Positions 1 to 64,000 of a stretch of 64,000 nucleotides of DNA are shown here, piece by piece. Position 1 is the stretch's first letter. The number at the start of each line of letters is the position of its first letter. The notes under the pieces were generated by a model. It searched no databases and had not been told where the DNA came from. It saw only the letters and a list, made by a program, of their open reading frames with translations. The position numbers were made by a program, and so were the translations under genes. This DNA comes from Ostreococcus lucimarinus (lineage: Eukaryota): assembly GCA_000092065.1 (NCBI GenBank), contig CP000581.1; one strand, given 5' to 3'.

Positions 1-480
1 CGTCGCCTGACTGAAATACGACGCAAACTCATCCTCTGCGTCCTGTTCGACCACGTCCACGTCGTTTAAATCATCAATATGCGTCGCATCGCGCACTCTT
101 TGATTCTCTATCGTCTTCGGGATCTGTCTCGGCGCCGGTTCTTCGCCCGCCTCGAGCGCGGCGGCTTCGGCTTTCTGTCGCGTCTCCCTGCGTTGCTTCT
201 TCGCCACCGCGCGTTCGTGTCGAAGTTTGCCGTACACCTCGCTTCTTCGCTGTTTATTCTTTATTCCAGACGTCAGCGATCCGACCGTCTCCGCGCCGTC
301 ATCGTCCCTGCGCGTCGCGTCGCGTCGTCGTCGTCGTCAGTCGTCGCGTCGTGGCGGCGGCGGCGCATTCAACGCGCGCGCATCGCGCGTCGAGGACAGT
401 GCGCGGGCGCGCGCGAACGCACCCGGTGAAACGTTTAGTCTTCTTCTTCACCGCGGCGACGCGACCCATGGCGAGGCGCG

Positions 481-532
481 CGAGCGAGACGCGGCGCAGT
501 GAAGCGCGAGCGAGACGCGGCGCAGTGAAGCG
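481..532. repeat. 26-bp direct tandem duplication (cgagcgagacgcggcgcagtgaagcg x2) in the 3' flank of the MATE gene
   Basis: Read directly from the sequence: two identical adjacent 26-mers at 481-506 and 507-532. Confidence 0.8.
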
Positions 533-614
533 CGAGCGCGTCGAGGCGTGGTTTCTCGAGGTTGCAATCAGTCGCAAAGGCGGCGGCGTCGCGCTAAAGG
601 CTAGTAAACTAAGA

Positions 615-2150
615 CTAAATGAGCGCATCGACGCCGTTTCCAAGCTCGTCGTCCGCGGCGACGTCGACGAGGAGGCGAGAGGCGAGATCGTCGTCGTCGT
701 CGAACGCCGAAGCGCCTCGAATGTGCTTCGAGCGCGCGATTTCCGTCGGCCAATCGATGCAGAGCGCGACGCGAGTCATGATGCCAGCGTGCGTGGCGGT
801 ACCGACGACACCTCCGATGGCCAAACCCATGGCACCGTAGCCCTTGTACGCGAGCCAAGCGCTCAGGGGCAAGCCGACGACGTAATACGCGAAGAGCACG
901 ATGGGAGTGGCAAACGCTTGACGTCCGGCGCCTCGCAGAACGCTCGTGCTGACGCAACACACGGCGTCGAAAAAGACGTAGAAAGCGAGTGGAACCATCA
1001 GTTTCGATACGAGCGCGCGAACGTCATGGTCAGACGTGAACGCGGCGCCCCATCGCTCGCGCGAGAGATACACCGTCGCGGAAACCGCGACTTCGACGAC
1101 GACGATCAAGCGCAACGCCACGGATGCGGCGAGCTTTGCGCGCGACGCATCTTTCGCGCCAACCTCGTTCGAAACTCGCGTCGCCGTCGCGGCGCCGAAA
1201 CCAACGGCCACCATGAACGCGAACGCGTTCGTCGCCTGGTAAATCGACATCGCCGAAATCGCGACGCTCGGATTTCGCAATTTCCCCGCCGCGAGCACGA
1301 TGAACTCGCTCGCCCACCACTCGCTCATTAACAAAACTCCGGGCACGCCCAGCTTCAGAAACAACACCAACCCCTCGCGGTCGAACATCGTCCTAAAGCA
1401 CACCCTCGACGCGCACGCGTCTCTGCGCTCCGCCAAAGCCTCGTCGCGTTCGCGAAACCATCCGTTCCGATTTCTTCTCAACCGCGCGTACGTCGCGTTC
1501 GCCGCGAACACCAAACTCGTGCTCACGCTCGTCGCGTACGCCGGCCCGACCGCACCGAACCCCATCCTTCGAAAGCACAGGCACGCCGGCGCGTGTAACG
1601 CCGTCGCCGCGACGCCCGCGCACGCGATGGGCCGCGTCGACCCCTGCGCCTGCAACCACGCCTGCGCGCACGCGTTCGCCGCGTACGCGAACAACCCCGG
1701 GCGCAATCCGCGCAAGTACGCCGCGCAGCTCCTCGCGATCGCCGCGTCGAAATGCCACGCCGACAGCCCCCCCTCGACGAACCGCCAGCCGATCGCCGTC
1801 GCCGTCGCCGTCGCCGCGCAGCACGCGAGCGCGCGCTGCGCCCACGCCCACGCCTCGCCGCCGCGCCCCTGACCGTACGCCTGCCCCCCCAGCGTCACCA
1901 GCGCGCTCACCAGCCCCACGACGACGGCGTTTCCCGTGACGTTCGCGATCGTGCTCGCGAGCGCCGCCCCCGCGAGCTCCGCCGTCGTCGCCGCGTCCGC
2001 GCCGACGAAGCCGAGCGAGATCAAGTCCCGCGCGCGGTTGCACAGCGACGCCAGCGTCACGGGCACCGCCAGCGCGACGTGCGCGCGCGCCTCCGCCGCG
2101 GCGCCGTCGACGTCGACGCCCATCGTCACCGCGCGCGCGCGTGTGCGCAA
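615..2150 (-). CDS. MATE (multidrug and toxic compound extrusion) family efflux transporter, DTX-like
   Basis: 511-aa ORF with about 12 hydrophobic segments. Contains the MATE signature motifs LGGQAYGQG (cf. LGAQAYGAG), MSEWWASEF and RVSNEVGA (cf. SVRVSNELGAG). Confidence 0.8.
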   Translation of the reverse strand: MRTRARAVTMGVDVDGAAAEARAHVALAVPVTLASLCNRARDLISLGFVGADAATTAELAGAALASTIANVTGNAVVVGLVSALVTLGGQAYGQGRGGEAWAWAQRALACCAATATATAIGWRFVEGGLSAWHFDAAIARSCAAYLRGLRPGLFAYAANACAQAWLQAQGSTRPIACAGVAATALHAPACLCFRRMGFGAVGPAYATSVSTSLVFAANATYARLRRNRNGWFRERDEALAERRDACASRVCFRTMFDREGLVLFLKLGVPGVLLMSEWWASEFIVLAAGKLRNPSVAISAMSIYQATNAFAFMVAVGFGAATATRVSNEVGAKDASRAKLAASVALRLIVVVEVAVSATVYLSRERWGAAFTSDHDVRALVSKLMVPLAFYVFFDAVCCVSTSVLRGAGRQAFATPIVLFAYYVVGLPLSAWLAYKGYGAMGLAIGGVVGTATHAGIMTRVALCIDWPTEIARSKHIRGASAFDDDDDLASRLLVDVAADDELGNGVDALI

Positions 2151-2336
2151 ACAGTGACGCGATGTTTACGGACGGCGACTCGCAAACACCCGGGTGTGAG
2201 GGGGGGGGACGAAACGAGACGTCGAACGCATCGACGACGCGCAATCGTCGACGCGCGCGACCGAACGAACGCGCGAACGCGCGAACGCGCGCGCGCGAAG
2301 ACGGACGGACGCGAACGCGGGGCGTCGACGCGCGCG

Positions 2337-4124
2337 ATGCATCTCAGGGCGCTCGCGATCGACGCGCTCGGACTCGTCGCGCCGCGATCGGTGGCGATTC
2401 AGGATTGGCGATTGCTGATTTCGTTGCAGGCGCTGCGGGGACTGGTGGCGTTTTACGTGCTGTACTCGCTGATCAACGGGAAGACGTACCTGCAGCAAGA
2501 GGTGCCGCACGGAACGATATCGAACATCGGGACGTCGACGGAGTATTTCGATGGACTCGTGGATAAGCACGCGTTTCACGCGCCGGGCGACGGCGCGACG
2601 ACGACGGTGACGGCGTCGAACGGGGTCTCGCGAACGTTTGATTTGATGCCGTGCAGCGATGCGACGGCGATCGACGCGGCGTACAAGTTTAATCGGTCGT
2701 TTGGGTTCGAGTTCGATCACTTGATGTGCGCGTTTCTCGACTCGGACGAACTCGTGAGGGAGTTCCCGAGCGGCGGGATTTTCGTCACGACGCACGTGTA
2801 CTACAAACTCGTCTACCGAAATTACCTCTCCGGCGGTTCGGCCGCGACGTGCGCGGCGGATACCTCGGGTCTCACGGTCGGGAGTAACCCGATCTTCACG
2901 AACGAAGGCGTACCTCTTACGGTCCCTTTGCGGAAAAAGCTCGGCGACGTCTGTTACTACTCCAAGGAGTTTTCGTACCTACCGGTCGCGCCCGAGGCCA
3001 TAGAAATCAGGATTGATCACACGTACGACACCGCTTCGGGCGTAAAAGCCGGCACGAATCCTCCGGTTTACGTTCGACGCGCTGGAAGCGACGTGGACAT
3101 CAAGACATTCGCCGCCGGCGAGTCTGTCCGTCTCACCGTGGAAGAGATTCTCGAAGCCGTCGGCGTCGATTTGGACAAGCGTTACGCCGAAATCGATTCC
3201 GTGAATGAGTTGTTCGGCCAAGGAGTCGATGCTGCGAACACTCCAAAAATCAGGACGGGCGGTATGCGCGTCATCGCCAAGATGCTCTACTACAACTACA
3301 ACCTCGACGGCAAAAGAAGCGCGACGGGCTCTCACGAACCGTACGCCGTGCTCGAGTTGACTCCTCGCCTGGCGTGGACAACTTTGGGCCAAGACGTCAC
3401 TCATCGCGTTCCCAGCGAAGGTGAGCTCGCAGAACCCGTGAGTTTCGGCAGCGGGAACTCGGGACGACCGAAAGATAATTACTATTCCGACTGGGAACGT
3501 TACGGTATTTACGTGGAAGTTTCCTCCGCCGGCATCATCGCCACCTTCAACTTGGTGTACTTTGTGAATGTGCTCGTTTCGGGTCTCGTGCTCTTCGGCG
3601 TGTCCCAGATCCTGTGCATCCTCATGGCGACAACGTGCTTTGGCGCGAGATCGAAGATGTATTCTCGCATGCTGTACGAGCGCACGCACTTTGAACGCAA
3701 CATCGCAGCCTACGGCGTTCAAGCAATCATCGCCGCTCAAATATTCAAGAACAGCGGCAAAACCGACGCGCTCACGGTCGATGATCTCACCGACCTACTC
3801 GAGTCGGCGTTCTCCCAATCGAAGGATGCGGAGAAGGGTGCAAACGTCGTCGTCGATGCGAAGCGTGCGTTTTCGCGCGACGAGTTGAAGCAAATGGCGT
3901 ACTACATCATTCGCTCCGGCAACTTTGAAGCGGTCGAGAAATACACAGAAAAACGCCTTCACCTCGGCGTCGACGAAGTCCACGACAAGACGATCAACAT
4001 GAACGAGTTCATCGATCTCGCCACCAGCGGCGCGATCGACGTCCCGCTCGTCAAGTCTATAATCCACTCCAACGGAGTTGGCCAAATCGAGGACTCGACG
4101 CCGTCGCCAGCCGCGGCGGCGTGA
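2337..4124 (+). CDS. hypothetical membrane protein with two TM helices flanking a ~430-aa hydrophilic domain
   Basis: The ORF is continuous from 1752, but the first ~195 codons are Arg-rich antisense of the MATE gene. I take ATG 2337 (MHLRALAID...) as the start. One TM follows (LISLQALRGLVAFYVLYSL), then a large Tyr/Asp-rich domain, a second TM (IIATFNLVYFVNVLVSGLVLFGVSQILCILMA) and an acidic tail. No family recognised. Confidence 0.45.
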   Translation: MHLRALAIDALGLVAPRSVAIQDWRLLISLQALRGLVAFYVLYSLINGKTYLQQEVPHGTISNIGTSTEYFDGLVDKHAFHAPGDGATTTVTASNGVSRTFDLMPCSDATAIDAAYKFNRSFGFEFDHLMCAFLDSDELVREFPSGGIFVTTHVYYKLVYRNYLSGGSAATCAADTSGLTVGSNPIFTNEGVPLTVPLRKKLGDVCYYSKEFSYLPVAPEAIEIRIDHTYDTASGVKAGTNPPVYVRRAGSDVDIKTFAAGESVRLTVEEILEAVGVDLDKRYAEIDSVNELFGQGVDAANTPKIRTGGMRVIAKMLYYNYNLDGKRSATGSHEPYAVLELTPRLAWTTLGQDVTHRVPSEGELAEPVSFGSGNSGRPKDNYYSDWERYGIYVEVSSAGIIATFNLVYFVNVLVSGLVLFGVSQILCILMATTCFGARSKMYSRMLYERTHFERNIAAYGVQAIIAAQIFKNSGKTDALTVDDLTDLLESAFSQSKDAEKGANVVVDAKRAFSRDELKQMAYYIIRSGNFEAVEKYTEKRLHLGVDEVHDKTINMNEFIDLATSGAIDVPLVKSIIHSNGVGQIEDSTPSPAAAA

Positions 4125-4183
4125 CCGCCCTCGGCGGCTTGAGAGACAAGGCATCGTCTCTCGTGTACATCATCAGCAGTCGC

Positions 4184-4238
4184 GCAAGACTCAAGCAAGA
4201 CTCAAGCAAGACTCAAGCACGACTCAAGCAAGACTCAA
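4184..4238. repeat. 11-bp microsatellite (gcaagactcaa)x5 in the intergenic/UTR region
   Basis: Five tandem 11-mers (one with an A>C change) between the stop at 4124 and the AKR gene. Confidence 0.85.
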
Positions 4239-4337
4239 GTATGCGACGCAACGCTCGCGCAGCGAACACTTGTTCAATAAGCATTTAATTTACTGTATAC
4301 GCAGCACACGTAACGACGGCGCCGCGCCACGCGCCAC

Positions 4338-5468
4338 ATGTTCGCGCGCGCGCGCGCGGCACCGCGCGGCGACGTCGTCGTCGTCGTCGATCGCGCGGTG
4401 CGAACGACGCGACGACCGGCGTCGATTCGCGCGGCGAGCGGCGACGCGAACGCGATGGCCCCGTCGACGATTTTAGTCAACGACGCGAATGGACTGAGAA
4501 TCCCGCGCGTCGGGCTGGGAACGTGGAAAGCGCGCCCGAACGAGGTGCGCGATGCGGTGCGCGATGCGCTCGGGGCGGGGTACGCGCACGTCGATTGCGC
4601 GGCGGCGTACGCGAACGAGAGCGAAGTCGGCGAGGCGCTGCGAGAGGCGTTCGAGCGCGGCGACGCGAAGAGAGAAGACGTCTTCGTGACGAGCAAACTG
4701 TGGAACGATCGACGACGGCCGAGGGACGTTCGAGAGGCGTTGATGACGACGCTGAACGATTTAGGGGTGGGATATTTGGATTTGTACCTGATTCATTGGC
4801 CGGTGGCGTGGAAACGAGGCACCGTGCTGCAGCCAGACGCGGAGGCGTCCATCGCGGAGTGCTGGAGCGAGCTCGAACGGTGCGTCGCAGACGGGTTGGT
4901 ACGACACATTGGAGTGAGTAATTTTAACGAAGCGCAGCTCGCCGCGTTGTGTGATGATCCCAGGACGAAGATCCAGCCGGCGTGTAACCAAATCGAGTCG
5001 CATCCACTGTGGAGCAACGACTCGTTGGTCAAGTATTCGCAGTCGAAAGGGTTGACTGTGACGGCGTATTCGCCCTTGGCGCAGGGAGGGGAGTTGTTTG
5101 AGAACGAAATTCTCGTTGGATTGGCGAAAAAGTACGGTGTGACCCCGGCGCAGGTGGTGCTGAGGTGGAACGTGCAGCGCGACGTCGTCGTCATTCCCAA
5201 GTCGACTTCGGCGAAGCGCATCGCGAGCAACGCTGATTTGTTCGGCTTCGAACTGAGCGACGAAGACATGGATGCGATGAAGGTATTAGACGTCATGAAG
5301 AGCTGCGCGACGGCGCCATGGAGCGAATTCGCACCCGTTGCGTCTAGAAATAGATTTCTTCGCCCGCTCGGTCGCGCGATCTCATGGTTGCCTTTCAAGT
5401 TTATCGCAATGGACGTGCAACGCATGGGTCGAAGCGGATTCATTTCGTTGAGGGCGCCTTGGAAGTAA
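4338..5468 (+). CDS. aldo-keto reductase (AKR) family NADPH-dependent oxidoreductase
   Basis: AKR hallmarks: GLGTWKA, the catalytic region DxAxxY (HVDCAAAYANE), VFVTSKLWN, LDLYLIHWP and IGVSNFN. The catalytic domain starts near ATG 4455; the ~40 codons from 4338 could be a targeting presequence or non-coding. Confidence 0.85.
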   Translation: MFARARAAPRGDVVVVVDRAVRTTRRPASIRAASGDANAMAPSTILVNDANGLRIPRVGLGTWKARPNEVRDAVRDALGAGYAHVDCAAAYANESEVGEALREAFERGDAKREDVFVTSKLWNDRRRPRDVREALMTTLNDLGVGYLDLYLIHWPVAWKRGTVLQPDAEASIAECWSELERCVADGLVRHIGVSNFNEAQLAALCDDPRTKIQPACNQIESHPLWSNDSLVKYSQSKGLTVTAYSPLAQGGELFENEILVGLAKKYGVTPAQVVLRWNVQRDVVVIPKSTSAKRIASNADLFGFELSDEDMDAMKVLDVMKSCATAPWSEFAPVASRNRFLRPLGRAISWLPFKFIAMDVQRMGRSGFISLRAPWK

Positions 5469-5579
5469 ACAAGGCCGTGTCTTTAGATGGCGATAGTCGT
5501 TGGCTAGATAAATTTTGTGATTGATACAAAAATGTTCTACTTCCTCCGCCGCCGCCGACGACGACGACGCTCGGTCACT

Positions 5580-6281
5580 TCAAGGCGTCTTGTGCACGAC
5601 GTTTCCAGTAAACGGACACACAAACCCTTGTCCCGGTCGGAGGCTCGTCGGCAACGACGCCGCGGGATTGTTCAACTGCGCGCGCTCCCACGCCTCCACC
5701 CATGATCTATCGTCACCGCCGGATCCTTCGCGACTCGGCGGTCGAGGCGGGAGAAACGCTCTAGGCGTCTGCGCCGCCTCCTCTTCCTCTTCCAGCGCAC
5801 ACCGCGGCGGTGGCGTCATTTCCGACGTCGACAGCGGCGATAACTCGTACGACAACGGCGACAGTCCGTCGCCATCGTCCGGTGAGTCCGGCGCGAGTAT
5901 CTCCCGCCTCGGCGATTTCATCCGCGTCTGCGACCCCGAAATCGTCGCCGCCGTCGACGCCCTCTCCGTCTCCAACGCTCGCACCCGCGCTCGCAGCGTC
6001 TCCATCTCCTCCTCCATCGTCCGCCGCGCCCGTTCGTGCCGCGCCGTCACTTCTCGCAGCAGCGTCTTATATCCCGCGCGCAGCGCCTCGACCGACTTCG
6101 CGTCGTCCAGCGCCGCGTCGACGCCTCGTCCTCGCTCGAACCGCGCCGCCGTCGTCGCCGTCGCGCCGACCGTCGGCACCGCCTTCGCGCGCCACGCGAC
6201 GACGCCTCGCGCGTCGCTCGCCTCGCGCGTCCCGTCGTCGTCGTCGTCGTCGCGCGAATTCGCGTCGTCGCGAAACGTCAT
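5580..6281 (-). CDS. hypothetical small coiled-coil protein
   Basis: Only the C-terminal 233 codons of the 539-aa minus ORF. The upstream part is antisense to the GDSL gene. MTFRDD... has protein-like composition with a coiled-coil stretch (LLREVTARHERARRTMEEEMETLRARVRALETE), and the 1-kb gap would otherwise be unusually long for this locus. Weak. Confidence 0.3.
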   Translation of the reverse strand: MTFRDDANSRDDDDDDGTREASDARGVVAWRAKAVPTVGATATTAARFERGRGVDAALDDAKSVEALRAGYKTLLREVTARHERARRTMEEEMETLRARVRALETERASTAATISGSQTRMKSPRREILAPDSPDDGDGLSPLSYELSPLSTSEMTPPPRCALEEEEEAAQTPRAFLPPRPPSREGSGGDDRSWVEAWERAQLNNPAASLPTSLRPGQGFVCPFTGNVVHKTP

Positions 6282-6467
6282 CGCCGCGCCGCGCGCGCGC
6301 GTCGCCGCCGCCGCCGCCGCGCCGCCCTCGCGCGCGCCGCCGCGCGTCATCGCGCTCAGCGCCTCGGCGCGCGCGCGCCAGAACGCGCTCGTCGCGCCGT
6401 CGCGCGTCATGCTCTCGCGACAGCTCGCGCGCGATTCGAACGCCCGTCGTCGCCCGCGCCGCACACG

Positions 6468-7373
6468 ATGACGCCCGCGCGACGGCGGCGCGTCGTCGTG
6501 TTCGGAGACTCGCTCACGCAGCGTTCGTTCGAGCCGCACGGGTTCGGCGCGGCGCTGGTGCGCGACGGCGACGCGAAGACGATGGATTCGAACGCGCGAT
6601 GTCGCGACGACGACGCGCGCGACGACTGACGCGCGCGACGACGACGGCAGGCGAATCGGTACGCGCGCACGTGCGATGTGTTCAATCGCGGGTACGGGGG
6701 GTACAACTCGCGATGGTGCGCGCGCGAGGACGTCCTGGACGGGGCGTTCGCGGCGGACGCGCGGCGCGAGGGGCGGACGTTTCTGGCGACGGTGATGCTG
6801 GGGACGAACGACGCGACGCGAATGCGCGACGCGACGGCGGAGCGAACGAACAGGGTGAGGGTGGAGTTGGAGGAGTACGCGAAAAACATGCGAACGATCA
6901 TCGCGCGGGCGGTGGAGACGTCGGAGATCGTGGTGGCGATGACGCCGCCGGCGGTGGACGAACGACGACGCGTCGAGGCGCAACGCGAAAGATGGGGGGA
7001 GGACTGGGTCGGAGGACCGTTCGAGGATCATCGACCGGACGTCGAGGCGTACGGGAAGGCGCTCGTGGACGTGGTGCGCGAATTTCAGGAACGTCGACAT
7101 CGCGTCTACGCGTTGGATTTGTACGCGGAGACGCGCGCGGCGATGGAGCGCGGCGCGGTTTTGTTTGAAGACGGCGTGCACTTCGGCGAGGACGGACAAC
7201 GATTCGTGACGGAGAAGTTATTTCAAGTTTTAGATAGTTTGGATGCGGATCCTTCGGTGCCAGACTTTCCGTACGGGCACGAGATTCGAAACCCAGAGCG
7301 TGCGGCGATGAGCGCGGAAGAAGTGTTTGACGATCACGAAGCGAGACGTCCGAAAGAAGCGCTGGAACCTTGA
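6468..7373 (+). CDS. GDSL/SGNH-hydrolase esterase, IAH1 (isoamyl acetate-hydrolysing esterase)-like; two exons (6468-6557, 6651-7373)
   Basis: VVFGDSLTQ (GDS block), GFGAAL, NRGYGGYNSRW, VMLGTNDA and DGVHFGEDGQ (DxxH block). After removing 6558-6650 the junction reads GAAL|ANRYARTCDVFNRGYGGYNSRW, which aligns gaplessly with yeast IAH1 GAALVNEYTRKMDILQRGFKGYTSRW. Confidence 0.75.
6558..6650 (+). other. spliceosomal intron, 93 bp, GTGCGC...GGCAG, phase 0, contains an in-frame TGA
   Basis: Inferred from the IAH1-family alignment across the junction. GT/AG boundaries are present. The unspliced reading would stop at the TGA at 6627-6629. Confidence 0.7.
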
Positions 7374-7474
7374 ATTGCAAGAGAATGTAATGTATATACT
7401 ATAGTACAGTGTACTGTGCGCGATGCGAGAAACAAAATCACAAAATCGCGTTTGTCGGTTTATGGTGTGCGACT

Positions 7475-10282
7475 TTACGACTCGTCGGCGCTGTCTTCGA
7501 CCGATCTCATGATCACGCCTTCTTCGACCGAGATGACGTCTTCAAACTTCGGTCGCGTGTTCTCCGGTGCTTTCGCTTGGACCTGCTGCTCAATCACGTC
7601 GGTTTTATCGTTCACCTCCGGGGCGTTCGTCTTGAGAACGCGAGCACGCACCTCCTTGGGCGCGCGTTCAACTTTTTTCACCTTCTTCGTCGCGAGAGTC
7701 GCGAGATTCGCGCGCTTGTCCGATCGCTTCATCATCTTGAGCGTATCCGCCATGAGCGCGACGTGCAAGCCATCCGTAGCGGCCATTTTCATGAGTCGTC
7801 CCTTTCCAGGATCGTGCGCCAAGTGATTCGCCGCGACCTGTCGGGACGTCGGCGTGCGGTAATAACGGCCATCCGAGCCCATTTCCCACGCGAGCACTTG
7901 GTCCGTCAAGCACGCGTCGAGGACTTCTTGTAACTCGGTTTGGATCTTCGGATCGTACACACGCGTGATGACCTCGACGCGTCGAAGTAGATTACGACGC
8001 ATCAAATCCGCGGACCCCATGTAGAACTCGGGTGATCCGTTGTTTTCAAATCGGAACACGCGGTGATGCTCGAGAAAACGCCCGACAATGGAGACGACTC
8101 GAATGTTTTCTGAGACGCCGGGGATGCCCGGTCTAACGCGGCAGATGCCTCGAATGATGAGATGAATCTTCACACCTGCCTGCGAAGCGCGATACAGCGC
8201 GGCGCATATTACCGCGTCGTCAAGGCCATTCATTTTAGCGATGATGGACGCCGGCTTTCCTTTGAGAGCGTTCTCTGCTTCGCGTTCAATCATCTCCACG
8301 AATTCATTTTGCATGCGCAACGGGGCGACGATGAGCTTGTTGAACCGTTCTTGGTAGTGATGGCCCATGAGAAACTTGAACAAGTTACTCACATCATCGC
8401 CAAGCTGGTCGTCACGCGACAACAAACCGAAATCCGTGTAGATACCCGCCGTCGATGGGTTGTAGTTGCCGGTACCGATGTGCACGTACTTGACCAACTT
8501 TTTACCTTCGCGACGCACGACAAGCGACGCCTTCGAGTGCGTCTTGACCCCCTTGACACCGTACGCAACGTTGCATCCGGCGGTTTCTAAGCGCTGCGCA
8601 AAACCCACGTTTCTTGCTTCGTCGAAACGCGCCTTGAGCTCGACGAGCACGGCTACTTGCTTACCGTTTTCAGCCGCCTTGATCAAGGCTCTGACGATGG
8701 GCGAATTGTCGCTCGTGCGATAAAGCGTAGACTTGATTGAAAGCACATCCGGATCTCGCGCGGCTTCTTCGATGAACGCCTGCGTTGATGTAGCGAAAGA
8801 GACGTACGGGTGATGCACGAGGATGTCTCCCTCAGAAATCGCGCTGAAAATGGTGCCTTCGCTTCCGCGAATTTGTTCCAAACGTGGATGCGTTCGCGGC
8901 GACCACGGTGGGTAAAGCATCTCGATATCCATGCCAAAATTTACCGGTAATGAATCGATTGTACCGAAACCGAGTGGCGCGCGATGAGGTACGGTAATGA
9001 CGTCCGTGAGCGTGATGCCGTCGAGAGAGTCGATCAATTTATCTCGAATGTACTCGGGCATCGTGTCCTGGACTTCGAGGCGAACAAAAGACGCAAACCG
9101 ACGCTCTCGCACCTCGTCTGCCATCATCTCGAGCAAATCTTCGGCTTCGTCTTCATTACGCTCTATGTCGGCATTGCGCGTGACGCGAAACACGTGCGTA
9201 TCACGAATATTGCATCCTCTGAAGAGTTTCTCCATGTTCGCTTCGATAAGCTGCTCGAGCGGCAAAAATCGCTGTTCGCTGGAATCTTTGCTATCGCCGA
9301 CTCGAATCCAACGCTCGAGCGCGGCGGGAACGCTCACGATGGCAAACTTTTCCTGCTTGAACGCATCTTCGAGTTCGACCGCGATGGAAAGCGAGAGGGA
9401 ACCGAGAAACGGAAACGGGTGGCACGGATCTATGGCGCGAGGATCGAGCACCGGTTCGATTTGAGCCTCGAAATAGTCTCCGAGTTTCGTTCTCAAGTCC
9501 TTACTCAGATCATCGTATTGCTCCAAGTAGATATTGTGCGCCTTCAAAGCTGGAACGATGTGATCCTCCAACAAAGCCGCTTGTGCGTCCACTTGTCGCT
9601 CCACCTCCGCCGCGACGTTTTGCAACGTCTCCTGCGGCGTCCACACCTCCCGTCCGCGCTGCTTTACCAAGTTCTCCAAACCCGCCGCCGCCTGTCGCTT
9701 GATCGCGCCGACGCGCTTCGCGAAGAACTCATCCAGATTTCTCGCGCTGATCGCCACGAATCGCAACCTTTCAAATATCGGCACCTCTTCGTTCGCCGCC
9801 ATCGCGAGCACTCGCCAGTTAAACGCCAACCACGACATCTCCGCGTTAAACACCGGATCGCTCTTCACCAGCGTCTCCACGTCGTACTCGCTCAGCGCAT
9901 CCTTATCTTCCTCCATTCCTTCCTGCGCGAACGGCGGCGTCACCGTGCGCATGGCGGCGATCGATTCGTTGAACACGTCTCGCAGCTCTCGCGCGTCGAC
10001 GACGCTCTTCTCGTGCAATTCTTCACCATTCGCGGCGATCGCTCGCGTCTCCCCTCGCACCGCGCGCTTGCTCCCTCGACGCACCGCCGCGACGCGCCCA
10101 CCGCTCGCGCGCGCGTCGCCCGCCGCGCTCGCGCGCGCGTCGCGTCGCACGAAGACGATCTCGCGCGCGACCTCGTCGCGTCGACAGTTCGTCGAAACGA
10201 CGCCTCGTCGCGCGCGCGCGCCCGGCGTCGCGCGCGCGCGCGGCGCGCCCGGCGTCGCGCGCGCGACGACGCTCGCGCGCAT
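7475..10282 (-). CDS. PPK1: polyphosphate kinase 1 (PPK1, bacterial type) with long N- and C-terminal extensions
   Basis: Both PLD-like HKD motifs of PPK1 are present. [47 protein letters not shown] matches E. coli [66 protein letters not shown]...[18 protein letters not shown] matches SIVDRFLEHSRIYYF...YIGSADWMPRNLDRRVEV. The 935-aa protein compares with ~690 aa for bacterial PPK1. Confidence 0.9.
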   Translation of the reverse strand: [935 protein letters not shown]

Positions 10283-10485
10283 CGCTCGCGTCGCCGCGGC
10301 GTCGCGGCGCGCGTCACCGCGGCGTCGAAGAATGCCATCGCGTCGAATCCGCGTCGGCGCGTCCGCGACGCCGCAGTGACGCGCGCGGGGCGGCTTCGCG
10401 CGCGCGCGCGCGCGCGCCGGTCGAGCGTCGCGCGACGCGCGTCGCGCTCGACGCCGACGCGGATTCGACGCGCGCGGCGCGCGAG

Positions 10486-12186
10486 ATGCCGCGCGCGAGG
10501 GCGAAAGACGGCGCGCGCGTCGTTCGCGCGATTTCGACGGCGCGCGACGCGGCGCGCGACGCGCGCGCGCGCGCGCGCGATGGACGACGATGGACGTCGA
10601 CGCGCGCGCGCGCGGGCGCGGAGGCGTCGACGTCGGCGCTCGGGAGCGGGCTGGACTTTCGAGCGCTGACGCGCGCGGGCGAGACGGCGAGCGCGGCGTA
10701 CGCGAGGCTGTGCGCCGAGGGCGTCGTGCGCGAAGACGAGGCGCAGAGACACGCGCTGAAAGCGCTGGACGTCGTCGGAGGGCGCGCGAGAGGGACGCGG
10801 CGGAGGGAAGGACTCGGCGCGGTGGGCGCGGGGGGAGGGTGGTCGTTCGCGGGGTGGCTCGGCGGCGACGCGAGCGCGAAACGCGAGGTCGAAGCCGGAG
10901 AGGGGGGGGCGTACGTGCACGGGGGACCGGGAAGCGGGAAAACGTTTGTGATGGATTTGTTTTACGCCACGCTGGACGGTGAACACGGCGTGGAGAAGCG
11001 TCGGGAGCATTTTCACTCGTTTATGCTCGAGACGCACACGCAGTTGCACAAGTTGAAGGACTCGGATAAGAACATGGACACCGTGGGTCAATACGCGTCG
11101 GCGTTGGCGAGAAAGATGCGCGTGCTGTGCTTGGACGAGTTTCAAATCGTCGACGTCGCGGACGCGATGATCATCAAGCGTCTGCTGGAAAATCTCTGGG
11201 CCGAGGGCGTGCTGGTGGTGACGACGAGCAACAGACATCCGGATGAGTTGTACAAGAATGGGTTGAATCGCGCGCAGTTTTTGCCGTGCATAGCGGAAAT
11301 TAAAAGACGATGCATCGTGCACGAGATGGCGAGCGATCGCGATTATCGTCTCACTGGACGCGCACGGAGTGAGGAGGACCAAGCGATGTGGAAATCCGGC
11401 GGCGACGAAGCCGAGCGCGAGCGTTGGCTGGTCGAACGCTTGCAAGTGCTCGCGGGCGAGCGCTCGTTCAAACCGCTACAAATAGCGATCGGTGGACGCC
11501 TCGTGCACGTCCGGCGCGCGGGTGGTGGCATCGCTCACTTTGATTTTAACGAGTTGTGTGACAGCGCTCTGGGCGCCGCCGATTACACCGCCCTCGCGAG
11601 CATCTTCAACTCCATAGGCGTCGGGCACGTGCCGACTTTGAGCTCAGACAGACTCGATCTGGTGCGAAGATTCATTACATTCATAGATGTCATGTACGAG
11701 CATAAGGTGAAACTCCTCGTGAGTGCGGATGCGTCGCCTGAAGAGCTGTACCGCGCGAGCGCCGGCGACGGATCTCGCAAAAACGCCGCCCGCGACGAAG
11801 AGTTCGCGTGGGACCGCGCAGCGAGTCGACTCGCGGAGATGCAGTCGAAAGAGTTTCAAGAGGCACCTTGGAATCCAAAAGCTGGGAGCTGGTTGCTCGA
11901 ACAGGCGCGCGTCACCGAAGTCGTTCCAGCGCAGGTTCTGCGCTCCTTGTGGCAACGCTACGACCGCAACCGAGACAACGTTTTGGACGAAACCGAGCTC
12001 GAGTGTTTGGTGGGCGACTTGAACCAGCTGCGAAGTGGACACAGGCACGTGTCCGAAGAACAATTAGACGCCGTGATGTCCATCGTGCGTGGATCGAAAA
12101 ATTTGCGCGAAAATCGATACATGACGTACGAAGAATTCACGCGATACGGGCACGCCGCCATGCTCGAATGCATGCGCGACCGCTAG
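10486..12186 (+). CDS. AFG1/LACE1 (ZapE)-family ATPase with a C-terminal EF-hand
   Basis: Walker A GGPGSGKTFVMDLFY, Walker B RVLCLDEFQIVD and the VTTSNRHPDELY block are typical of AFG1. The C-terminal extension carries a canonical EF-hand loop, DRNRDNVLDETEL. The real start may be an internal ATG such as 10590. Confidence 0.8.
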   Translation: MPRARAKDGARVVRAISTARDAARDARARARDGRRWTSTRARAGAEASTSALGSGLDFRALTRAGETASAAYARLCAEGVVREDEAQRHALKALDVVGGRARGTRRREGLGAVGAGGGWSFAGWLGGDASAKREVEAGEGGAYVHGGPGSGKTFVMDLFYATLDGEHGVEKRREHFHSFMLETHTQLHKLKDSDKNMDTVGQYASALARKMRVLCLDEFQIVDVADAMIIKRLLENLWAEGVLVVTTSNRHPDELYKNGLNRAQFLPCIAEIKRRCIVHEMASDRDYRLTGRARSEEDQAMWKSGGDEAERERWLVERLQVLAGERSFKPLQIAIGGRLVHVRRAGGGIAHFDFNELCDSALGAADYTALASIFNSIGVGHVPTLSSDRLDLVRRFITFIDVMYEHKVKLLVSADASPEELYRASAGDGSRKNAARDEEFAWDRAASRLAEMQSKEFQEAPWNPKAGSWLLEQARVTEVVPAQVLRSLWQRYDRNRDNVLDETELECLVGDLNQLRSGHRHVSEEQLDAVMSIVRGSKNLRENRYMTYEEFTRYGHAAMLECMRDR

Positions 12187-12252
12187 CGAGCGATGCCGCT
12201 AAACTTCACATTTATCATATTCATTATTTCACGCGTAGTTAGTACAACATCT

Positions 12253-12690
12253 TCACATCTTCGAACGCGTGGCGCTCAGGGCTTCCTTTAAATCCCGCGG
12301 CACCGGCGTGGGTCTCCGCGTTTCCGCGTCCACGGACACGTACGTCACCAATCCATCGAAGCACGCGCCCCCATCCACCGTTCCGACGTACTCCACGTCA
12401 AAGGACGTCGTTCCCCACCGAGGCACTCGACACGCGATCCGCACCCGATCCAGAAACTTGGCTGACTTTTTAAAGTTCCATTTGCTGCTCGCGGCGACGG
12501 CCACGCTTCGCCCGCACGTCCACGCCCAGTCTTTCCCCATCGCCCGCTCCAACCACGCGTCGAACGCGCAATCGGCGTACACCGGATAACTGCCGTTGAA
12601 CACCACGCCTTGTCCGTCCGTCTCGCTGAACCGAACGACCACGACGTGCTCGTGCGACATCGAAACCCGCGACGCGACACCGACCGACAC
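12253..12690 (-). CDS. hotdog-fold acyl-CoA thioesterase (4HBT/YbgC-like)
   Basis: VRFSETDGQGVVFNGSYPVYADCAFDAWL matches the 4HBT family signature (cf. VRVEDTDAQGVVYHANY). About 145 aa, a typical size. Confidence 0.7.
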   Translation of the reverse strand: MSVGVASRVSMSHEHVVVVRFSETDGQGVVFNGSYPVYADCAFDAWLERAMGKDWAWTCGRSVAVAASSKWNFKKSAKFLDRVRIACRVPRWGTTSFDVEYVGTVDGGACFDGLVTYVSVDAETRRPTPVPRDLKEALSATRSKM

Positions 12691-12997
12691 TTTTCCGTCG
12701 ACACTTTTCCGACGCCGCGCGATGCGATTAGTTTTTACGGCCGTTCGCGGACGTCAGGAAGGCTGCGCACGCGACGACGACGTGCCAGACGAACAGACTG
12801 CGGCCTCTCGCGTTGCGCTCGCGCTGTGCGGGATCGGTGTCGCCGGGCGCGGTCATGATTCGCGCGATTGTGACGCGACGGGGTCCCACCAGCGGTCGTT
12901 CCCCTGGATCGAGGCGGCGCGGCTGCCCGTCGAAACGCGACGGATTCGAGGCTCTATCGGCTACAACGCTAGATGCGACGATGGTTTGGGTGCATGA

Positions 12998-15175
12998 CTA
13001 TGATTTCGACGCGATCGTAAAGTGCTCGTGGCGCACGCGAGCGGCGTTCATGTCCTGTCGAAGCGCGGCGAGCGCGGCTTCCTTGACGACGTGACGAAGC
13101 TCGGCGCCCGTGTAACCGACGGCGACGCGAGCCAACGCGTCGAGATCGACGTCGTCGTCGAGCGTGACGTCGCGGGTGTGGACGCGTAACGCCTCTACGC
13201 GACCGATGAAGTCGAGTGGGGGAATCTCGAGCACTAAATCGAGTCTTCCTGGGCGCGTGAGCGCGGGATCGAGACTCTTCGGGCGGTTCGTCGTCGCCAT
13301 CACGAGCACGCCGCCCGCGGTAGAGGGCGCGGTCTCTAACCCATCCATCTCCGTCAAGAACACCGAAAGCAGGCGAGTGGCGACGTCGTGCGCGCCGTCC
13401 GACGCGCCGTCGCCGCGAGATCCGCACATACCGTCGATTTCGTCGAGAAGAAGAACCGCCGGCGCCGACTTGCGCGCCTTGGTAAACGTACTGCGAAGAA
13501 TCTTTTCACCTTCGCCCAAGTATTTGCTGAACACGTCCGCGGCGGAAAGCGCGATAACGGTCGCGCCCGATGCCGTGGCTGCGGCGCGCGCGAGCGTGGT
13601 CTTCGCGCATCCTGGAGGTCCGTGCAAAAGAATACCCTTTGGCGGTCGCAAGCCTAGACGCTTGAACGCGTCTGCGTGGTGCAACGGCCACTCTACCGCT
13701 TGTCTAAGCCGCTTCTTAACGTCGGCTAAACCGCCAATGTCATCCCACGTGATCGGCGGCAAATCGATCGCGACGCCACGCACGACGGACGCGCGCACGC
13801 GTGAGCGAGACGCTTGAAAATCAGCCATCGACACCGTCATCTCGCTGTCGCCGTCCTCGCGTCGATTTTGAATCGCACGCATCGCGGCTTCGCGGCAAAG
13901 CGCCGCGATATCTGCACCGCTGTACCCTTTACTATCGAAAGCGACGATGTCCAACGCGACATCGTCGGCGAGCGGAATCGACTTCGCGTGAAGTTTGAGG
14001 ATTTCTGCGCGCTCCATCGCGTTCGGTAGCGACAACTCAACCTCGCGATCGAATCTACCCGGTCGACGAAGCGCAGGATCGATGGCGTTCGGCCGACTCG
14101 TCGTGGCAACGACGGGAACGACGACCTCGTCAGACTCCCCTGCGCCGTCCATTAACGTCAAAAGCTGCGCCACGATTCTCGTCTCGTGCGCGCTCGTTTC
14201 TTGCCTCGTCGGACACAACACGTCGAGCTCATCGATCATGATCACGCACGGCGCGCCCTTCGTCACCTCTTTCCGCGCGCGTTCGAATATCTTACGCAAA
14301 CGCTTCTCGCTCTCACCCGCGTACGCGCCCACGATGTCCCCGCTACTCACCCCTAAAATCGTCGCCCCCGCCTCGGCCGCCACCGCGCGCACCGCCTCCG
14401 TCTTTCCCGTACCCGGCGGTCCATGCAAAAGTAAGCCTCGAGGAAACCGCACGCCGAGCCTTCGCGCTTCGCTCGCGTACCGCATCGGCCACACGATGGC
14501 TTGACGCAACGCGTTCAAAGCTTCATCGCACGCGACGACGCGCGTCTCCGCTCGAGCCGCCGCCGCGTCGCCGCTCGCCGCGCGTCCCGTCTCTTCATCC
14601 GCCCCGAGCATCTCAACGCGTTCGATCACCGTCGACGCCGTGATGCGCCACGTCACGCTCCTATCGTCGCTCCCTCGCACGCTCGGCTCGACGCGTTCGA
14701 CGACGACGCGCTCGCGTTCGCCGCCGCTCGTCGACGCCGACGCGCCGACGCGCACGACGCGTTCTCGCAATCCTCGCTCGAGCGCCGCCGGCGTCACGCT
14801 CACCGGCGCTCGCACGCGCACGCGTTCACACGCGATCGGTTTCGCGTCTAAACGCTCGATCGTGCCCTCGTACGCGTCGCGTTCGTCGAATTCTTTCGCA
14901 TTCGCATTCGCCGCCGAATCTGCCTCGCGCACGCTCGCGTCGATTTCTGCGCACAGCCCGGGCTTTTCGTCCCACGGCTCGAGCGCGCACAGGAAGACGA
15001 ACTCCTCGTCCGCGCCGTCGCCCGCGCGAGGGCGTCTGCGCAGGCGCACGCGCACGGGGGCGCCGAGCGGTAGACGCAGGGCGTCGACGACGTCGCGGGA
15101 ACATCGCGCGCGCTGGGCGCTCGAGCGCGCGATGCGCGCGACGTCGACGCGAACGACGTCCATGCGAATGCGCAC
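12998..15175 (-). CDS. double-AAA ATPase of the CDC48/AFG2 (SPATA5)/NVL family
   Basis: Two complete AAA modules: LLHGPPGTGKT...VIMIDELD and ILLHGPPGCAKT...VLLLDEIDGM, with SRH regions. They follow a ~200-aa N-domain. Confidence 0.8.
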   Translation of the reverse strand: MRIRMDVVRVDVARIARSSAQRARCSRDVVDALRLPLGAPVRVRLRRRPRAGDGADEEFVFLCALEPWDEKPGLCAEIDASVREADSAANANAKEFDERDAYEGTIERLDAKPIACERVRVRAPVSVTPAALERGLRERVVRVGASASTSGGERERVVVERVEPSVRGSDDRSVTWRITASTVIERVEMLGADEETGRAASGDAAAARAETRVVACDEALNALRQAIVWPMRYASEARRLGVRFPRGLLLHGPPGTGKTEAVRAVAAEAGATILGVSSGDIVGAYAGESEKRLRKIFERARKEVTKGAPCVIMIDELDVLCPTRQETSAHETRIVAQLLTLMDGAGESDEVVVPVVATTSRPNAIDPALRRPGRFDREVELSLPNAMERAEILKLHAKSIPLADDVALDIVAFDSKGYSGADIAALCREAAMRAIQNRREDGDSEMTVSMADFQASRSRVRASVVRGVAIDLPPITWDDIGGLADVKKRLRQAVEWPLHHADAFKRLGLRPPKGILLHGPPGCAKTTLARAAATASGATVIALSAADVFSKYLGEGEKILRSTFTKARKSAPAVLLLDEIDGMCGSRGDGASDGAHDVATRLLSVFLTEMDGLETAPSTAGGVLVMATTNRPKSLDPALTRPGRLDLVLEIPPLDFIGRVEALRVHTRDVTLDDDVDLDALARVAVGYTGAELRHVVKEAALAALRQDMNAARVRHEHFTIASKS

Positions 15176-15279
15176 GCGCGCGACGCGCGATGGGGCGCGC
15201 GACGTCGTGTGGAGAGTGAAAGAATGAGTGTACGCTATTACACGCTGGAGAGCCGTCGCCTTCGCGAACGCGCTCGCGA

Positions 15280-18200
15280 TTACTTGTCCTCGTTCGACAT
15301 GTCGAGGAGCTGCGTGAAATAATCCACCGCGCTGGCTGCGGTTTTCTTCGTTTCGTTGGTGTTTGTCTTGCGCGTGATGACGCTGCGCAGGGATGAAATG
15401 GTCATCGATTTGACGACGTCTTCGGCTTCGACGTCTTGAACCGAAATACCCATGGACTCGGCGTATTTGGATTTGAGATCGTCGAGTTCGCCGGCCACTT
15501 TTTTGGACTCTTCGAGAACCTTGAGTTCTTCATCGCTCAGGTTCACAAAGTCGCGGAGACGCTTTTTGGCCTCGTCGAGGGAAACGCGGAGGCGCTTGAT
15601 CTCCACGGCGTACTCATCGCGTTCGGTTGCCGTCTGCTCAAACGAACGTTCGAGCGCAAGTCTGTCGGCCTCGAGCTGCTTTTCTCGATCGGAGACGCTA
15701 AGCCTGAGGCTCTTTTCGGCTTTAGACTTTTCTTCCGCGACGATTTTGAGCGCTTTTTCGCGACTCGCTTTGAGCGCCGCGTCCTTCGCCGCGATGGTGT
15801 CTCTCAGTCGTGCCTCGTACGATTCGCGAAGCTTGGCGATATCGATCTCGCTTCGCTCGCGAAGTTCCTTGAGACTCGCTTGAGTTTTGGCTATCTCTTC
15901 GGCGTAAGCGTCAGCGTCGCCACGTCTGCCGGTCGAGGTCGCAACTTCCTTCTCAACAATCTTTTCAACCTCAACAATCTTCTCGACGACCTTCTCGACT
16001 ATTTGCGGCGGTCCGCCTGTTTGCCCGGCGCGCTTTTCCGCGTCGCGCACAGCCCGTTGAAGCGTTTCAACTTCTTGACGGAAGTCTACGACTAGCTTAT
16101 CAAACTGCGCGTTGAATTTGGCTTCAATTTCCAGATCACGATCGTTGAGCATGTTTTCAAAGTTGGCAATTTTGGCCTTGAGTTTATCATTCGCCTTCTT
16201 CGCCGTCGCACGAAGCGCCGCTTCAGATTTTGAGCGTTCGGCGGCGGCGATGGCCAATTGATCGCGCAACGCCTTCTTCGCTGTGGTTTCCGCCTCTCTC
16301 AGAGCCGCGATATATTCACGCTGTGCCGCGAGCTTGGCACTCTCGGTGAGCTTCTTTGCCGCCGCGATTTCAGTGCGCAAAGTCTTTTCCATACGGTCGC
16401 GCTCCGCCTTCGCAGCTTCCATCGCGGACGCCAACTTCTGGTTCGCAATCTTCTCAGAGTTTGCGAGCTGATTTTCGAGTGTAGAAACTTTGGATTCCAA
16501 AGCCTTAAGCTTTGATTCGGATTCGATGCGCATTGCTTTCTCTACCGCCTCGATTTCAGCCTTTTGTGCCGTCTTAAATTCGCTCAGTTTCTTCACGGCG
16601 GCTTCAAGATCACGCTCGAGCGTCGCAACCTTGCTAGGCGATTGAGCGGGCTTGCTCTTCTGTATGACTGACTCCGTCGGTGTAGACGCGTTCGTCTCCT
16701 TCATCGAGCGATTCGACGCGCCGAAGAGACGTTCAAAGAGCGAAGGCGCGGAAGTCTTCGCCGCTTCTTCAGCCGCCAACGCCGCTTCTTCAGCCGCCAA
16801 CGCCGCATCTTCCTTCGCTTTCGTAGCTTCTTCCTTCGCTGCAAGCAACTGATCGCGCAAAGTAACCATTTCACTTTGCGCCGCACGAAGCTTACGCTCG
16901 GCGTCTTCGCGCGCGGCTCGTTCAGCTGCAACCTTGCCTTTGTTGAATTCAAAGAGAGGGCGCTGAACGGAGGTTTCCGATACCACCTTCGATGACGAAG
17001 ATTGCTTCTTTGCGACATCGAGTTCATCAGTGAGTGCACCAACGCGTTGCTCATAAAAGGCGATCTTCTCTGCGAGAGTTACTTGCTCGGATTTCAATCT
17101 TCGCTCGAAGTCTTCCTTCATCAAAAGCATCGAACGGGACCATTTCGCCTCCGCTTCGGCAAACTCGGCCTGAACACTCGCAAGTCGATACTGGACATTC
17201 TCCATTTTCTTCGCCTGTTCCGCATAATCCCTGTGCGCACGTCTGATTTGCTTCTCAAGTTCGCGTTCGCGTGACTTGAGTTGCTTGTTCATTAGCTGCG
17301 CCGAGTCTCGTACGCGTTCTTTGAAGTCTTCGCGCAACGCGGCGAGAAGAACTTCAACCTCTCGCGTGTGCTCCTTGCTTTCTTGAATCTTTTGGTTGAA
17401 TTCTAAAGTAGCATCAGCCATTGTTTGAGCGACAGCGCGAACGATCTCGTCATTGTGCTTTTCCTTCATCGCGTTCATTTCAGAAATTCTAGAACCCAAC
17501 ATCGCCTGACTATTTTGATACTTGACCAAAATATCTGCTCGTTCGGATTCAAGACTGCGCACATTCGCTTCGTCGGCCTGAACACTCGCAAGTCGATACT
17601 GGACATTCTCCATTTTCTTCGCCTGTTCCGCATAATCCCTGTGCGCACGTCTGATTTGCTTCTCAAGTTCGCGTTCGCGTGACTTGAGTTGCTTGTTCAT
17701 TAGCTGCGCCGAGTCTCGCACGCGTTCTTTGAAGTCTTCGCGCAACGCGGCGAGAAGAACTTCAACCTCTCGCGTGTGCTCCTTGCTTTCTTGAATCTTT
17801 TGGTTGAATTCTAAAGTAGCATCAGCCGTTGTTTGAGCGACAGCGCGAACGATCTCGTCATTGTGCTTTTCCTTCATCGCGTTCATTTCAGAAATTCTAG
17901 AACCCAACATCGCCTGACTATTTTGATACTTGACCAAAATATCTGCTCGTTCGGATTCAAGACTGCGCACATTCGCTTCGTACGACTTTGCTTGATCTTT
18001 CCAAGCAACGGAGTCGAATTGCCATGCGTCACGTTCTTGCTCCAACTTGGCCATTTTACGAAGCATTTGTGCGACGGCAGCAGTCATCTCGTCATCCTCA
18101 TCAAACGACGCCGAGGCGTTTTCGGTAAGTCGCGCCAAATCGAGCGCATACTTTGTCTCTGCGTCGGCAACCGCACGTTCTCGCTCTTCGTTCAGGCGCG

Positions 18201-21200
18201 CCACGGTTACCGCGAGCTGTTCTTGAGCATCAGCTTGGAGCTTGGCGATGGCTGCGACGGTATCATCGCCGCTTTTAAGCTTGGACTCAAGCTCGGAGAT
18301 GCGTTGCTTGTACTCTTTGACAGTGGTTTCACTCTCGGCGGCAAAAGTAGAAGATGCGTTACTGACGGCGTCCTTCAACTCTGCTTTGAGTGCCGCGATT
18401 TCATTCGCTGAAGCTGAACTTTTTTGTTCAAACTCCAATGTCAGACGCGATATTTCCTCACGAAGCTTGACTTCGCGCTCTTGCGCATCGCGTGCTTCAG
18501 TCTCTGCAGCTGATAACAGCACAGTTTGATCTTTGATCTGAGCATTTACAGCATCAAGGGACGCGTCCTGTCCCTGGGAAGCGCCGATGATGCTAGCAAA
18601 AATTCCACCTCGATCGCCTTTCGCCTTGTCCAAAACAGCCTTGTATTTCTCTTCAGCCTTTTGCATGCCCTTGCGAGCTTTTTCTAGTTCCTTTTCTAGT
18701 CGTCGCTCGGAATCCAGCTTCTCAGACTGTAGTCTTGTCGTGACCGATAGCACATCTTGATCACGCTCAGCGCGGACGGCTTTGATTTGCGCTTCCAAGT
18801 CGAAGATATGCTTTTCCACGTCCGGGCTGCTCCTCTTAGCTTGCGTAGCGAACTCCGCTTCAAGTTTCTCAAGCTTTTCTTGAAGCGCGTCGCGCTGCTT
18901 CTTGAGACGCTTGACTTCGCCAGTGCTTCCCTCGAACTTGTACGTGACAGATTGGGGAAGGGTGTACTTAACTACACTCTTCTCACGCTTTTGCTGTTGT
19001 TTGCGTTTAAACGCATCCAACTCCTTGCGAGCCTCAGTGACTTCAAGCCTGAGCTCTGCTTCCGTCTCCGTCGCCGTGCGCTTGAGAGTCTTATTGAGCT
19101 TCTTTATCGTCGATTCGTAACCTTCGGAAACCTCTTCTAGTTGAAGTTCCAGTCGCTTGACTGTCGCCTCGTACTCCGCGGCGATTTCATCAGCCTGTAT
19201 CTTCGCAGACCTCTCAACTTCTTCGAGTTTTGCTTTCCACAAGTCCTCAGCTTGCTTTACCTTTGTAGTTTCATCGCTCGCGAGAGAAGTTTTCATGGCG
19301 TTTTGCAGGGTCTCGATCTCGAGAGTCTGAGCCGTGATCAGCGCCTCTTTTTCTTCTTGGAAGAGCTTTGACTCCTGCGATACGCGGTCATCCGCTTCCG
19401 ACTTGACCAAAGCAACCAACGCTACTCGATCAGCCTCCGCTGACGCCTGAATTTCAGCGACGGCTTGGATAAGCTCTCGTTCGGCGCTTTCGTTGGCATC
19501 GGCGAGTTGCTTCTTCAGAGCTGCAACTTGGTCATCAATCGTAGCGGTCTCTGTGTCCGTTTTCGACGTCGATTTCATGTTCGCGATAGTTTGCTCGTAG
19601 AGCCGCTTGGACTTTTGCATCTCGTCAAGTTGGGATTCAAGGCGTGTGACTTGCGCTTGAAGCGCGTCGCGCTCCTTCTCTAGCGATGCATCTACCTTGT
19701 TGCCAGTAAACTTATATGTCACTGTTTGAGGCAGCGTGTACTTGATGCCACCCTTACTTTTTTGCTTGAGGTCTTCGAGGTCCTTTTTCGTCGATTCGAC
19801 TCGTTTTCTAAGTTCACTTTCGCTAGACTTAGATGCTGCGAGCTGCGCTTTAATTTTCTTCATCTCATCGTCGTCACTCGACACCCACGCAGTAGAAGAT
19901 TGAAGCGCATCAATTTTACCTTGATACTCTTGCTTCAACCGATCAATCTGTGCATCCTTGGCTGCTTCGACCTCACGAATCTTCTGTTCCCAGAAAATAG
20001 ATGATTGAGCCTCGGCAGTGGCTACCTCAGCCGTGAACTCAACCATAGCGTCTGCGGACTGTTTTATCGCTTCGTTTCGCATCATCGCATACAGCGCGCG
20101 GCGCTCGCCAGCGCTTGAACGAGACGAAGCGTCGCGTTGCGCCAGCTCGGAAGACGCAAAGGCCTGAATACTAGCGACGGCCTCGACGAGATGCTCCTCG
20201 GCGATGGCTTTTTGCTCTTGCAAACGCCACGACTGCTCAGACAGCTGCTTCTTGAGATCCAGGATCATGGCATCCTTCGCCGCTGACTCGTCGCTCCCAG
20301 CGGTCGTCGCCGCGGGCACGGCGGGCGCCGCGCGTGCAGACGCCTTGAGTGACTCAATCTTCGCGTCATACTCTCGCTTGGTCTTCTGCATTTCCGTCAG
20401 CTGCGACTCGAGCGCGCTGATCTTGGCCTGCTGAGCCTTCATCAGCTTGTCGTCCGTGGAACCGCCCTCGAATGTGTACTTGATAAACTGCGGAAGTGTG
20501 TACTTCACACCGTTCTTCGACGCAGTCTTGAGCGACTGAAGTTCGGCTTTCGCCGCGTCGACTTGACCTCGGAGTTCGAGTTCGATCGACGAGCGCTTGG
20601 AGAGCTGCGCCTGCAGGTCGGACACGACGCTCGAGAGACCATCACTACCAGACGCCTTGGACATTGATGCCTTGAGCTCCTCGAGTTCACGCAGCGATGC
20701 GTCGAGCTGCGCCTTCTCGGCCGCCGCCGCCGCTTGCAGCTTGGCATTATCAGCGAGGATCGTCGCGACAGCCGCCTCAACTTGCTCTTCGGCATCGTTT
20801 TCGGCATCCTGCAGCTTCTTGTTGAGGGCGTCGATTTCGGCGCTTCTGTCAGAAACACCGGTCGTAGTGCTCGCCTTACTGGCCGCCCGGACTCGTTCGA
20901 TCTCTTCGTTGTGTGCCTTCTTCAGAGCAACCACGCGCTGCTCAAACTGAATCTGCGCGTCACGAATGGCGTCGTTCACTTGAGCGCTCGTGTCCACAGG
21001 TGAACCGGACGACGCGCGCAATGACGCCTCCAGCTGTTCGTTCTCAGCCTTGAGCTCAGCGACGGCCTCGACGAGCTGCTCCTCGGCGATGGCTTTTTGC
21101 TCTTGCAAACGCCACGACTGCTCAGACAGCTGCTTCTTGAGATCCAGGATCATGGCATCCTTCGCCGCTGACTCGTCGCTCCCAGCGGTCGTCGCCGCGG

Positions 21201-24200
21201 GCACGGCGGGCGCCGCGCGTGCAGACGCCTTGAGTGACTCAATCTTCGCGTCATACTCTCGCTTGGTCTTCTGCATTTCCGTCAGCTGCGACTCGAGCGC
21301 GCTGATCTTGGCCTGCTGAGCCTTCATCAGCTTGTCGTCCGTGGAACCGCCCTCGAATGTGTACTTGATAAACTGCGGAAGTGTGTACTTCACACCGTTC
21401 TTCGACGCAGTCTTGAGCGACTGAAGTTCGGCTTTCGCCGCGTCGACTTGACCTCGGAGTTCGAGTTCGATCGACGAGCGCTTGGAGAGCTGCGCCTGCA
21501 GGTCGGACACGACGCTCGAGAGACCATCACTACCAGACGCCTTGGACATTGATGCCTTGAGCTCCTCGAGTTCACGCAGCGATGCGTCGAGCTGCGCCTT
21601 CTCGGCCGCCGCCGCCGCTTGCAGCTTGGCATTATCAGCGAGGATCGTCGCGACAGCCGCCTCAACTTGCTCTTCGGCATCGTTTTCGGCATCCTGCAGC
21701 TTCTTGTTGAGGGCGTCGATTTCGGCGCTTCTGTCAGAAACACCGGTCGTAGTGCTCGCCTTACTGGCCGCCCGGACTCGTTCGATCTCTTCGTTGTGTG
21801 CCTTCTTCAGAGCAACCACGCGCTGCTCAAACTGAATCTGCGCGTCACGAATGGCGTCGTTCACTTGAGCGCTCGTGTCCACAGGTGAACCGGACGACGC
21901 GCGCAATGACGCCTCCAGCTGTTCGTTCTCAGCCTTGAGCTCAGCGACGGCCTCGACGAGCTGCTCCTCGGCGATGGCTTTTTGCTCTTGCAAACGCCAC
22001 GACTGCTCAGACAGCTGCTTCTTGAGATCCAGGATCATGGCATCCTTCGCCGCTGACTCGTCGCTCCCAGCGGTCGTCGCCGCGGGCACGGCGGGCGCCG
22101 CGCGTGCAGACGCCTTGAGTGACTCAATCTTCGCGTCATACTCTCGCTTGGTCTTCTGCATTTCCGTCAGCTGCGACTCGAGCGCGCTGATCTTGGCCTC
22201 TAGCGCGTTAACATTCGCAGTGTTTTCCGGTGTTTTTCTAGACGTGTCTTCGAATTTGTAAGTAATGCTTTCCGGCGAAGTGTACTTGACGGTCTGCTGT
22301 GCGGATGCTATCTGATTTCGGAGATCACGCTCAACTTCGGTTCGCTCGCGCAGCTGCCGCTGGAGCTCCGTAATCTCCGCCGACACGTCCACGCCCGGTG
22401 TGTCTGATTTGATTAAAGCCTTCAGCTCTTCGAGCTCGCACAGGGACGCGTCGAGCTGCGACTTTGCAGCGTCAACCGCGGCTTGCAGCCGGTCTTTATC
22501 AGCAACGATTTCCGCTACCGCGCGCTTTACTGCCTCTTCGCGTTCTTTTTGCGCATCTTCCAACTGCTTATTGAGCGCGGCGACCTGCGCGTCCACATCT
22601 TTGCTACTACTCGAGCTGGATGAGGCTTGTAAATCCGCAATCTTTTGTTCGTACGACTGCCTGAGCTGCTTCAGCTGTGCATCCTTCATGAGCTCAACGT
22701 CCTTGATCTTTTTCTCCCAGTATGCAGGAGATTCCACAGCGTGGGTGCTGGCCTTACTGGCCGCCCGGACTCGTTCGATCTCTTCGTTGTGCGCCTTCTT
22801 CAGAGCAACCACGCGCTGCTCAAACTGAATCTGCGCGTCACGAATGGCGTCGTTCAGCTGAACTCTTGCTTCGGCAGTTGAGCTGGACGATGCGCGCAAT
22901 GAAGCCTCCAGCTGTTCGTTCTCAGCCTTGAGCTCAGCGACGGCCTCGACGAGCTGCTCCTCGGCAATTGCCATGTTCTCAGACAGCTGCTTCTTGAGAT
23001 CTATGATTTCTTCGTTAGCGTCAAACTGGTTCAATCTCTTAACCGCCTCGGCGCGCATCATTTTGTACATCGCGTTACGTTCTCCAGTTGTGGATTTAAG
23101 AGCTGACTCGAGTTGTACCTTGCTAGCTTCAGCAAGCGACTGGATTTCAGCAACCGCTCGAACGAGCATATCATCATACATCTCCTTGAGCGTAGTTACA
23201 TCCTGTTTTACCGCGTCCTGCTCTGAAGCAAGATTCGATTTAACGTTGATGCGCTCGGCTTCAAACTGTGCGAGAAGCTGAGCTTTTGACGCTTCACTCT
23301 CGTTCAACTTGGAGATAGCGTCACGTGCGCGATCCTCCGCTTGCGTGACTCTTCTATCCGACTCTCTACGTGCGTCTTCTAATGCTGTCGCGTGAGCAGC
23401 GGCTGTAGTCTGTATCGCCATCTGATGCGCCTGTTCGAGGGCTTTTATTTTGGCTGGTGCGTCATCCTTCGTCGCGCTCCTTTTAAGGCGCTCTAGCTCT
23501 TCGTTGTGCGCCTTCTTCAGAGCAACCACACGCTGCTCAAACTGGATCTGCGCGTCACGAATGGCGTCGTTCATCTTCTTGCTACTCGAAACTTCGCTTA
23601 TGGCAACTTCACTTTGAAGCCGCGTCAAAGTTCGCTCGCTCGCTTTGCGCATCTCAGAGTCGAACATCGACTTGAGCGCACGACGCTCGCCCGCAACTCC
23701 ACGCACAGCTTCGTCACGAACTGCGTCAACGTCCACGTCGTTTCGCATTTCGACCGGAGATACCGCGACCTGAGATTTCTTTGAAACCTTGACTCGTTCG
23801 ATCTCTTCGTTGTGCGCCTTCTTCAGAGCAACCACGCGCTGCTCAAAGTTAAGCTGCTCCTCACGGAGTGCCGCGTTAAATTGATCGACGCTCAGCGCGC
23901 TCTGGCTCGGCTTTGAGGCGTTACTCGCCTTGACTCGTTCGATCTCTTCGTTGTGCGCCTTCTTCAGAGCAACCACGCGCTGCTCAAAGTTAAGCTGCTC
24001 CTCACGGAGTGCCGCGTTAAATTGATCGACGCTCAGCGCGCTCTGGCTCGGCTTTGAGGCGTTACTCGCCTTGACTCGTTCGATCTCTTCGTTGTGCGCC
24101 TTCTTCAGAGCAACCACGCGCTGCTCAAATTTAAGCTGCTCCTCACGGAGTGCCGCGTTGAATTGATCGACGCTCAGCGCGCTCTGGCTCGGCTTTGAGG

Positions 24201-26307
24201 CGTTACTCGCCTTGACTCGTTCGATCTCTTCGCTGTGCGCCTTCTTCAGAGCAACCACGCGCTGTTCAAACTGGATCTGCGCGTCACGAATGGCATCGTT
24301 CGCTTGAGCGCTTACATCGACAACCGATGTGACTGGATCGGCGCGCTCAACTGGAGCGCCGCGCTCGATGTTGCGTCCAGGACTGGCCTTGTTCATCTCC
24401 GAATCAAGAAGCGCCTTTAGCGCTCGTCGCTCCCCAGCGGCACCGCGCATCGCGCTGTCGTACTTGGCCACGAGAGAGCTAATTTCAACTTCAGCCTCGG
24501 CACGTATTTCGGCAATCTTCGAAAGGAACTCGTCCTGAGTCGTCGAGTCACTGTCTTGAATCAGTCCCGCCACCGGCTCCCGTACTTTTGAGAGCGTGGC
24601 GGCAAAATCGGCCCGCTCTTTCACAATTCTCTCGCTATAAGACGCACAAATCGCTTTCAGTTGATCTTCGAGGAATGACAGGCGTTCTCCAGAGGTGACC
24701 TTCGCAAGAGCCAATTCTGACCGAAGCGTCGCCAGGTGCATGCGCTGCAGGTCACGTGATGCGCGATACTTGCTTGCTTCACTTCTTCCAAGTTCGCGTT
24801 CAGCGCGAATCAAGCCACGCGCGGCTCTAATTTCGATTTCATGACGCGTCGCCATAGATTTGTTCACCTCTTTCGCTTCGTGCAAAGCATCCTCAGCAAT
24901 ATTCAGCGCTTTCTCAAGCCTCTCGATGCTGCCCTTCAGCGTAACCTCTTGCGCGTGGAAGGCAGCTTCGTTTGCTTTGATGGCGGTTTCGTGCTCCTCT
25001 TTCATCTTTACGAGCACACGTTGAAGTTCTTCGGTGCTTTGTCCTCCCGCGCCGGCGCTTGAAAGCGAATCGATTTGCACATCCTTCATGTGGCGCTTGA
25101 AGTCGTCGTTCAGAGTCTTGAGGTTATCATTCTTCTCCTTCTTCATGGCGCCGAGCTTTTCGATTTCGGTTTCAAACTCCAGAATCATTGACTGCCGCAG
25201 TACTTCTAAGCGTCGCACCGCGCTACTATCGCTTTCCAAAGGCTGAGCAAGACTGGGCAAACGTTCCAATTTGGATCGCACTTTTTGCACGTCAACGCCA
25301 GAGCGAGAGATACCGAAGCCGATTGCCGCAGCGGCAACTGCAGCCGCAGACGCGATACCAGCTACCGCAGCGGTTTTTGCAACGACTGGCGGAAGCGCAT
25401 TATTGTGACGCAAAGTCATCGAGGTCGCATTTACCGCTGGTAAATTTTGAGCGAACGGGGCGACTGTTGCCGTTTTCACCACATTTTTTGGACGCTCAGC
25501 CACGATCGAGGTCGTCACCTGCGGCACAGTCGGCGACGCCGCGCGCCGATCGGCTGAAAAACTGTGTTTACCTCCGATAAGAGCCACGGCCGTCGCGATA
25601 CCACCGTAAATGAGCTTGGTCTCGGTATCGAATCTCTCAGTCGCGCGCATCATCGTCGTCGCGAGGGATGTCTGTTGTATTTTTTTCCGCACGATGGACG
25701 TCGTTTCTACCGTCTTCTTCACAATACTCGTCGTGGCCTTCATCCCAAGCGCCACGACTTCGTTCGCATCGCTCGATCGTTCGCATCGTTCGCATCGTTC
25801 GCATCGTTCGCATCGCTCGCATCCCTCGCCATCCTCATCGTCGTGCTCGTGCTCGTGCGATTCTTCGTACTCTTCGTACGCCTCGTCCGACATCCACGAG
25901 AACGACGCGAACCCGGGCGCGCTGTCGAACCCAGCCATACCAACTCTCCCCGCCCCCGGTCGCCGAACTTCACGCTCTTCGTCCTCGTCTTCCGCGCCCC
26001 CCCCGACCTCGAGCTCGAGCACTATCTCGTCCACGAGCTTGTATCCGCGAAAACTCGCCGTCCCGACGCCGTTTTCAAACATCGCGCGTCCGATCTCTCC
26101 CGGCTCGTCCCCTCGTCCCGCGCACGTCACCACGCGCCCGACTCGCATCGACGCCCTCCCGCGCGCGCTCGCCCGCGCGTCGCTCGCGCTCGCCCCTCGC
26201 GTCGCGTCGCCGCGCCGCTTCCCTCCCTCTCGCGTCGTCTCCCGCCGCCCCAGCGCGAGCGCGCCGCGCGCGCGCGTCGACATCACCCCGCGATCGACGA
26301 TCGCCAT
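15280..26307 (-). CDS. giant (3675 aa) coiled-coil protein with internal tandem repeats; function unknown
   Basis: Single uninterrupted 11-kb ORF. The composition is heptad-like, rich in E/K/A/L/Q. There are several families of exact in-frame DNA repeats. The non-coiled motif VKYTLPQ(F/T/S)(I/V)xYxFEG recurs 5 times. The N-terminus has HEHEHDDEDGEG-CERCERCERCERCER. The C-terminus is ...DYFTQLLDMSNEDK. Confidence 0.8.
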   Translation of the reverse strand: MAIVDRGVMSTRARGALALGRRETTREGGKRRGDATRGASASDARASARGRASMRVGRVVTCAGRGDEPGEIGRAMFENGVGTASFRGYKLVDEIVLELEVGGGAEDEDEEREVRRPGAGRVGMAGFDSAPGFASFSWMSDEAYEEYEESHEHEHDDEDGEGCERCERCERCERCERSSDANEVVALGMKATTSIVKKTVETTSIVRKKIQQTSLATTMMRATERFDTETKLIYGGIATAVALIGGKHSFSADRRAASPTVPQVTTSIVAERPKNVVKTATVAPFAQNLPAVNATSMTLRHNNALPPVVAKTAAVAGIASAAAVAAAAIGFGISRSGVDVQKVRSKLERLPSLAQPLESDSSAVRRLEVLRQSMILEFETEIEKLGAMKKEKNDNLKTLNDDFKRHMKDVQIDSLSSAGAGGQSTEELQRVLVKMKEEHETAIKANEAAFHAQEVTLKGSIERLEKALNIAEDALHEAKEVNKSMATRHEIEIRAARGLIRAERELGRSEASKYRASRDLQRMHLATLRSELALAKVTSGERLSFLEDQLKAICASYSERIVKERADFAATLSKVREPVAGLIQDSDSTTQDEFLSKIAEIRAEAEVEISSLVAKYDSAMRGAAGERRALKALLDSEMNKASPGRNIERGAPVERADPVTSVVDVSAQANDAIRDAQIQFEQRVVALKKAHSEEIERVKASNASKPSQSALSVDQFNAALREEQLKFEQRVVALKKAHNEEIERVKASNASKPSQSALSVDQFNAALREEQLNFEQRVVALKKAHNEEIERVKASNASKPSQSALSVDQFNAALREEQLNFEQRVVALKKAHNEEIERVKVSKKSQVAVSPVEMRNDVDVDAVRDEAVRGVAGERRALKSMFDSEMRKASERTLTRLQSEVAISEVSSSKKMNDAIRDAQIQFEQRVVALKKAHNEELERLKRSATKDDAPAKIKALEQAHQMAIQTTAAAHATALEDARRESDRRVTQAEDRARDAISKLNESEASKAQLLAQFEAERINVKSNLASEQDAVKQDVTTLKEMYDDMLVRAVAEIQSLAEASKVQLESALKSTTGERNAMYKMMRAEAVKRLNQFDANEEIIDLKKQLSENMAIAEEQLVEAVAELKAENEQLEASLRASSSSTAEARVQLNDAIRDAQIQFEQRVVALKKAHNEEIERVRAASKASTHAVESPAYWEKKIKDVELMKDAQLKQLRQSYEQKIADLQASSSSSSSKDVDAQVAALNKQLEDAQKEREEAVKRAVAEIVADKDRLQAAVDAAKSQLDASLCELEELKALIKSDTPGVDVSAEITELQRQLRERTEVERDLRNQIASAQQTVKYTSPESITYKFEDTSRKTPENTANVNALEAKISALESQLTEMQKTKREYDAKIESLKASARAAPAVPAATTAGSDESAAKDAMILDLKKQLSEQSWRLQEQKAIAEEQLVEAVAELKAENEQLEASLRASSGSPVDTSAQVNDAIRDAQIQFEQRVVALKKAHNEEIERVRAASKASTTTGVSDRSAEIDALNKKLQDAENDAEEQVEAAVATILADNAKLQAAAAAEKAQLDASLRELEELKASMSKASGSDGLSSVVSDLQAQLSKRSSIELELRGQVDAAKAELQSLKTASKNGVKYTLPQFIKYTFEGGSTDDKLMKAQQAKISALESQLTEMQKTKREYDAKIESLKASARAAPAVPAATTAGSDESAAKDAMILDLKKQLSEQSWRLQEQKAIAEEQLVEAVAELKAENEQLEASLRASSGSPVDTSAQVNDAIRDAQIQFEQRVVALKKAHNEEIERVRAASKASTTTGVSDRSAEIDALNKKLQDAENDAEEQVEAAVATILADNAKLQAAAAAEKAQLDASLRELEELKASMSKASGSDGLSSVVSDLQAQLSKRSSIELELRGQVDAAKAELQSLKTASKNGVKYTLPQFIKYTFEGGSTDDKLMKAQQAKISALESQLTEMQKTKREYDAKIESLKASARAAPAVPAATTAGSDESAAKDAMILDLKKQLSEQSWRLQEQKAIAEEHLVEAVASIQAFASSELAQRDASSRSSAGERRALYAMMRNEAIKQSADAMVEFTAEVATAEAQSSIFWEQKIREVEAAKDAQIDRLKQEYQGKIDALQSSTAWVSSDDDEMKKIKAQLAASKSSESELRKRVESTKKDLEDLKQKSKGGIKYTLPQTVTYKFTGNKVDASLEKERDALQAQVTRLESQLDEMQKSKRLYEQTIANMKSTSKTDTETATIDDQVAALKKQLADANESAERELIQAVAEIQASAEADRVALVALVKSEADDRVSQESKLFQEEKEALITAQTLEIETLQNAMKTSLASDETTKVKQAEDLWKAKLEEVERSAKIQADEIAAEYEATVKRLELQLEEVSEGYESTIKKLNKTLKRTATETEAELRLEVTEARKELDAFKRKQQQKREKSVVKYTLPQSVTYKFEGSTGEVKRLKKQRDALQEKLEKLEAEFATQAKRSSPDVEKHIFDLEAQIKAVRAERDQDVLSVTTRLQSEKLDSERRLEKELEKARKGMQKAEEKYKAVLDKAKGDRGGIFASIIGASQGQDASLDAVNAQIKDQTVLLSAAETEARDAQEREVKLREEISRLTLEFEQKSSASANEIAALKAELKDAVSNASSTFAAESETTVKEYKQRISELESKLKSGDDTVAAIAKLQADAQEQLAVTVARLNEERERAVADAETKYALDLARLTENASASFDEDDEMTAAVAQMLRKMAKLEQERDAWQFDSVAWKDQAKSYEANVRSLESERADILVKYQNSQAMLGSRISEMNAMKEKHNDEIVRAVAQTTADATLEFNQKIQESKEHTREVEVLLAALREDFKERVRDSAQLMNKQLKSRERELEKQIRRAHRDYAEQAKKMENVQYRLASVQADEANVRSLESERADILVKYQNSQAMLGSRISEMNAMKEKHNDEIVRAVAQTMADATLEFNQKIQESKEHTREVEVLLAALREDFKERVRDSAQLMNKQLKSRERELEKQIRRAHRDYAEQAKKMENVQYRLASVQAEFAEAEAKWSRSMLLMKEDFERRLKSEQVTLAEKIAFYEQRVGALTDELDVAKKQSSSSKVVSETSVQRPLFEFNKGKVAAERAAREDAERKLRAAQSEMVTLRDQLLAAKEEATKAKEDAALAAEEAALAAEEAAKTSAPSLFERLFGASNRSMKETNASTPTESVIQKSKPAQSPSKVATLERDLEAAVKKLSEFKTAQKAEIEAVEKAMRIESESKLKALESKVSTLENQLANSEKIANQKLASAMEAAKAERDRMEKTLRTEIAAAKKLTESAKLAAQREYIAALREAETTAKKALRDQLAIAAAERSKSEAALRATAKKANDKLKAKIANFENMLNDRDLEIEAKFNAQFDKLVVDFRQEVETLQRAVRDAEKRAGQTGGPPQIVEKVVEKIVEVEKIVEKEVATSTGRRGDADAYAEEIAKTQASLKELRERSEIDIAKLRESYEARLRDTIAAKDAALKASREKALKIVAEEKSKAEKSLRLSVSDREKQLEADRLALERSFEQTATERDEYAVEIKRLRVSLDEAKKRLRDFVNLSDEELKVLEESKKVAGELDDLKSKYAESMGISVQDVEAEDVVKSMTISSLRSVITRKTNTNETKKTAASAVDYFTQLLDMSNEDK
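17165..17980. repeat. 408-bp (136-aa) tandem duplication, 2 copies, ~99% identical, in frame inside the giant gene
   Basis: Copy 1 starts at 17165 and copy 2 at 17573, with 2-3 mismatches. Duplicated ORFs appear in the track at 17002/17425 and 17425/17833. Confidence 0.85.
20175..22199. repeat. 885-bp (295-aa) tandem repeat, 2.3 copies, ~100% identical, in frame inside the giant gene
   Basis: Copies start at about 20175, 21060 and 21945. Identical six-frame ORFs are offset by exactly 885 bp (20505/21390, 20597/21482, 20734/21619, 20990/21875). Confidence 0.9.
23789..24290. repeat. 141-bp (47-aa) tandem repeat, ~3.5 copies, inside the giant gene
   Basis: The unit ttgactcgttcgatctcttcgttgtgcgcc... 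recurs at 23789, 23930, 24071 and 24212. It encodes KASNASKPSQSALSVDQFNAALREEQL(K/N)FEQRVVALKKAHNEEIERV. Confidence 0.85.
25760..25825. repeat. 9-bp coding microsatellite (cgttcgcat)n encoding (Cys-Glu-Arg)5 on the minus strand
   Basis: cgttcgcat x5 read directly from the sequence. On the gene strand it gives GEGCERCERCERCERCERSS near the N-terminus of the giant protein. Confidence 0.85.
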
Positions 26308-26797
26308 CCTCGCGCGCGCGCGCCCGGCGTCTCCCCGTATCGCGCGCGTCCGACGACGCCACTAATCCAAAACCCGACCGATCGCGTCCCGCGCGCGCGC
26401 GTCCTCGTCGCGTCGCGTCGCTCCGATCGCCCGCGTCGCTCGAATCGCGCTCGCGCGCGTCGGCGTCGACGCGCGTCGATCACTGCGCCGCGCGGCGGCG
26501 CCGCGCGCGACGTCCGCGGTCGATCCGCGTCGCGCGGTCGGTCGGTCGGTCGCCGTTTTATCGCGGCGCGCGCGCGCGCGTCACATGGCGTTCGAGTCGG
26601 TACACTACGACGTCCGCGCGCGTCGTCGTCGCCCCTCGCGCGACGGGTCCGATCGCGACGTCGTCGTCGTCGTCGACGCGCGATCGAGGGTCGACGTCGG
26701 CGCGCGATCGACGCCGCGCGTTTCGCGTCGCGCGCGGGCGCGGCGATCGCGCGCCGACGCGCGATAGGGTCGCGGCGGCGCGAGACGACGACGCGCG

Positions 26798-29110
26798 ATG
26801 GCGACGACGACGACGATGCGCGTCGCGGACGCGAGAGGCGCGATGACGCGAGGCGGCGCGCGATGCGCGCGACGCGCGACGGCGCGACGCGCGACGCGCG
26901 CGACGGCGCGACGCGCGACGGTGGCGAACGCGGGGCAGACGATGTACGATAAAATCATCGACGACCACCGCGTGCGAACGCAGGACGACGGGACGCTGCT
27001 GCTGTACATCGATCGACACATGATACACGAGGTGACGTCGCCGCAAGCGTTCGAGGGGCTGCGAACGGCGGGACGGGCGGTGCGACGACCGGATAACACG
27101 CTGGCGACGGTGGATCACAACGTGCCCACGAGCGACCGGAGCGGGTTCGAGAGCGCGGAGACGTTCATCAAGGAGATGGACTCTCGCGTGCAGGTGTTGC
27201 AGCTGGAGGAGAACGTGGAGGAGTTTGGGGTGACGTATTTCGGGATGGACGATAAGAGACAGGGGATCGTGCACATCATCGGACCGGAACAGGGGTTCAC
27301 GCTGCCGGGGACGACGGTGGTGTGCGGGGACTCGCACACGGCGACGCACGGCGCGTTCGGGGCGCTGGCGTTCGGAATCGGGACGAGCGAGGTCGAACAC
27401 GTGCTCGCGACGCAGACGTTGTTGCAAAAGCCGTCGAAGAATATGCGAATCACGATCGATGGGAAGCTCGGAGATGGGGTGACGAGTAAGGATATTATTT
27501 TGCACATCATCGGCGTCATCGGCACGGCGGGCGGAAACGGCTCCGTGATTGAATTCGCGGGCGAAGCCATTCGCTCGCTCTCCATGGAGGCGCGAATGAG
27601 TATTTGTAACATGGCCATTGAAGGTGGGGCGCGCGCGGGTATGATTGCCCCGGATGAGATCACGTTCGAGTACCTCAAGGGTCGTCCGATGTCGCCTCGA
27701 GGGGAGACGTGGAATCGCGCGGTCGAGTACTGGAAGTCTCTCGCCTCCGACGCGGATTCCAAGTACGATCGCGAGATCGTTATTCCGGCGTCCGATATCG
27801 AACCCACGGTGACTTGGGGGACGTCCCCGCAAGATGTCGTTGGGATTTCGGGCATCGTTCCCGATCCGAAGGACTTCGACGAGGCGCGCGGCAAGTCGAT
27901 GCAACGCGCGCTCGATTACATGGGTCTGACCCCGGGCACTAAGATGCAAGATGTCGTCGTCGACAAGGTGTTCGTCGGCTCGTGCACGAACGGTCGCATC
28001 GAAGACGTGCGCGCGGTCGCCGCGGTGGCCAAAGGTAGAAAGGTTGCCGACAACGTGTACGCCATGGTCGTCCCGGGTTCGGGCATCGTCAAGGAGCAAG
28101 CCGAAGCCGAAGGCTTGGACGTCATCCTCAAGGAAGCTGGCTTCGACTGGCGCGAGCCCGGTTGCTCGATGTGTTTGGCAATGAACCCGGATAAGTTGCT
28201 TCCGGGCGAACGCTGCGCGTCAACCTCCAACCGTAACTTTGAAGGTCGTCAAGGCAACGGCGGTCGCACGCACTTGATGTCGCCGGCGATGGCTGCCGCC
28301 GCGGCCATCACGGGTAAGCTTTGCGACGTCCGCACCCTCGGCTCTGGCGCTGTCTTGACCGGCGAAGATGCTCCGGGTAAGCTCGAAAGCAAGGACTTCT
28401 TATCGGACGCCTTGGTCACTTCCCCGCCGCCGCAAAAGAAGGACAACGGTCCGGCGGGCGCGGGCGGCATGGCCAAGTTTACCACCTTGAAGGGTGTAGC
28501 CGCGGCCATGGAACTTCAGAACATCGACACCGATATGATCATCCCCAAGCAATTCTTGAAGACGATCAAGCGCACCGGCCTCGGAGTCTCTGCGTTTTAC
28601 GAAATGCGTTACGACGAGCAAGGCGTCGAACGCCCGGATTTCGTGTTGAACAACGAGCCGTACCGCAACGCCTCCATTTTGGTCGCCGGTAACAATTTTG
28701 GTTGCGGGTCTTCTCGTGAGCACGCGCCGTGGGCGATTAATGACTTCGGCATTCGATGCATCATCTCCACCGCCTTTGCCGACATCTTCTTCAACAACTG
28801 CTTCAAGAACGCCATGTTGCCAATCGTTCTCGACGAAGCCACCGTGAACACGCTCATGGCGGACGCCAACGCCAAGCAAGAGCTCGAAATCGACTTGCCG
28901 AACCAAGTCGTCATTCGATCAAACGGCGAGAAGATTCCATTCGAAGTCGACGAGTTCCGCAAGCACTGCTTGATCAACGGCTTGGACGACATCGGCTTGA
29001 CGATGCAGCAAGACGCCGACATCGCCGCGTTCGAGGCCAAGCGCACCGAAAACTTCCCGTGGCTCAACGGCGCCGGCTACGTCCAAGGCAGCGCCACCCC
29101 GGCGCGTTAA
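26798..29110 (+). CDS. 3-isopropylmalate dehydratase, fused large (LeuC) and small (LeuD) subunits, with an N-terminal presequence
   Basis: LeuC region: [11 protein letters not shown]...[18 protein letters not shown] and the aconitase-family Cys ligands (VCGDSHT, GSCTNGR, GCSMCL). LeuD-like C-terminal domain: [21 protein letters not shown]. The conserved core starts at ATG 26942. The preceding 48 codons (Arg/Ala/Thr-rich) look like an organellar transit peptide. Confidence 0.9.
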
Positions 29111-29240
29111 TACCACGCACGTCGAAACTTTAGCACAACCACACGATTGCAACGATCACGTATTACCACTATCGACGCGCGTCTCCGCCGTCCGCGCTGG
29201 CCCCCTCATCCGCCACCGTCATCCGCACACCACCGCGCGT

Positions 29241-30410
29241 TTGCCCGACATGTTCCGCCGAGCCGGCGACAAATTTGCCGCGCGAACCGCGCGCGCGACG
29301 TTCGCGCTCTTCGGCGACGTCACCGCGTCCACGCGCGTTCCGCGCGCGTCGTCTCGCGCGCGACGGTTCGCCCAACCGTCAGCCATCGCCATCGCGCGCG
29401 AATTCGCCGACGACGCGCACAATCGCGTGCGCTACCCTTCGCCCGAGGTGAAGATCGGCCAGCCCGCGCCGCAGTTCGATTCTCCCGCGTGCGTCGACGG
29501 CGATCTCGGCCGGGTGAAGCTGAGCGATTACCTCGGGAAGTATTGCGTGGTGTTCTTCTACCCGCTCGACTTTACGTTTGTGTGCCCGACGGAGATCACG
29601 GCGTTTAACGATCGCGCGGATGAATTCGAAGCGCTGAACACGAAAGTGATAGCGGTGTCGACGGATAGTGAGTACTCGCACTTGGCGTGGACGATGATGG
29701 AACGCGAACGAGGCGGTTTGGGGGCGATGCGGATACCGATCGTGAGCGACCGGACGAAGGAGATCAGCGCCAAGTACGGAGTGCTGTTCGAAGACCGAGG
29801 AATTGCGCTGAGAGGGCTGTTTATCATCGACGACGAGGGGATCGTGCAGCAGATCACGATGAATAACTTGCCCGTGGGGCGGAGCGTGGACGAGACGCTG
29901 CGGCTCGTGCGAGCGTTTCAGTACACGGCGGAACACGGCGAGGTGTGTCCGGCGGGATGGACGCCCGGTGCGCCCACGATGATCGATGATCCTGAAAAGT
30001 CCAAGACGTATTTCGAGCAACACGCTGGCGCGCCAAGTGGGGGATCGTCTTCAAGCGGCGGTTCGTCGAACGGCGATTTCGCCGCCAAGCTCACGCCCAT
30101 CGCGTCGCGCGCAGACTTCAACGCCTTGATCGCTGGACCCAAGCCAGTCGTCGTTGATTTCATGGCGAGCTGGTGCGGCAAGTGTCGACAAATCGCCCCG
30201 GAGGTCGACAAGCTCATCGATCAGTACCCGGATGTCGTCTTCGCGAAATTCGACACGGCGCACGCGGATTTGGCGCCTCTCTCCAAGGAGTTGGGCATCG
30301 AGGCCATGCCGACTTTCAAGTTTTACAAGGACGGCAAAGAAGTCAACGAAGTGATCGGTTACAAGCCTAAGCTCTTGCGCGACGCCGTTGTTGATTTCGC
30401 GGGCCATTGA
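29241..30410 (+). CDS. typical 2-Cys peroxiredoxin fused to a C-terminal thioredoxin domain, with an N-terminal presequence
   Basis: Peroxidatic Cys in [14 protein letters not shown] and resolving Cys in GEVCPAGW. A Gly/Ser linker ([16 protein letters not shown]) follows, then a thioredoxin fold with WCGKC active site ([20 protein letters not shown]...[11 protein letters not shown]). The ~60-aa N-terminal extension is Arg/Ala-rich. Confidence 0.85.
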
Positions 30411-30440
30411 GACAATTATTTTACAAAACAGTTCCTATCG

Positions 30441-31613
30441 CTAAACGCGCGCTTTTGATTCCACCTCCACCGTGCTTCCATTCGTCGCCCGTGTGTGCTT
30501 GATGACCACACTTTCACCACGCTCGCGCGCTACTCTGACGTTCATCCAAATCTCGAATGCGAGTGCGAGGCGACGTTGCGTCGGCGCGTCGCGTTCCGCC
30601 CGAGCTGGATCTACTCTAACGATCTCGTCGACGTCGCACTGTTCGTGGATAAACGATTTAATGCTCGCAAAAACGTCGCCATCGCGTGGAAACGCACAAA
30701 TCATCGTGTCGAACACGAATCTGTAGTACGACCACAGCGCCTCGTGTCCCGGGTATTGGCGTATGAGGTGACGCGACAATTCGTCTTCATAGAGTACAAT
30801 CGAACGACGATCCGCCGGCCGCGCGCCCAACGCGCGCTTGACGATGTGCGACCGGTAGTGCAACGCGCAATGATCGCTCACGCTCGTTCGCACGCGGCGT
30901 TCGTTTTCACAGAGCTCTTGATCTAACAACTCCCGACGGTTCGGCAAAAGGCGCCGCAGCGCCCACGCGCGATGCGACCACGCCGCGTAATTCAATCTCT
31001 TCTTCAACACCGCCGCGTCGCACGCCCGGCACTCTTCTCGAAACGTTTCTAGCGCCCACGCGTCCTTTTTCGACCCATCACCAATCACCGCCGCGCGCGC
31101 GGCGTCGATCACCCATCGCCGGTGCGCCCAAGCGCTCGGCGCCTTTGGAAATCGACTCTGCACCGCGCGCGCAAACGCCAACTCATCGCGCGCGCCTTCC
31201 ACCAATCCGTCCCGCTCGCGCGCGCTCATCTTCTCGACGCCGTCGAATCGCGCCTTCATCGTTCTCTTTCGCGCGTTCCACGCCGTGGCGTGATCGCCGT
31301 TCGCGCACAGCGCCGTCGCCGCCGCGTCGAAATCCGCGTCGTCGTCGTCGCCCTCCCATCGCCTCGCCGACGCCTCGCGCACGCCCACGACGGCGTCGTG
31401 CGACATCACCAGCGCGTCGCCGCACGCGTAAAACGCGTCCGGCATTCGCGACGCGTTCTCGTCGCCTCGCGTCGTTCCGAACAGCGCCGCTCGCGACACG
31501 TCCGGCGCGTGTTCGACGCTCCGCACCGCGCGCGTCCCGCTCGCGTCGTCGCGCGCGCCGAGCAATCGATCGAGCTCGATCGCCATCGCCGTCGCGCGCG
31601 CGCTCGGCGCCAT
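30441..31613 (-). CDS. protein prenyltransferase alpha-subunit repeat (PPTA) containing protein, PTAR1-like
   Basis: Repeated W-x-x-R-x-W/ L motifs characteristic of PPTA repeats: PSAWAHRRWVI, NYAAWSHRAWAL and ALWSYYRFV. Confidence 0.5.
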   Translation of the reverse strand: MAPSARATAMAIELDRLLGARDDASGTRAVRSVEHAPDVSRAALFGTTRGDENASRMPDAFYACGDALVMSHDAVVGVREASARRWEGDDDDADFDAAATALCANGDHATAWNARKRTMKARFDGVEKMSARERDGLVEGARDELAFARAVQSRFPKAPSAWAHRRWVIDAARAAVIGDGSKKDAWALETFREECRACDAAVLKKRLNYAAWSHRAWALRRLLPNRRELLDQELCENERRVRTSVSDHCALHYRSHIVKRALGARPADRRSIVLYEDELSRHLIRQYPGHEALWSYYRFVFDTMICAFPRDGDVFASIKSFIHEQCDVDEIVRVDPARAERDAPTQRRLALAFEIWMNVRVARERGESVVIKHTRATNGSTVEVESKARV

Positions 31614-31669
31614 CGCGCCGCGCCGCGCGCCGCGCGGTGCCGCACATCGCGCCCGGCCGGGCCGGCGCG

Positions 31670-32599
31670 ATGCCGCGGCCGCATCGCGCGCGCGGCGTCG
31701 CGCTCGCCGCGCTGCTGACGCTCGCGCGCGCGTCGCGCGTCGCCGCCGACGTCGCGGTGCGCGACTTCGCGCAGACGGGGACGTCGTGGACGTTCCAGGG
31801 CGTCGCCGCGCCGGCCAAGTCGAGCGAGGCGAGCGACGCGCACGCGCTGCGGGTGACGCCCGCGCGCGCGAACGCGGCGGGAAGCGCGTTCGCGACGAGC
31901 AAACAGCTCGTCGGCGGTGGATTCGTGGCGGAGTTCGCGTTCGCGATCACGACGCCCGCGAACGTGGAGGTGCCGTGCGAGGGGGTGGACCACGCGCCGG
32001 CGACGTGCTCGCGAAGAGGCGGCGACGGATTGGCGTTTGTGATACAAAACGCCGATGGAAGGGCGCTGGGGGGGGGAGGAGGACAGATTGGGTACGGGGG
32101 GATCGTGAACTGCGTCGCGGTGGAGTTCGACACGTTTCACGACGCGCATTCGAGAGACCCGTATCATAACCACGTGGCGGTTATGACGCGCGGCGCGAAG
32201 GCGCCGGCGTTGGCGACGCACGACGCGGCGATCGGGACGAGCGTGACGGTGCCGAATTTATCCGACGGTGAGCGTCACGTCGTGCGCGTGGTCTACGACC
32301 CAGACTTTGTCCCCGAGGACGCGTCGCACAAGAGTTTCCGCGGCGGCGCGTACCTGCTCGATTTGATGCGCGACTACAAGCACGGTTTAGGAACGATGAA
32401 AGTCTTCATCGACGATCTCGCCGATCCCGTCTTGACGGTGCCGATCAACTTGGCCGCGTTCATGGACTTGGACAACGGTCGCGCCTGGGTCGGTTTCACC
32501 GCCGCGACCGGGCGTTCGATGCAGAACCACGACGTGCAGAGTTTTTCGTTTCGCGAGCGCGTCGGCGGCGGCTTTGTTCCCGGCGTCGCCGTCGCGTGA
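31670..32599 (+). CDS. secreted L-type (legume-like) lectin-domain protein
   Basis: Signal-peptide-like N-terminus (MPRPHRARGVALAALLTLARASRVAADVA). Legume-lectin blocks GDGLAFVIQ, GGxxGYGG, VAVEFDTFHD and GFTAATG. The upstream part of the track ORF (31145-31669) is Arg-rich antisense of the PPTA gene and is not called. Confidence 0.7.
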   Translation: MPRPHRARGVALAALLTLARASRVAADVAVRDFAQTGTSWTFQGVAAPAKSSEASDAHALRVTPARANAAGSAFATSKQLVGGGFVAEFAFAITTPANVEVPCEGVDHAPATCSRRGGDGLAFVIQNADGRALGGGGGQIGYGGIVNCVAVEFDTFHDAHSRDPYHNHVAVMTRGAKAPALATHDAAIGTSVTVPNLSDGERHVVRVVYDPDFVPEDASHKSFRGGAYLLDLMRDYKHGLGTMKVFIDDLADPVLTVPINLAAFMDLDNGRAWVGFTAATGRSMQNHDVQSFSFRERVGGGFVPGVAVA

Positions 32600-32916
32600 T
32601 CACCGTCTCCATTCCTGTTGTACAATACCATCGCATCGCACGTGTCGCGTTCGCATCTTTCGCATCCATCGCTCATCTCTCGCGCTCGTCCGTTCGTTCG
32701 AGTCCGATCCGATCCTCGTTCGATTCGCCGCGCTCTGACTGTCGAAGTTTCTCGAATCGCGCGCTCGATCGCGATCGCCATTCCGCGCCGCGCCCGCGCG
32801 TCTGTCGTCGCCGCGCGCTCGCGCACGACTCGCACTCGCGCGCGCACGGCTCGCGCACGCTCGCGCGCGACTCGCGGAGCGCGAACGCGCGTCGTCGACG
32901 CCGCATTCGTCGAAAG

Positions 32917-33585
32917 ATGGCGACGATGGCGCGCGTCGTCGCGATGGCGTTCGCGACGCTCGCGCTCGTCGCGGGCGCCGACGCGAGCGCGTTCGTCGGC
33001 ACGGACGCGAACTTCGATCGCGAGGTGATGAACTCGGGGAAACACGTCTTCGTGAAGTACCTCGCGCCGTGGTGAGGACACTGCAAGTCGATGAAACCGG
33101 CGTGGGATCGACTTGGGGCGGATTACAAGGACAGCGCGAGCGTGATGATCGTCGACGTGGATTGCACGGCGGAGGGATCTGGAACGTGCGCAAAGGTTGG
33201 AGTGAAGGGATACCCGACGATAAAGTATTACCCGGCGGGGGATAAGAAGGGTAAGGATTACCAGGGCGGACGGGATTACGACGCGTTGAAGTCGTTCGTG
33301 ACGAAGACGCTGGATAAGCCGTTGTGCGACGCGGCGACGAAGAAGGGGTGCGCGAAGAACGAAGTCGAATTCTTGAAGAAGATGGACGGTAAGTCGAAGT
33401 CTGAACTCAAAAGCGAGTTGAAGGAAAAGACTGCCGAGTTGAACGAAATCAAGAAGGAGATGAAGGCGGCGACAAAGGAGTTCAACGCGAAGACGCAAGC
33501 GTGGAAGAAGCGCCAAGCCGTCATAAACCGCGCGAACAAGCTCCTCAACGACCTCATCGCGGCGTCGGACAAGACTGAGCTTTAA
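32917..33585 (+). CDS. PDI-like thioredoxin-fold selenoprotein (in-frame TGA = Sec in the active site), signal peptide, C-terminal KTEL
   Basis: MATMARVVAMAFATLALVAGADA (signal peptide) ... GKHVFVKYLAPW-TGA-GHCKSMKPAW ... YPTIKYYPAG. The sequence matches the PDI a-domain ([20 protein letters not shown]) with TGA in place of the first Cys. The frame is continuous across 32596-33585 except for this codon. The protein ends in DKTEL, a KDEL-like ER retrieval signal. Confidence 0.65.
33073..33075 (+). other. putative selenocysteine codon (UGA) within the CxxC motif (W-U-G-H-C-K)
   Basis: TGA falls exactly where the first active-site Cys of a thioredoxin-fold CGHC motif is expected. The fold elements before and after the codon are in one frame. 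Confidence 0.6.
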
Positions 33586-33653
33586 AACCGCGGTCATTTA
33601 TCAAGATACGAACCGTTACCACGCGAGTGCGTAGTCCGAAGTTGAGAACACAC

Positions 33654-33703
33654 GTGACGTTTCGTCTCAAAGATCGCTTTCACGCGATTGAGACGCGACT
33701 GAT
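33654..33703 (+). promoter_or_regulatory. candidate SECIS element in the 3'UTR (GUGA / 10-bp helix / AAA apical loop / UGAU)
   Basis: Folded by eye. The 5' arm is GUGAC then GUUUCGUCUC, the loop begins with AAAG, the 3' arm is GAGACGCGAC (9 of 10 pairs), followed by UGAU. It lies about 70 nt after the stop. Confidence 0.4.
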
Positions 33704-33827
33704 TTTGACAACGGAGGATGAAAAACGCTTCACCGCAACGAATAATCAAGATAAATTTTTCATGTAATGGAAAGAATCAAACAACAATCGCTTATTAGTG
33801 TGTGCCTAGAGTGACTTCGAGTGATCT

Positions 33828-36308
33828 CTATAAGTTGGCGGACTCATCTTCGGAGTCTTGCGCGTGGATGTCGTAAACCTCGCGCACAATCTTCGGACCG
33901 TTGGAAAGGCAAATACCCTGGCGGTCCGCCGTGACAAGGATTGTGTCGTCTTCGTTGAACACACCTCGCAACATCGCATTAGCCAAGGGCTGAATGAGTT
34001 CTCGTTGAATCGCCCGACGCACCGGACGCGCACCGTACGCCGGATCGTATCCTTGTCGCGCCAAGTGCTCGATGGCGCTTCTGTCCAACGAGAGGTTCAT
34101 GCGCTGGGTGTCGATGCGCTGCGACAACTTCTTCGTTTGCAACTGCACAATCTCTTCGATTTGGGCGTGCGTCAACGGCTCAAAAACAATAAACTCGTCG
34201 AGACGGTTGACGAATTCGGGGCGGAAGTGCGAGCGAACGTGCTGCATGACCGCATCCTTGACGTTCACCTTGTTGCGACGCTTGTTGGCGTAGGAAATCT
34301 CATCCGAACCCAAGTTGGAAGTCATGATGATCAAGCAGTTACGGAAAGACACGTTGCGACCTTGCGTGTCGGTGACGTGGCCCTCATCCAGAAGTTGCAA
34401 CAAGACGTTGAAAACGTCCACGTGCGCCTTTTCAATTTCATCAAACAACACGACCGAATACGGTTTTTGACGGACCGCATCCGTCAACATACCGCCCTCG
34501 TCGTAGCCCACGTAGCCCGGAGGGGCGCCGATCAAGCGCGCGACGGAGTGCTTCTCCATGTATTCGCTCATATCAAGACGCACCAGAGCGGTGTCGGAGT
34601 TGAACAAATAGCTCGCCAAGGCTTTGGCGAGCTCCGTCTTACCCACACCAGTCGGGCCGAGGAACATGAAGGACGCCACCGGTCCGTTCGGATCGGCGAG
34701 ATCGGCTCGAGATCGCTGCACCGCCTCCGCGACAGACGTCACCGCGGCTTCTTGTCCGATCACGCGCTGATGAAGCTCGGCCTCGAGTTGCAACAGCTTG
34801 GCCTTCTCGCTCGACACAAGCTTGGCGACAGGCACACCCGTCCAACGGCTCACCACGGCGGCGACGTCGTTGTCGGTGACTTCTTCGCGCATCATGGCGC
34901 CGCCGTCTTTGAGTTCGAGCACGGCTGCCTCAGCCGCGGTGAGTTCATCTTCCGTCGTTTTGACTTGCTGTTCAAGCTTTTTCAATTCAGCTTGAGCGCG
35001 CCCGAGCTCGGCGGCGAGCACGGATCCAGCCTCGGCTTGGGTCGCCTGCGCGATTTTCATCTTGGCGTTTTCAACCTTGCGCTTGATGAAAGAGTTGTTC
35101 GCGTACGCGCGACGGTACTCGTCTTGAATGCGACGCTCCGTGTCATACTTGCTTTGCATCTCCTTGCGAGCCTTCTTCTCCACGCTAAGCGCGGCCGCAA
35201 TCTTCTGCAGCTCGGCGGCGGCGACGTTGGAAGTCCCCGCCTTGGCCAATTCGCCCGCGTTCTTGCGCAAGAGTTGATCGCGCTCCTTTTGAAGCTGCGC
35301 AATCTTGCGGTCCGCCATGTCCAAGCCGTCTGGCTTATGCGTCTTCATCATACGCACCGCAGCCGCGGCTTCATCGAGCAAATCGATCGCCTTATCCGGC
35401 AACTGGCGTCCGGAGACGTAGCGCGCGGATAACTGCGCCGCCGCCAAGAGAGCGCCTTCGCTGATGGCGATGTTGTGATGCTGCTCGTAACGCGGTCGCA
35501 GTCCCCGCAAAATGCTCACCGTATCATCTACGTTTGGTTCCTCCACCGGAACCTGCTGGAATCGGCGCTCTAACGCGGCATCTTGTTCGATAGTCTTCTT
35601 AAACTTGTCCGCCGACGTCGCGCCGACGCACCGAAGCAAGCCTCGCCCGAGGGCGGGTTTGAGAATCGCGGCTCCGTTGTTATTCATCGGCGGCGCCGGG
35701 CAAAGATTGTGAATATCATCGATGAACAACACCACCGGTCCCTTGGCCGTCGCGTCCACGACTTCTTGCACGATAATCGTCAAGCGCTCTTCAAATTCAC
35801 CGGGCATTTGGCACCCCGCGCCGACGGCGCCGAGGTCGACTTCGAGAAGCTTCGCCCCTCGCAGCGCCTGCGGCACGTCGTCGTTGACGATGCGTTGCGC
35901 CAAACCCTCGACGATGGCCGTCTTACCGACCCCAGACTGCCCGAGCAACACGGGGTTGTTCTTCGTTCGTCGACACAAGATGTGAATCAACCGTCGCACC
36001 TCCTCCTCGCGACCGACGAGCGGGTCGAGAAGGCCTCGACGCGCCTCATCCGTCACGTCGGTGCAAAACCGCTCGAGCGCGCTCAACTCCTCGTCCTCGG
36101 GATTTTGTGCACCGTTCTGCTGCTGCTGCATTTGCTGCATTTGTTGCTGCATCTGCCGCATCATCGCGATCTGCGCATCCTCTCTCGCGCTCGCGACGCT
36201 CGGCTTGGCCGCGTCGTCCACCGCGAACGCATTCGCCGCCCCCTGCGCGTCGTAAACCGCGCGTCGCGACATCGTCAGTCTTCGCGTCCACGCGCCGCGT
36301 CGCGCCAC
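33828..36308 (-). CDS. ClpB/Hsp104/Hsp78-family AAA+ disaggregase chaperone lacking the canonical N-domain
   Basis: NBD1: LLGQSGVGKTAIVEGLAQRIVNDDVP, VLFIDDIHNL and the sensor region. M-domain coiled coil. NBD2: MFLGPTGVGKTELAKALA, VVLFDEIEKAH and the VTDTQGRNVSFRNCLIIMTSN motif. There is a Q-rich stretch (MMRQMQQQMQQMQQQQ) near the N-terminus. Confidence 0.85.
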   Translation of the reverse strand: MARRGAWTRRLTMSRRAVYDAQGAANAFAVDDAAKPSVASAREDAQIAMMRQMQQQMQQMQQQQNGAQNPEDEELSALERFCTDVTDEARRGLLDPLVGREEEVRRLIHILCRRTKNNPVLLGQSGVGKTAIVEGLAQRIVNDDVPQALRGAKLLEVDLGAVGAGCQMPGEFEERLTIIVQEVVDATAKGPVVLFIDDIHNLCPAPPMNNNGAAILKPALGRGLLRCVGATSADKFKKTIEQDAALERRFQQVPVEEPNVDDTVSILRGLRPRYEQHHNIAISEGALLAAAQLSARYVSGRQLPDKAIDLLDEAAAAVRMMKTHKPDGLDMADRKIAQLQKERDQLLRKNAGELAKAGTSNVAAAELQKIAAALSVEKKARKEMQSKYDTERRIQDEYRRAYANNSFIKRKVENAKMKIAQATQAEAGSVLAAELGRAQAELKKLEQQVKTTEDELTAAEAAVLELKDGGAMMREEVTDNDVAAVVSRWTGVPVAKLVSSEKAKLLQLEAELHQRVIGQEAAVTSVAEAVQRSRADLADPNGPVASFMFLGPTGVGKTELAKALASYLFNSDTALVRLDMSEYMEKHSVARLIGAPPGYVGYDEGGMLTDAVRQKPYSVVLFDEIEKAHVDVFNVLLQLLDEGHVTDTQGRNVSFRNCLIIMTSNLGSDEISYANKRRNKVNVKDAVMQHVRSHFRPEFVNRLDEFIVFEPLTHAQIEEIVQLQTKKLSQRIDTQRMNLSLDRSAIEHLARQGYDPAYGARPVRRAIQRELIQPLANAMLRGVFNEDDTILVTADRQGICLSNGPKIVREVYDIHAQDSEDESANL

Positions 36309-36733
36309 CGCGCGTCTCGCGCGCGCTCTCCCGCGCCTCTCTCTCTCTCTCCCGCGCCTCCTCGCGCTCCCCTACCCCTCGCCGCGCTCGCGCCGCGTCC
36401 CGCTCGACCCGCGGAACCTCGCGGAAGCTCCGATCGCCCCCTACCCCCGCGCCTTCCCACCGCGCGCGCCCCTCCCGCGCCTCGTCCGCGCTCGCACAGC
36501 GTTCAAATCGCGCGCTCGCGTCGTCGACGCACCGCGAGCATGCTCGAGATCGCCGCGCGTATCGCGCGCTGTCGCGCGATTAAAAACGCCACCGTCGTCC
36601 CGAGCGTCGCGAGCGTCACCGCGCGCTGCGTCCTCGCGTCCCGCGCCGCGAAATCGGCGCGCATCGCGGCGAGCATGACGTCGTTCGCGCGTTACCGAGC
36701 GTTCGGCGCGCGCGCGCGTCGCGCGGCGACAAA

Positions 36734-38632
36734 GTGGCGTCGATCGCGCGCCGCCGCCGGGCGAAAACCCAAACGCTCGAGCGGGCGCGTTCGACCCTGG
36801 ATTTGAAACCACCGCGCGAAACTCGCGAACCTGGCGCCGTCGATCGAACGCGCGTTTTTCGAACCTCGATCGAAACCGGTCGCGTCGACGCCCGCGCGAC
36901 GGCGCGACGGCGCGACACGGCGACGCCGCGCGCGATGGAGACGGACGCGTACGCGACGCCCGAGCGGCGACGCGCGCGGGCGAGCGAACCGTCGACGTCC
37001 GCGGCGCGCGCGCGCGGAAAGACGGGACATCGCGGCGCCGGCGCGTCGCCGAGAGGGCGCGCGGGCGTCAACGGCTCGGAGAGGGACGCGAGGCTCGACG
37101 ACGACAGCGCGGCGCCGATGGACTCGGGGATGGAACTGCGCGCGGAGGACGACGATGATGATCCGTTCATCGCGCAGTTGAGTCAGATCGCGCACGAACC
37201 GCGGGTGCACGTGGGGGAGGAGAACGCGGCGGCGACGGCGTATTGCGCGGGGAGACGGTCGCGAGGAAAGACGTTTAACGATCCCGTGCACGGACACATG
37301 TACTTTAATCCGAAGCTGTGCGATGTGATCGATACGCCGCAAATGCAACGGTTGCGAGAGTTGAAGCAGTTGGGGACGTCGTATTACGTGTTTCCGGGAG
37401 CGGGGCATAACAGGTTCGAGCACTCGTTGGGAACGTGTCACCTGGCGAACACGGTGTTCGAGTCCATCAAGCGCAGCGCGCCCAGGCACGGGTTAGGGCT
37501 GACTGTGGAGGATAAGTTATGCGTGCAACTCGCGGGGCTGTGTCACGACATGGGCCACGGGCCGTTTTCGCACGTGTTCGATAACGAGTTTTTGCCGTTG
37601 AGACACGGTTGGGATCCGAAAGTCGTGGCGCCGTGGAATCACGAGCGCATGGGGGTGGACATGTTTTCTTGGTGCTTAGACGATAACCACATTGATTTAG
37701 AGCCTCAAGTCGTGCGGCGCGTGTGCGATTTCATCACGAGCAACGAGGAAGGAGCGAAGGAGAAGCGATTTTTGTTTGACATCATCGCCAACAAACAAAA
37801 CGGCATCGACGTGGACAAGTTCGAGTACCTGTTGCGAGATTCTTACCAGGCCGGCGTGCGCATGAGCGTGGATACGATGCGATTGACGTCGCACATGAAG
37901 GTGATCGATGACAGGATTTGCTTCAAGTCGAGTGAGGCGAACAACGTGTACGCGTTGTTCCACTCTCGAGCGTCCATGCACCAGAGCGTGTACACGCACA
38001 AAAAGGCCAAGGCGGTGGAATATATGGTGGTCGATGCATTAGTCGAAGCCGACATCGCGTGGAACGGGCGAATTAGCAACTCCATTTGGAGCGTTGAGGA
38101 TTTCATCGCGATGGACGACACGCTGCTCAAACAGATTGAATTTTGTGACGATCCCGCGCTCGCCAAGGCACGAGACATCGTGCGACGCATCCGTCGTCGC
38201 GAGTTGTACCGATTCGTGAATGAATACACCGTGCCCGAGGATCAAGTGGTGGATTTCAAGCCGGTCGAGGCGAAAGACATCACGTCATGCCAAGGAACGA
38301 ACAACATCCCGGGCGGTTTGAAACCAGACGACATCATTGTGCAGTGCCTGAAGATTGATTACGGCCAAAAAGGACACAAAGATCCCGTGGAGAACGTCAG
38401 GTTTTTCCACTACTGGGACGACGAAACCTCGTGCAGCATCGCCAAAGAGCAAATCAGTTCGCTCTTGCCGCGAAATTTCGTCCATCGCGTCGTTCGCGTC
38501 TTCAGTCGCCGCCGCGAACCAGAGTACATCGAAGCCACCGCGCAAGCCTTCTCGAATTTCCAGCGCCGTCAGCTCGGCAAAGAGGCGCAAATCACCCCGG
38601 TGAAGCGCCAGAGATTTTCGAACGATAGCTAA
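36734..38632 (+). CDS. SAMHD1-like HD-domain deoxynucleoside triphosphate triphosphohydrolase
   Basis: [60 protein letters not shown] matches the human SAMHD1 HD core ([56 protein letters not shown]). [12 protein letters not shown] is also present. The first ~170 codons are Arg-rich low complexity, so the true start may be ATG ~36935. Confidence 0.85.
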   Translation: [632 protein letters not shown]

Positions 38633-38707
38633 ATATTCTTGTTTTGATTTGATTTGATACGGTGACTGCGCTCGCTCGACCGCACTCGTCGGCGCGCGTC
38701 CGTCCAG

Positions 38708-40429
38708 ATGGACGTCGACGCGAACGACGCCGCGCGCGCGCTCGCGCGCGCGTCGGCGCCTCACGTGAGCGTCGGATACGTTCTCGTGCTCACCACGCTC
38801 ATGGCGTGCGCGAGCGCGCTCGGCGCCGTCCCGTACATCGCGACGAAAAATCAACGAATTCCAAAGTCTTTCGCCGCGCTCGCCAACGCGTGCGCGTGCG
38901 GCGTCATGCTCGCCGCCTCGTTCGACCTCATACACGAAGGGCAATCGTCCGGCGCGATGAGCGTGGCGGTCGGGGTCGTCGTCGGCGCCGTGCTCATCGC
39001 CAAGGCGCAGACGTGGCTGAGCGCGCGAGACGACGGGCTGAGTTTCTTAGAATTGCGCGGCGCGGACGCGCGAAAGACGCTGATGATCGTGGGGATCATG
39101 GCTGCGCATGCGTTTGGGGAAGGCTGTGGGGTGGGGGTGTCGTTCAGCGGCGCGGGAGGGGCGAGACAGGGAAGGTTGGTGACGCTCGCAATTGGCGCAC
39201 ACAACGTGCCGGAAGGTTTAGCGGTGGCGAACGTGCTGGCGACGAGGGGTGTGAAACCGTGGCAGTGTGCGTGGTGGTGCGTGATGACGAGTCTGCCGCA
39301 ACCGTTGTTGGCGGTGCCGGCGTTCATGTTCGTAGAGACGTTTAAGCCGATGTTGCCGTTTTCGCTCGGATTCGCGGCGGGCTGCATGGTGTGGATCGTC
39401 TTCGCGGAGCTCTTGCCGGACGCTTTAGCGGATTCGAGCGACCCGAAGCACGTTGCGACGATGGTGACACTTAGCGCCGGGGCATTAGAGGTGTTCAGGA
39501 TGATCATGGAGGGGGTTGAGCGTTACGGTGAAGCCGGCAGCGCAGCGCGAGATGGCGCGGCCGTCGCCGCGTCGAGCGCCATGGACGTGGGATTGGCGGC
39601 GGCGGTGTACGCGCCAGTCGGTGTGCTGGCGCTCATTCACGTGTTTCCATCAATGATGTCGTTATCAGGTCTCGGGTCGTCGACAGGCATTGGTATCGCG
39701 GCAAGTACGGCAGGCACGAGTGCCGCGTTTCGGCTGTTGTGGGCTGTTTGGCGCGGCGCCGCGGGAGGCGCCGCATTCGTGTTTGTGGTTTTGGGTGGCT
39801 TCACGAGCGTCTTAGGAGGTATTTTGGCGATGCGTTGGACGAGTAGTCTGTCGAGTCTGCGCGACATGCGCCCGTGGAGCGATATCGACGACGACGACGC
39901 GCAAGACGTTGACATCGAGGGGCGCGTGCTCGCTCGGCGATTCGGCAACGTCTTTTTCACCCAGGAAGCCATCTTGGCGCTCTTGGCTGCCATCGGCTTC
40001 GCCATCGCGGACGGCGCGCATGCGACGTCGGCAGTGGTTTCAAACTCGTGGTATGCGTTGTTACCGGCCCTTATGCGTGCGTTTCTTCGAATCTGCCCTC
40101 TCGTGTTGATAGCGTCTTCAACGGATCGTAGACCACACGTCATCGCCGCCGTCGCCCTTGTCGGTCTCACCTTTGTGGGCTCAGCCATGTTCCTGGGCGT
40201 CAACCATTCGTCGAGTGGGACGTGTATCTTTTTCGATACGCTTGCCGCCGGCATAACGTTGATCTTCGTACACACACTCAAGCCGCTCATCGTGTTTGCC
40301 ATGATGACGAAGGGTGGCGAAATGACGGCGGGAGTATCTCTCGGCGTCGCCGTGACAACCATCTTTGCCGTGTCGTCGTGGGCGTTTTGCGCAGGCACGT
40401 TGTATTGTGATATTTCAAGCAGCATGTAG
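38708..40429 (+). CDS. ZIP-family (GufA/ZupT/ZIP11-like) metal transporter with an additional C-terminal multi-TM half
   Basis: ZIP signatures HAFGEGCGVGVSF and LAIGAHNVPEGLAVA within a ~270-aa, 8-TM domain. A further ~300 aa of about 6 hydrophobic helices follows, containing a degenerate echo of the motif (FAIADGAHATSAVV). Confidence 0.7.
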   Translation: MDVDANDAARALARASAPHVSVGYVLVLTTLMACASALGAVPYIATKNQRIPKSFAALANACACGVMLAASFDLIHEGQSSGAMSVAVGVVVGAVLIAKAQTWLSARDDGLSFLELRGADARKTLMIVGIMAAHAFGEGCGVGVSFSGAGGARQGRLVTLAIGAHNVPEGLAVANVLATRGVKPWQCAWWCVMTSLPQPLLAVPAFMFVETFKPMLPFSLGFAAGCMVWIVFAELLPDALADSSDPKHVATMVTLSAGALEVFRMIMEGVERYGEAGSAARDGAAVAASSAMDVGLAAAVYAPVGVLALIHVFPSMMSLSGLGSSTGIGIAASTAGTSAAFRLLWAVWRGAAGGAAFVFVVLGGFTSVLGGILAMRWTSSLSSLRDMRPWSDIDDDDAQDVDIEGRVLARRFGNVFFTQEAILALLAAIGFAIADGAHATSAVVSNSWYALLPALMRAFLRICPLVLIASSTDRRPHVIAAVALVGLTFVGSAMFLGVNHSSSGTCIFFDTLAAGITLIFVHTLKPLIVFAMMTKGGEMTAGVSLGVAVTTIFAVSSWAFCAGTLYCDISSSM

Positions 40430-40508
40430 TCACGTAGCAATAGCTAGCTAGTATTGTATATCTCTATCGATGGAAAGAGGCTACTAAAGTAAAGTACACT
40501 TTCGTTCG

Positions 40509-42170
40509 TCAAAAGAGCGTCGCCATCGTCGAGCTTACGGCGTCGTACACAAGTGGTTTCGTCATCGGCAGGTACTGTCCCGTGATAATCTTGATCAGCT
40601 CCTGACTCGCGATACCGCCGAGCACAGCTCCGACGGCGTGAATCTGCGAATCGCCGTACCGAGCGATTTCGTACGCGACGTCGTCGGCAAGCTTGTCGTT
40701 CGCCGCGCTGAGTTTGACTTCGCTCGCCTCGAACCAATCCGCCATGAACGCGCGGACGGACTCTCCATCGCGTCGAACGAATTCATCATCATCGCCATCC
40801 ACGGTAGAATCGTCACCCGCGTCACGCACACCTGGGCTTCTCCCGTGTAGCGTCGTGAACTTGTCGGCCGCACGCAATCCGGCGAAGATGCATGCCGACA
40901 TCGCCTTCGACGGGTCTGCGAGCGCTTGGGCTAACATCTCGCTCGTTCCAGCGGCTGGCGACGGAAACAGCTCGTCCTCCATAGACCTCCACGTCACGAA
41001 TCGCACGTGTCGACAGTTTTTGCAGAAGATTTTGGCGTCGCGCTCGGGAATGAACTCTTCGGGATGCGGCGCGCCGACGTCGCGAGCGAACGCCTTGGCG
41101 CTCTCCCACACGCACGCGGCGTCTCTAGCCGCCTTGTCCGAGTACAAACGCTGCAACTCGACGTACGATTCCGTCGTGCTGGTCATATCTGGAATGCTTC
41201 CTTCCAAAGGCAAGCACCCCTCGCGATCGACGAACTCGCGCAACGCCGCGGCGAGAAACCAAAACTTGTCGCTCTCCAAAGTCAACGCGCGCGCGCGTTC
41301 GTCGCGAATGATTTCTTCCACCTCCTTCGTCACCGCCCCCGTATCGGTCCACGCGTACCGCACGTTCGCTATCGCCTCATCGAAATTCTCCTCGTCCATC
41401 CCCCGCCTCATGGACGTCAACGCATCCTTCACCGACCGCCGATCCCGCGTTCCGCACGCCGCCGCCGCGTGCGCGAGCAGCGCCACGAACGGCACGTGCT
41501 TAAACGCCGCCCCATCCAACCGATCCAAATCGCTCGTTTTCATCTCCACATACGCCCCCAACTCCCCCCACGGCTTATCCAACCGCAAATCCCACGCCGT
41601 CGACCCCTCCGGCGCGACGTTCTCCGTCGCCCATCGTTCGCTCGCGCTCGTCCGCGCTTCGCCGAACAATCCTCTCGCCCGCGTCGTCACCAGCACCGTC
41701 CCACTCTCCGCGCACGCCCGCGCCAGCGCTCTGTGATCGTGATCGCTCAATCCTCCGCCTCCCGCGACGACCGCGTCGTACCGTTCGTACCGTTCCTTCC
41801 CCCCGTTCGCCGTCGCTCGCGCGTTCGCCGTCGTCGCCGCGCCGTCGACGCCCGGATTCAGCGCCGCCAGTCTCTCCACCACCGTCTCCACCATCGTCTT
41901 CCCGCCTCGTTCGCGCGCGCCGCGCTCGACGTCTTCGCACGTCAATTCGAACGTCTCGCCCGCGCTTCGAGCGCCGCGACGCCACGCGCCGTCGTCGACC
42001 AACTCGAACGCGCGAATGCCACCGAGGATGAGATTCTTCATCGTCTCGCACGTCGCCGGCGACGCGCCGAGCGCGAGGACGCGGCATCGCGCGAGTCGAC
42101 GCTGGCCCTCGGCGCCCCACAGGCGGAGCTGGCGGTCGTAGCGCGCGTCCGCGGGCGCGGGCGACGCCAT
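40509..42170 (-). CDS. ULA1: NEDD8-activating enzyme E1 regulatory subunit (APPBP1/ULA1/AXR1)
   Basis: YDRQLRLWGAEGQ; LRLDKPWGEL (cf. LRLDKPFPEL); FWFLAAALREFVDREG...GSIPDM (cf. FWILARALKEFVAKEG...GTIPDM); C-terminal HAVGAVLGGIASQELIKIITGQY (cf. [20 protein letters not shown]). Start taken at ATG 42170 (MASPAPADARYD). The track ORF continues upstream only as Arg-rich antisense of ctpA. Confidence 0.85.
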   Translation of the reverse strand: MASPAPADARYDRQLRLWGAEGQRRLARCRVLALGASPATCETMKNLILGGIRAFELVDDGAWRRGARSAGETFELTCEDVERGARERGGKTMVETVVERLAALNPGVDGAATTANARATANGGKERYERYDAVVAGGGGLSDHDHRALARACAESGTVLVTTRARGLFGEARTSASERWATENVAPEGSTAWDLRLDKPWGELGAYVEMKTSDLDRLDGAAFKHVPFVALLAHAAAACGTRDRRSVKDALTSMRRGMDEENFDEAIANVRYAWTDTGAVTKEVEEIIRDERARALTLESDKFWFLAAALREFVDREGCLPLEGSIPDMTSTTESYVELQRLYSDKAARDAACVWESAKAFARDVGAPHPEEFIPERDAKIFCKNCRHVRFVTWRSMEDELFPSPAAGTSEMLAQALADPSKAMSACIFAGLRAADKFTTLHGRSPGVRDAGDDSTVDGDDDEFVRRDGESVRAFMADWFEASEVKLSAANDKLADDVAYEIARYGDSQIHAVGAVLGGIASQELIKIITGQYLPMTKPLVYDAVSSTMATLF

Positions 42171-42215
42171 CCGTCGCTCGCGGGCGTGTGCGGGACATCG
42201 CGACGCGCGCGCGCG

Positions 42216-43565
42216 ATGTCGACGGCGCGCGCGCGAACGCCGACGGCGCGCGCGGACGCGACGACGCGACGCCGTTCGCGCGACGTCGGCGCCCGCGCGA
42301 CGTCGCCGCGCGCGCCGACGCGCGACGACGGCGCGACGGCGCGACGCGACGCGCGAGGCCGCGACGCGATCGCGACCGCGCTCGCGGCGCTCGCGATGCA
42401 CGCCGCGGCGGCGACGCGCGCGAGCGCGATCACGGAGAATCAGATGCTGTACCTGGAGGCGTGGCGCGCGGTGGACAAGGCGTACGTCGATAAGACGTTC
42501 AACGGGAACAATTGGTTTAAACTGCGCGAACGAGGATTGAAGACGGCGGATTTGGACGACACGGAGGCGACGTACGGGACGATACGAGAGATGCTCGGGA
42601 AACTCGGGGATCCGTTCACGCAATTTTTGGAGCCGGAAAAGTACGCGAGCGTGACGGATCGAACGATGAAGGCGGACGTGAGCGGGGTGGGCGTGGAGAT
42701 GGGATTCGGCGACGACGCGAAGGTCGTGGTGGTCGCGCCGACGCCGGGAGGGCCGTCGGCGGAGGCTGGGGTGAAGGCGAAGGATTTTATCGTCGCCGTG
42801 GACGGCGCGGCGACGCGCGGGAAGAGTTTGTACGAAGTCGCGGACGAATTGCAAGGGCCGCAGGGGAGCAAGGTGACGCTGACGCTCGAACGGGATGGGA
42901 AGACTCGAGACGTCGCGGTGCAGCGAAAACGATACACCGTGGTGCCGGTGACGTCGGCGACGTGCGAGGTGAAGGGAGACAAGAAAATTGGTTACGTGAA
43001 ATTGTCGGCGTTTAATCAAGTCTCAGGGGCGAAGACGAAGGAGGCGCTCGCGGCGCTGAAAGCCGACGGCGTCGACGTGTTCGTGCTCGATCTGCGCGAC
43101 AACGTCGGTGGGCTGTTTCCCGGTGCTTTGGAAATCGCCAAAGCGTTCATGAATGAAGGCACGATCGTGTACATCGCCGACTCCAACGGCGAGCGCGACG
43201 TCTTCCAGGCGGATCGAACGGCGTTGGACGCCGCGACGCCGCTCAAGCTCCTCGTGAATAAAGGCACGGCGAGCGCGTCCGAGGTCTTGAGCGGCGCTTT
43301 ACAAGACAACAAGCGCGCCATCGTGCTCGGCGAGCAAACGTTCGGTAAAGGCTTGATTCAAACGCTCGTCCCGCTCTCCGACGGTTCGGCGGTGAGCGTC
43401 ACCGTGGCGCAGTATCGCACGCCAAACGGCACCGACATCAACAAGATAGGCATCACTCCGGACGCCCCGCTACCGCTCGACGCATCAGGCGCCGACATCG
43501 TGCCGTCGAACGCCGCTGATTTTTGCGCCTACGCTCGAGAGGCGCCAGAGTTATTCATTTCTTAA
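42216..43565 (+). CDS. CTPA: C-terminal processing protease (S41 family, CtpA; photosystem II D1 processing) with a bipartite-looking presequence
   Basis: PDZ segment GVGVEMGF...PAEAGV..GD.IVAVDG. The S41 catalytic region LDLRDNVGG...VLVNKGTASASEVLSGALQDNKRAIVLGEQTFGKG carries the Ser/Lys dyad. The N-terminus is Arg/Thr-rich, followed by a hydrophobic AIATALAALAMHAAAATRASA stretch typical of lumen targeting. Confidence 0.85.
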   Translation: MSTARARTPTARADATTRRRSRDVGARATSPRAPTRDDGATARRDARGRDAIATALAALAMHAAAATRASAITENQMLYLEAWRAVDKAYVDKTFNGNNWFKLRERGLKTADLDDTEATYGTIREMLGKLGDPFTQFLEPEKYASVTDRTMKADVSGVGVEMGFGDDAKVVVVAPTPGGPSAEAGVKAKDFIVAVDGAATRGKSLYEVADELQGPQGSKVTLTLERDGKTRDVAVQRKRYTVVPVTSATCEVKGDKKIGYVKLSAFNQVSGAKTKEALAALKADGVDVFVLDLRDNVGGLFPGALEIAKAFMNEGTIVYIADSNGERDVFQADRTALDAATPLKLLVNKGTASASEVLSGALQDNKRAIVLGEQTFGKGLIQTLVPLSDGSAVSVTVAQYRTPNGTDINKIGITPDAPLPLDASGADIVPSNAADFCAYAREAPELFIS

Positions 43566-43662
43566 GGCGACATCCGCGCGAATTTCATCGCCCGCTCGCT
43601 CGCCGCGTCGTCGCAATAAAACCACCAGAGCCGCACACGGTGACGCGCCGCCGCGCGCCGCG

Positions 43663-44271
43663 ATGGCCGCGCGCGCGCTCGCGCGCGCGATCGCGACGCG
43701 AAAAGGCGCGTCGCGCCTCGCGTCGCGCGCCGCGTCGACGACGGCGTCGGCGCCGGTGAAGCTGTACCGCGGTCCGCAGATGCGGCTCTTTCGCGTCCTC
43801 GTTCGGTTCAAAATCGCGCAGCTGGGCGCGATCGGCGCGCTCGCGACGCCCGCGCTCGCGGCGACGGCGGACGCGACCGCGGCGCCGTCGCTCGTCGCCG
43901 CCGCGGTCGCCGCGGGACTGGGATCGGCGGCGTGCGGCGCGGCGACGCAGTACTACGCGTCGCGGTACGTCGGCGAGCTCGCGTTGACGCGCGACGGACG
44001 CGCGCTGCGCGTCAGCACGATGGATTTCTGGGGAAATCGCGTCGACGAAGACTTCGACGTCGCGACGCGCGTGACACCGCCGCTCGCGGGGCTGACGCGC
44101 GAGGATTTAGACGCGCTCGCGTCGCGCGCCTTCGTCCCGCTCGACGTCGTCGGCGCGAGGCAGTTCGTCGTGTCGCTGCGACACGGCGAGCTCGTCGATC
44201 GCGAGAGATTATTCGACGTCTTGAGCGGCGGCGCGGCGCGCGGGTCCGAGGCGCCGCGCGCGTCGTCGTAG
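43663..44271 (+). CDS. hypothetical protein; presequence-like N-terminus plus two hydrophobic helices
   Basis: 202-aa ORF. MAARALARAIATRKGASRLASRAAS (mitochondrial/plastid-presequence-like), then IAQLGAIGALATPALAA and LVAAAVAAGLGSAACGAA. No family recognised. Confidence 0.35.
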   Translation: MAARALARAIATRKGASRLASRAASTTASAPVKLYRGPQMRLFRVLVRFKIAQLGAIGALATPALAATADATAAPSLVAAAVAAGLGSAACGAATQYYASRYVGELALTRDGRALRVSTMDFWGNRVDEDFDVATRVTPPLAGLTREDLDALASRAFVPLDVVGARQFVVSLRHGELVDRERLFDVLSGGAARGSEAPRASS

Positions 44272-44328
44272 TCCGTGCGTGTAGATTATGTGTAGCCACT
44301 TTGCGTCGTTCGCTCGAGCCGCACATCG

Positions 44329-45927
44329 ATGCGCGCCGTCGCCCGCGCCGTCGCGCGCGTCGCGCGAACCGCGACGCGCGGGCGGCGCGCGCGCGCGATG
44401 CCCGCGCGCGCGGACGCGTCGGCGCGTCATCGCGCGTGCGAGCGATGCCGCGGCGAGGGCGCGACGTTCGCGCTGTCGAGAGCGCAAAAAAAGCGGCGGC
44501 GACTCGAGCGGGACGACGGCGCGGCGACGCGGGAGGCGCCGGAGAAGCGCGTCGAGTGCGCGGCGTGCGAGGGCGCGGGCGTCGTCGAGGGCGCGGCGAC
44601 GGCGAACGGCGCGGCGGCGCGCGTGGCGATCGTGGGCGGGGGGGTGGGGGGCGCGGCGTTGGCGTTGGCGTTGACGCAGCGCGGCGCGCGCGCGACGGTG
44701 TACGAACGAGACGAGCGCTTCGAGGCGCGAAAACAAGGGTACGGGTTGACGATGCAAAAGTATAGCGGTGGTGCGGCGCTGCGAGCGCTCGGATTGGCGT
44801 TGCGAGGCGTGGGGAGCGACGCGCACGTGAGCATGGACGCGAACGGGCGCGTGTTGGGCGAATACGGACACAGCGCTCGACGACGCGTCGGCGGCGAGGA
44901 GGACGCGGACCAAGGCGCGCGCGATGGTGGTGCCGTCGCGGAGGCGGTGAGCGATGAGAAGAGGAACGTGCACTTGCCGAGGCAAAAGTTGCGACAGTCG
45001 CTGCTGGACGCGCTCGAGCCCGGCGTCGTGCGATGGGGGAAAAGGTTGGAGCGGTACGAGGAGACTGAGGACGGCGTGACGTTGCGCTTCGACGACGGAA
45101 CGAGCGAGGAGGCGGGCATTTTGGTAGGCGCGGATGGAATTTTCTCTCGCGTGCGCGCGCAGAAGCTCGGAGATGATCCGCTATCGTATTTGGGCGTGCT
45201 CGTCGTGTTGGGCATTTGTCGCGGCGTGGACGCTCCGTTGTGTAGAAATAAGGTGTTTCAAGTCGTCGATGGCGAGAATAGAATGTACGCCATGCCGTTC
45301 ACGGCGTCGCCCGATGGTGACGGTTGTATTCGACCGCTGGACGAGCAGTACGAGGGTGAAGATGAACCAGGAGCGATGATGTGGCAGCTATCGTTTCCCG
45401 TCGACGAGGATCGAGCTCGAGCGCTCGCGACTGACTCGGAGGCGTTGTGGAACGAAGCGCTGCGCAGATGTGCGTCTTGGCCAGATCCCGTTCCGAGACT
45501 GCTCAATCAAACTCGGAAAGAAGACATGGCTGGCTACCCCGCGTACGACCGCGATATGACGCCTGCGGAGGTGTTGAGAGGCAAAGTCACGTCTCGCGTG
45601 ACGCTCATCGGCGACGCTGCGCACCCGATGTCTCCATTCAAGGGTCAAGGCGCGAATCAGGCCCTCGTAGACGCCGTGCAACTGGCGAGATGTATCGTTC
45701 GATCACCGCAGTACATGCTTCCGGGACAGCGACGACACGGGTGCGTGTTTCCGTTCGAGAGCACGCACGAGGCGCTCGCGGCGGCGGAGCGAGCGATGTT
45801 GGCTCGAGCGAGGGGCAAAGTGGAAAAATCGCGCGATGCGGCCAAGTACTTGCACTCCAGCGCAGCGTTGGCTGAAGGTAACTGCGTGCGAGCGCATGCC
45901 GCTGAGGCGTTCGCGAGCGAGGAATAA
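44329..45927 (+). CDS. FAD-dependent monooxygenase (salicylate hydroxylase/ZEP-like flavin hydroxylase family)
   Basis: FAD-binding GxGxxG (VAIVGGGVGGAALALAL..ATVYER), the DG motif (LVGADGIFSRVR) and the GD motif (LIGDAAHPMSPFKGQGANQALVDA). The N-terminal ~90 aa has two CxxCxGxG motifs (CERCRGEG, CAACEGAG). Confidence 0.8.
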   Translation: MRAVARAVARVARTATRGRRARAMPARADASARHRACERCRGEGATFALSRAQKKRRRLERDDGAATREAPEKRVECAACEGAGVVEGAATANGAAARVAIVGGGVGGAALALALTQRGARATVYERDERFEARKQGYGLTMQKYSGGAALRALGLALRGVGSDAHVSMDANGRVLGEYGHSARRRVGGEEDADQGARDGGAVAEAVSDEKRNVHLPRQKLRQSLLDALEPGVVRWGKRLERYEETEDGVTLRFDDGTSEEAGILVGADGIFSRVRAQKLGDDPLSYLGVLVVLGICRGVDAPLCRNKVFQVVDGENRMYAMPFTASPDGDGCIRPLDEQYEGEDEPGAMMWQLSFPVDEDRARALATDSEALWNEALRRCASWPDPVPRLLNQTRKEDMAGYPAYDRDMTPAEVLRGKVTSRVTLIGDAAHPMSPFKGQGANQALVDAVQLARCIVRSPQYMLPGQRRHGCVFPFESTHEALAAAERAMLARARGKVEKSRDAAKYLHSSAALAEGNCVRAHAAEAFASEE

Positions 45928-45996
45928 ATGCGTAGTTGCGTTGTAAAATAAATACTGTATTCATCAAACAAGAGGTACAACGGTTTGTTCGGATTT

Positions 45997-47376
45997 CTAC
46001 ATGGCCTTCGGTCGTTGATGGCCCATCTTGTGTAAATAGGAAAACATGTCGCGCGTGATGGGCAACAATCCAAAGTAGCCACCATAGCCGGTGTACGCGA
46101 GGCCAGCCTTTTTGCACTCATCCTTGATGATGGGAACCATCTTCGGGTACAGATTGTGCGCGCATCCCGGAAACAAGTGGTGCTCGATTTGCAAGTTCAA
46201 ACCACCGGAAAAGAAGCTCCAGAAGCTGTTACCCCACGACGCGGACGTTTCGATTTGCCACGCACCCCAATCGTTCTTAGTGCTCTTGCTCAAGTTCATC
46301 GGGGTCAACGCCTCCAAGTTGTGGCTGACGATGAAGAACCAGCAAAGGACGAACGAGCCAAACGCGCCGTACGCGAGGAACGGCACGATGACGTTGGACA
46401 ACCCGTGGATGTACGCCGGAACGCCGAGAAGTAAGCCGAAGTGCAGAACTTTACCGAGCAGGTACAGCGCGATTTCGTTCTTCATCAAGCCCTTGTACTC
46501 GACGCCGGGAGACGCTCGATCGATTAAAATGTTTTGCGCGTCACCGACTTGCGCGGCGAGCCATAAAAACGGCCACATGAGCGGCGCGTAAAACGCTTGG
46601 TACCGATGGAACCACTTCAACTCCTGCGATGGGTCAAGTCGCAACAACGGTAACGCGGTGTACACGTCTTGATCGAGATCGGCGTCGTTGCAGTACGAGT
46701 GATGGCTCACCATGTGATGATACCGCCACTCCACCGAACTCTTCCCGATCGCCACGTCGTTCCCGAGCCATCCCCAAAACTGATTCCAAAATCCACTCTT
46801 CGCCAATCCTCCGTGATTCGCCGTGTGTTGCAACCCAGTGCCGCTCCAGTACCCCGCCAGTCCCAACGCGCACCCCGTGAGCGCCGAGGGCGCGCGCCAA
46901 TACGCCACCATCGCCGCGACAAACGTCAACACGACCACCCCCGCGTCCACGACGCACCCACCGCGTCCGTGTGCCTCCCTTCCAGACTTTGCTTTCATCG
47001 GTTCCACGACTTCATCTCGCACTCGGCGTTGTATCGCTCGATACACCGCCGAATCGAGCGGTTTCGGAAACGTCTCCTCCTTCCCGAACGCGCCCGCCGC
47101 GCCCTCCACCACGGGCAGCGTCTTCATGTACTTGCGCACCACCTCAGGTCGCAAGTGATGGCTCTCGATCAGGATCGTCGCGTCGCGTCCGACGCAGAGC
47201 GAGAGCAATTGCGCGCCGCCGGGATGGCGATGCTGAAACTCGGTGACGTCGTAGACGACGCCGCGATAGCGCGTGTACGCGCGCGTCGGGTCGAGCGTCG
47301 CCTCGGGAGCGGTCGTCGCGACGTCCGTCGTCGCGTTCGCGCGCTTCGACGCTCGGGAGCGCGCGGCGGAGGGCAT
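45997..47376 (-). CDS. front-end fatty-acid desaturase with N-terminal cytochrome b5 domain
   Basis: Cyt-b5 heme motif HPGG. Three His boxes: HTANH, HHMVSHH and QIEHHLFP (the Q-for-H third box typical of front-end desaturases). About 4 TM segments. 459 aa. Confidence 0.85.
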   Translation of the reverse strand: MPSAARSRASKRANATTDVATTAPEATLDPTRAYTRYRGVVYDVTEFQHRHPGGAQLLSLCVGRDATILIESHHLRPEVVRKYMKTLPVVEGAAGAFGKEETFPKPLDSAVYRAIQRRVRDEVVEPMKAKSGREAHGRGGCVVDAGVVVLTFVAAMVAYWRAPSALTGCALGLAGYWSGTGLQHTANHGGLAKSGFWNQFWGWLGNDVAIGKSSVEWRYHHMVSHHSYCNDADLDQDVYTALPLLRLDPSQELKWFHRYQAFYAPLMWPFLWLAAQVGDAQNILIDRASPGVEYKGLMKNEIALYLLGKVLHFGLLLGVPAYIHGLSNVIVPFLAYGAFGSFVLCWFFIVSHNLEALTPMNLSKSTKNDWGAWQIETSASWGNSFWSFFSGGLNLQIEHHLFPGCAHNLYPKMVPIIKDECKKAGLAYTGYGGYFGLLPITRDMFSYLHKMGHQRPKAM

Positions 47377-47531
47377 GACGCGCGCGCGATCGTGTGGCGC
47401 GGGACGTCATCCAGTCATCTTGTTTTTTGCATTCATCCGCGCGACGCGGGACGGGCGATTCGGTTCTACGTTCGTTCTGGGCGCGACGCGGTCGAACGCG
47501 ACGCGCGCGCGGATCGCGGACGGCTGAGTGA

Positions 47532-50500
47532 TCACGCGGCGTTGGAGAGGACGTCGAGGAGCCAAGGGGAGTGCTTGGCGTCGGTCTCGAGCTCGGATTT
47601 GAGTTGTCGAGCGCGCGCGACGGCTTCGGCGGGCGTCATGCGGTCGAGAGGGACGGCGGCGAAGTCGGAGAGGAATTGGCGAGCGCGGACGACGCCGCGG
47701 GCCATGTCGTCGGATACACCGGGTTCATCGGTTCGTTGGCGCTTGGGGTCGGAGATGTCGGCGACGGCGCGCTCGGCGCCGGATTTGGAAAAGTCTTCGA
47801 GCTCGTCCGCCTTTGCGCGAGCGATTTTGAGCACTTCTTCGGGGAACCGCGCGAACTCGGCGCAGTGAATCCCGAACGACTGATCGCACGCCCCCGGCTT
47901 GATTTGGTACAACATGGTGAGCTTTCGGCTCTCCTGGTCGATGAGCGCCTCGACGTGAAAGTTGGAGACGCCACTCGGGCCTTCGAGCGCGGTGAGCTCG
48001 TGAAAGTGAGTGGCAAACAGACACGGCGCTTGAATCTCATTGACGATGTGCTCGCTTATCGCCCACGCGAGACCGAATCCGTCGTATGTACTCGTTCCGC
48101 GGCCGAGTTCATCGATGATAACGAGACTCGATGAAGTCGCGGCCTTCAAGATGGCGGCGGTTTCTAACATCTCCGCCATGAAGGTGGAAATGCCGCGGAG
48201 TTGACAGTCGCCGGCGCCGACGCGCGCGAAGATGGCATCTCGTACAGCAATCACGGCGTCGTCGCACGGCACGAAGCTTCCAACCTGCGCTAAGAGCACG
48301 CACACGCCAACTTGGCGAATAAATGTACTCTTACCGCCCATGTTTGGGCCAGTGATAATTTGAAACCAAGACTCGCCCTTCTTCATCGAGCACGTGTTGG
48401 CGATGAATCGCACGTTGTCCTGCGCTTCGACGTTTGGATGGCGCGAGTTCTCCAGGTGGATCGTATCAGACGTCTTCTCGTGCATAATCGGGCGCACGAA
48501 CGGCACCGGCGCGCTGACGGCGACCTCAGCGAAAGACGCGAGGACGTCGATTTCCGCCGTCATCGCCGAAACGCTCAGAAAGATTTCGGAAAACGTCGCC
48601 GCGACGTCGACGACGCGATCGACCAAGTGTCGCTGCTTCGCGTCGTAGCTTCTGTCGAGAGATACACGCTGCTCCGAAAGACCACGAATCTTCTTGTTCG
48701 TAAACTTCGTGCCATCCTTCTTCGCTTCCAGAATCTGATAACTCACGCTGAGCTTTTTTCGCACGCTCGTTTCGTCTTTCTTCGTCAATCGCATGAACCA
48801 ACCATGCATGTTGTTGTGTTCTAACTTTAATTGCTTATCGCGTTCCATGCCCAAATCATCGCTCGCATCCGCAAACGCATCACGGATTTGCTTCTCCAGT
48901 GTATCCTTCTGTTTTTGCAACTCGCCCAGCTCGGCGTCGTACGAAGCGCAAATGACGTACTCGTCGGGAATCTTGCTCAGATCCACTGCCGCTTCTAAGA
49001 GCGCCTCGAACCGGCCGAGATGACTCGGGGCGCTCAGCTTTTTGAGTTCTTCCGCATACTTCTTGCGAATGTAATCGCCATGACGTCCCTCGCACCGTTC
49101 GAGCGCCTCGGCCATGTGTGGAAGCGCCGCGCTCGCTTGGTACAATCGGCACAAATCCATGAGCGACGCCTTGCGGCGTTCGAGCTTACGAGTGATCCGT
49201 TCGATGTCCGGCAACGCTCGCAAGTGCGCACCGCGCAGGGCGTCACGAACCTCTGCATTGGTGACGAATTCGTTCACGACATCGTGTCGCGTGGCGATTT
49301 CGTTAACGTCCACGAGCGGCTGCTTCAGCCATCGCGAGAGCAAACGGCGCCCCATCGGCGTTCGGCACTTGTTCAATAAACCGTACAAACTGAAGCTGCT
49401 CGGGCCGTCAGAGCGCTCAGGGAGAACATTCAGAGCGCGCAGTGCCGAAGCATCGAGTCGCATGTACCGACCGGTGTCGTACATACTCAGCGTGCATCGA
49501 CCGTGGTTGGCGCTATCCGCCAACATTTCGCTGAATCGCAAAACCGCCGCGAGACACGCTGCGGCGTGCGATTGATCAATCACCGCCCGATGCGCCTCAA
49601 CGTTTCCTCGCACGAGTCGCCCCAAATCATTCTCCAAGTCTTGCGCGTCGAAATCGCGGGCCTGACGCTCCGTGGCGAGCGCACCGCATCGCGAGACGAC
49701 GTCTCGCAATCGACGCCCCTCCGGCGTCTCGGTCCCTTCCTTGGGCACGACGCACTCTTTGACTCCAATCTGACATAACACGCTTTCCAGCGTGCAATAC
49801 TGCTCATCATCCACGAACGCGCACGCCCCGAGCTCCCGAGTCGTCGTGTTGGCGTACGCCACGCCCACGTTCCCGTTCGCCACGCGCACCGCGCACACCA
49901 CAGACGCGTCCGACATCTCGTTCGACCGAAACAGCTCATCCTCGAACGCTTGCAATTTCCCCGGCGACGCCGACTTCACGCACGTCCACGTCCCGCTCGG
50001 TTTACTCTCTTCGTAAAACTCCACGCGCGCGCCGTCACCATCGAGTAAAAGTTCGCGAAGCGCGCTCTCGAACATCGATCGGTTGAGCGCGACGCCCGGC
50101 AACGCGTCGTCGCCCGATCCCATCGTCTTGATCACGCTCGTCGTCTGCTCCGACGTCAAAAGTGGACCAAACGGTCAAACGCTTCGCGTCAGTCATCTCG
50201 CCCGCGCATCGCTCGAGCGCACCCTCGACGATCGCGCCGCCGCGCTCGTCGCCGATTTCGCGTCTCGGCGACAGCCGCGCGCCGATATTCAAAAATCACC
50301 AATCATCATCCGCGTTCTCGTCGCCTCCGCGCGCGCCCCGCGCCCCGCGCGCGCGCCGACGCGTTCGAAGATCGCACCCGCGCGCCCGCGCGCTCGCGAC
50401 GCACCTTATAGAACGCCCGCGCGATGTACATCGCGTCATCGCCGTGCGCGCTGATGCAATCTTTACGATCGAAAAACCGCACCACGCGCGCCGTCTCGCT

Positions 50501-50602
50501 CGGAAGCCCGCGGTAAAACCGCACGAACTTGGCGCTCGCGGCGTCGTCGAGCGCGAGCGCGCCCGTCGCCGTCGCGGCGCGCGCGTCGGGTTCGTTCGAC
50601 AT
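47532..50602 (-). CDS. MSH2: DNA mismatch repair protein MSH2 (MutS homologue); two exons (50602-50405 and 50144-47532)
   Basis: Exon 2 carries the MutS ATPase region (ITGPNMGGKSTFIRQVGV...IIDELGRGTSTYDGFGLAWAI...FATHFHEL). The 68-aa exon 1 matches the human MSH2 N-terminus: AKFVRFYRGLPSETARVVRFFDRKDCISAHGDDAMYIARAFYK versus [43 protein letters not shown]. The junction AFYK|TTSVIKTMG aligns with EVFK|TQGVIKYMG. Confidence 0.85.
50145..50404 (-). other. spliceosomal intron in MSH2, 260 bp, GTGCGT...GCAG, phase 0
   Basis: Inferred from the MSH2 N-terminal alignment. Donor AAG|GTGCGT and acceptor GAGCAG|ACG are read on the minus strand. Confidence 0.7.
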
Positions 50603-51024
50603 CCGAGGGCGGCGAGGAGTGACTGCCGGCACTCGGCGACGCGCGTCGTCGATCGATGCCGCGCGCGCTCGACGCCCCGCTGCTTCGCGAGAACGGCGAC
50701 GACGACGACGACGCGCGCTGCGCGTCGTGAGTCGCGCCGCGCGACGTCGCGCGCGCGAACGACGACGGATCGAGCGACTCGGAATCCGCGCGGTCGGACG
50801 AGGAATACGTTTCGAGACGCGCGCGCGCGGCGACGGGGGCGCGGAGAGTGCGTAAGGTCGCGAACGCGATGTCATCGCAGCGCGTGCTGACGGCGATGGC
50901 GGTGTTGGCGTCGGCGCCGTCGCTCGTGGGGGCGTGATGTTGGCCTTTGCTCGTCGGCTCGTTTTTCGGCGCCGCGGCGACGAGCGCAAGCGCCAAACAC
51001 GAATCGCACGCGATTTCCCTGGGG

Positions 51025-51399
51025 ATGAACGCGATGGTGACGACGCTCGCCACGGTGGCGAGCGCGAGGAAAGCGCGCGGGCGTCGGGGGAACGCGTGGC
51101 GCGTGTACGGACCGACGGCGACGACGGCGGCGAGCGTCGCGCTTCTGTGCGCCGACCCGATGCGACACGTGCTTCAGGATCACGAATTGTGGACGACGAA
51201 CAGCGCGATGTATCGTCCAGGGTGCGAGCACGGCGATATTCGATGTTTGAGCGTCGTGGGGTGGGTGTTCTTGACGTGCACGTACCTCGGATTTGCGTGC
51301 TTAATAGTCGGCGCGCTTTGGAACGCCGACGCGCTCGGCAAACTCGGGCGCGAGTTCCGTCGCAGGTTGGAGGGCGATGATGCAGATTTCGAGGCGTAG
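51025..51399 (+). CDS. hypothetical small hydrophobic protein (very tentative)
   Basis: The ORF is open from 50938. The first ATG gives MNAMVTTLATVASARKARGRRGNAWRVY...WVFLTCTYLGFACLIVGALW with two hydrophobic segments and non-Arg-biased composition. It could also be non-coding promoter space shared with MSH2. Confidence 0.2.
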   Translation: MNAMVTTLATVASARKARGRRGNAWRVYGPTATTAASVALLCADPMRHVLQDHELWTTNSAMYRPGCEHGDIRCLSVVGWVFLTCTYLGFACLIVGALWNADALGKLGREFRRRLEGDDADFEA

Positions 51400-51596
51400 A
51401 CGCGAGAAATCGATGAGCGACCGGAAGGCGACGATGACGTGACGCGAGCGCGCGAATGTTGGTTCTGGACCAGCGGCGCGATCGTCGATGAAAAGTCGTC
51501 GTCTCACCGTCGTAGATATGTATGTTGTAACTTCTACCGCCTACTTTATGTGTACAAAAATGTATCTCGTGTGTCACCGGTGTAATCGAACTCATC

Positions 51597-52817
51597 CTAC
51601 TGCCGTTGTCGTTTTTCCGGAGGCGTGGCTTCGACGAATTCGTCGTGCGCCCAGTCGTCGTTGTCATTCAAAACCGTCGTAGCCGCGTCGTTGGGTGCCT
51701 CTCGCCCCCACGGTCGACTCGGCGCGTCGACACCGCCGCCGACTTCTCGCTGCGACGCGTTCTCGCTATCAGGCACCGCGCTCCAAGGCTGACTTCCTAA
51801 CGGCGCGTTTTGAAGCGGCGCCGGCGCCTCGACGCGCGGCTGCTCGCATTGGCTCGGTTCCACCGCTGACGCGTCCTCGGGAGGAAGCATGGACGCCAAC
51901 ACGAGTTCAGCTTCGAAATCGACGCTCGCGGGCGCGGTGGTGTGCTGCGGCTGGTTCCCGAACGCGTCGCGTTGATGAAACATTTTGAAATCCGCCGTCG
52001 GCTTCACCACCACCGGCGCGCCCGCCTGCGCGCAATAAATCGCCACATCCACGTCCGAACTCTCGCACAGTTGAACGATGCTGCGCAAATCCTTCAAATT
52101 CACCGTCACCTCCACCGGCGCCGCCGCGGTGTTTCTATAAAACAAAATCGATTCGTCGTCGCGTCTCAACGAAATGCTCGTCTGCAACGCCTGACTCAAC
52201 CCCCCTCCCGGACTCAAATAACTCGACAGCGTCACGATCTTCGCCGCTCCCGCCGCGTCCCCGTCCACGCACACGTCCGATTCGATCCCGCACGTCAGCG
52301 TCACGTCCTCTCTCGCCGCGCTCGAAAAGTGCGCCAACAGCGTCAGCAGCGTCTTCGCCCTGCTCACCACCTTCGCCGGCATCGCCTCCGCGTCGATCTC
52401 CGCGTCGACGTGTTCCGCGTCCATCACCTCGTGCATCTCATACGTCTTCTTCGTGCCGCTCTTCGCGCTCGTCGTCGTCACTCGCAGTCGTCGCGCCTCT
52501 CGTCCCTCGTCGTCTTCGTCGTCCAGCGTCACGACGACGACGTCCGCGCGCGCGTGCGACCGCAGCGACGCCATCACGTGCTTCGCCAGCGCGCACGTCT
52601 GCGCGCGTCCTCCGCGCGCGGTTATCTCTCGCGCGTCGAACGCGCTCGCCCGCACGGCGACGCGCGCGAACGCCGAGCGCGCGGCGTTGACGGATTTCAG
52701 CGTCAGCGTCTCGTCGCGCGCGCTCGCGTCGATCAGCACCTCGGGACCGACGCGCGACAGGAACGCGATCGAGCGATGGAGCGCTCGCAGGGAGCCGCCG
52801 GAGACGGCGAGCTCCAT
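51597..52817 (-). CDS. RAD9: cell-cycle checkpoint clamp protein RAD9 (9-1-1 complex)
   Basis: The N-terminus MELAVSGGSLRALHRSIAFLSRVGPEVLIDASARDETLTLKSVNAARSAFARVAV matches RAD9 ([31 protein letters not shown]...LSLRTVNSSRSAYACFLF). PCNA-like fold length, then an acidic, disordered C-terminal tail. Confidence 0.7.
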   Translation of the reverse strand: MELAVSGGSLRALHRSIAFLSRVGPEVLIDASARDETLTLKSVNAARSAFARVAVRASAFDAREITARGGRAQTCALAKHVMASLRSHARADVVVVTLDDEDDEGREARRLRVTTTSAKSGTKKTYEMHEVMDAEHVDAEIDAEAMPAKVVSRAKTLLTLLAHFSSAAREDVTLTCGIESDVCVDGDAAGAAKIVTLSSYLSPGGGLSQALQTSISLRRDDESILFYRNTAAAPVEVTVNLKDLRSIVQLCESSDVDVAIYCAQAGAPVVVKPTADFKMFHQRDAFGNQPQHTTAPASVDFEAELVLASMLPPEDASAVEPSQCEQPRVEAPAPLQNAPLGSQPWSAVPDSENASQREVGGGVDAPSRPWGREAPNDAATTVLNDNDDWAHDEFVEATPPEKRQRQ

Positions 52818-52831
52818 CGCGGCGGCGCGGT

Positions 52832-54490
52832 GTGGCGCGCGGTCGGCGAGCGCGAACGACGCGAGCTGTCAAAGGACGATTTGAATTCGCGCGACAGATC
52901 GCGACGCGCGTCGTTTCCAAGGACGCGCGACGGCGCGAGAGAAGCGATCGCGCGGCGAAAGGACGCGCGATGGCGCGCGGGACGCGCGCGACGGCGACGC
53001 GAGGGACGATGGTCGACGAGACGCGCGCGAAACTGCGCGGTGTCAAAGACGCGTCGATGAAACGCGCGAAACCGGCGATCGAACGCGCGAGGACGACGAC
53101 GAAGCGCGCGGTTGAGATGGTTAAAACCTTGGACGTCGGCGCGCGCGCGCGACGGGCGCTGGGCGCGGACGCGCGGGTCGCGATTGGATATTGCGTCGTC
53201 GGGATGTTGGCGGCGGCGGCGACGGCGCGAGGCGTCGTCGGAGGGTCGGCGAAGATGAACGCGCTCGCCGCCGCGTTGGCGAGGTGCGTCGTCGAGACAA
53301 AAATTGGCGCGCATCGAGGTCTGGCGTTCGTCGATCGGTACTTTGTGGTTTTGGTGAAGCATTTGAGCGAGCGCGCCGGGGCGTTGCGAACGACGTCGCC
53401 GAGCGAAGCCAAGGCGAAGGCGATGCTGGATGTCATCATCGCTTTCGCGTCCTCGGGGGCGGCTGCGATGCACGTGAAGATGATTTTGATCACCATTGCG
53501 TTTTCTGCCATCGCGCGCGTGGTTTTTTACAGGTCAACGCGTCGACGCGAGGTCAAGGTGGTGCTCGTCACGGGCGGGAGCGGCGGACTCGGTTCGCTGC
53601 TACTGGAGGGCATTCGCACCGAGTTCCCGAACGCCATCGTGTACGGAACCTCGCGCGCTGGTGCGAGTAGCAAGAAACTCGGTCGCCAATCGAGCGGATT
53701 CTTTGGTATCGGGACGCCATCAAAGGAAGAGATCGCGAAGAAGAACGACCCGTCAGTGCCGCTCGGCGCCGAACTCGACAACGAGGAAAACGTCGTCTCG
53801 CACCCGCTGTTAACGATGGATCTCACCAAAGAAGATTCTATTGCCCAATGCATTGCGTCCATCGTCGAGAGACACGGAAAAATTGACGTCTTGATCAACA
53901 ACGCGGGCGTGTGCCTTTGCTCGTGGGCGAAACAAACGCCGCGCGACGACGCCGAGATGATTATGCAAACCAATTTCCTCGGCGCCGTGAGCGTTATTCG
54001 TCACGCGATGCCACATCTGAGCCAAGGCGCGAACATCATTAACGTCGGCTCCATCGCCGGTCGAATCGGTATTCCGTTTCAGTCCATGTATAGCGCTTCC
54101 AAAGCGGCGCTGATGGTGTACACGGACGCGCTTCGCATGGAAACAAAGGGCTCGGGCGTGCGCGTCAGCTTGATCGAGCCCGGCGATTTAAGATTACAAA
54201 AAGGCGCAGCGAGCGTGGTCAAATCGAGCGGGTTCGAGTCCGATCCCGTCGCTGATCGTGCGGAAAAAATCATGCGCGCCGAAGAGGCGGCAGGAACGAA
54301 CCCCATCAAGGTTGTCAAAGCCGTCGTTAGCGCGATTAAATCATCCGCGCCCAAGAACCGATATTACATCGGTCCTGACGCGTGGCTTGTCGAGGCGTTG
54401 AGTCGGGCGTGCTCATACTCGGCAAGGGAGTACTTTCTCGCGTCGCACTACAGAGTGCCGCCGCGGGATAGAGCTTGGATTCGCGTCTGA
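52832..54490 (+). CDS. short-chain dehydrogenase/reductase (SDR) with a ~240-aa N-terminal extension
   Basis: The TGxxxGxG motif (VVLVTGGSGGLGS), NNAG and the catalytic YxxxK (YSASKAA) all lie in the C-terminal ~310 aa. The N-terminal part is Arg/Ala-rich with one hydrophobic stretch. The true start may be an internal ATG (e.g. ~52970). Confidence 0.7.
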   Translation: MARGRRARTTRAVKGRFEFARQIATRVVSKDARRRERSDRAAKGRAMARGTRATATRGTMVDETRAKLRGVKDASMKRAKPAIERARTTTKRAVEMVKTLDVGARARRALGADARVAIGYCVVGMLAAAATARGVVGGSAKMNALAAALARCVVETKIGAHRGLAFVDRYFVVLVKHLSERAGALRTTSPSEAKAKAMLDVIIAFASSGAAAMHVKMILITIAFSAIARVVFYRSTRRREVKVVLVTGGSGGLGSLLLEGIRTEFPNAIVYGTSRAGASSKKLGRQSSGFFGIGTPSKEEIAKKNDPSVPLGAELDNEENVVSHPLLTMDLTKEDSIAQCIASIVERHGKIDVLINNAGVCLCSWAKQTPRDDAEMIMQTNFLGAVSVIRHAMPHLSQGANIINVGSIAGRIGIPFQSMYSASKAALMVYTDALRMETKGSGVRVSLIEPGDLRLQKGAASVVKSSGFESDPVADRAEKIMRAEEAAGTNPIKVVKAVVSAIKSSAPKNRYYIGPDAWLVEALSRACSYSAREYFLASHYRVPPRDRAWIRV

Positions 54491-54538
54491 CGCGGGGATA
54501 GAAGCAATCAATATTAAATCTCAAATACGTCATTCCAG

Positions 54539-56200
54539 TCACTGTGAGAATGATTCGCGCTCCGCTAAAAATTTAGGCACTTTCTTAGCCTTCTGCCGTC
54601 GCACCATGCCCGGTTTGACTGTCTTGCGGATCTTGTTCATAGCGAGCTTGCTGAGCTCGGCTTCAGAAAGCTGAGGCTGCAAGCCCACGTCGCCGGCTTG
54701 GCCGCCGAGTTGCCCGCTCATTTTTTGCATTTGGGTACGCATACCTCCAAACATCATGATGAGTTGTGCTAAGTCCGCTTCGGTGCGGCCGCTACCTTTG
54801 ACTATGCGTTGACGGCGGGAATCCGCAGTCGTGCTGGCGACGAGCATGTCTGGGTACTGTCGTTCCTCCTTGGTCATCGAGTTGATCAAGCTCTTCGCGA
54901 TGGTCATGCTCTTCCCCGCCGCTTCCATGTCGGCCTCGCTCAGCTTGGCGGTGCCCGGCATCATTTGCATGATTTGCTTCATCCCACCCATGTTGTTCAT
55001 CATCTCAAGCTGGCCAACAAAGTCGTTGAAATCAAACGTCGCGCTCATAATCTTCTGCTTGATTTTCTCCGCCTCTTCCTCCTTCACGCCCGCCTGCACT
55101 TTTTCGACGAGACTGACGATGTCACCCATGCCCAAGATGCGGCTAGTCATGCGCTCAGGGTAAAACGGCTCGAGGGCGTCCATCTTTTCGCCCACGCCCG
55201 TGAATTTGATCGGCTTACCCGAGACTTCTCGTACGCTCAACGCAGCGCCGCCTCGTGTGTCGCCATCCATCTTAGTGAGAATGGCTCCGGTGATTTCAAC
55301 CGCTTCGTTGAACGACGCCGTGAGCGTCGCCGCTTCTTGACCAGTCATCGCATCGACGACGAGCAAGGTTTCATCCGCCGAAGTCGCCTCTTTCGTCGCC
55401 TTGAGCTCACCCATGAGCTTTTCGTCGATGTTCAATCGACCCGCCGTGTCCACAATGACGACGTCTATGTCCTCATCCTTCGCCTTGCGCACGCCTCTCG
55501 CGGCGATCTCCGGCGGGTTGCCATCGACACCCATATCGAAAACGGGCACGCCGATTTGCTTCCCGAGCGTTTTCAACTGATCGATCGCCGCCGGTCGATA
55601 CACGTCCGTCGCGACGAGCAACACGCTCTTCCCTTGCTTGCGCAACGCCAACGACAACTTCCCACACGCCGTCGTCTTCCCGACCCCTTGCAAACCAGCC
55701 ATCAAAACCACCGTAGGCTCTCCATCGTCCCTGAACTTGATCCCTTCCGCTCCGACGCCACCCATGAGCTCGCAAAGCTCATCCGCCACGCACTTGACCA
55801 ACATTTGCCCCGGTTCCACGCCCTTCGTCACCTTCATTCCCACCGCCTTCTCCTCGCACCGCGCGATGAACCGCCGCACCACGGGCAGCGACACATCAGC
55901 CTCTAAAAGCGCGCGTCGCACATCCTTAAGCGGCGCCTTGACGTTATCCGCGTTCAAATCCTTCTCGCCCTGCAAGCGCGCCCACGCCTTATCCAGCTTG
56001 TCCGACATTCCCGCGAACGCATCCGCGCGCGTCATCACCGCGCGACGCCCCCCGCGCGCGCGCACCGCGCCTCGGTCGTTCCGCATCGCCCGCGCGCCTC
56101 CTCGCGCCGCGAACGTCGACGCCCGCGCGCGCATCGTCGCCGTCGTCACCTCGCGTCTCGTCCCCATCGCGCGCGCCGCGCTCGCCGCCGCCGTCGCCAT
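54539..56200 (-). CDS. SRP54: chloroplast-type signal recognition particle 54-kDa protein (cpSRP54/Ffh) with a transit-peptide-like extension
   Basis: [50 protein letters not shown] matches Arabidopsis cpSRP54 ([50 protein letters not shown]). The GTPase G1-G4 motifs ([20 protein letters not shown]) are present, as is the M-domain FGGM...GQLGG. The open frame continues 88 codons upstream to 56464, Arg-rich; start chosen at MATAAAS (56200). Confidence 0.88.
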   Translation of the reverse strand: [553 protein letters not shown]

Positions 56201-56854
56201 CGTCGCGCGCGCGGCCCCGCGACGCGCGCGCGCGTCGGCGAACCTCGCGCTCGCGCGTCGCGCGCCCTCGCCGCGCGCGCGCCGCCGTCGACGCGACGCG
56301 ACGCGACGCGAACTCGCGCGCGCGACGCCGAGGTTTTCGCGCCACCTCGACCGGGTCGCGAACCCGGGTCGCGCGCGCGCGGCGACCCTCGCGCGATCGA
56401 TCGACCGCGCGCGGTCGATCGACGGCGCGATCGATCGATCGCGCGACCGCGCGCGCGGCGGCACACGCGCGCGCGATGCCGACCGACGGCGATGGCGGCG
56501 CGCGCGACGGCGACGACGACGTCGTCGAGCGCGTGGAGTCGCTCGCGCGCGCGGGCGCGGACGCGGACGCGCTGGCGAGCGGTGCGCGGCGCTCGATTCG
56601 ACGCGCGCGCGGCGCGCATTCGCGACGACGAGACGCGACCGACGCGACGACTGACGACGACGACGACGACGCGACGCGCGCAGCGACGACGTGGTTGCGA
56701 AGAGAGATGATGCGCTCGCCCGAGCGCGCGGATTTCGTGGTCAAGGTGCGCGACGCGACGCGACGAGACGCGCGAAGGCGCGCGTGTCGGTTCGTTCGGA
56801 ACCGACCGGCGGCTGCCGCGAACGCGAACGCGGACTGACGCGAAGAACGCGAGC

Positions 56855-59800
56855 GTGAACGATCCGCAGACGTATCTCGCGCGTTCGCCGGATTTTGCGG
56901 ACGTGCTGACGATATGGGACTCGTATCACGCGAATCACGCGCAAAAGGTGTGCGCGCCTCTGCTCGCGATGTGCGGAACGATGATGACGCGAGGAAGGGA
57001 CGACGCGGGCGAGGGGACGTCGACGAGGGAGCGGTTAGCGTTGGATTCCCTCGCGCGGGCGATCATGACGAGGAGGATGCGGCACGTGTACGGGCATTTA
57101 GGAAGTGGGGTTCGAGTGCGAGTGAATGCGGCTTTGATTTTACTCGCGGCGATCGTCGGGAGAGGGAAGCGGAACGCCGCGGAGTTGTTTCGTACGTTTG
57201 ATTTTTCGCTCGCGGCGTTGCCTAAGATTGCGTCGCCGCCGCGAGAGGTGCGAGATGGTGGTGTTTCGTCGAAACGTAAGAAGGAGCCGAGTGATGTTCT
57301 CGCGGGATCGACGCGAAGGGCGTTTTGTGAGTTCGTACTTGCGTTTTTCTCCACAAAGGATCGCGCGTTGCTGCGTCCGGTGCTAGCGCAGCGCGTGTTG
57401 TTTGGAAACGTGGCGCGCTTCGCGGCTGGTGATGAGGCAGAAATGCAGTTCAGAATGTTAGAAGTCATGAAAGAGGACGTGATGGCGAGTGATAGTGGTA
57501 TACCCGCGCGGCTTCGCGCGGCTTTGTTTGGAGACGTCACCCTTGAACAGCTCGCCACCATCGCGGGGCAGAGCGAAGACGAGGAATCGACGTCAGGACG
57601 AGTTGCGGCGATGGCGACGAGAGTGCTTTCGGAGCTTTTCACGGATCCGGCACACGGGTTAGTGCCCGACGGATCGACGACATCGTCGAAAAAGTGCGCC
57701 TCAGTTGTTCGACTCCTACAAAAGCTTCGACCGATTGAATGCGACGCGCACTTGAAGATTCTTCTCCTCGCGTGCGAGACGCATCCATTGCTCGCGACGA
57801 TGTATTTGCCGGGAGCGAAGTACACTTTAGAGCCACGCCTGTCCGCGCATTGGCTCAACAGCGCGAGTCTACTTGGAAGAATAGCCGTCGCCGCAGGTAA
57901 AGATGCAGCATCTTCGGCGGCGGCGGCTCGACTCGAAGCCTCAAGCGTCGTCGGTGAGAGCGAAGGCTCGGCGTTTATCAAAGCCGTTCTACCACCAGGT
58001 GTGAGTAAACAGACCTTGTCAAAAGGTTTAGCGCACAGCTCGCCGATCATTAGGCACGGCTCGCTGTGTTTATTAGTTCAAGTGACGCGAGCAGTCGCCG
58101 CGCGGCTGACGCACTTGGACGCCGCCATCGTAGACGCTCGAAACAGTGGAAGCGATCAGATATGGCGAGTAGAAGAGTTAGCGTCGTACGCACGATTAGC
58201 CGCGACGACATACTTACCGGAAATTCAGTCCATAATGACTGCGTACACGGCGAGCAAGGGGTTGAGTACGTCCGAAAAGGAAGCCACGGCGGCGTTGCTC
58301 GCGCGATGCCACGCCCTCAACGCAATGGCGACGCAGATAAGCGTCATTCCCGAGACGCTCGTGGACGCGAAGGTCGATGTGAACAAATTACTGCCTACAA
58401 ATGATCCCACAAGCTTGGCACCGGCAGAGCTTGCGGCTGTCGTGCGCGTGCTTTGCTCCGCTAGGGGCTTGAAGGAGGCGGCGGGCGATGACGTGTCGAC
58501 GACGACGACGTTGATCCAGGAATCAGGCGTCAATCAGGGACACCTGCTATCTGTTTTGCGCGTCGTGATTTTTGCCACATCGCCTGATGCTCGTGCGTCA
58601 GCAAGACGTCTTGCGAAGCATTACTTGGTGACTTCAGGAGCGTTGGACGGTCGCACTGCGGAAGCCGACGTGTGGATTGATAAACTAACGTCTTTCAAGG
58701 TCGATGGCTTTGAATACTCTCGCGATGTTTTGATGTCATGCACCGAGTTTTTGGCGGAAGCCACGACTGCGGCGGCGCGACGACGATTTAAGCACGACTC
58801 GGTGATACAAACCGCGTTAAAGGAAACGAAAGATAACCGCCCTGAGCGGTACGTCGTGGAAGATTTGTCCGACGATTACCTCAACGCCGCGACGCTTTCA
58901 GTGAGTGCGCTCGCCGTGACAGCGTGCGAGAGCATCGTCAAAGTGCTTAAAAGTGAAAAACGTGATAGCGCGTTTAAGCTTTCCGTCAGTGCGTACGCGG
59001 CATCCGCATTGATGAGCATCGTACAGACGAGCTTTGATCCTTGGGCGCTCGCGTCAATTGCACTTGAAGCCATCAGTGATGAAGTAGCTGGAGCGTACGT
59101 GGCAATGGGGTCGCTTCGCGAGTTTTTGTGCAACTGTACGAGCGAGACAGTCGAGCAACAATTGGTCCCTCGCTCCGGTTCCGTTCCACGAGGAAAACGC
59201 CCGAATGAGTGGTCAATCAGCGAACTGTCTGAAGCGCTCGGACATTTGGCGTCGCTTTCTCCGGAGGATCGAGGACTGGTGCTTTTCTGCGCGCATGCCC
59301 ATATTCCAACGATTGGATTTATCAGCGCAGAATTAGCCTGTCTAACTCTCTACGGCACGGTGAATACGGTCGACGAAAACGTTGAACTGACGACGGCGCT
59401 CGTTAACAGCCTTGCGGCAGCCGACGTAATCGCGGCGTGCGCGTCTGGACCACGTCCCGTGTTGGGTATGAGTATGACTCACGCTTCGCCGGCGTACGAG
59501 CTTTGTTCGCGTGCGATCGCGATGTGCCCGTTGCGTGAGGTTGTCCGCACCTCTCGCGCGCTCGTCTTTTGGTGCAAATGGAACCACGCGCGCGGCGACG
59601 CCAAGACAACGTCGCGACTTATCGAGCTCTGTAAAGTCGTGCTCAGTCGTGCGCGACAAGAATGTCATGACCTACTACGCGAAGTTCAAGTCGTGTTGCT
59701 CGCAACGACAGCAATGTACGCCATTTTAGACGATTCAACAAGTTCCGCCGTGTCGGATCTCGTAATGTTTGGCGCTGCTCTCGCGTGTGATGGCAAAGGC

Positions 59801-62800
59801 GAACTCTACCGGCCTTACGTCCTGCGTTCGGTGGAGAGTTTGACGTCCACAATAAACGCGAAGTTCCAAAAAGTGTCCAAAATCGGTTCCCTGAACGTTT
59901 CACTGGTAGCTTTGGCATCGAACGAACAAAAGTTGAGCCTTTTGGAGATGAGCGAAGCGAATTCAATGCCGGAAGTGGCCGTTCTAATTGCCGAAGCCGT
60001 CGTGGACGCGCCGAGTTCGAGCTCGCCTGTGCGAATGCACGCTGTTCGTTTTGCCGTTCGCATCGCGTTGAGCGAAGCCTCGACTGATTCTCTCGTAAGA
60101 ACGTCGTGTCGAGTAGCAAAAGCTGCGATCGACTCACTGCACGCGCTCGAATCAAGAGAAGTACTCTCTGGAAGGGCACCGGACTTTGCCGCGGTGCCGG
60201 AGGCTTTGGATTTGGTTCAGAGCGTTGTGAATGATCACAGCTCGGAGGCCAGAGTGCAATTGGCGGCCTCGTTTTTAGCGCACTCGGAGTCGCTTGCGTC
60301 ATGGTATCTCACAGACGTATCCACGAAGAGCTTATCACACGATGATCTGTTCAAACTGTTGCCGCTGAGCGAACGAGCGATGTGCTGGAACGCGCTCTAC
60401 CACACTACGCCGAATGCCGAAGACTTGGCGACGGAGTACCGAAATCTCCTCATCGACGCGTGCTTCGAGGATGGTGACGTCATATCATCGTCCATATCCA
60501 ACCACGCCGTCGGAACACTGGTCTCATGCTTGCAAATCGCACCCTTCAGTGCTGATTCGTCTGAGTACGAGCGCTTCGTCGAACGCGCAACACCGCCACA
60601 GGGCTGGACCCGCGAAAGCGACATCGAAATCATTCGCGCGCAGATTGCCGTGAGGGTCTTTGTCGAGAGCGATGCACTCGACGAAAAGCTCAGGCTCGTG
60701 ACATGTCTGCTCCAATCTCTTGCGGCTTTGACACCTACCAACAAAATGATCAAGCGCGACGCTTCGGCGGAAAAATACCTCGCCGAATCCTTAACCAGAG
60801 CGCTGGATGAGATTCAACGACGACCGCTCTCGAGTCCGAGCGCGCCCGTTTTGAATCGGCTCGTAAATGCGTGCGAAGCGTTCATTTTGCAGTCTATCGC
60901 GCATAGGTTCCGCTCGCATCGACGATTTGGCGTCATCGGGCGAATTGGTGCCGTGTTAAACGAGCTCCAGTCGATCAGGACGCAAACGCACCTCGGCATG
61001 CAAACGCTCGCCGAGGGTGTCGTTTCGCAAATCGTCGCGCATCCCCTGTTCACGCGCGTTCTCACAACCGGGTCGAGTGATGACGATGCGACGTTACCCG
61101 CAAATGTTCGCGATATGCCAATCACCGTTAAGTCGATTATCGAAGTCGTCGAGGATACGTCAGCGTTTGAAACCGGCGCGGTGGCGTCAAACTCGAGTGA
61201 GTTGAAACTGGAATTGTTGCGCGTTTTGAACTCTTTCTGGAAATTACAAGATGCGAATGGGGCAAACGAGACGATCGCGTGCAGAAAGTGGCGCGCTGAA
61301 CGAGCGAACACACTCATAACGCTCGCTTCGGGATACGGCGCGACGATGAGCGAAACCGATCGCGTCGCGCAAGACTTGATGCTCGCCATCGACGCGAGCA
61401 CGGGCGGCGGCGCGTTGCGGTCGCTCGGATACCTCTGGGGCGAGTCAGTGACGCACTTCGTGAAAGCGACGATCGCAATTCGCAGAAATGAAAACGAAAG
61501 CTACGACGTCGAAGATTTGCTTTACTCCGAGCCGTCTCCAGCGCTTGTGGCGTCCGCTATTCGAGAGGGTTCGCCGCCCGATGCGCGCCGCGCGGCGGCG
61601 ACGGCTAATCGCTACCCTGTGACGCGATCAACGCCACCTTCAACGGCCATGGTGTCGGATGAAACACTCGATGAGTGCGTTTCTTTTGGATACGACCCTT
61701 CGTGGGTCCTTCCTTTTGCCCTGCGCTCGCTCATGACGGATGCCATGGATCCGCGCGAGGCGATCGCGTGGGGACTCGCCCCGCTAGCGGCGGCCGCGCT
61801 TTCATCTCACGATGAAGCCACGCGCCGAGTGGCGTACGCTATCCTATCGACGTTGGAGCATCGGGTTAGTGATCCAATGATGTCGTTCCGCGAGCGAACT
61901 CAAGTGTTGGCGTGCCTGAGCGCGATACGAAACGCGACGAGCGAGGCGTTGATTCGTTGGCCCTCGCCGAGCGCCGTGCTCACGGCTGAGTGCATGATTT
62001 CGTGTTTGTACCCCGAACTTGATACCTTCTTACCGCTTCAGAGGCAACTCAACAAGCGCGCGGCGCTCGATCTCGACGGTCTTCCCATGTTTCTTCCCAT
62101 GCTGAACAGCGGTGATGTTGACGCCAGACAGCACCGTTTTTGGATCCTTCGCTTGCTCCGAGCGTCGTTGAAGGATGACGTCGACGCCACGATGTTTCGT
62201 AAAACTTTCGCCTTGGAGGTGGTGATGAGTCATTACAGCACGACCTTAGCGGAGCCTTTCGTGCGGTTCCTCATGCTTGATCTCATCTCGCGCGCGTGCG
62301 CCGTGCAATTTGCCGCCCGACCTCTCGTCGAAGGCGGCGGTTTGATCGCTTGGTTGGCCTCTGTGGCGCGCGCGGCGTGCGTCGACGATGAGCACGGGAT
62401 TCGTTCCGGTGAATCCTCCAACTTGCGAGCGGCAACGGCAAGAAAAGCCGTTGAAGCACTTGTGGCGCTGATCCGCCAGAAAGGTTCGATTTATCTCGGT
62501 CCGACGGGTACGGCGGCGGATTATTTGTCGGCGTTGCAAACAATTCGCGGCGCCCTCTTGCGCGGCGACGCCCCGTCACACGCCGAAATCGCCAGTCGTC
62601 GCGCGGCACTCGGACCGTACTTGAAGCTTCACATAGAAATTGCGGAGCGATTACGCCGGCGCATCGCTGAAGTCGGCGATCCCGTGGAAATCGCCCGTTT
62701 GTGTCGCGCGGCGGATGAGGCGCCTAACGCGGCGGCGCTCCGAGACGACATGTTCAGAGTCGTCGTGACTTCCGAAGGCGGTGGTCAGTACGCCAAGCGG

Positions 62801-63397
62801 TGCACGCGCGAGACTTCTCGCGCACTCGCAGATGCAGTAACTTTTTCTGCTTCTTGGGCCGCCGCACACGCCGCCGATGTATCTGAGCGCGTGTCCAAAC
62901 GCGCCGGCGAGGACGCCTTCGAGGCGACGGCGCGTTGGTGCGCCAGCGCGCTCGCGAATGGGGGCGCTTCGTTCGTCAACGCGCTCATGAGCGCGCACGA
63001 GTGCGGTGGTGTCGTGCGATTTGCCAACATCATGACGGCGTGCGAACGCGCGTCGTGCGACGCCGCGCGTCGCGAGTTGCGACTCCCTTGCTTAGCCGCG
63101 CGGCTGTATCTCTTGCGCGCGGCGCAAGCCTTCGCCGACGAGTCGACGTCTGAAGCCGACGCCGCGATGAAGCGCGCGATCGCTGACGATAAAACCGACG
63201 ACTTTGTCGCCGGAGGCGCGCTCGATCGCGCCGTCGCCGCGACCGCCGCGGGAGACGCGACTGCGTTCGTCTTCGCGACGGCGCGTCTTCGCGCCGCCTT
63301 CGCAGGGGTGGGTTTCGCGCGCGCGCGCGACGACGCGAACGACGAAAACCAGCCGTCAAAGAAGAAACCCAAGAAGTCACGGGTGGCGTTGCGATGA
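56855..63397 (+). CDS. large (2180 aa) alpha-helical repeat protein, possibly a URB1/NPA1-like nucleolar pre-ribosomal-associated protein
   Basis: Single 6.5-kb ORF with balanced, Leu/Ala-rich helical composition and no low-complexity bias. The C-terminal basic tail KKKPKKSR is NLS-like. The family assignment rests on size and architecture only. Confidence 0.6.
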   Translation: MNDPQTYLARSPDFADVLTIWDSYHANHAQKVCAPLLAMCGTMMTRGRDDAGEGTSTRERLALDSLARAIMTRRMRHVYGHLGSGVRVRVNAALILLAAIVGRGKRNAAELFRTFDFSLAALPKIASPPREVRDGGVSSKRKKEPSDVLAGSTRRAFCEFVLAFFSTKDRALLRPVLAQRVLFGNVARFAAGDEAEMQFRMLEVMKEDVMASDSGIPARLRAALFGDVTLEQLATIAGQSEDEESTSGRVAAMATRVLSELFTDPAHGLVPDGSTTSSKKCASVVRLLQKLRPIECDAHLKILLLACETHPLLATMYLPGAKYTLEPRLSAHWLNSASLLGRIAVAAGKDAASSAAAARLEASSVVGESEGSAFIKAVLPPGVSKQTLSKGLAHSSPIIRHGSLCLLVQVTRAVAARLTHLDAAIVDARNSGSDQIWRVEELASYARLAATTYLPEIQSIMTAYTASKGLSTSEKEATAALLARCHALNAMATQISVIPETLVDAKVDVNKLLPTNDPTSLAPAELAAVVRVLCSARGLKEAAGDDVSTTTTLIQESGVNQGHLLSVLRVVIFATSPDARASARRLAKHYLVTSGALDGRTAEADVWIDKLTSFKVDGFEYSRDVLMSCTEFLAEATTAAARRRFKHDSVIQTALKETKDNRPERYVVEDLSDDYLNAATLSVSALAVTACESIVKVLKSEKRDSAFKLSVSAYAASALMSIVQTSFDPWALASIALEAISDEVAGAYVAMGSLREFLCNCTSETVEQQLVPRSGSVPRGKRPNEWSISELSEALGHLASLSPEDRGLVLFCAHAHIPTIGFISAELACLTLYGTVNTVDENVELTTALVNSLAAADVIAACASGPRPVLGMSMTHASPAYELCSRAIAMCPLREVVRTSRALVFWCKWNHARGDAKTTSRLIELCKVVLSRARQECHDLLREVQVVLLATTAMYAILDDSTSSAVSDLVMFGAALACDGKGELYRPYVLRSVESLTSTINAKFQKVSKIGSLNVSLVALASNEQKLSLLEMSEANSMPEVAVLIAEAVVDAPSSSSPVRMHAVRFAVRIALSEASTDSLVRTSCRVAKAAIDSLHALESREVLSGRAPDFAAVPEALDLVQSVVNDHSSEARVQLAASFLAHSESLASWYLTDVSTKSLSHDDLFKLLPLSERAMCWNALYHTTPNAEDLATEYRNLLIDACFEDGDVISSSISNHAVGTLVSCLQIAPFSADSSEYERFVERATPPQGWTRESDIEIIRAQIAVRVFVESDALDEKLRLVTCLLQSLAALTPTNKMIKRDASAEKYLAESLTRALDEIQRRPLSSPSAPVLNRLVNACEAFILQSIAHRFRSHRRFGVIGRIGAVLNELQSIRTQTHLGMQTLAEGVVSQIVAHPLFTRVLTTGSSDDDATLPANVRDMPITVKSIIEVVEDTSAFETGAVASNSSELKLELLRVLNSFWKLQDANGANETIACRKWRAERANTLITLASGYGATMSETDRVAQDLMLAIDASTGGGALRSLGYLWGESVTHFVKATIAIRRNENESYDVEDLLYSEPSPALVASAIREGSPPDARRAAATANRYPVTRSTPPSTAMVSDETLDECVSFGYDPSWVLPFALRSLMTDAMDPREAIAWGLAPLAAAALSSHDEATRRVAYAILSTLEHRVSDPMMSFRERTQVLACLSAIRNATSEALIRWPSPSAVLTAECMISCLYPELDTFLPLQRQLNKRAALDLDGLPMFLPMLNSGDVDARQHRFWILRLLRASLKDDVDATMFRKTFALEVVMSHYSTTLAEPFVRFLMLDLISRACAVQFAARPLVEGGGLIAWLASVARAACVDDEHGIRSGESSNLRAATARKAVEALVALIRQKGSIYLGPTGTAADYLSALQTIRGALLRGDAPSHAEIASRRAALGPYLKLHIEIAERLRRRIAEVGDPVEIARLCRAADEAPNAAALRDDMFRVVVTSEGGGQYAKRCTRETSRALADAVTFSASWAAAHAADVSERVSKRAGEDAFEATARWCASALANGGASFVNALMSAHECGGVVRFANIMTACERASCDAARRELRLPCLAARLYLLRAAQAFADESTSEADAAMKRAIADDKTDDFVAGGALDRAVAATAAGDATAFVFATARLRAAFAGVGFARARDDANDENQPSKKKPKKSRVALR

Positions 63398-64000
63398 AGA
63401 ACCATCGCGCGCGCGGATCGCGGGTGTATCCGAGGAATTATCGCAGTATGTAGCATTAGTAGCCGCGGGACGCGCGAGTCCGGTCCTCGGTCGATTGTAC
63501 AGTATTGTATTGTATTTCTACGTAAACCACCTTCGCCGCCGTCGTCTGTGTGATTGGTGAAGACCTCGCGATCTTTTACAATGTTGTTCAAAGGAATTGA
63601 ATGCTAATAGTTTGCTCTGGCTGATATTGGCTAAGAAGACGAGCGCGCATCGCCGCGAGCGTCGCGCGCGCTTTCGCGCGCGCGCCCCGCTACGCGCGCT
63701 CGTCGTCGTAATTTAAGTACCCCGCGCGGCGCACTTAAACGTTCACAACCTTTTGGATGATTTGGTTCGCGATCGCGGACGCTTGCGCATCCACTTGGCT
63801 CGCCGAATCCTTCTTCGCGGCATCCAACGCCGTCATCGCTTGCGCGATTTGCGCGTCAACCTCCGCCTTGGCCTTATCCGCGGCGGCGGCGACGTCGGCG
63901 TCCATCTTCGCCTTCATCGCCGTGACTTCGTTCGCGACTTCGGCGCGCGCGTTCGCGATGACCTTTTCCTTCTCCGCCTATCATCGATACCAAAATTTAA

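Follow-up and report, generated by a model that had tools for sequence, protein, structure and literature searches.

A nuclear gene for a full-length polyphosphate kinase 1 in an Ostreococcus lucimarinus-type picoalga, of bacterial and probably non-cyanobacterial origin

Introduction

Bacterial-type polyphosphate kinases (PPK1) occur in several eukaryotes. DdPPK1 of Dictyostelium discoideum is such an enzyme and carries a long N-terminal extension (PMC3680246, PMC10657179), a general trait of eukaryotic PPK1s, those of non-photosynthetic organisms included (PMC3680246). Red algal PPK1s belong to a different group (PMC3680246). For Cyanidioschyzon merolae, a nuclear PPK1-Nudix fusion has been connected with the accumulation of polyphosphate (polyP), as far as the citation of Yagisawa et al. 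2025 in PMC12526157 conveys. In the genus Ostreococcus, the PPK1s of O. lucimarinus (A4RQI1) and O. tauri (Q01H21) were already listed in 2013 as products of horizontal gene transfer (HGT; PMC3680246), and the O. tauri protein, encoded by ostta01g00620, was detected by mass spectrometry in a proteome study in which it was among the proteins elevated under phosphorus deprivation (PMC7407893). Here, the PPK1 gene of an O. lucimarinus-type alga is analysed in its genomic context, the window, i.e., the whole stretch of 64,000 nucleotides under study. A preliminary description, made from the letters of the window, had seen in it a bacterial-type kinase in eukaryotic surroundings, of ancient foreign origin and possibly directed to an organelle.

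Results and discussion

Identity and active site of the enzyme

The PPK1 coding sequence occupies 7475..10282 on the minus strand; it is complete and intronless, with an ATG start, 935 codons and a TAA stop. Four Pfam domains of PPK1 follow each other in canonical order with E-values of 2e-30 to 9e-70 and bit scores of 105, 177, 234 and 220 (cutoffs 24-31), all on the minus strand: PP_kinase_N (aa 145-253, nt 9524..9850), which includes Asn182, the PP_kinase middle or head domain (aa 265-432, nt 8987..9490), the PLD-like PP_kinase_C_1 domain (aa 478-642, nt 8357..8851) with Arg522, Arg552, His582 and His601, and the PP_kinase_C (C2) domain (aa 650-814, nt 7841..8335) with Arg711, His739 and Arg768. 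The NCBIfam models TIGR03705 (poly_P_kin; 768.5 bits, cutoff 465.85) and NF003921 (858, cutoff 701) matched the protein as well, and the PPK1 chains 2o8r and 1xdo of the PDB matched aa 140-819 with E-values of about 1e-104. The catalytic core announced in the preliminary description is hence present in full. The protein shares a 90% cluster with XP_001415736.1 of O. lucimarinus CCE9901, and the clusters of the neighbouring genes also hold CCE9901 proteins. The window gene is UniProt A4RQI1 / XP_001415736.1, the chromosome 1 PPK1 of Ostreococcus lucimarinus-type, and the orthologue of O. tauri ostta01g00620. It is an ordinary, already catalogued gene, for which the present analysis supplies minor refinements.

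His582 (nt 8537-8539), His601 (nt 8480-8482) and His739 (nt 8066-8068) align with H435, H454 and H592 of the E. coli enzyme, of which H435 is the autophosphorylated catalytic histidine and the other two are its partner histidines; His582 is thus the predicted site of autophosphorylation. N182, R522, R552, R711 and R768 align with N45, R375, R405, R564 and R621, the ATP-binding residues of E. coli PPK. All are conserved; the histidines were invariant in alignments of 20 and of 50 sequences, the asparagine and the arginines in 50 homologues. By alignment, all the catalytic and ATP-binding positions checked against E. coli PPK are kept, and the active site is intact. The AlphaFold model had a mean pLDDT of 78.7 and a pTM of 0.78, with pLDDT values above 90 across most of aa 100-860. 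In a Foldseek comparison it matched 1xdo_A with an E-value of 7e-52 and a target-normalised TM-score of 0.87; these scores ranged from 0.86 to 0.88 for 1xdo, 9uuh and 2o8r and were similar for 9uri and 9urj. The modelled fold is that of PPK1, consisting of the N domain, the head and two PLD-like C domains.

Nuclear residence

The surroundings are eukaryotic, in line with the preliminary description. Downstream, at a distance of about 100 nt and with the 3' ends facing, lies the convergent gene of a GDSL/SGNH esterase (6468..7373, plus strand), which has the same position in O. tauri. Exon 1 (6468-6557) and exon 2 (6651-7373) of this gene are separated by a spliceosomal GT-AG intron of 93 nt in phase 0 (6558-6650, plus strand), whose removal restored a full GDSL match in Pfam (profile positions 1-177 of 178, 66 bits, versus 38-177 and 46 bits unspliced). 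The divergent neighbour on the other side, separated by 203 nt from the start codon of PPK1, encodes an AFG1-like ATPase whose C-terminal part is an EF-hand region (10486..12186, plus strand) and is syntenic in O. tauri. A gene for the ribosome-biogenesis protein Npa1/URB1 is also located within the window. The gene order AAA / 4HBT / AFG1-EF-hand / PPK1 / GDSL / x / AKR / MatE was recovered on three independent environmental contigs (metagenome/SRA) and corresponds to that on chromosome 1 of O. tauri; the lineage of the window has one extra ORF between AKR and MatE. With respect to sequence composition, the local style ascribed to the gene was recovered for codon usage (RSCU correlation of 0.956 with the other window genes) and for GC3 (0.69, inside the window range of 0.62-0.79), less so for the overall GC content, which at 0.577 is at the low end.

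The PPK1 family is overwhelmingly bacterial, the window gene has no intron and its GC content stays below the 0.61-0.65 of the immediate neighbours, features that one would also expect of bacterial contamination or of a chimeric assembly artefact. We give practically no credence to this explanation: it is refuted by the flanking genes, which are the same for the three contigs and for chromosome 1 of O. tauri, and is opposed by the spliceosomal intron in the adjoining gene, the codon usage, the exclusively green-lineage eukaryotic affiliation of the closest relatives of the protein and the mass-spectrometric detection of the O. tauri protein (PMC7407893). The synteny, which was the check on other assemblies proposed at the outset, together with the neighbouring intron and the codon usage, identifies the PPK1 gene as a nuclear resident.

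Origin of the gene

Orthologues were present in O. tauri, Bathycoccus prasinos, Pycnococcus, Tetraselmis, Mesostigma, Closterium, Spirogloea and the moss Ceratodon. The phylogeny was calculated by neighbour-joining (NJ) on simple corrected distances, not by maximum likelihood, and united 37 green-lineage PPK1s in a single group with a bootstrap support of 100%. The orthologue clade spans chlorophytes and streptophytes including a moss, has host-like codons and keeps its chromosomal position; it bears out the ancient HGT suggested before. The gene was acquired from a bacterium by horizontal transfer before the chlorophyte/streptophyte split and became fixed in Viridiplantae. After the transfer, it has adopted the codon usage of the host.

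Among the bacterial sequences, a biased sample composed of the best 120 matches to the query and the genome-scan matches listed, the green lineage grouped with a Caldilineaceae-like Chloroflexota clade of 26 sequences (NJ bootstrap 96-98%), only 3 of them with a taxonomic name. Deep nodes were weak (44-73%) with E. coli as sole outgroup. Seventeen diverse cyanobacterial PPK1s formed a clade of their own (100%), and not one of 200 NJ bootstraps, with either of two distance corrections, joined them to the green lineage. Of five clade HMMs, the Caldilineaceae-like model scored best for 37 of 37 green-lineage sequences, 110-210 bits above the cyanobacterial model, which ranked lowest or second-lowest for all 37. 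A motif of about 30 aa ahead of the N domain, (V)MPP...D(D/E)L..S..VYN.EL.WL.FNWR, which was left out of the tree, is shared by the green lineage only with the Caldilineaceae-like clade. Cyanobacterial PPK1s start with a short stretch of about 20-45 residues, then the conserved DPQYYFNRELSWLEFN motif, and do not have the pre-N-domain segment.

Endosymbiotic gene transfer from the cyanobacterial plastid ancestor had been considered an option in the preliminary description, and a cyanobacterial donor was favoured by Whitehead et al. 2013 (PMC3680246), who found a Cyanothece PPK1 associated with the eukaryotic group. Such a donor would fit the restriction of the gene to photosynthetic lineages among the matches listed, and cyanobacterial PPK1s are, at 45-48% identity to the window protein, not far behind the best bacterial matches with 52%. 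Yet in the NJ trees the green-lineage proteins are neither nested in nor sister to the cyanobacterial homologues, and HMM scores and the pre-N-domain motif agree with the trees. We consider an endosymbiotic transfer very improbable. The gene probably did not originate from the chloroplast ancestor; in the present sample, Caldilineaceae-type Chloroflexota, rather than cyanobacteria, look nearest to the donor lineage. Taken together, we are highly confident that the ppk1 of the window is a nuclear gene, that it belongs to an Ostreococcus lucimarinus-type picoalga and that it encodes a full-length, catalytically intact PPK1 obtained by HGT from a bacterial, probably non-cyanobacterial lineage.

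The N-terminal extension and the public gene model

Extensions of about 200 aa at both ends had been reported for the protein. The Pfam boundaries reduce them to about 144 aa at the N-terminus and about 121 aa at the C-terminus, and in comparison with the closest bacterial homologues only aa ~1-112, aa ~854-935 and an insertion of about 15-20 aa near aa 815-837 are extra. The N-terminal part has two sections. The first (aa 1-95, nt 9998..10282, minus strand) is a lineage-specific, Arg/Ala-rich extension, a candidate organellar presequence; aa 1-91 are predicted to be disordered (pLDDT about 30 in the AlphaFold model), and the sequence is not conserved among orthologues. The noted richness in arginine is evident in aa 1-35, which contain 9 Arg and neither Asp nor Glu. 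Where the basic sequence gives way to acidic sequence lies a semi-conserved motif, RAI[AST] (aa 80-83, nt 10034-10045). The second section (aa 96-144, nt 9851..9997, minus strand) is a structured add-on with pLDDT values of 89-96. Its helix 97-110 is kept across the Mamiellophyceae, while the segment TPPF...D.E.L..SD.VFN (aa ~113-144) is common to the Caldilineaceae-like bacterial PPK1s and missing from the cyanobacterial ones.

In the public O. lucimarinus model, the protein begins only at Met123 of the ORF, which leaves 813 aa; the first 122 aa are missing, and with them the presequence-like stretch and the conserved helix. Met1 is the only start able to include helix 97-110, and the helix together with the N-terminal region is retained in O. 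tauri, in other Ostreococcus clades and in Bathycoccus. Judged by these orthologues, the public gene model is N-terminally truncated.

Localisation

The extension has the composition of a presequence, being basic, free of acidic residues, unstructured and unconserved, a set of properties of low specificity and common in a GC-rich genome. Arg/Ala-rich N-termini also occur in the AFG1-like, aldo-keto reductase and giant coiled-coil ORFs of the window; with such N-termini frequent in a GC-rich genome, composition alone is weak evidence. The green-lineage orthologues all have unconserved, acid-poor, basic or hydroxylated N-termini before the conserved part, and those of streptophytes contain 32-42% Ser+Thr, like land-plant transit peptides. 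With import into an organelle, PPK1-made polyP would be shut off from the cytosol, in which it has toxic effects in yeast, plants (Arabidopsis) and mammalian cells (PMC6973038, PMC7339613, PMC10657179). Organelle targeting, raised as a possibility in the preliminary description, is plausible from the sequence; we lean slightly towards reading the roughly 90 disordered, basic residues as an organellar presequence, with the plastid as a somewhat more likely destination than the mitochondrion.

A serious competitor, to which we assign a little less than an even chance, dispenses with plastid or mitochondrial import: the first 90 aa would serve as a disordered linker or for regulation, and the enzyme would work in the cytosol or on acidocalcisome-like vacuoles or vesicles, as reported for DdPPK1; the basic C-terminal tail of the algal protein might mediate association with membranes or polyP. 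The basic N-termini would then follow generally from the high GC content of 5' coding regions in this genome, and the extension indeed has a GC content of 0.72 and a GC3 of 0.83. Acidocalcisomes are the classical polyP store of algae (PMC7332688, PMC11528361), and TargetP and SignalP revealed no targeting signal shared by the eukaryotic PPK1s (Whitehead et al., PMC3680246), proteins in which N-terminal extensions are widespread. Import is favoured by the cytosolic toxicity and by the retention of acid-poor N-termini in every green-lineage orthologue. Moreover, the published TargetP run used for O. lucimarinus the 813-aa model without its real N-terminus, so the earlier negative prediction for that model is uninformative.

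The C-terminal region

A green-lineage insertion is followed by the terminal helix (aa 815-853, nt 7724..7840, minus strand; predicted folded), which in alignments corresponds to the final helix of bacterial PPK1. Beyond the bacterial C-terminus extends a tail (aa 854-935, nt 7478..7723, minus strand), of which aa 869-935 are predicted to be disordered and constitute, together with aa 1-91, the only parts of the protein with this prediction. Its description as Lys-rich holds for the proximal portion (aa 851-897, Lys/Arg-rich, net charge +8); the end is acidic (aa 898-935, net charge -6). Streptophyte orthologues also possess a basic, shorter tail, and a short motif RPxFxDV(I/L) at aa 910-917 is kept in the Mamiellophyceae. 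No Pfam family matched the tail, and Nudix domains were found neither in the whole protein (E<=0.01) nor in the isolated N- and C-terminal extensions (E<=1). Contact with polyP or with a partner protein would be a speculative role for the tail.

Enzymatic role

By analogy with the E. coli enzyme, the dimeric PPK1 with its catalytic tunnel would load the gamma-phosphate of ATP onto His582, the counterpart of H435, from where it would be passed processively to the growing polyP chain. We infer an ATP-dependent polyP synthesis for the window protein, with the expression and the phosphorus response of the O. tauri orthologue (PMC7407893) as indirect evidence. The reaction of PPK1 is reversible (PMC6973038), and the enzyme might act mainly in reverse, as a polyP-utilising kinase or NDK that forms ATP or other NTPs from polyP made by another enzyme, e.g., VTC. 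VTC4 is present in a relative, Micromonas pusilla (PMC7332688), and the O. tauri PPK1 rises on phosphate withdrawal (PMC7407893), when stores get consumed. Bacterial ppk1 is likewise induced by phosphorus limitation and is nevertheless the main synthase. In streptophyte algae and mosses SPX-VTC has reportedly been lost (PMC11528361), yet PPK1 was kept, which argues for a synthase role in these organisms. A mainly reverse operation is unlikely in our view.

As a tentative picture, less likely true than not, the green-lineage PPK1 may be an organellar, most likely plastidic polyP synthase that was obtained from Caldilineae-like Chloroflexota before the chlorophyte/streptophyte split and was kept in picoprasinophytes, streptophyte algae and mosses. 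It might maintain a VTC-independent polyP pool, and the conserved basic C-terminal tail and the RPxFxDV motif might be eukaryote-specific elements for regulation or tethering. As abundant members of the marine picophytoplankton, Ostreococcus and Bathycoccus live under phosphate scarcity, thus their polyP synthesis bears on the phosphorus cycling of the ocean. The conserved green-lineage PPK1 is under-appreciated, though published in 2013. The truncation of the public model, the Chloroflexota-like donor in the present sample and the structured and disordered add-ons of the green lineage are refinements that leave the basic, already known picture unchanged.

Comparison with known systems

VTC4 forms the same product, polyP from ATP, with an unrelated fold; it combines a TTM tunnel with SPX and transmembrane domains and couples synthesis to translocation. 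None of the VTC4 domains was detected by Pfam in the window PPK1. Also in contrast to the C. merolae fusion, its extensions carry neither a Nudix nor another Pfam domain. DdPPK1, likened here by description, is assigned by the published tree (PMC3680246) to another group of eukaryotes and was absent from the best matches to the window protein. The bacterial PPK1s of E. coli (1XDO/1XDP) and Porphyromonas gingivalis (2O8R) agree with the window protein in the four-domain architecture, the predicted fold and the catalytic and ATP-binding residues; its identity to E. coli PPK is no more than about 30%. Unlike them, the algal enzyme is nuclear-encoded in a eukaryote; it is longer by about 112 residues at the N-terminus, an insertion precedes its last helix, and its C-terminal tail measures 82 aa. 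Closest among the bacterial matches listed, with 50-52% identity, are the PPK1s of Caldilineaceae-type Chloroflexota (metagenome-assembled genomes; P0035, P0036, P0059 and relatives), a clade composed mostly of metagenomic proteins without names. The 30-aa segment ahead of the N domain and the FNWR motif are common to these proteins and the green lineage, but the bacterial ones stop right after the terminal helix and have neither the basic presequence-like region nor the tail. Within Ostreococcus, A4RQI1 is the window gene itself, with a public model of 813 aa against an ORF of 935 aa, and its orthologue O. tauri ostta01g00620 (Q01H21) is 76% identical to the window protein and has identical flanking genes.

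Polyphosphate kinase and its gene model

The open reading frame at 7475-10282 (- strand) encodes 935 aa. The four Pfam domains of PPK1 occurred in canonical order with E-values of 2e-30 to 9e-70: PP_kinase_N (aa 145-253), the PP_kinase middle domain (aa 265-432), PP_kinase_C_1 (aa 478-642) and PP_kinase_C (aa 650-814). The NCBIfam model for polyphosphate kinase 1, TIGR03705 (cutoff 466 bits), was matched with 768 bits, and aa 140-819 matched the solved PPK1 structures 2o8r, 9uuh and 1xdo with E-values of about 1e-104. An AlphaFold model calculated from a 50-sequence alignment had high confidence between about aa 95 and aa 868, and the predicted fold superposed on the structures of E. coli, P. 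gingivalis and other PPK1s with target-normalised TM-scores of 0.86-0.88. In the alignment with E. coli PPK (from MG1655), His582, His601 and His739 corresponded to H435, H454 and H592, and N182, R522, R552, R711 and R768 corresponded to N45, R375, R405, R564 and R621, the nucleotide-binding residues of the E. coli enzyme. All of these residues were conserved and were invariant across homologues. On the strength of the profile and structure matches, the superposition and the conserved residues, the bacterial-type PPK1 core noticed in the preliminary description is real, well beyond chance. With the catalytic apparatus of E. coli fully conserved and the fold predicted to be the same, the protein is most likely a working PPK1. 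His582 would be autophosphorylated from ATP, and the phosphate would then be moved to polyphosphate (polyP), processively and reversibly.

This gene has been published before. In BMC Res Notes (2013), Whitehead, Hooley and Brown counted the window protein, A4RQI1, and that of O. tauri among the few convincing eukaryotic PPK1s; they remarked that the genes are intronless and that long N-terminal extensions typify the PPK1s of eukaryotes (PMC3680246). The O. tauri polyphosphate kinase ostta01g00620 was detected by proteomics, among the proteins elevated under phosphate deprivation (PMC7407893). The preliminary description was correct in its observation and mostly correct in its interpretation; to it we add a corrected gene model, a revised layout of both extensions and, from three analyses, evidence for a donor of the Chloroflexota type.

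The public O. lucimarinus PPK1 has 813 aa and starts at Met123 of the window reading frame. Residues 97-122 show conservation with their counterparts in O. tauri, in other clades of Ostreococcus and in Bathycoccus. Methionines in the N-terminal region are located at positions 1, 111, 123 and 149, so that Met1 is the sole in-frame ATG upstream of the conserved residues, and between Met1 and the divergently transcribed neighbouring gene lies a spacer of 203 nt and nothing else. For these reasons the 935-aa model is preferable to the public one, from which the putative presequence is missing. Whitehead et al. necessarily dealt with the truncated 813-aa model of O. lucimarinus.

Genomic context

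The protein collection contains the exact 935-aa sequence, in a 90% cluster together with XP_001415736.1 (UniProt A4RQI1) of O. lucimarinus CCE9901, which is located on a 1.15-Mb chromosome, and the aldo-keto reductase (AKR) and the AFG1-like ATPase of the adjacent region likewise cluster with O. lucimarinus proteins. Three independent environmental contigs carry the same PPK1 protein, flanked by an AAA ATPase, a 4HBT thioesterase, the AFG1/EF-hand ATPase, the GDSL esterase, the aldo-keto reductase and MatE. Chromosome 1 of O. tauri carries an orthologue of 76% identity, and the gene order around it is unchanged, except that the lineage of the window has an additional ORF between AKR and MatE. 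The GDSL/SGNH esterase gene (6468-7373, + strand), which faces PPK1 3' end to 3' end at a distance of about 100 nt, contains a phase-0 GT-AG intron of 93 nt at 6558-6650 that is GC-rich (0.71). The spliced product spans positions 1-177 of the 178 of the Pfam GDSL profile with 66 bits, the unspliced ORF positions 38-177 only, with 46 bits; with the donor GT at 6558 the junction joins ...GFGAAL to ANRYARTCDVFNRGYGGYNSRW. A GT at 6601 was considered as donor and dropped in favour of that at 6558, which gives the phase-0, 93-nt intron and the end-to-end profile match. Metagenomic gene calls cover exon 2 only (231 aa) and miss the catalytic GDS(L) block of exon 1. Further support for a eukaryotic context came from a 2180-aa ORF at 56855-63397 (+ strand) with Npa1 (N-terminal) and NopRA1 domains, the product of which is a nucleolar 60S ribosome-biogenesis factor of the URB1/Npa1 type. 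Relative synonymous codon usage of PPK1 correlated with that of the pooled other window genes at 0.956, and its GC3 of 0.69 was inside the window range of 0.62-0.79. PPK1 has the local codon style claimed earlier, although its overall GC of 0.577 is at the low end for the window. Conserved gene order, the intron of the adjacent gene and the codon usage exclude a contaminant or a chimera.

The AFG1-like ATPase gene (10486-12186, + strand) encodes a Pfam AFG1_ATPase domain and, in a C-terminal EF-hand region, a weak EF-hand_7 match; the fusion is kept in O. tauri. Because it is transcribed divergently from PPK1 across a spacer of only 203 nt, the two genes may have a bidirectional promoter in common. 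ORFs of 450-560 aa antisense or out of frame to real genes (8984-10669, +; 9940-11445, -; 5580-7199, -; 5810-7168, +), one of them opposite PPK1, were rejected as artefacts of GC-rich DNA by their Arg/Ala/Ser-rich translations. At 15280-26307 (- strand) an uninterrupted ORF of 3675 aa has a GC content of 0.55, below its surroundings, and a strong AT skew. Its product had no Pfam match, is rich in Ala, Glu, Lys, Leu and Gln (coiled-coil-like) with an Arg-rich N-terminus, and looks like a giant structural protein. For a 790-aa ORF at 1752-4124 (+ strand), Pfam gave only a match below threshold, to the P2X receptor family at aa 583-643 (18.9 bits, where the cutoff is 27; E 8.6e-4). The ORF may encode a divergent channel of the P2X type, or the similarity may be due to chance.

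Origin of the gene

The closest matches to the window PPK1 were from Ostreococcus clades (76-85% identity), then Bathycoccus prasinos (about 60%), followed at 45-56% by the streptophyte algae Closterium, Spirogloea and Mesostigma, the moss Ceratodon, Pycnococcus and Tetraselmis. Bacterial matches ranked below, with Caldilineaceae MAGs first (52%) and Thermoanaerobaculia at about 49%. A genome scan, a sample of bacterial PPK1 (at least 600 stretches) and not a census, supplied PPK1s of named bacteria, at least 17 of them cyanobacterial with 45-48% identity. At eight GC-rich loci the bacterial sequence used was the translated tblastn match range. The core regions of 161 PPK1s, aligned and trimmed to 648 columns, were used for a neighbour-joining tree with 200 bootstraps. 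With E. coli PPK as sole root, support for deep nodes was low (44-73%) and E. coli was placed beside divergent chlorophyte sequences; this rooting was set aside as a long-branch effect and the tree was rerun without E. coli. The 37 green-lineage PPK1s, chlorophytes and streptophytes, then formed one group and the cyanobacterial PPK1s one clade, each with 100% bootstrap. A split joining the green lineage with a Caldilineaceae-like clade, 26 bacterial sequences of Chloroflexota affinity, had 96-98% bootstrap under both distance corrections used; the tree is neighbour-joining rather than maximum likelihood, its sampling is biased by similarity, and few sequences of the sister clade are named. A grouping of the green lineage with cyanobacteria occurred in none of the 200 neighbour-joining bootstrap replicates.

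Clade-specific HMMs gave the same affinity: the Caldilineaceae-like profile was best for every green-lineage PPK1, by 110-210 bits over the cyanobacterial profile. Independent of the tree, since outside its alignment, is a segment of about 30 residues before the N domain, (V)MPP...D(D/E)L..S..VYN.EL.WL.FNWR, common to the green lineage and the Caldilineaceae-like clade. Cyanobacterial PPK1s lack it and have a short N-terminal stretch followed by a conserved DPQYYFNRELSWLEFN motif. An ancient horizontal transfer into the ancestor of Viridiplantae is thus well supported. Whitehead et al. placed the acquisition in an ancestor common to Ostreococcus and Physcomitrella and suggested a cyanobacterial source (PMC3680246). 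This source, and the endosymbiotic transfer considered in the preliminary description, found no support in tree, HMM scores or pre-N-domain segment, which together point to a donor among Caldilineae-like Chloroflexota. In the comparison with the bacterial PPK1 loci L001-L080, the Trp of the N-domain FNWR motif was common to green-lineage, Caldilineaceae-like and Rhodothermales/Bacteroidota PPK1s, with other residues in Cyanobacteria, Actinomycetota and Thermoanaerobaculia; it might serve as a signature by which to subdivide PPK1.

Terminal extensions and localisation

Extensions of about 200 aa at both ends had been overstated: by Pfam boundaries they comprise 144 aa (N) and 121 aa (C). Their division below follows the structure model and alignments to orthologues and to the closest bacterial proteins. 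Residues 1-91 are predicted to be disordered, and aa 1-35 contain nine Arg and no Asp or Glu, in agreement with the Arg-rich N-terminus reported before. The sequence is unconserved among orthologues, its basic or hydroxylated character is kept. A confident helix at aa 97-110 is conserved in Ostreococcus and Bathycoccus, and the structured residues from about 113 to 144 (TPPF...D.E.L..SD.VFN) are common to Caldilineaceae-like bacterial PPK1s.

The disordered basic N-terminus may direct PPK1 into an organelle, where polyP would accumulate without cytosolic toxicity; we consider such import somewhat probable. Reviews describe toxic effects of E. coli PPK1 when it is expressed in the cytosol of yeast, Arabidopsis or mammalian cells (PMC6973038, PMC7339613, PMC10657179). 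The first 60 aa of streptophyte orthologues contain 32-42% Ser and Thr, from which we lean towards the plastid as destination. A semi-conserved RAI[AST] motif at aa 80-83, directly ahead of an acidic stretch, could be read as a processing site, either mitochondrial (R-3) or stromal. A less favoured but quite conceivable alternative is a cytosolic or acidocalcisome-associated enzyme with a simply disordered N-terminus, for Arg/Ala-rich N-termini are common in this GC-rich genome; TargetP and SignalP reported no targeting signal for eukaryotic PPK1s (PMC3680246). VTC4 is present in Micromonas (PMC7332688), and SPX-VTC was lost in streptophytes (PMC11528361); literature searches on green-lineage PPK1 localisation and on VTC4 in Ostreococcus yielded nothing decisive.

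At the C-terminus, a green-lineage insertion lies within aa 815-837, and aa 838-851 align with the final helix of bacterial PPK1. Only aa 854 (approximately) to 935 extend beyond the bacterial end. The Lys-rich tail described earlier is found in the proximal part, Lys/Arg-rich with a net charge of +8 (aa 851-897), while the distal part is acidic with -6 (aa 898-935). Disorder is predicted from aa 869, and an RPxFxDV(I/L) motif at aa 910-917 is conserved from Ostreococcus to Bathycoccus. From the conserved basic stretch beside the terminal helix one may speculate that the tail contacts polyP or a membrane. Scanned separately against Pfam at E<=1, the N-extension (145 aa) and the C-extension (125 aa) produced a single match, a sub-threshold FkbH_N (E 0.024), and none that was meaningful. 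A short Lys-rich C-terminal tail is also present in streptophyte PPK1 orthologues. By Pfam, no Nudix domain occurs in the window PPK1 or its isolated extensions, which differ in this from the red-algal PPK1 that is fused to Nudix.

Follow-up and report, generated by a model that had tools for sequence, protein, structure and literature searches.

A giant segmented helical protein, apparently restricted to Ostreococcus, with a putative organelle-targeting and membrane-anchoring N-terminus and a selected 15-residue motif

A single-exon 11-kb gene of Ostreococcus lucimarinus encodes a giant, segmented α-helical protein that we tentatively interpret, at slightly less than even odds, as a genus-restricted, N-terminally membrane-anchored and probably organelle-targeted tether or scaffold. 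Ostreococcus is the smallest free-living eukaryote, with a cell of 0.8 µm, and serves as a model for minimal cell organization. Because the protein appears to be both genus-restricted and membrane-anchored, it is a reasonable candidate for a cell-organizing role: a conserved helical protein of 2000-3700 aa could span half of the cell if extended, and its strain-variable length provides a natural experiment. Even as an ordinary filler scaffold, it would add a well-characterized orphan family whose short motif is new and selectable.

Results

An intact gene with positional orthologues in related genomes

The 64,000-nucleotide stretch of DNA analyzed here (contig CP000581.1, hereafter the window) contains the gene as a complete single-exon coding sequence at 15280..26307 on the minus strand, where all features described below also lie. 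The open reading frame list and translation give 3675 aa plus stop, uninterrupted from ATG to stop. The protein is collinear and conserved from end to end in related genomes, and this is, by sequence comparison, one real, intact and intron-free gene, as the initial annotation had proposed. An exact-sequence look-up of the 3675-aa product matched no record. The LeuCD protein of the mamiellophyte O. lucimarinus CCE9901 is contained letter for letter in the neighboring open reading frame, which places the window in this or an identical strain. The window's gene order LeuCD, giant gene, AAA ATPase, AFG1, PPK recurs in L006/L021 and L007/L040 (our handles), and positional orthologues flanked by the same two neighbor genes are present in at least four other Ostreococcus-like lineages. 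The orthologues range in length from 2033 to 3348 aa, and each carries between one and four KYTLPQ-type motifs. Giant proteins of different lineages are collinear at 45-52% identity and the neighboring LeuCD is ~90% identical; by this measure the giant protein is fast-evolving.

Two peptide patterns, one of them KFNAQFD, recovered 33 metagenome loci of the family, all with a GC content of 0.54-0.64. A module profile run against 1.84 billion representative proteins, the kind of motif search that had been suggested at the outset, returned six family members and three weaker matches, which we judge spurious from inspection of their sequences, leaving the giant-gene family only. Word-indexed searches with aa 2100-2560 and aa 55-345 retrieved near-identical fragments only, and we discount their negatives because known orthologues, recovered afterwards through synteny, had escaped them. 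In a synteny check of Micromonas pusilla CCMP1545, LeuCD was adjoined by no large gene, and viral contigs yielded no relative. Overall, the family appears to be restricted to Ostreococcus, with an exhaustive search covering the motif module only and word-limited tools covering the remainder.

The view that the protein belongs to no known family held up in Pfam, PDB sequence and Foldseek searches, all of which were without a match. Scanned as a whole against Pfam at E ≤ 1, the protein gave GHMP_kinases_C (E = 0.16) and nothing else, scans of the orthologues gave nothing above cut-off, and scans of each module copy gave sub-threshold coiled-coil families only, none over the motif. Dicer_dimer (E = 0.019) and DUF3287 (E = 0.0047) arose in one P0168 module, below cut-off, and were not reproduced in other copies. 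Sequence and profile searches of the PDB with the module and the N-terminus produced generic coiled-coil noise or nothing, and the fold search of the non-coiled module, likewise proposed earlier, yielded nothing better than E = 2.6 when an AlphaFold2 (AF2) module model was submitted to Foldseek.

A presequence and hydrophobic segments precede the helical part

The first ~345 aa lie outside the helical rod: a presequence and a small conserved region are accompanied by a cluster of His and acidic residues and by one or two hydrophobic segments. The presequence (aa 1-62; 26122..26307) is rich in Arg, Ala, Ser, Thr and Gly, ends RVVTC↓A and is a putative organelle-targeting peptide. Every lineage has such a stretch of ~45-70 aa, unconserved in sequence, alike in composition and ending in (R)AVRV.GA, VVTCA or VSQA. 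Close strains differ here by an in-frame insertion of 8 residues, and in the L021 lineage the presequence runs to the conserved region without any Met between. Composition alone is weak evidence, since GC-rich DNA gives an Arg/Ala/Gly-rich peptide by default; the presequence also resembles those of the neighbors LeuCD and PPK.

Downstream, a region at aa 66-150 (25858..26112), including the near-invariant PGAGRVGMAGFDSxPGFASFxWMSExxYExYE, is one of the three stretches in which conservation over four lineages is highest. It is followed by a His/Asp/Glu cluster, HEHEHDDED, and then (CER)5 encoded by a 9-bp repeat (25774..25860, from TRF and the lineages; TRF reports 9 bp x 7.2 at 25760-25823). 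The His/acid character is common to all lineages, and the CER repeat is absent from L001, L002 and L014. The N-terminal region has no Pfam match and no PDB match, and an AF2 model of the N-terminal 320 aa was unusable (pLDDT 40, pTM 0.16).

The best transmembrane candidate by Kyte-Doolittle analysis is the Ala/Gly-rich segment aa 312-335, TAAVAGIASAAAVAAAAIGFGISR (25303..25374), the sole segment whose 19-residue mean exceeds 1.6 (2.05). An Ala/Gly/Val-rich equivalent occurs in every lineage and is followed by a basic cluster (SRTRRR, SQRRRR). Conservation and hydropathy also single out a weakly hydrophobic segment at aa 229-247, ETKLIYGGIATAVALIGGK (25567..25623), with a 19-residue mean below 1.2, which AF2 draws as a helix with low confidence; here D(T/N)ETKxIYAGIA is kept, and its D, E, T, K, Y and G do not vary. 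The presequence and the hydrophobic anchor region, both missed when the protein was first described as almost pure coiled coil, suggest that the protein is membrane-attached and probably organelle-targeted.

The helical part is segmented rather than a uniform heptad coiled coil

In each of six sub-regions the hydrophobic periodicity is strongest at 3.60-3.65, and autocorrelation signals appear at lags 7, 11, 18, 22, 25 and 29 (0.12 at lag 11, 0.10 at lags 18 and 7, and 0.08 at lag 29). A tropomyosin control run through the same script gave a periodicity of 3.50 and a lag-7 autocorrelation of 0.38. Large hydrophobics make up ~24% of residues and about one-third of residues are charged. A crude scan placed ~35 S/T/G/P-rich breaks along the helical part: within aa 636-2460 helical stretches are only 28-106 aa long, and those of 170-448 aa are confined to the C-terminal third. 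A periodicity of 3.6 combined with numerous flexible breaks may indicate helical bundles or beads on a string, not one long rod. The initial annotation as almost pure heptad coiled coil is thus not upheld by the periodicity relative to the control, by the ~35 breaks or by the ~345 N-terminal residues outside the rod.

Conservation is concentrated in islands. The strongest in the helical part, from lineage comparison, is aa 491-520 (IRAARGLIRAERELGRSEASKYRAxRDL; 24748..24837), with 77% invariant columns over four lineages against an average of 28%. Toward the C-terminus, aa 3381-3420, DLEIEAKFNAQFDKLVVDFRQEVE (16048..16167), the source of the KFNAQFD pattern, has 70% invariant columns, and a short conserved motif, AVDYFTQLLDMS (aa 3660-3671; 15295..15330), stands just after a Ser/Thr/Lys-rich linker. 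Its VDYF(K/Q)QLLDMS core is kept in the P0168, P0169 and L029 lineages; P0172 has GLFKRFFESS instead.

A 15-residue motif under purifying selection

Five copies of a KYTLPQ-type motif are found in the protein: VKYTSPESITYKFED at aa 1340-1354 (22246..22290), VKYTLPQFIKYTFEG at aa 1639-1653 (21349..21393) and again at aa 1934-1948 (20464..20508), IKYTLPQTVTYKFTG at aa 2188-2202 (19702..19746) and VKYTLPQSVTYKFEG at aa 2446-2460 (18928..18972). The originally reported fivefold recurrence is correct and the motif is far beyond chance; copy 2 lies within a perfect 885-bp repeat and copy 3 is its recent duplicate. Because the copies at aa 1639 and 1934 stem from one tandem duplication, there are four distinct versions. 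Copy 5 was identified by orthologue comparison as present in all lineages, its orthologous positions reading VRYSMPESVTYKFQG in L021, VKYTLPESITYKFEG in P0169/P0186, IQQTLPESVTYTFKG in L029 and, in degenerate form, KRTLAESITYSFKD in P0172. This copy is ancestral, the remaining ones having arisen by unit duplication. A fixed number of motifs is not essential, as the number varies from 1 to 7 and one lineage carries the degenerate version.

Across eight copies from the window and L006, the Y, P, Y and F of the motif are invariant; once P0169 and the degenerate P0172 copy bring the set to ten, invariance is limited to the second Y and the F, with the P close to it. Codon comparison of the copies at aa 2188 and 2446 revealed 8 synonymous and 3 non-synonymous differences within the motif, versus 0 synonymous and 14 non-synonymous in the flanks. 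Copy 1 differs from the other copies at 4-7 synonymous and 4-7 non-synonymous codons, versus 0-2 and 13-15, respectively, in the flanks. Overall, purifying selection acts on KYTLPQxVTYKFEG, a non-helical element of 15 residues that other lineages keep in their orthologues. LC8, LIR/AIM, sortase and SH3-type short linear motifs were considered and rejected by eye, as its conserved residues depart from their consensus sequences.

Could the fivefold recurrence be a mere by-product of repeat amplification, and the motif itself be without function? Of the five copies, two are recent duplicates identical to each other, copy number ranges from 1 to 7, and one lineage carries a degenerate copy, all of which fit that explanation. 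We consider it improbable in view of the older copies, which retain the peptide although codons and flanks have diverged, and of the ancestral copy, recognizable in all lineages despite 45-52% overall protein identity.

The motif is predicted to sit between two helices in a conserved ~100-aa module. In the AF2 model of the copy-4 module, 18 residues (59-76) are non-helical between helices 2-58 and 77-139, with pLDDT below 50 over the motif and no strands drawn. Structure prediction of the presumed hairpin thus supported a non-helical element between helices, but gave no strands and low confidence, so that the β-hairpin idea rests on the residue pattern, namely the alternating hydrophobic residues of the two halves (V-K-Y-T-L / V-T-Y-K-F). 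Helices of 97 and 185 aa adjoin the ancestral copy, an arrangement more consistent with an interruption of a rod than with a small domain. Two further parts of the initial annotation stand in reduced form: all motifs except the one at aa 1340, four in total, come after a turn that is K-rich or of SKxG type, and the motifs account for only five of the ~35 breaks in the helix.

Tandem duplication of helical super-repeats

Repeat comparison identified an 885-bp (295-aa) tandem super-repeat at 20173..22242, with two perfect copies (0 mismatches in 885 bp; perfect identity over ~2 kb) and an older copy at ~89%. A 408-bp unit (136 aa), present twice in tandem, spans aa 2777-3048 (17165..17981; 99% identity in TRF), with 3 mismatches in 408 bp. 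TRF and repeat search together define a 141-bp x 3.4 array with a 47-aa unit (23787..24270), which holds three modules with the core FEQRVVALKKAH. This second module, initially said to recur nine or more times, was counted eight times, as five NDAIRDAQIQ-type and three NAALREEQL-type copies, the array contributing three.

Motif modules number 3, 4, 5 or 7 across related assemblies. The FIKYTF-type unit has two copies in the window and 0, 1 or 4 in independent assemblies, and because these assemblies differ from one another, copy-number variation of the 885-bp unit is probably real. The perfect repeat in the window might nevertheless be an assembly artifact, and repeats may be collapsed in short-read assemblies. 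The giant protein thus appears to grow and shrink through helical super-repeats, with units of 47, 136 and 295 aa, that duplicate in tandem.

Discussion

In the tether or scaffold model that we tentatively favor, the Arg/Ala/Ser-rich presequence would direct the giant protein to an organelle (plastid or mitochondrion), where the hydrophobic segment aa 312-335 would anchor it in a membrane and the weaker conserved segment aa 229-247 may add to anchoring. The ~3300-residue helical part would project from the positively charged membrane side as a dimeric or bundled tether or scaffold, extending up to ~0.49 µm into a 0.8-µm cell if fully stretched out. As an amphipathic β-hairpin, the motif could provide a registration or cross-linking point between chains, or a hinge, and the C-terminal VDYFxQLLDMS could act as a distal docking end. 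A more specific version, which we regard as a long shot, makes the protein an Ostreococcus-specific organelle-membrane tether or ruler whose length changes in 295-aa steps through the 885-bp repeat, each step adding ~44 nm if the unit is fully helical. KYTLPQ hairpins would zip adjacent chains into a lattice that positions or partitions plastid contents (the starch granule or the nucleoid of the single plastid) or single-copy organelles at division, substituting for machinery such as MFP1/MRC, which chlorophytes appear to lack.

The N-terminal features could also be accommodated at a different membrane, if the protein were a nuclear-envelope- or ER-anchored nucleoskeletal or sheet-spacing protein, acting like NUP-1 of trypanosomes, NMCP of plants or kinectin/p180, with an Arg-rich N-terminus that stays uncleaved. 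A hydrophobic anchor close to the N-terminus would suit this role, presequence composition could in part reflect GC-rich sequence, and a giant lineage-specific coiled coil with near-perfect long repeats resembles NUP-1 (PMC3313915). We nonetheless consider this location unlikely: all lineages carry a freely evolving presequence of ~45-70 aa whose composition is organelle-type and whose end resembles (V/I)-x-(A/C)↓A, it is like those of neighboring organellar enzymes, and neither an NLS-like element nor a known nuclear-envelope domain was detected. A peripheral association, in which many amphipathic helices of 35-65 aa (~3.6-3.67 periodicity) cover the surface of a membrane, a lipid body or a starch granule much as apolipoproteins or perilipins do, would account for the 3.60-3.65 periodicity, the strong lag-11 signal and the short helices with flexible S/T/G/P linkers in aa 636-2460. 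It is quite unlikely given ~24% large hydrophobics, which would form the narrow stripe typical for coiled coils or bundles, the ~1/3 of charged residues and the unbroken helical stretches of 170-448 aa in the C-terminal third.

Pfam includes rootletin, SF-assemblin and alveolin-repeat families. The architecture had first been likened to rootletin and striated fibers; as a cytoskeletal fiber component akin to rootletin or SF-assemblin, the protein would reside in the cytosol, and its segmented coiled coil would bundle into a striated fiber. The giant protein is indeed long, segmented and α-helical, with a periodicity of ~3.6 that is numerically near the 29/8 = 3.625 of SF-assemblin, but lag 29 is unremarkable (0.08 versus 0.12 at lag 11), the Pfam searches at E ≤ 1 matched no such family, and hence neither of these two, and a presequence and hydrophobic segments recur at the N-terminus in all lineages. 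The Ostreococcus body is non-flagellar, and flagellar-like structures are absent (PMC5508029), which makes a rootlet role unlikely. Whole-cell cryo-tomography of O. tauri found one or two microtubules per cell, with actin-thin filaments unresolved, and the sections of that study used here describe no fiber system (PMC1939878). Against this evidence, we regard the fiber reading as very unlikely.

Several known systems share individual features with the proposed tether or scaffold. SF-assemblin is a ~30 kDa protein with a 29-residue pattern (four heptads plus a skip residue), equal to 3.625 per hydrophobic position. Like rootletin it consists of segmented α-helical rods, and its 3.625 is near the 3.60-3.65 measured here; the giant protein differs in being more than 10-fold larger and in its lack of a Pfam match, its N-terminal membrane features and its host without flagella. 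At the level of the ~100-aa module, the order helix, β-hairpin, helix is that of prefoldin, the hairpin in the module being read from the residue pattern. Foldseek matches of the module model were mostly helical coiled-coil proteins, all insignificant, several of them (FliJ, the Rad50 coiled coil and prefoldin) being antiparallel two-helix hairpins. Prefoldin_2 scored E = 0.02 and 15.3 bits versus a cut-off of 27.6, with one helix covered, and prefoldin chains gave E = 6-8 in Foldseek and E = 3.3 in the PDB profile search. Alveolins were also considered and rejected, as extended EKIVEVP-type arrays are lacking: the protein has a single 23-aa stretch, PPQIVEKVVEKIVEVEKIVEKEV (aa 3433-3455), which is absent from the L021 lineage, and Pfam gave no match.

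Kinectin, p180 and golgins combine a single hydrophobic anchor with a very long helical projection. They are anchored at the extreme N- or C-terminus without an organelle-type presequence, unlike the giant protein, and Pfam and PDB searches detected no sequence similarity to them. NUP-1 of Trypanosoma brucei is built largely from long near-identical tandem repeats and, to our knowledge, has no N-terminal presequence or hydrophobic anchor. Described as a very large lineage-specific coiled-coil protein (PMC3313915), it resembles the giant protein in being lineage-specific, very large and repeat-built, but is nucleoskeletal, and no sequence relationship was detected between the two.

In plant MFP1, a plastid transit peptide at the N-terminus is followed by a short transmembrane domain and then by a long C-terminal coiled coil, the last thought to face the stroma and gather partner proteins (PMC10801857). 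MFP1 was reportedly not found in the Chlorophyta explored (bioRxiv 10.1101/2024.10.03.616402). The giant protein is ~5x longer and adds the conserved N-terminal region and the His/acid cluster, and its sequence has no RR (twin-arginine) motif directly upstream of aa 229-247 or aa 312-335, in contrast to the twin-arginine (Tat) signal of MFP1 (PMC10801857). By description, the likeness, an architectural precedent for the tether model, lies in a presequence, a candidate hydrophobic anchor and a long C-terminal coiled coil that follow one another in the same order.

A conserved and fast-evolving gene

The ORF list and translation bear out a single uninterrupted giant gene on the minus strand (26307 to 15280), as the initial annotation had described, with a product of 3675 aa. 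It adjoins LeuCD, a fused LeuC/LeuD isopropylmalate dehydratase ORF (26798-29110). This ORF contains, unchanged, the full sequence of XP_001415394.1 from Ostreococcus lucimarinus CCE9901, so the window belongs to that strain or to an identical one. The neighbours in the window form a compact eukaryotic set (PPK1, AFG1 + EF-hand, double-AAA ATPase, ClpB, ZIP, MutS and Npa1/URB1), each encoded by a single ORF. PPK1, a bacterial-type polyphosphate kinase uncommon in eukaryotes (7475-10282, minus strand), has four of four domains matched, with E values between 1e-30 and 1e-70, and carries an Arg/Ala-rich presequence. In the AFG1-like ATPase (10486-12186, plus strand), the fused C-terminal EF-hand pair matches EF-hand_7 at E = 1.3e-6, slightly short of the Pfam cut-off; related contigs also possess this fusion. 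The window's second-largest ORF, for the nucleolar pre-ribosomal protein Npa1/URB1 (56855-63397, plus strand, 2180 aa), is likewise uninterrupted and is an ordinary gene. Where the giant gene begins, its GC-rich 5′ end and the adjoining intergenic DNA are overlain by long antisense or overlapping ORFs, 250-460 aa in length (25564-26952, 25610-26365 and 25668-26846 on the plus strand, among others); these are most likely stop-poor frames expected at 65-68% GC, not genes.

The order AAA ATPase, giant gene, LeuCD is kept in contigs whose LeuCD is ~90% identical to that of the window, and the orthologue P0172 lies in the same neighbourhood in two further contigs (L007 and L008). Scanning JGI metagenomes with a four-lineage alignment yielded 33 loci, all with a GC content of 0.54-0.64, among them full-length ORFs of 2043, 2045, 2139, 2385, 2868, 2898, 3210, 3220 and 3348 aa; the gene of related locus L006 encodes 2329-2385 aa, and P0172 (2033 aa) and P0186 (2930 aa) are further complete orthologues, for an overall span of 2033-3348 aa. 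Orthologues are collinear end to end, yet only 45-52% identical. Judged from these alignments, the giant gene is real, conserved and fast-evolving, the last relative to the neighbouring enzyme LeuCD. In related contigs L001, L002 and L003 (ENA assemblies ERZ10646569 and ERZ10646527), a ~12.2 kb version with seven motif copies and four FIKYTF-type units contains several frame changes, so that it is called as 4-5 separate genes, the first break being common to L001 and L002; these breaks are either errors of sequencing or genuine disruptions.

When 1.84 billion representative proteins were compared, with no word index, to a 105-column profile of the motif-bearing module, nine matched. Six of these belong to the giant-gene family, and no source gives any of the six a name. 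The other three, repetitive and missing the motif, were taken as spurious on sequence inspection. A synteny check in Micromonas pusilla revealed no giant gene adjoining LeuCD, and the viral contigs searched contained no relative. Word-indexed searches missed clearly existing orthologues, so their silence beyond Ostreococcus proves little. As far as profile matches can show, the module is restricted to the genus Ostreococcus, and the same is suggested for the whole protein. A Pfam scan at E ≤ 1 gave only GHMP_kinases_C (E = 0.16), judged meaningless, and within the reach of these searches the protein represents a family not described before.

Growth by tandem duplication

Repeat comparison shows that the gene grows by tandem duplication and that much of the recurrence of motif and modules is of recent tandem origin. 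An 885-bp unit (295 aa) is duplicated in tandem with 0 mismatches and perfect identity over ~2 kb, alongside an older third copy at ~89% identity. Downstream of this repeat and of a 141-bp x 3.4 array (47-aa unit) lies a 408-bp x 2 duplication (136-aa unit). The 141-bp array generates three of the eight FEQRV modules; this second module, previously counted at nine or more, occurs exactly eight times around the core FEQRVVALKKAH, five times as the NDAIRDAQIQ-type and three as the NAALREEQL-type. Window-by-window self-comparison further resolved aa 600-2520 into an old super-repeat of five ~250-300-aa units, each with a motif near its end. In strains close to that of the window, the FIKYTF-type 885-bp unit occurs 0, 1, 2 or 4 times, and motifs per gene number 1, 3, 3-4, 5 or 7 across lineages and assemblies. 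Some of these assemblies may have collapsed repeats, and L001-L003 have the frame breaks noted above.

A selected motif that breaks the helix

The motif, [VI]KYT[LS]P[QE]x[VI][TK]Y[KT]Fxx, does occur five times, at aa 1340, 1639, 1934, 2188 and 2446, with the copies at 1639 and 1934 being one motif counted twice because both lie within the perfect 885-bp duplication. Conservation extends to a module of ~100 aa, in which a helix bearing an E-L-R signature precedes the motif and one with KQRDALQxKxxxLExQL follows it. Among eight module copies from two lineages, Y3, P6, Y11 and F13 are invariant and the flanks have diverged; in a ten-copy alignment that adds P0169 and a degenerate P0172 copy, invariance is limited to the second Tyr and to the Phe, the Pro being nearly invariant. 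The aa 2446 copy is recognisable in every lineage (as VRYSMPESVTYKFQG, VKYTLPESITYKFEG, IQQTLPESVTYTFKG or KRTLAESITYSFKD) and is therefore considered ancestral.

Old paralogous copies differ mostly synonymously within the motif. Between the copies at aa 2188 and 2446, the motif has 8 synonymous and 3 non-synonymous differences versus 0 and 14 in the adjacent 15 codons, the flank comparison being ungapped and hence rough. This contrast indicates that the motif peptide is under purifying selection. AlphaFold2 modelling of a 140-aa module from a 10-sequence alignment placed helices at 2-58 and 77-139 around a non-helical 59-76 that corresponds to the motif (motif pLDDT < 50, mean pLDDT 69, pTM 0.33). 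Foldseek comparison of this model with the PDB gave a best E of 2.6; FliJ, the Rad50 coiled coil and prefoldin, which were among the matches, are antiparallel two-helix hairpins. From its alternating hydrophobics on two short halves with a Pro turn between (V-K-Y-T-L / P-Q-x / V-T-Y-K-F / x-G), we infer that the motif may form an amphipathic beta-hairpin. Overall, the codon comparison and model show a short non-helical element under selection.

The helical part had been described as almost pure heptad coiled coil, which its periodicity does not support: hydrophobicity peaks at 3.60-3.65 residues in every sub-region, and autocorrelation maxima at lags 7, 11, 18, 22, 25 and 29 correspond to a heptad/hendecad mix. 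The 3.5-residue signal lies ~nine standard deviations over shuffles. Tropomyosin, serving script validation only, gave a sharp 3.50 peak and a lag-7 autocorrelation of 0.38. A simple scan for S/T/G/P/N-rich stretches found 36 breaks, making the KYTLPQ motifs five of many interruptions; helical stretches measure only 28-106 aa within aa 636-2460 and 170-448 aa in the C-terminal third. Two conserved breaks share a hydrophobic-F-x-x-hydrophobic-F-G pattern, GGIFASIIGAS (18568-18630, aa ~2568-2576) and SLFERLFGAS (16708-16752, aa ~3189-3196), with counterparts FFSNMFGG, FFEQLFGV, FWSSVFKG and IFARMFGT in other lineages. Further conserved breaks or islands are PLFEFNKGK and GERRAL(K/Y)A. Near the C-terminus, PPQIVEKVVEKIVEVEKIVEKEV (15943-16011, aa 3433-3455) resembles the alveolin EKIVEVP sub-repeat and had no Pfam match; it is shorter in the P0169 lineage and absent from the L021/P0168 lineage.

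A presequence and a hydrophobic segment

The initial annotation had overlooked the N-terminus, where lineage comparison shows a presequence and hydrophobic segments. In every lineage the first ~45-70 aa are unconserved, with abundant Arg, Ala, Ser, Thr and Gly, and end in (R)AVRV.GA, VVTC|A or VSQA; they resemble the N-termini of probable organellar proteins encoded nearby, LeuCD and PPK among them. Translation must include the presequence, since the L021 lineage has no Met between it and the conserved region; an insertion of 8 residues, by which close strains differ in this part, keeps the frame. A near-invariant PGAGRVGMAGFDSxPGFASFxWMSExxYExYE follows, then a cluster of His, Asp and Glu and the weakly hydrophobic but conserved DTETKxIYAGIATAxALIxAK. 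Next come 60-80 aa of linker rich in Lys, Pro, Thr and Ser, a ~20-aa segment rich in Ala, Gly and Val, which is the sole one over a classical hydropathy threshold (value 2.05), a basic cluster and finally the helical part. AlphaFold2 of this region was unusable (pLDDT 40), and a PDB profile search with it found no match. At 25760-25823 (aa ~164-178), 7.2 copies of a 9-bp repeat encode CERCERCERCERCER with regularly spaced cysteines; in the close relatives L001 and L002 and in L014 its place is taken by acidic sequence of His, Asp and Glu, which identifies the repeat as a strain-variable coding microsatellite. The metagenome locus L029 (2139-aa orthologue) has two tandem copies of PGAGRVG.AGFD..PG.ASF.WMSEGEYEEYEDGHDHGHS, so this conserved element can also duplicate.

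Proposed role and comparison with known systems

We propose import of the protein into an organelle, or at minimum its insertion into a membrane. Residues 312-335 would hold it in the membrane, and a ~3300-residue helical tether or scaffold may project from this anchor, reaching at most ~0.49 µm if extended, inside a cell of 0.8 µm. The KYTLPQ motifs could set the register between chains or serve as hinges, and the conserved C-terminal VDYFxQLLDMS could be where the distal end docks. That the motif is a mere passenger of repeat amplification, as its spread within duplicated units might suggest, is improbable beside the codon evidence for selection.

The hydrophobic segment could also serve a nuclear-envelope or ER scaffold, an unlikely assignment when the organelle-like presequence is considered as well. 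An amphipathic surface coat, for which the 3.60-3.65 periodicity and the short helices of aa 636-2460 might speak, appears quite improbable next to the long helical stretches of the C-terminal third, and a cytosolic fibre protein, drawing on the helical part, very improbable beside the N-terminal presequence and hydrophobic segments. The suggested analogy to rootletin or striated fibres is unsupported, Ostreococcus being a 0.8 µm, non-flagellar cell without flagellar-like structures (PMC5508029). In whole-cell cryo-tomography of O. tauri, no more than one or two microtubules were resolved in each cell (PMC1939878).

The anchored organellar scaffold that we favour would be large relative to the Ostreococcus cell. 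Long helical scaffolds assembled from repeats are well known, and it is common for them to be confined to one lineage; the present protein has an unusual conserved motif together with non-canonical periodicity, a probable membrane anchor and strain-variable length. In architecture its closest precedent is MFP1 of plants, in which a transit peptide, Tat signal and short TM domain are joined to a long coiled coil in the stroma that nucleates sites of starch-granule initiation (PMC10801857). Chlorophytes reportedly lack both MFP1 and MRC (bioRxiv 10.1101/2024.10.03.616402). Because the giant protein has no twin-arginine motif, unlike MFP1 with its Tat signal, we treat MFP1 as an analogue rather than as its family.

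Follow-up and report, generated by a model that had tools for sequence, protein, structure and literature searches.

In-frame tandem arrays in a giant gene of Ostreococcus lucimarinus and their copy number across assemblies

A giant gene of the minute marine alga Ostreococcus lucimarinus, predicted to encode a very long, rod-like protein, contains three in-frame tandem arrays, with repeat units of 885, 408, and 141 bp. We consider it very probable that these arrays are genuine tandem duplications within one real gene, and that the 885-bp array is part of an older module array subject to unequal exchange and concerted evolution.

The gene and its three arrays

The window analysed here, a stretch of 64,000 nucleotides, belongs to chromosome 1 of O. 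lucimarinus CCE9901. The proteins of the neighbouring genes match ABO94032.1 and ABO94035.1 exactly, and the neighbouring genes are eukaryotic. All three arrays are located inside one uninterrupted minus-strand ORF of ~11 kb. The main features, in window coordinates, are as follows.

15280..26307, minus strand: one ORF of 3675 aa, counting the stop codon (the start codon is predicted), encoding a giant protein predicted to be mostly helical; identified by ORF finding and translation

17165..17981, minus strand: 408-bp (136-codon) tandem duplication, 2.0 copies; identified by TRF, a repeat finder, and a direct period scan

20173..22199, minus strand: 885-bp (295-codon) tandem array, 2.29 copies over 2027 bp; identified by the same three methods

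23787..24264, minus strand: 141-bp (47-codon) tandem array, 3.39 copies with 3 mismatches; identified by the same three methods

20894..24305, minus strand: 88-nt motif encoding FEQRVVALKKAHNEEIERV, 8 copies that are 85-100% identical (family D2); identified by the repeat finder and by motif positions in the protein

The 3675-aa product is absent from the protein collection, as judged by exact look-up with eleven alternative start codons. In the unique stretch 17983-20172, pN/pS is 0.20-0.23 in comparisons with L020 and L001. In addition, the gene has a syntenic ortholog in another species (P0104), where the gene order is conserved and the alignment is collinear at both ends. The pN/pS of ~0.2 and the syntenic ortholog together indicate, at the level of sequence, that the gene is real.

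The 885-bp array has sharp edges. On the plus strand, its copies occupy 20173-21057, 21058-21942, and, as a partial copy, 21943-22199. An initial annotation of the window had described this unit as present 2.3 times, which agrees with the 2.29 copies found here; the starts that it gave (20175, 21060, and 21945) are each off by 2 nt. The two full copies are identical, and a single mismatch is found among the 1142 compared positions (20191 vs 21076). This mismatch replaces Q with H in the 3'-most partial copy, and the variant is private to the window.

The two copies of the 408-bp unit differ at 2 positions (17311 and 17420 vs their partners), in keeping with the 2-3 mismatches noted earlier, and one of the two differences alters an amino acid (T/M). 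The edges of the duplication are sharp, and the microhomology at the junction is only 1 bp. The 141-bp repeat, which had also been recognised, is followed by a further decayed motif copy that extends up to ~24310. Every unit is a multiple of three and keeps the frame, as the initial annotation held. Across the three arrays, the mismatch between adjacent copies is 0.1-0.9%. The arrays do not arise by chance, because the exact repeats span hundreds of bases.

The 88-nt motif is common to the 885-bp and 141-bp units, with copies starting at 20894, 21779, 22772, 23489, 23795, 23936, 24077, and 24218. Therefore, these are separate arrays built on a common older element. The earlier description of the arrays as independent is correct in that they are separate, but not in that the 885-bp and 141-bp units share this motif.

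Copy number in the reference and in other assemblies

In a comparison of assemblies, in which the long contigs come from metagenomes or unknown samples and the read technology is judged from size and naming, the 885-bp array has 2.29 copies in the window vs 4.29-4.3 copies in four of four long-contig assemblies (L001, L002, and two JGI contigs of 1.13 Mb). The long contigs were found through look-ups of neighbouring genes and joined by record coordinates. They are 0.2-5% divergent from the window, with some genotypes only ~0.2% different. Their gene products are 4265 and 4077-4108 aa long, and the difference between 4265 and 3675 aa equals 2 x 295.

Short-read scaffolds either show 1.29 copies or are interrupted by an N gap at this array, and some contigs have 0.29-1.29 copies. 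A metagenome scan with a unique mid-gene segment recovers 7 short-read contigs, all 7 of which are collapsed or broken at the array. Because short-read assemblies collapse or break there, read mapping, variant calling, and metagenomic binning are unreliable over 20.1-22.2 kb. The initial annotation had cautioned that repeats of this length are prone to collapse and that the true number may be higher; as a statement of risk this is well founded, the higher counts being found only on long contigs.

The 408-bp unit is present twice in CCE9901-like contigs and once in L001, L002, and L016-L020. The single-copy state follows sequence divergence (groups at 99.0-99.6% and 94-97%) rather than assembly method. 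Since the duplication is found only in CCE9901-like genotypes, it is recent. It would represent one duplication event without pre-existing homology, limited to this genotype group. The possibility, raised earlier, that copy number is polymorphic is supported at the level of assemblies for both the 885-bp and the 408-bp units.

In principle, the arrays could be false duplications created by assembly, each unit being single-copy. Artefacts of this kind would show the same near-perfect identity between copies, and the short-read contigs L016-L019 do not have the 408-bp duplication, while others have 0.29-1.29 copies of the 885-bp unit. However, arrays with matching boundaries are found in independent assemblies from different projects, and the 885-bp copies are more, not fewer, on long contigs. 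Moreover, the copies carry a few real differences, and the single-copy state of the 408-bp unit goes with divergence group, not with assembly method. We consider false duplication extremely improbable.

The 2.29 copies of the 885-bp unit in the reference could reflect a collapse. CCE9901 would then carry 4.29 copies, or more, of an array that is itself real, and two identical units would have been merged in the Sanger-era assembly. The long-contig assemblies agree on the higher number, including those of genotypes ~0.2% from the window, and the window alone has 2.29 among the assemblies compared. The units show 100% identity to each other, and a typical Sanger read would not span one. In addition, the copy number is otherwise stable over lineages up to ~5% apart, so a change on the very short CCE9901 branch seems unlikely a priori. 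However, the CCE9901 genome of Palenik and colleagues (2007) was reportedly finished with clone-based checks. The minimal collapsed form, as produced by short-read assemblers, has 1.29 copies, not 2.29; that the reference exceeds this minimal graph traversal suggests that two full units were backed by some evidence available to the finishers. Furthermore, the terminal partial copy is strain-specific and no consensus artefact, because it carries the private Q to H replacement at 20191.

Alternatively, the reference is correct, and unequal exchange, in nature or in culture, removed two units from CCE9901 and left 2.29 copies. A gap of exactly two units is what this mechanism predicts. The copies in this gene do exchange sequence, and the copy number of the 408-bp unit also varies by genotype group on long contigs. 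However, 4.29 copies are kept in three other lineages, and no environmental contig has 2.29 or 3.29 copies, though the short-read contigs could not show either. We lean towards a two-unit collapse, to which we give somewhat better than an even chance, over a real deletion in CCE9901, which is a serious possibility at a little under even. With a two-unit collapse as the preferred reading, the reference gene model of 3675 aa may lack two modules (590 aa).

Older modules and probable concerted evolution of the copies

Self-BLAST of the whole 3675-aa protein returns the self-match alone. When one module is searched against overlapping pieces of the protein, the 885-bp unit is found to be one module of an older diverged array of ~260-300-aa modules.

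22198..23082, minus strand: older paralogous module upstream of the 885-bp array, aa 1076-1370, with ~50% amino acid identity to the unit; identified by the module search (families D2, D4, and D5)

18883..20427, minus strand: two older paralogous modules downstream of the array, aa 1961-2217 and aa 2218-2475; identified by the module search

The first 85 codons of the module at aa 1961-2217 are the partial copy that terminates the 885-bp array, and past this point the nucleotide identity to the unit falls to 30-58%. Part of the upstream module, at unit aa ~60-137, reaches 88-98% nucleotide identity, and adjacent old modules share patches of 88-100% identity within a background of 30-65%. Each module is proposed to end with a short non-helical (V/I)KYTLPxxxxYxFxG linker, and the centre of the rod would be the old module array. 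Old diverged modules, conversion patches, and identical recent copies are positioned side by side. This single-copy gene is a small and clear case of module turnover and concerted evolution in an alga with a compact haploid genome.

Within the window, within the JGI contigs, and within L002, the 885-bp copies differ by 0-1 nt. All four units of L002 share 3 substitutions relative to the window units, and they are 0-1 nt apart from each other and 3-4 nt from the window units. The presence of three lineage-specific substitutions in all four copies indicates concerted evolution, not recent origin. The units of L001 are 8-31 nt plus in-frame indels apart (1-5%), part of which could be sequencing error, because L001 is located at a contig end and has a frame-breaking 1-bp insertion. 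Neighbouring units of L001 are most alike, and its units are nearer to their neighbours than to any window unit, with the exception of unit 4, which is near lineage-level divergence. In the 141-bp array, the copy-specific variants are shuffled among the window, the JGI contigs, and L002.

The shared substitutions in L002, the shuffled 141-bp variants, and the 88-100% patches between modules support the earlier proposal that recombination and conversion keep the copies identical. The accompanying proposal of very recent expansion applies to the 408-bp duplication, but not to the 885-bp array, which is common to lineages 3-5% apart and has been homogenised.

The near-identity of the 885-bp copies could instead be a sign of youth, if each lineage had independently amplified one module to 4.29 copies. 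The differences of 0-1 nt between copies in the window, the JGI contigs, and L002 are compatible with such expansions, and substitutions specific to a lineage are also expected in all copies if a single, already-mutated copy was amplified. However, identical unit boundaries and the same final number would have to be reached three times. Moreover, L001 has an equal copy number, yet its copies are 1-5% diverged, and its array is therefore not young. Independent recent expansions are thus unlikely. Shared ancestry is not the only possible source of the equal copy number in three lineages, which selection for length could also produce through parallel expansion.

In the favoured scenario of exchange and homogenisation, the 885-bp array would have been born by unequal homologous exchange between adjacent modules with a similar 5' segment. 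The x.29 copy number would follow from this similarity between the exchanging neighbours. The copies would then have been kept near-identical by unequal exchange and gene conversion, in an array that predates the split of lineages 3-5% apart. The 141-bp array may be a smaller-scale version of this process around the conserved FEQRVVALKKAH motif. We infer both the recombination mechanism and its effect on length: every gain or loss would alter the rod by a whole module (295 aa, ~44 nm if fully coiled coil), along with the copy number of the motif.

The encoded protein and known repeat systems

The giant protein matches no Pfam family at E<=0.1, no NCBIfam family at E<=0.01, and no PDB chain at E<=0.001. 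A search with the module finds 10 representatives at E<=0.001 among 1.84 billion, all distant and Ostreococcus-like. Shorter protein queries against the large database give at least 6, 3, and 2 matches, none of them named, among 8000 candidates scored, with abundant coiled-coil word matches. On these searches, the protein is an orphan of roughly 3700-4300 aa, restricted to Ostreococcus and close relatives. It is unstudied and among the largest in the genome, and could merit localising.

A, E, K, L, Q, and R are abundant in the protein, and Pro makes up 1.2%. In a single-sequence AlphaFold2 model, the 301-aa module forms helices of 17-67 residues between short linkers, with a mean pLDDT of 72. 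A segmented alpha-helical rod of ~3300 residues is predicted, and it is probably a coiled coil. R, A, and S are enriched at the N terminus. In the proposed layout, an acidic motif that is conserved would come after an arginine-rich N terminus, and one or two hydrophobic segments would separate this motif from the rod.

25306..25386, minus strand: the only strongly hydrophobic segment, aa 308-334, VVAKTAAVAGIASAAAVAAAAIGFGI; identified by a Kyte-Doolittle scan

The orthologs P0104 and P0123 have hydrophobic segments at the corresponding positions. Judging from hydropathy, this segment, which precedes the predicted helical rod, may anchor the protein in a membrane.

Coding macrosatellites or VNTRs shaped by unequal exchange include the repeat blocks of streptococcal M protein, the kringle IV-2 array of human LPA, and the triplicated segment of nebulin. 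The algal gene resembles them in several respects. Units of a defined period and a length divisible by three are arranged head to tail with the ORF kept, and copies are near-identical within a genome, homogenised within a lineage, and more alike within than between lineages. Short reads collapse the array, and the copy number varies between individuals or, in the algal case, assemblies. The organism and the protein are different, and the algal units lie within one continuous ORF, as exon-free stretches, in a genome that is compact and poor in introns. The locus is best read as a coding macrosatellite in a predicted coiled-coil gene. Ordinary length-variable repeat genes of this sort are already known, and current understanding is not overturned.

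NUP-1 of Trypanosoma brucei is a giant coiled-coil nucleoskeletal protein that carries a 144-aa repeat 17 times and is predicted to extend over ~400 nm (PMC3313915). Both proteins are very large, consist almost entirely of a helical rod (predicted for the algal protein), and have long, near-perfect tandem repeats at the centre. However, no sequence relationship with NUP-1 is found, the 10 representatives of the algal module all being Ostreococcus-like. Unlike NUP-1, which has no predicted transmembrane helix, the algal protein has a strongly hydrophobic segment, and its identical copies are far fewer and embedded in an older array of diverged modules.

MFP1 has an N-terminal targeting region, a hydrophobic anchor, and then a long coiled coil, and it is several times smaller than the algal protein. 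The likeness is one of layout alone, general searches of the algal protein having given no named relative. MFP1 is a thylakoid-associated protein of the coiled-coil type (PMC10801857) that is reported only in seed plants and is not detectable in Chlorophyta (10.1101/2024.10.03.616402). Membership of the MFP1 family, considered for the layout, is therefore unsupported.

A more far-reaching reading, which we regard as improbable, is that the protein serves as a molecular tether or ruler anchored in a membrane, with a rod length tuned by whole-module recombination and held by selection (4.29 copies in three lineages). If so, the extended rod would measure roughly 0.5-0.6 µm (3300-3900 helical residues), similar in scale to the ~1-µm diameter of the Ostreococcus cell. 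Selection could then act on the number of modules as a functional trait tied to the dimensions of the cell or an organelle, and the smallest free-living eukaryote would offer an experimentally tractable gene in which a coding macrosatellite controls length.

Two shorter repeats are also found in the ORF by repeat finding and translation.

16759..16812, minus strand: in-frame tandem repeat with a 21-bp unit, 2.6 copies, coding for heptads of the AAEEAAL type

25760..25823, minus strand: in-frame microsatellite with a 9-bp unit, 7.2 copies, coding for (CER)n in the N-terminal part of the protein

The (CER)n microsatellite is present as a CEG variant in P0103, and in JGI 3300046163 two 1-bp deletions within it shift the frame.

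Tandem arrays and older modules in the giant gene

The arrays were called by TRF, a repeat finder and a direct period-by-period scan, and the three methods are concordant. All three arrays lie within a single uninterrupted minus-strand ORF (15280-26307; 3675 aa), and their units correspond to 295, 136, and 47 codons (885, 408, and 141 bp). The initial annotation had placed three in-frame tandem arrays within one gene, which all three methods and the single ORF bear out, and its array coordinates are at most 2 nt off.

Tandem arrays and the 88-nt motif in the giant gene
20173-22199, minus-strand ORF: 885-bp array, 2.29 copies, one mismatch in 1142 compared positions (20191)
17165-17981, minus-strand ORF: 408-bp array, 2.0 copies, two mismatches
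23787-24264, minus-strand ORF: 141-bp array, 3.39 copies, three mismatches, plus one extra decayed copy
20894-24305: 88-nt motif of repeat family D2, eight sites

The arrays had also been described as independent. They are three separate arrays, but the 885- and 141-bp units have a common 88-nt element, which encodes FEQRVVALKKAHNEEIERV and is present in eight copies with 85-100% identity. The element stays 85-100% identical at the nucleotide level inside modules that are otherwise only 30-65% identical, and a peptide resembling FEQRVVALKKAHNEEIERV is found in the TARA protein fragment P0004 of another alga. The motif could be a binding site. Two smaller in-frame repeats are also present on the minus strand. 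A 9-bp microsatellite, TCGTTCGCA, is repeated 7.2 times at 25760-25823 and encodes (CER)n near the N-terminus, with a CEG variant in the database protein P0103. The other, a fourth, small tandem repeat (16759-16812; 21 bp, 2.6 copies), encodes heptads of the AAEEAAL type within the protein's C-terminal third.

When the 295-codon unit is searched against the rest of the protein, diverged copies are found, all in register.

Older modules in the giant protein
aa 1101-1356: 50% identity to the unit
aa 1961-2211: 47% identity to the unit overall, first 85 aa identical
aa 2218-2472: 30% identity to the unit

Each module has a (V/I)KYT.P....Y.F.G motif at its end, present five times in the window protein and seven times in the long JGI alleles, which come from two long contigs. 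When the modules are aligned, nucleotide identity varies as a mosaic. Over unit aa ~60-137 the upstream module matches the unit at 88-98%, against 30-75% elsewhere; in the downstream module, 85 codons of complete identity give way to 33-58%. Such patches match the traces expected of gene conversion between paralogous modules.

Both edges of the 885- and 408-bp arrays are sharp, 100% identity giving way to background over a few bases. Simple duplication would give whole-number copies. The additional 0.29 copy of the 885-bp array would be accounted for by exchange between adjacent old modules with a common first 257 bp (A-B-A-B'), which would yield A-B-A-B-A-B', later exchanges adding whole units. 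One edge of the 141-bp array decays gradually, merging with the conserved motif's next copy, a decay that fits the same module-exchange logic. The 408-bp array, with exactly 2.0 copies and 1 bp of junction microhomology, looks like one duplication event without pre-existing homology.

Copy number in related assemblies

Two contigs from ENA, L001 and L002, both with Flye-style names, carry the locus. Identity to the window is 99.2-99.6% for L002 over long alignments, and 97.9-98.3% where these cover the gene's 5' half and upstream flank; for L001 it is about 93-98%. Two JGI contigs of ~1.13 Mb (3300046163 Ga0494222_0007 and 3300047157 Ga0494219_00011), rebuilt by joining overlapping loci via record coordinates, are both 99.7-99.8% identical to the window. 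Their differences from it are scattered over the whole region and mostly common to both contigs; therefore, their sources are close relatives of the reference and not the same clone.

The 885-bp array has 4.29 copies in L002 and in both JGI contigs, and 4.3 in L001. Among the sequences compared, 2.29 copies are found in the window only. In the JGI contigs, the gene encodes products of 4265 aa and 4077-4108 aa. The former exceeds the window protein by 590 aa, or 2 x 295 aa; the latter is shorter because of a frameshift in the (CER)n microsatellite, where JGI 3300046163 carries two 1-bp deletions. Short-read scaffolds show 1.29 copies at the array (0.29 in two contigs), an N gap, or a contig end. 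Since 1.29 copies is the shortest path through a looped assembly graph, these counts are uninformative on the true number.

We consider it somewhat probable that the CCE9901 reference is collapsed at the 885-bp array: three other lineages, among them genotypes that differ by 0.2%, all have 4.29 copies, and a Sanger read is too short to span one of the identical units. A real deletion, leaving a true 2.29-copy allele in CCE9901, is a serious possibility that falls short of probable. Exchange is clearly active in the giant gene, the reference differs from its relatives by exactly two units, 2.29 copies exceed the minimal collapsed form, and the genome was reportedly finished with clone checks. 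Neither the reference nor any short-read assembly is trustworthy across this array.

The window and JGI 885-bp units are identical save one site in JGI unit 1, and three substitutions that set L002 apart from the window units recur in all four of its copies. L001 matches L002 and JGI in unit number, and its own units are separated by 8-31 nt differences and in-frame indels (3, 3, and 21 bp), adjacent units being the most similar; L001 lies at a contig end with one frame-breaking 1-bp insertion, and part of its variation may be error. The simplest reading of these patterns is that the 4.29-copy array predates these lineages and has been strongly homogenised in the CCE9901/L002 branch. The interpretation in the initial annotation is largely supported, except that the 885-bp array, taken there as newly expanded, instead appears old and homogenised.

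The 408-bp unit is duplicated in the window, both JGI contigs, and CCE9901-like scaffolds, a group that matches the window at ~99.8-99.9% identity in the gene's 3' half. One copy is present in the 99.0-99.6% group (L002 and L016-L019) and in the 94-97% group (L001 and L020), indicating that the duplication is the derived state and arose recently. For the 141-bp array, the three long contigs covering it, L014, and L016 each have 3.4 copies, and three short-read contigs have 2.4-2.6. The array has two variable sites (TTC/TTT and AAA/AAC), whose variants fall on different copies in the window, JGI, and L002, indicating that the copies exchange sequence.

Coding macrosatellites include the M-protein repeats, LPA kringle IV-2, and the nebulin triplication. 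By analogy, the giant-gene arrays are at the DNA level a coding macrosatellite that behaves like other such arrays, a fresh example of an established kind and not a new kind.

The gene, its ortholog, and the predicted protein

The giant ORF is, on sequence evidence, a gene. The pN/pS ratio is 0.20 against L020 (94% identical) and 0.23 against L001 (unique between-array stretch 17983-20172). In another Ostreococcus-like genome, the 2460-aa protein P0104 (locus L031) is encoded within a matching run of genes: prenyltransferase-like, peroxiredoxin-thioredoxin, aconitase-like, giant gene, AAA ATPase, 4HBT, AFG1. The giant protein and P0104 are collinear at both termini, with 73% (aa 67-147) and 41% (aa 227-705) at the N-terminus and 48% at the C-terminus (last 870 aa). 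The P0104 gene has its own in-frame tandem duplication (339 bp, 2.0 copies, 84% identity; L031 8638-9293), located elsewhere in the module region than the window arrays, indicating recurrent module gain.

The giant protein has no match in Pfam, NCBIfam, or PDB chains. An exhaustive HMMER search with one 295-aa unit returns 10 representatives at E<=0.001 among 1.84 billion; among the matches examined, P0102, P0103, and P0104 are Ostreococcus-like fragments or orthologs, and P0106 is apparently unrelated. A, E, K, L, Q, and R are abundant in the protein, proline makes up 1.2%, and aa 308-334 form its sole strongly hydrophobic segment. Orthologs keep an N-terminal acidic motif, GFDSAPGFASFSWMS[DE]E.YE, two N-terminal hydrophobic stretches, and the sequence opening the helical part, RRLE.LR.SMILEFETEIEKLGA. 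In a single-sequence AlphaFold2 model of 301 aa spanning one unit (mean pLDDT 72), helices of 17-67 residues are separated by three short non-helical linkers, one of which is the motif NGVKYTLPQFIKYTFEG. We infer a segmented helical rod behind a putative membrane anchor.

The nearest known protein of this kind is trypanosome NUP-1, which exceeds 400 kDa, is nearly all coiled coil, and has 17 near-perfect 144-aa repeats (PMC3313915). Plant MFP1, with an anchor and a long coiled coil, has a layout in common with the one proposed here; MFP1 is reported missing from green algae (10.1101/2024.10.03.616402), and general sequence searches show no homology between the two proteins.

Neighbouring loci

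The window belongs to chromosome 1 of Ostreococcus lucimarinus CCE9901. Several ORFs neighbouring the giant gene are exact matches to CCE9901 proteins (e.g. ABO94032.1 and ABO94035.1), and the neighbours are eukaryotic in type: a MutS homologue, nucleolar Npa1/NopRA1, a Cdc48-like AAA ATPase, and an aconitase-family enzyme. Coding stretches in the window have 48-60% G+C, as does the giant gene, and intergenic spacers reach 72-77%.

10209-10579, 26159-26920, 31587-31756, 42199-42429, 56167-56691: CG-rich spacers between divergent genes, 72-77% G+C, with degenerate short repeats of periods 2-75 bp

A complete polyphosphate kinase PPK1 of bacterial type lies on this eukaryotic chromosome (7475-10282, minus strand), with all four Pfam domains (E down to 1e-69). 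The reference protein ABO94028.1 has 813 aa; the longer 935-aa ORF is backed by metagenome gene calls. At 29250-30410 (plus strand), a gene for a 386-aa fusion protein encodes an arginine-rich N-terminus followed by a peroxiredoxin (AhpC-TSA, 1-cysPrx_C) and, at the C-terminus, a thioredoxin domain. An 11-bp tandem repeat, GCAAGACTCAA (4184-4239; 5.1 copies, 95% match), lies ~100 bp upstream of an aldo-keto reductase ORF starting at 4338. The gene upstream of that reductase (1752-4124; ~1790-3650 in L003-L011) varies in called length between assemblies, being a 790-aa ORF in the window and 343, 373, 566, or 595 aa elsewhere. Most of the indels that distinguish the window from the JGI contigs fall at 1871-2303, and the 1752-4124 region looks like a second unstable or hard-to-assemble stretch.

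Follow-up and report, generated by a model that had tools for sequence, protein, structure and literature searches.

The window analysed here is a stretch of 64,000 nucleotides from chromosome 1 of Ostreococcus lucimarinus CCE9901. It carries a nuclear gene of this alga that encodes a peroxiredoxin (Prx) fused to a thioredoxin (Trx). The frame is listed as a single ORF at 29241..30410 (+), with 389 amino acids if counted from a TTG. The first ATG is at 29250, and from there one stop-free frame of 1,158 nt encodes 386 amino acids, ending with a TGA at 30408-30410. There is no further in-frame Met upstream of the peroxidatic Cys, C112; since the ATG at 29250 is the only one available, the N-terminal extension must be translated. 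The ORF coincides with that of the preliminary description of this DNA, but the start codon is most likely the ATG at 29250 rather than the TTG at 29241 from which it had been counted. The complete coding sequence (29250..30410, +) is supported by the ORF, by its Pfam domains and by an identical 386-aa protein in the public protein collections (P0121). RefSeq has at this place XP_001415395.1, which is 192 aa long, is labelled "partial" and contains only the Prx core (aa 66-257). It is a homology-trimmed fragment of the 386-aa fusion. Because the RefSeq model is limited to the Prx core, the ORF reading of the preliminary description betters the reference annotation, and a truncated gene model showing 192 of 386 residues is corrected in a model picoalga.

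Six independent environmental contigs (L001-L006) have the same reading frame as the window. Two of these, L001 and L006, are short contigs from different JGI samples that align to the window at 99.8% nucleotide identity. Both start exactly at window position 29239, and they end at 30478 and 30469, respectively. Spanning the whole fusion with a common 5' end, they are transcript-like. From their shared start we infer a probable transcript start and a 5' UTR of 11 nt ahead of the ATG (29239..29249, +), and their other ends indicate a probable 3' UTR (30411..30478, +). The latter overlaps the 3' end of a convergent neighbour, a prenyltransferase-alpha-repeat gene whose CDS is at 30441..31613 (-). 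In relatives at 75-82% amino-acid identity, the ORF is unbroken and the gene neighbourhood is retained. The transcript-like contigs and complete transcripts of relatives cover both domains, in agreement with the fused transcript expected from the preliminary description. We rejected as virtually without likelihood the idea that the ORF is an artefact made of two neighbouring genes or of a mistake in assembly or annotation: the partial Prx in RefSeq speaks for it, but the frame is continuous, the six environmental contigs repeat it, and the fusion is kept in more than 100 proteins of two eukaryotic supergroups, complete transcripts among them.

The first of the two domains is a typical 2-Cys peroxiredoxin domain (aa 66-257; 29445..30020, +), delimited by Pfam, PDB matches, Foldseek and conservation. 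Pfam AhpC-TSA matches aa 69-201 (E 9e-44; 148.9 bits against a cut-off of 26), and 1-cysPrx_C matches aa 222-256 (E 5e-13); these two and the thioredoxin domain described below all score far over their gathering scores. The peroxidatic Cys, C112, can be read directly in FTFVCPTEI (29583-29585, +), and the resolving Cys, C233, in EVCPAGW (29946-29948, +), 121 residues farther along. In a 50-sequence alignment, P105, T109 and C112 of the PxxxTxxC motif, the catalytic Arg R188, and E231-V232-C233-P234 are invariant. So are G155-G156-L157-G158 (29712-29723, +) and Y254-F255 (30009-30014, +), which are the GGLG and YF motifs that mark eukaryotic Prxs sensitive to hyperoxidation. Searches of the PDB returned Prx4, Prx2 and Prx1 at E about 1e-80. 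In Foldseek, the AlphaFold2 (AF2) model matches Prx4, Prx2, PRDX3 and Arabidopsis PrxA (AtPrxA) with target TM-scores of 0.93-0.96 and rmsd of 1.2-1.7 Å, the best Prx matches being at 0.95-0.96 with 57-62% identity. These features place the Prx half, by sequence, among the typical 2-Cys peroxiredoxins of the Prx1/AhpC subfamily. The PxxxTxxC chemistry of that subfamily is established: the peroxidatic Cys thiolate is converted to a sulfenic acid, which is resolved by the resolving Cys of the partner subunit.

The Prx domain is followed by a Gly/Ser-rich flexible linker of about 20 residues (aa 258-277; 30021..30080, +), recognised by its composition and by pLDDT, which is below 50 at aa 267-275 in the AF2 model. 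The composition and length of the linker vary across the family, and in oomycetes it is acidic. The thioredoxin domain then occupies the rest of the protein (aa 278-386; 30081..30407, +). It is identified by Pfam Thioredoxin (PF00085; aa 286-374, E 1e-22), by PDB matches and by conservation, and it is modelled as alternating strands and helices with pLDDT above 90. The best PDB matches are yeast Trx2/Trx1 (E 4e-22), and the alignment with yeast Trx2 is full length, including the cis-Pro (P354; 30309-30311, +) and the buried Asp, D302, of VVVDF. The canonical WCGPC is absent from the domain. In its place the active site reads W308-C309-G310-K311-C312 (30171-30185, +). K311 is invariant in all 50 aligned sequences, as are C309, C312, P354 and a family-specific G370-Y371-K372 (30357-30365, +). 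The WCGKC domain appears to be Trx-like, yet of a subfamily separate from the classical WCGPC thioredoxins. The invariant Lys in place of Pro and the invariant GYK loop probably act on the pKa of the thiolate, on the redox potential or on how the domain docks to the C-terminal arm of the Prx. The a-domains of protein disulfide isomerase (PDI) score nearly as high as true thioredoxins against the Trx domain. In an exhaustive representative search with this domain, the top ranks went to multi-domain PDI-like proteins with scores summed over their repeats, and the search became informative once filtered for CGKC. A homologue search with the Trx domain alone scored 17 candidates, mostly fragments of the same Prx-Trx fusion.

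Both domains are under purifying selection. The dN/dS is about 0.10 in Prx and 0.03-0.07 in Trx, and it is 0.2-1.3 in the linker and about 0.8-1.05 in the presequence; these values are approximate because dS is near saturation. The AF2 monomer model (pTM 0.66) is confident in both domains and disordered in the presequence and linker; it makes no prediction of how the two domains lie relative to each other. Taken with the ORF, the Pfam domains and the motifs agree with the single chain that had been described from the letters, a typical 2-Cys Prx, a linker and a complete Trx behind a presequence. The catalytic residues of both domains, said there to be intact, are present in the sequence and invariant in 50 homologues, and the linker is, as it stated, free of any stop or frameshift visible in the ORF.

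The presequence (aa 1-55; 29250..29414, +) is rich in Arg, Ala and Ser and predicted to be disordered (pLDDT from below 50 to 56), with 10 basic and 2 acidic residues in the first 40. It ends in a putative processing site, R53-E54-F55↓A56. The corresponding motif, R-x-[FYL]-[AS], is found in 30 of 50 family members compared with 3.4±1.7 in shuffles, an enrichment of about 9-fold. Across the site, the composition goes from 14% basic and 2% acidic to 33% acidic. The predicted mature N-terminus (29415..29444, +) consists of this acidic stretch with Y62-P63 (29433-29438); Y62 is invariant and P63 at least 90% conserved in 50 sequences, and from residue 61 onwards the model has a pLDDT of about 95. 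An R-x-F↓A site ahead of an acidic mature N-terminus matches the pattern of the mitochondrial processing peptidase. Presequences are also present on the orthologues from oomycetes, which have no plastid; two further points in favour of the mitochondrion are the mitochondrion-like organelle predicted for the Blastocystis orthologue and the Arg-rich presequence on a stand-alone Aphanomyces thioredoxin, both described below. The presequence thus looks mitochondrial in type, and the protein is probably mitochondrial rather than chloroplastic. Against a firm call stands the fact that, in green algae, transit peptides for the chloroplast look much like presequences for the mitochondrion. Identity of the Prx domain is 58-59% to Arabidopsis plastid PrxA, 57-58% to human PRDX3 and 57-62% to animal Prxs. 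Since the values for PrxA and PRDX3 are about equal, sequence similarity cannot decide the compartment, and it was rejected as a test of plastid versus mitochondrion, with AtPrxA, PRDX3 and Prx4 all within 57-62%.

The same evidence bears on whether the gene encodes a plastid-targeted, BAS1-like 2-Cys Prx with a plastid Trx, recharged by ferredoxin-thioredoxin reductase or by the NADPH-thioredoxin reductase/Trx protein NTRC. O. lucimarinus is photosynthetic, Ser/Ala/Arg-rich extensions are typical of green-algal transit peptides too, and the identity to plastid PrxA has the value just given. But orthologues whose N-terminal extensions are equivalent occur in oomycetes and Blastocystis, both without a plastid, and throughout the family there is strong enrichment of the R-x-F↓A site with its acidic mature N-terminus. 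The Trx domain also leans away from the plastid: the cytosolic-type Trx2/Trx1 of yeast and reconstructed ancestral thioredoxins narrowly outscore plastid f-type thioredoxins (E 4e-22 versus 4e-20), and m-type thioredoxin is not named among the best 60 solved-structure matches. We regard plastid targeting as quite unlikely. BAS1/PrxA shares the typical 2-Cys chemistry with the window protein, but it occurs unfused, descends from cyanobacteria and carries a transit peptide for the chloroplast, whereas the window protein is fused and has a mitochondrial-type presequence. A chloroplast BAS1-type identity was rejected on the Trx fusion and on the orthologues in plastid-less oomycetes and Blastocystis. 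The framing by BAS1, plastid and ferredoxin-thioredoxin reductase in the preliminary description is improbable in light of these orthologues and of the family-wide processing site. In its mitochondria, Ostreococcus probably has a peroxidase of the animal-like PRDX3 type; the mitochondria of land plants, in contrast, are known to rely on PrxIIF.

Among the best 120 database matches, at least 105 have a Prx followed by [W/H/Y]C[G/N/S]KC, with the Lys of CxKC invariant; WCGKC itself is present in 96 and conservative variants in 9 more. Nearly all of the 120 share the Pfam combination of the window protein. The fusion matches span five green-algal classes, oomycetes, brown algae, xanthophytes and raphidophytes, the green-algal spread taking in Mamiellophyceae, Pyramimonas, Chlorophyceae, Trebouxiophyceae and Ulvophyceae. 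Identities of 47-59% over 82-99% of the query are seen in Pyramimonas, Gonium, Tetradesmus, Chlorella, P. infestans and Ectocarpus, among others. Complete fused transcripts are available from Mantoniella, Chlamydomonas sp., Heterosigma, Acetabularia and Tribonema. Judged from these matches, the fusion appears to be the rule in Chlorophyta and to be present in many stramenopiles too. The preliminary description had taken it for a non-standard architecture in algae; the phylogenetic survey contradicts this, and the fusion has been in print since 2011. The window protein is a mis-annotated member of a known, uncharacterised Prx-Trx(WCGKC) family, and its architecture is not new. Aphanomyces invadans XP_008874757.1 is a stand-alone thioredoxin with the APWCGKC and GYKKKP of the family (WCGKC/GYKKK) and an Arg-rich presequence of its own, but it is not fused to Prx. 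It would be a "Rosetta stone" partner, representing either a split or the ancestral state.

The published mention is a single sentence in Denoeud et al. 2011 (Genome Biol 12:R29, PMC3129679) on a P. infestans Prx-Trx fusion with WCGKC; the Blastocystis orthologue was predicted there to be in the mitochondrion-like organelle. The Blastocystis sp. and P. infestans fusions have the same domain order as the window protein, the same WCGKC and an N-terminal organellar presequence, and the P. infestans protein (P0087) is 55% identical over 85% of the length of the window protein. They are orthologues of one family. The differences are that the host of the window protein is a photosynthetic green alga, that its linker is Gly/Ser-rich whereas theirs is acidic, and that its Prx motif is the animal-like FYPLDFTF in contrast to their FYPKDFTF. 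In the searchable literature, there is no enzymology or localisation of any natural Prx-Trx fusion, and PMC3129679 is the sole mention. The fusion is absent from a 2021 Prx review (PMC8113037) and a 2026 paper on Prx hetero-oligomers (PMC13038412). Among the 2-Cys Prx genes of Chlamydomonas, Pitsch et al. 2010 list Cr2CPC as the third, with no fusion noted there.

The window gene probably encodes a presequence-bearing, most likely mitochondrial 2-Cys Prx linked to a dedicated WCGKC Trx, the Ostreococcus orthologue of a fusion conserved in eukaryotes. The precursor would be imported, and the presequence would be cut near R53-E54-F55↓A56. The mature protein would assemble as a head-to-tail homodimer or decamer, in which the C112 thiolate would reduce H2O2 or an organic hydroperoxide and become a sulfenic acid. 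This chemistry is established for the Prx1/AhpC family, and each residue it requires is present in the window protein. By what is known of the family, C233 of the partner subunit would then react with the sulfenic acid to give a disulfide between the subunits, with local unfolding of the C-terminal arm. The Trx follows on the same arm about 45 residues past C233, and C309 would attack the disulfide. C312 would resolve the resulting mixed disulfide, so that the peroxidase is regenerated at a very high local concentration. That the Trx serves its own Prx is suggested by the fusion, by its conservation and by the unfused counterpart in Aphanomyces. Finally, an outside electron donor would reduce the oxidised Trx again; the likeliest is a thioredoxin reductase that uses NADPH, which is plausibly the sole further requirement for the relay. 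A close functional parallel is the mitochondrial PRDX3/TXN2/TXNRD2 system of mammals. Human PRDX3, at the identity given above and a target TM-score of 0.93-0.94, shares GGLG and YF and, by prediction, a cleavable matrix presequence, and the same succession of peroxidatic Cys, resolving Cys, Trx and thioredoxin reductase would be expected in the window protein. In mammals, however, Prx and Trx are separate, and the Trx has WCGPC, whereas the window protein is one chain with WCGKC.

The relay could also run toward oxidation, with the Prx sensing H2O2 and the CGKC domain oxidising other, mitochondrial proteins as a peroxide-driven thiol oxidase or sensor; client thiols, not thioredoxin reductase, would then be the main source of electrons. 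There are parallels in Prx4, which oxidises CGHC domains of the PDI family in the ER, and in the chloroplast 2-Cys Prx, which oxidises thioredoxins in the dark. The Lys of CGKC, invariant in 50/50 sequences, is at the position of the His in the CGHC of PDI, where His raises the redox potential, as it does in the P34H mutant of E. coli Trx. By analogy, the positive residue of WCGKC may shift the domain toward a more oxidising character, leaving it a poorer reductant of the 2-Cys Prx disulfide. The near-equal scores of PDI a-domains point the same way, and GGLG and YF mark a peroxide-"sensitive", signalling-prone class of Prx. On the other hand, the best and end-to-end match of the Trx domain is to the ordinary reducing Trx2/Trx1 of yeast, the unfused Aphanomyces counterpart resembles an ordinary organellar Trx, and no client proteins are known. 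We consider such an oxidase relay rather unlikely. It is indistinguishable here from self-recycling because electron flow between Trx and Prx is the same in both. It is likewise unlikely, though conceivable, that the CGKC module acts as a mitochondrial H2O2 sensor or transducer, a peroxide-driven disulfide generator, or an enzyme with an electron donor other than thioredoxin reductase. If it did, this would be a redox-relay design undescribed for any mitochondrion, and green algae and stramenopiles would share it by common descent or by an ancient gene transfer. The Prx-Trx fusion may also be of use as a peroxide-sensor scaffold. The family, widespread, strongly conserved and apparently uncharacterised, is a natural experiment on how fusion and CxxC tuning relate to Prx turnover and signalling.

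Two other kinds of fusion can be set beside the proposed self-recycling Prx-Trx chain. PGdx of Haemophilus influenzae and related bacteria is a natural fusion of a Prx with its own C-terminal thiol reductant. It is bacterial and joins a Prx5-type domain to a glutaredoxin dependent on GSH, whereas the window protein joins a Prx1-type domain to a PF00085 thioredoxin, and it is an analogue only. NTRC, in which Trx is fused to an NADPH-thioredoxin reductase, and AhpF reduce 2-Cys Prx and AhpC. There, too, the relay is shortened by fusion, but with the Trx on the reductase. In the window protein, it is the peroxidase that carries the Trx, so the relay still needs a reductase as a protein of its own; a survey of 36 algal genomes reported the TXNRD gene family in every one (PMC7539508).

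The peroxiredoxin-thioredoxin (Prx-Trx) gene lies on nuclear chromosome 1 of the prasinophyte O. lucimarinus CCE9901, to whose proteins ABO94032.1 and ABO94035.1 neighbouring ORFs of the window correspond exactly, and the fusion noticed in the preliminary description is real and was well read. The ORF listing of the window has a single frame at 29241..30410 (+). Read from the sequence, it carries the peroxidatic motif FTFVCPTEI (C112), the resolving motif EVCPAGW (C233), a Gly/Ser-rich spacer leading from Prx to Trx, and the Trx active site WCGKC (C309 and C312). Three Pfam domains are recognised, AhpC-TSA (aa 69-201, E 9e-44), 1-cysPrx_C (aa 222-256, E 5e-13) and Thioredoxin (aa 286-374, E 1e-22). 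A stop or frameshift in the Gly/Ser linker was looked for and is absent. The sole correction is that the start codon is the first ATG, at 29250, and not the TTG at 29241, giving 386 aa. Since there is no further in-frame Met before the peroxidatic Cys, the N-terminal extension is necessarily in the primary product. The RefSeq/GenBank model (XP_001415395.1 / ABO93687.1, "predicted protein, partial", 192 aa) spans only the Prx core, aa 66-257; the presequence and the entire Trx domain are absent from it. The full 386-aa sequence is present among other public gene calls (P0121).

Two environmental contigs from different JGI samples, L001 (1240 nt) and L006 (1231 nt), are each 99.8% identical to the window in nucleotides. 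They share a start at 29239, 11 nt 5' of the ATG, and end at 30478 and 30469, respectively, 59-68 nt beyond the stop codon. Their common 5' end and mRNA-like length make them likely assembled transcripts across the whole fusion, and we take them as suggestive only. A third contig of this kind, L008 (1267 nt), comes from a relative at 82% identity. The complete fused ORF is found in transcriptomes assembled from Mantoniella beaufortii (which shares its order with Ostreococcus), Chlamydomonas sp. CCMP681, Heterosigma, Acetabularia and Tribonema. Relatives at 75-82% amino-acid identity have, in their genomic contigs, an uninterrupted ORF with unchanged neighbours: upstream lies a fused LeuC-LeuD isopropylmalate dehydratase gene and downstream, in convergent orientation, a prenyltransferase-alpha-repeat gene. 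The stop codon of the latter is at 30441-30443, and L001 and L006 end 28-37 nt within its CDS (overlap at 30441-30478). Only 30 nt separate the two stop codons, so the mRNA 3' ends of the convergent genes probably overlap. The upstream gene, at 26798-29110 (+), encodes a single-chain 3-isopropylmalate dehydratase (770-aa ORF, Aconitase and Aconitase_C) with an Arg/Ala-rich N-terminus, for which the RefSeq model has 722 aa. This other fused enzyme adjoins the Prx-Trx gene in every relative examined.

The preliminary description took the architecture to be non-standard in algae, and a survey of its distribution does not bear this out. A search of 5.8 billion proteins gave 5,391 matches at E <=1e-20, and architecture was read in the best 120 of these. 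Nearly all combine AhpC-TSA, 1-cysPrx_C and Thioredoxin in about 310-430 aa. The fusion is common in both green algae (Pyramimonas; Chlamydomonas incerta, schloesseri and eustigma; Gonium; Volvox; Tetradesmus; Raphidocelis; Polytomella; Chlorella; Micractinium; Coccomyxa; Trebouxia; Acetabularia; Mantoniella) and stramenopiles (Phytophthora, Pythium, Plasmopara, Peronospora, Ectocarpus, Ascophyllum, Chattonella, Heterosigma, Tribonema). Among the best 120, GGLG is universal (120/120), WCGKC occurs in 96 and a close variant (WCNKC, HCGKC, WCSKC or YCGKC) in 9; the YF motif is found in all 105 whose resolving-Cys motif could be anchored. Across an alignment of 50 sequences, the invariant residues are C112, G155-G158, R188, C233 and Y254-F255 in the Prx half and C309, K311, C312, P354 and G370-Y371-K372 in the Trx half, and a Y62(P63) motif directly before the Prx domain is conserved. 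From the WCGKC counts and the invariance of K311, Lys in place of the canonical Pro is a family signature and no local oddity. In the literature searched, "WCGKC" occurs only in the paper on the Blastocystis genome (Denoeud et al. 2011, PMC3129679), which remarks on a fusion bearing this motif in Phytophthora infestans. No study of the biochemistry or localisation of a family member was found in that literature, a 2021 Prx review (PMC8113037) and a 2026 research paper on Prx hetero-oligomers (PMC13038412) being among the works checked. A third Chlamydomonas 2-Cys Prx gene, lacking EST support, is listed by Pitsch et al. (2010), who mention no fusion. The family, known from annotation and a passing remark, appears to be uncharacterised, and the O. 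lucimarinus protein is a new, mis-annotated member of this known and widespread family.

Nei-Gojobori dN/dS against three relatives is about 0.10 in the Prx domain, 0.03-0.07 in the Trx domain, 0.8-1.05 in the presequence and 0.2-1.3 in the linker, values that are approximate because dS is near saturation. An AlphaFold2 model from the 50-sequence alignment has a mean pLDDT of 84, exceeding 90 in both domains and falling below about 50 at residues 1-54 and 267-275. Foldseek matches in the PDB are to the Prx half only (Prx4, Prx2, PRDX3, tryparedoxin peroxidase and Arabidopsis PrxA; 57-62% identity; target TM-score 0.93-0.96, query TM-score <=0.49), and no solved chain among them spans both domains. 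Ordinary thioredoxins align with the Trx half over its whole length, yeast Trx2/Trx1 scoring best (E 4e-22); the buried Asp and cis-Pro are shared, and WCGKC stands in place of WCGPC.

Both sets of catalytic residues, that of a Prx1-type peroxidase and that of a dithiol thioredoxin, are complete and conserved, in well-folded predicted domains linked by a predicted disordered tether. In Prx1-type enzymes, peroxide oxidises the peroxidatic Cys (here C112) to sulfenic acid, and, with the C-terminal arm unfolding, the resolving Cys of the partner subunit (here C233) forms an intersubunit disulfide. The Trx domain, starting about 45 residues past C233, would ride on that same mobile arm, where C309 and C312 could attack the disulfide. 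An external reductase would then recharge the Trx domain, the likely donor being NADPH-thioredoxin reductase; a survey of algal genomes reports TXNRD genes in every one (PMC7539508). At the thioredoxin substrate-binding position, the G370-Y371-K372 loop and the invariant K311 plausibly tune thiolate reactivity or docking. We consider a mitochondrial self-recycling peroxidase the somewhat better bet. The main rival, by analogy with Prx4 and PDI, is that the oxidised CGKC domain may hand disulfides to client proteins, as a peroxide sensor or oxidase relay; the electron path would be common to both models and the electron source alone would differ.

As to compartment, an N-terminal extension of 35-114 aa is present in every one of the 50 aligned members; these extensions, those of plastid-less oomycetes included, are basic and almost without acidic residues. 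R-x-[F/Y/L]-[A/S], the classical R-3 site of the mitochondrial processing peptidase, occurs within the 35 residues preceding the YP motif in 30 of the 50; 1,000 shuffles gave 3.4 ± 1.7 and never more than 10. Composition changes at the site: 14% of residues are basic and 2% acidic ahead of it, and 33% are acidic beyond it. The putative site in the window protein is R53-E54-F55↓A56; at this position the five nearest Mamiellales relatives carry RAF↓S, RAY↓A, RAF↓A, RAY↓A and RHY↓M. An exhaustive Trx-domain search filtered for CGKC led to Aphanomyces invadans XP_008874757.1 (P0354), a stand-alone thioredoxin of 142 aa with APWCGKC, GYKKKP and an Arg-rich presequence. As an unfused counterpart, it supports a dedicated organellar Prx/Trx pair. 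The WCGKC/GYKKKP thioredoxin is stand-alone in this saprolegnian and Prx-fused in peronosporalean oomycetes, which implies fusion or fission at some point within the oomycetes. The Blastocystis orthologue is predicted to reside in the mitochondrion-like organelle (PMC3129679). Together, the presequences and sites, the unfused thioredoxin and the Blastocystis prediction favour, without proving, a mitochondrial rather than a plastid protein; green-algal transit peptides can resemble mitochondrial presequences, and Prx identity does not separate plastid from mitochondrial types. The plastid, BAS1-type framing raised earlier is probably wrong.

Several other features of the window deserve mention. 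At 32929-33585 (+), one frame reads as a signal peptide, then YLAPW-TGA-GHCKSMKPAWDRL, and later a C-terminal KTEL. The in-frame TGA (33073-33075) takes the place of the first Cys in a PDI-type WCGHC motif, and the product is probably an ER PDI-like protein with selenocysteine, split in two by ORF callers. Sec-containing PDI families have been described in Mamiellales (PMC7539508). A form-2 SECIS-like hairpin (GUGA, ~10-bp helix, AAA, mini-stem, UGA) lies in the 3' UTR at about 33654-33704; it has no Rfam match and a fold z-score of only -0.55. An ORF of 3,675 aa at 15280-26307 (-) has no Pfam match at E<=1e-6; GC there is about 0.51-0.60, versus 0.60-0.68 in most of the window, and AT skew is strongly negative (about -0.18 to -0.26). 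At 31145-32599 (+) is a legume-lectin-like domain protein which, counted from TTG, begins with ~170 residues extremely rich in Arg, Pro and Ser. Its true start is probably an internal Met ahead of a signal-peptide-like segment, and the gene is syntenic at L007, a locus from a relative.
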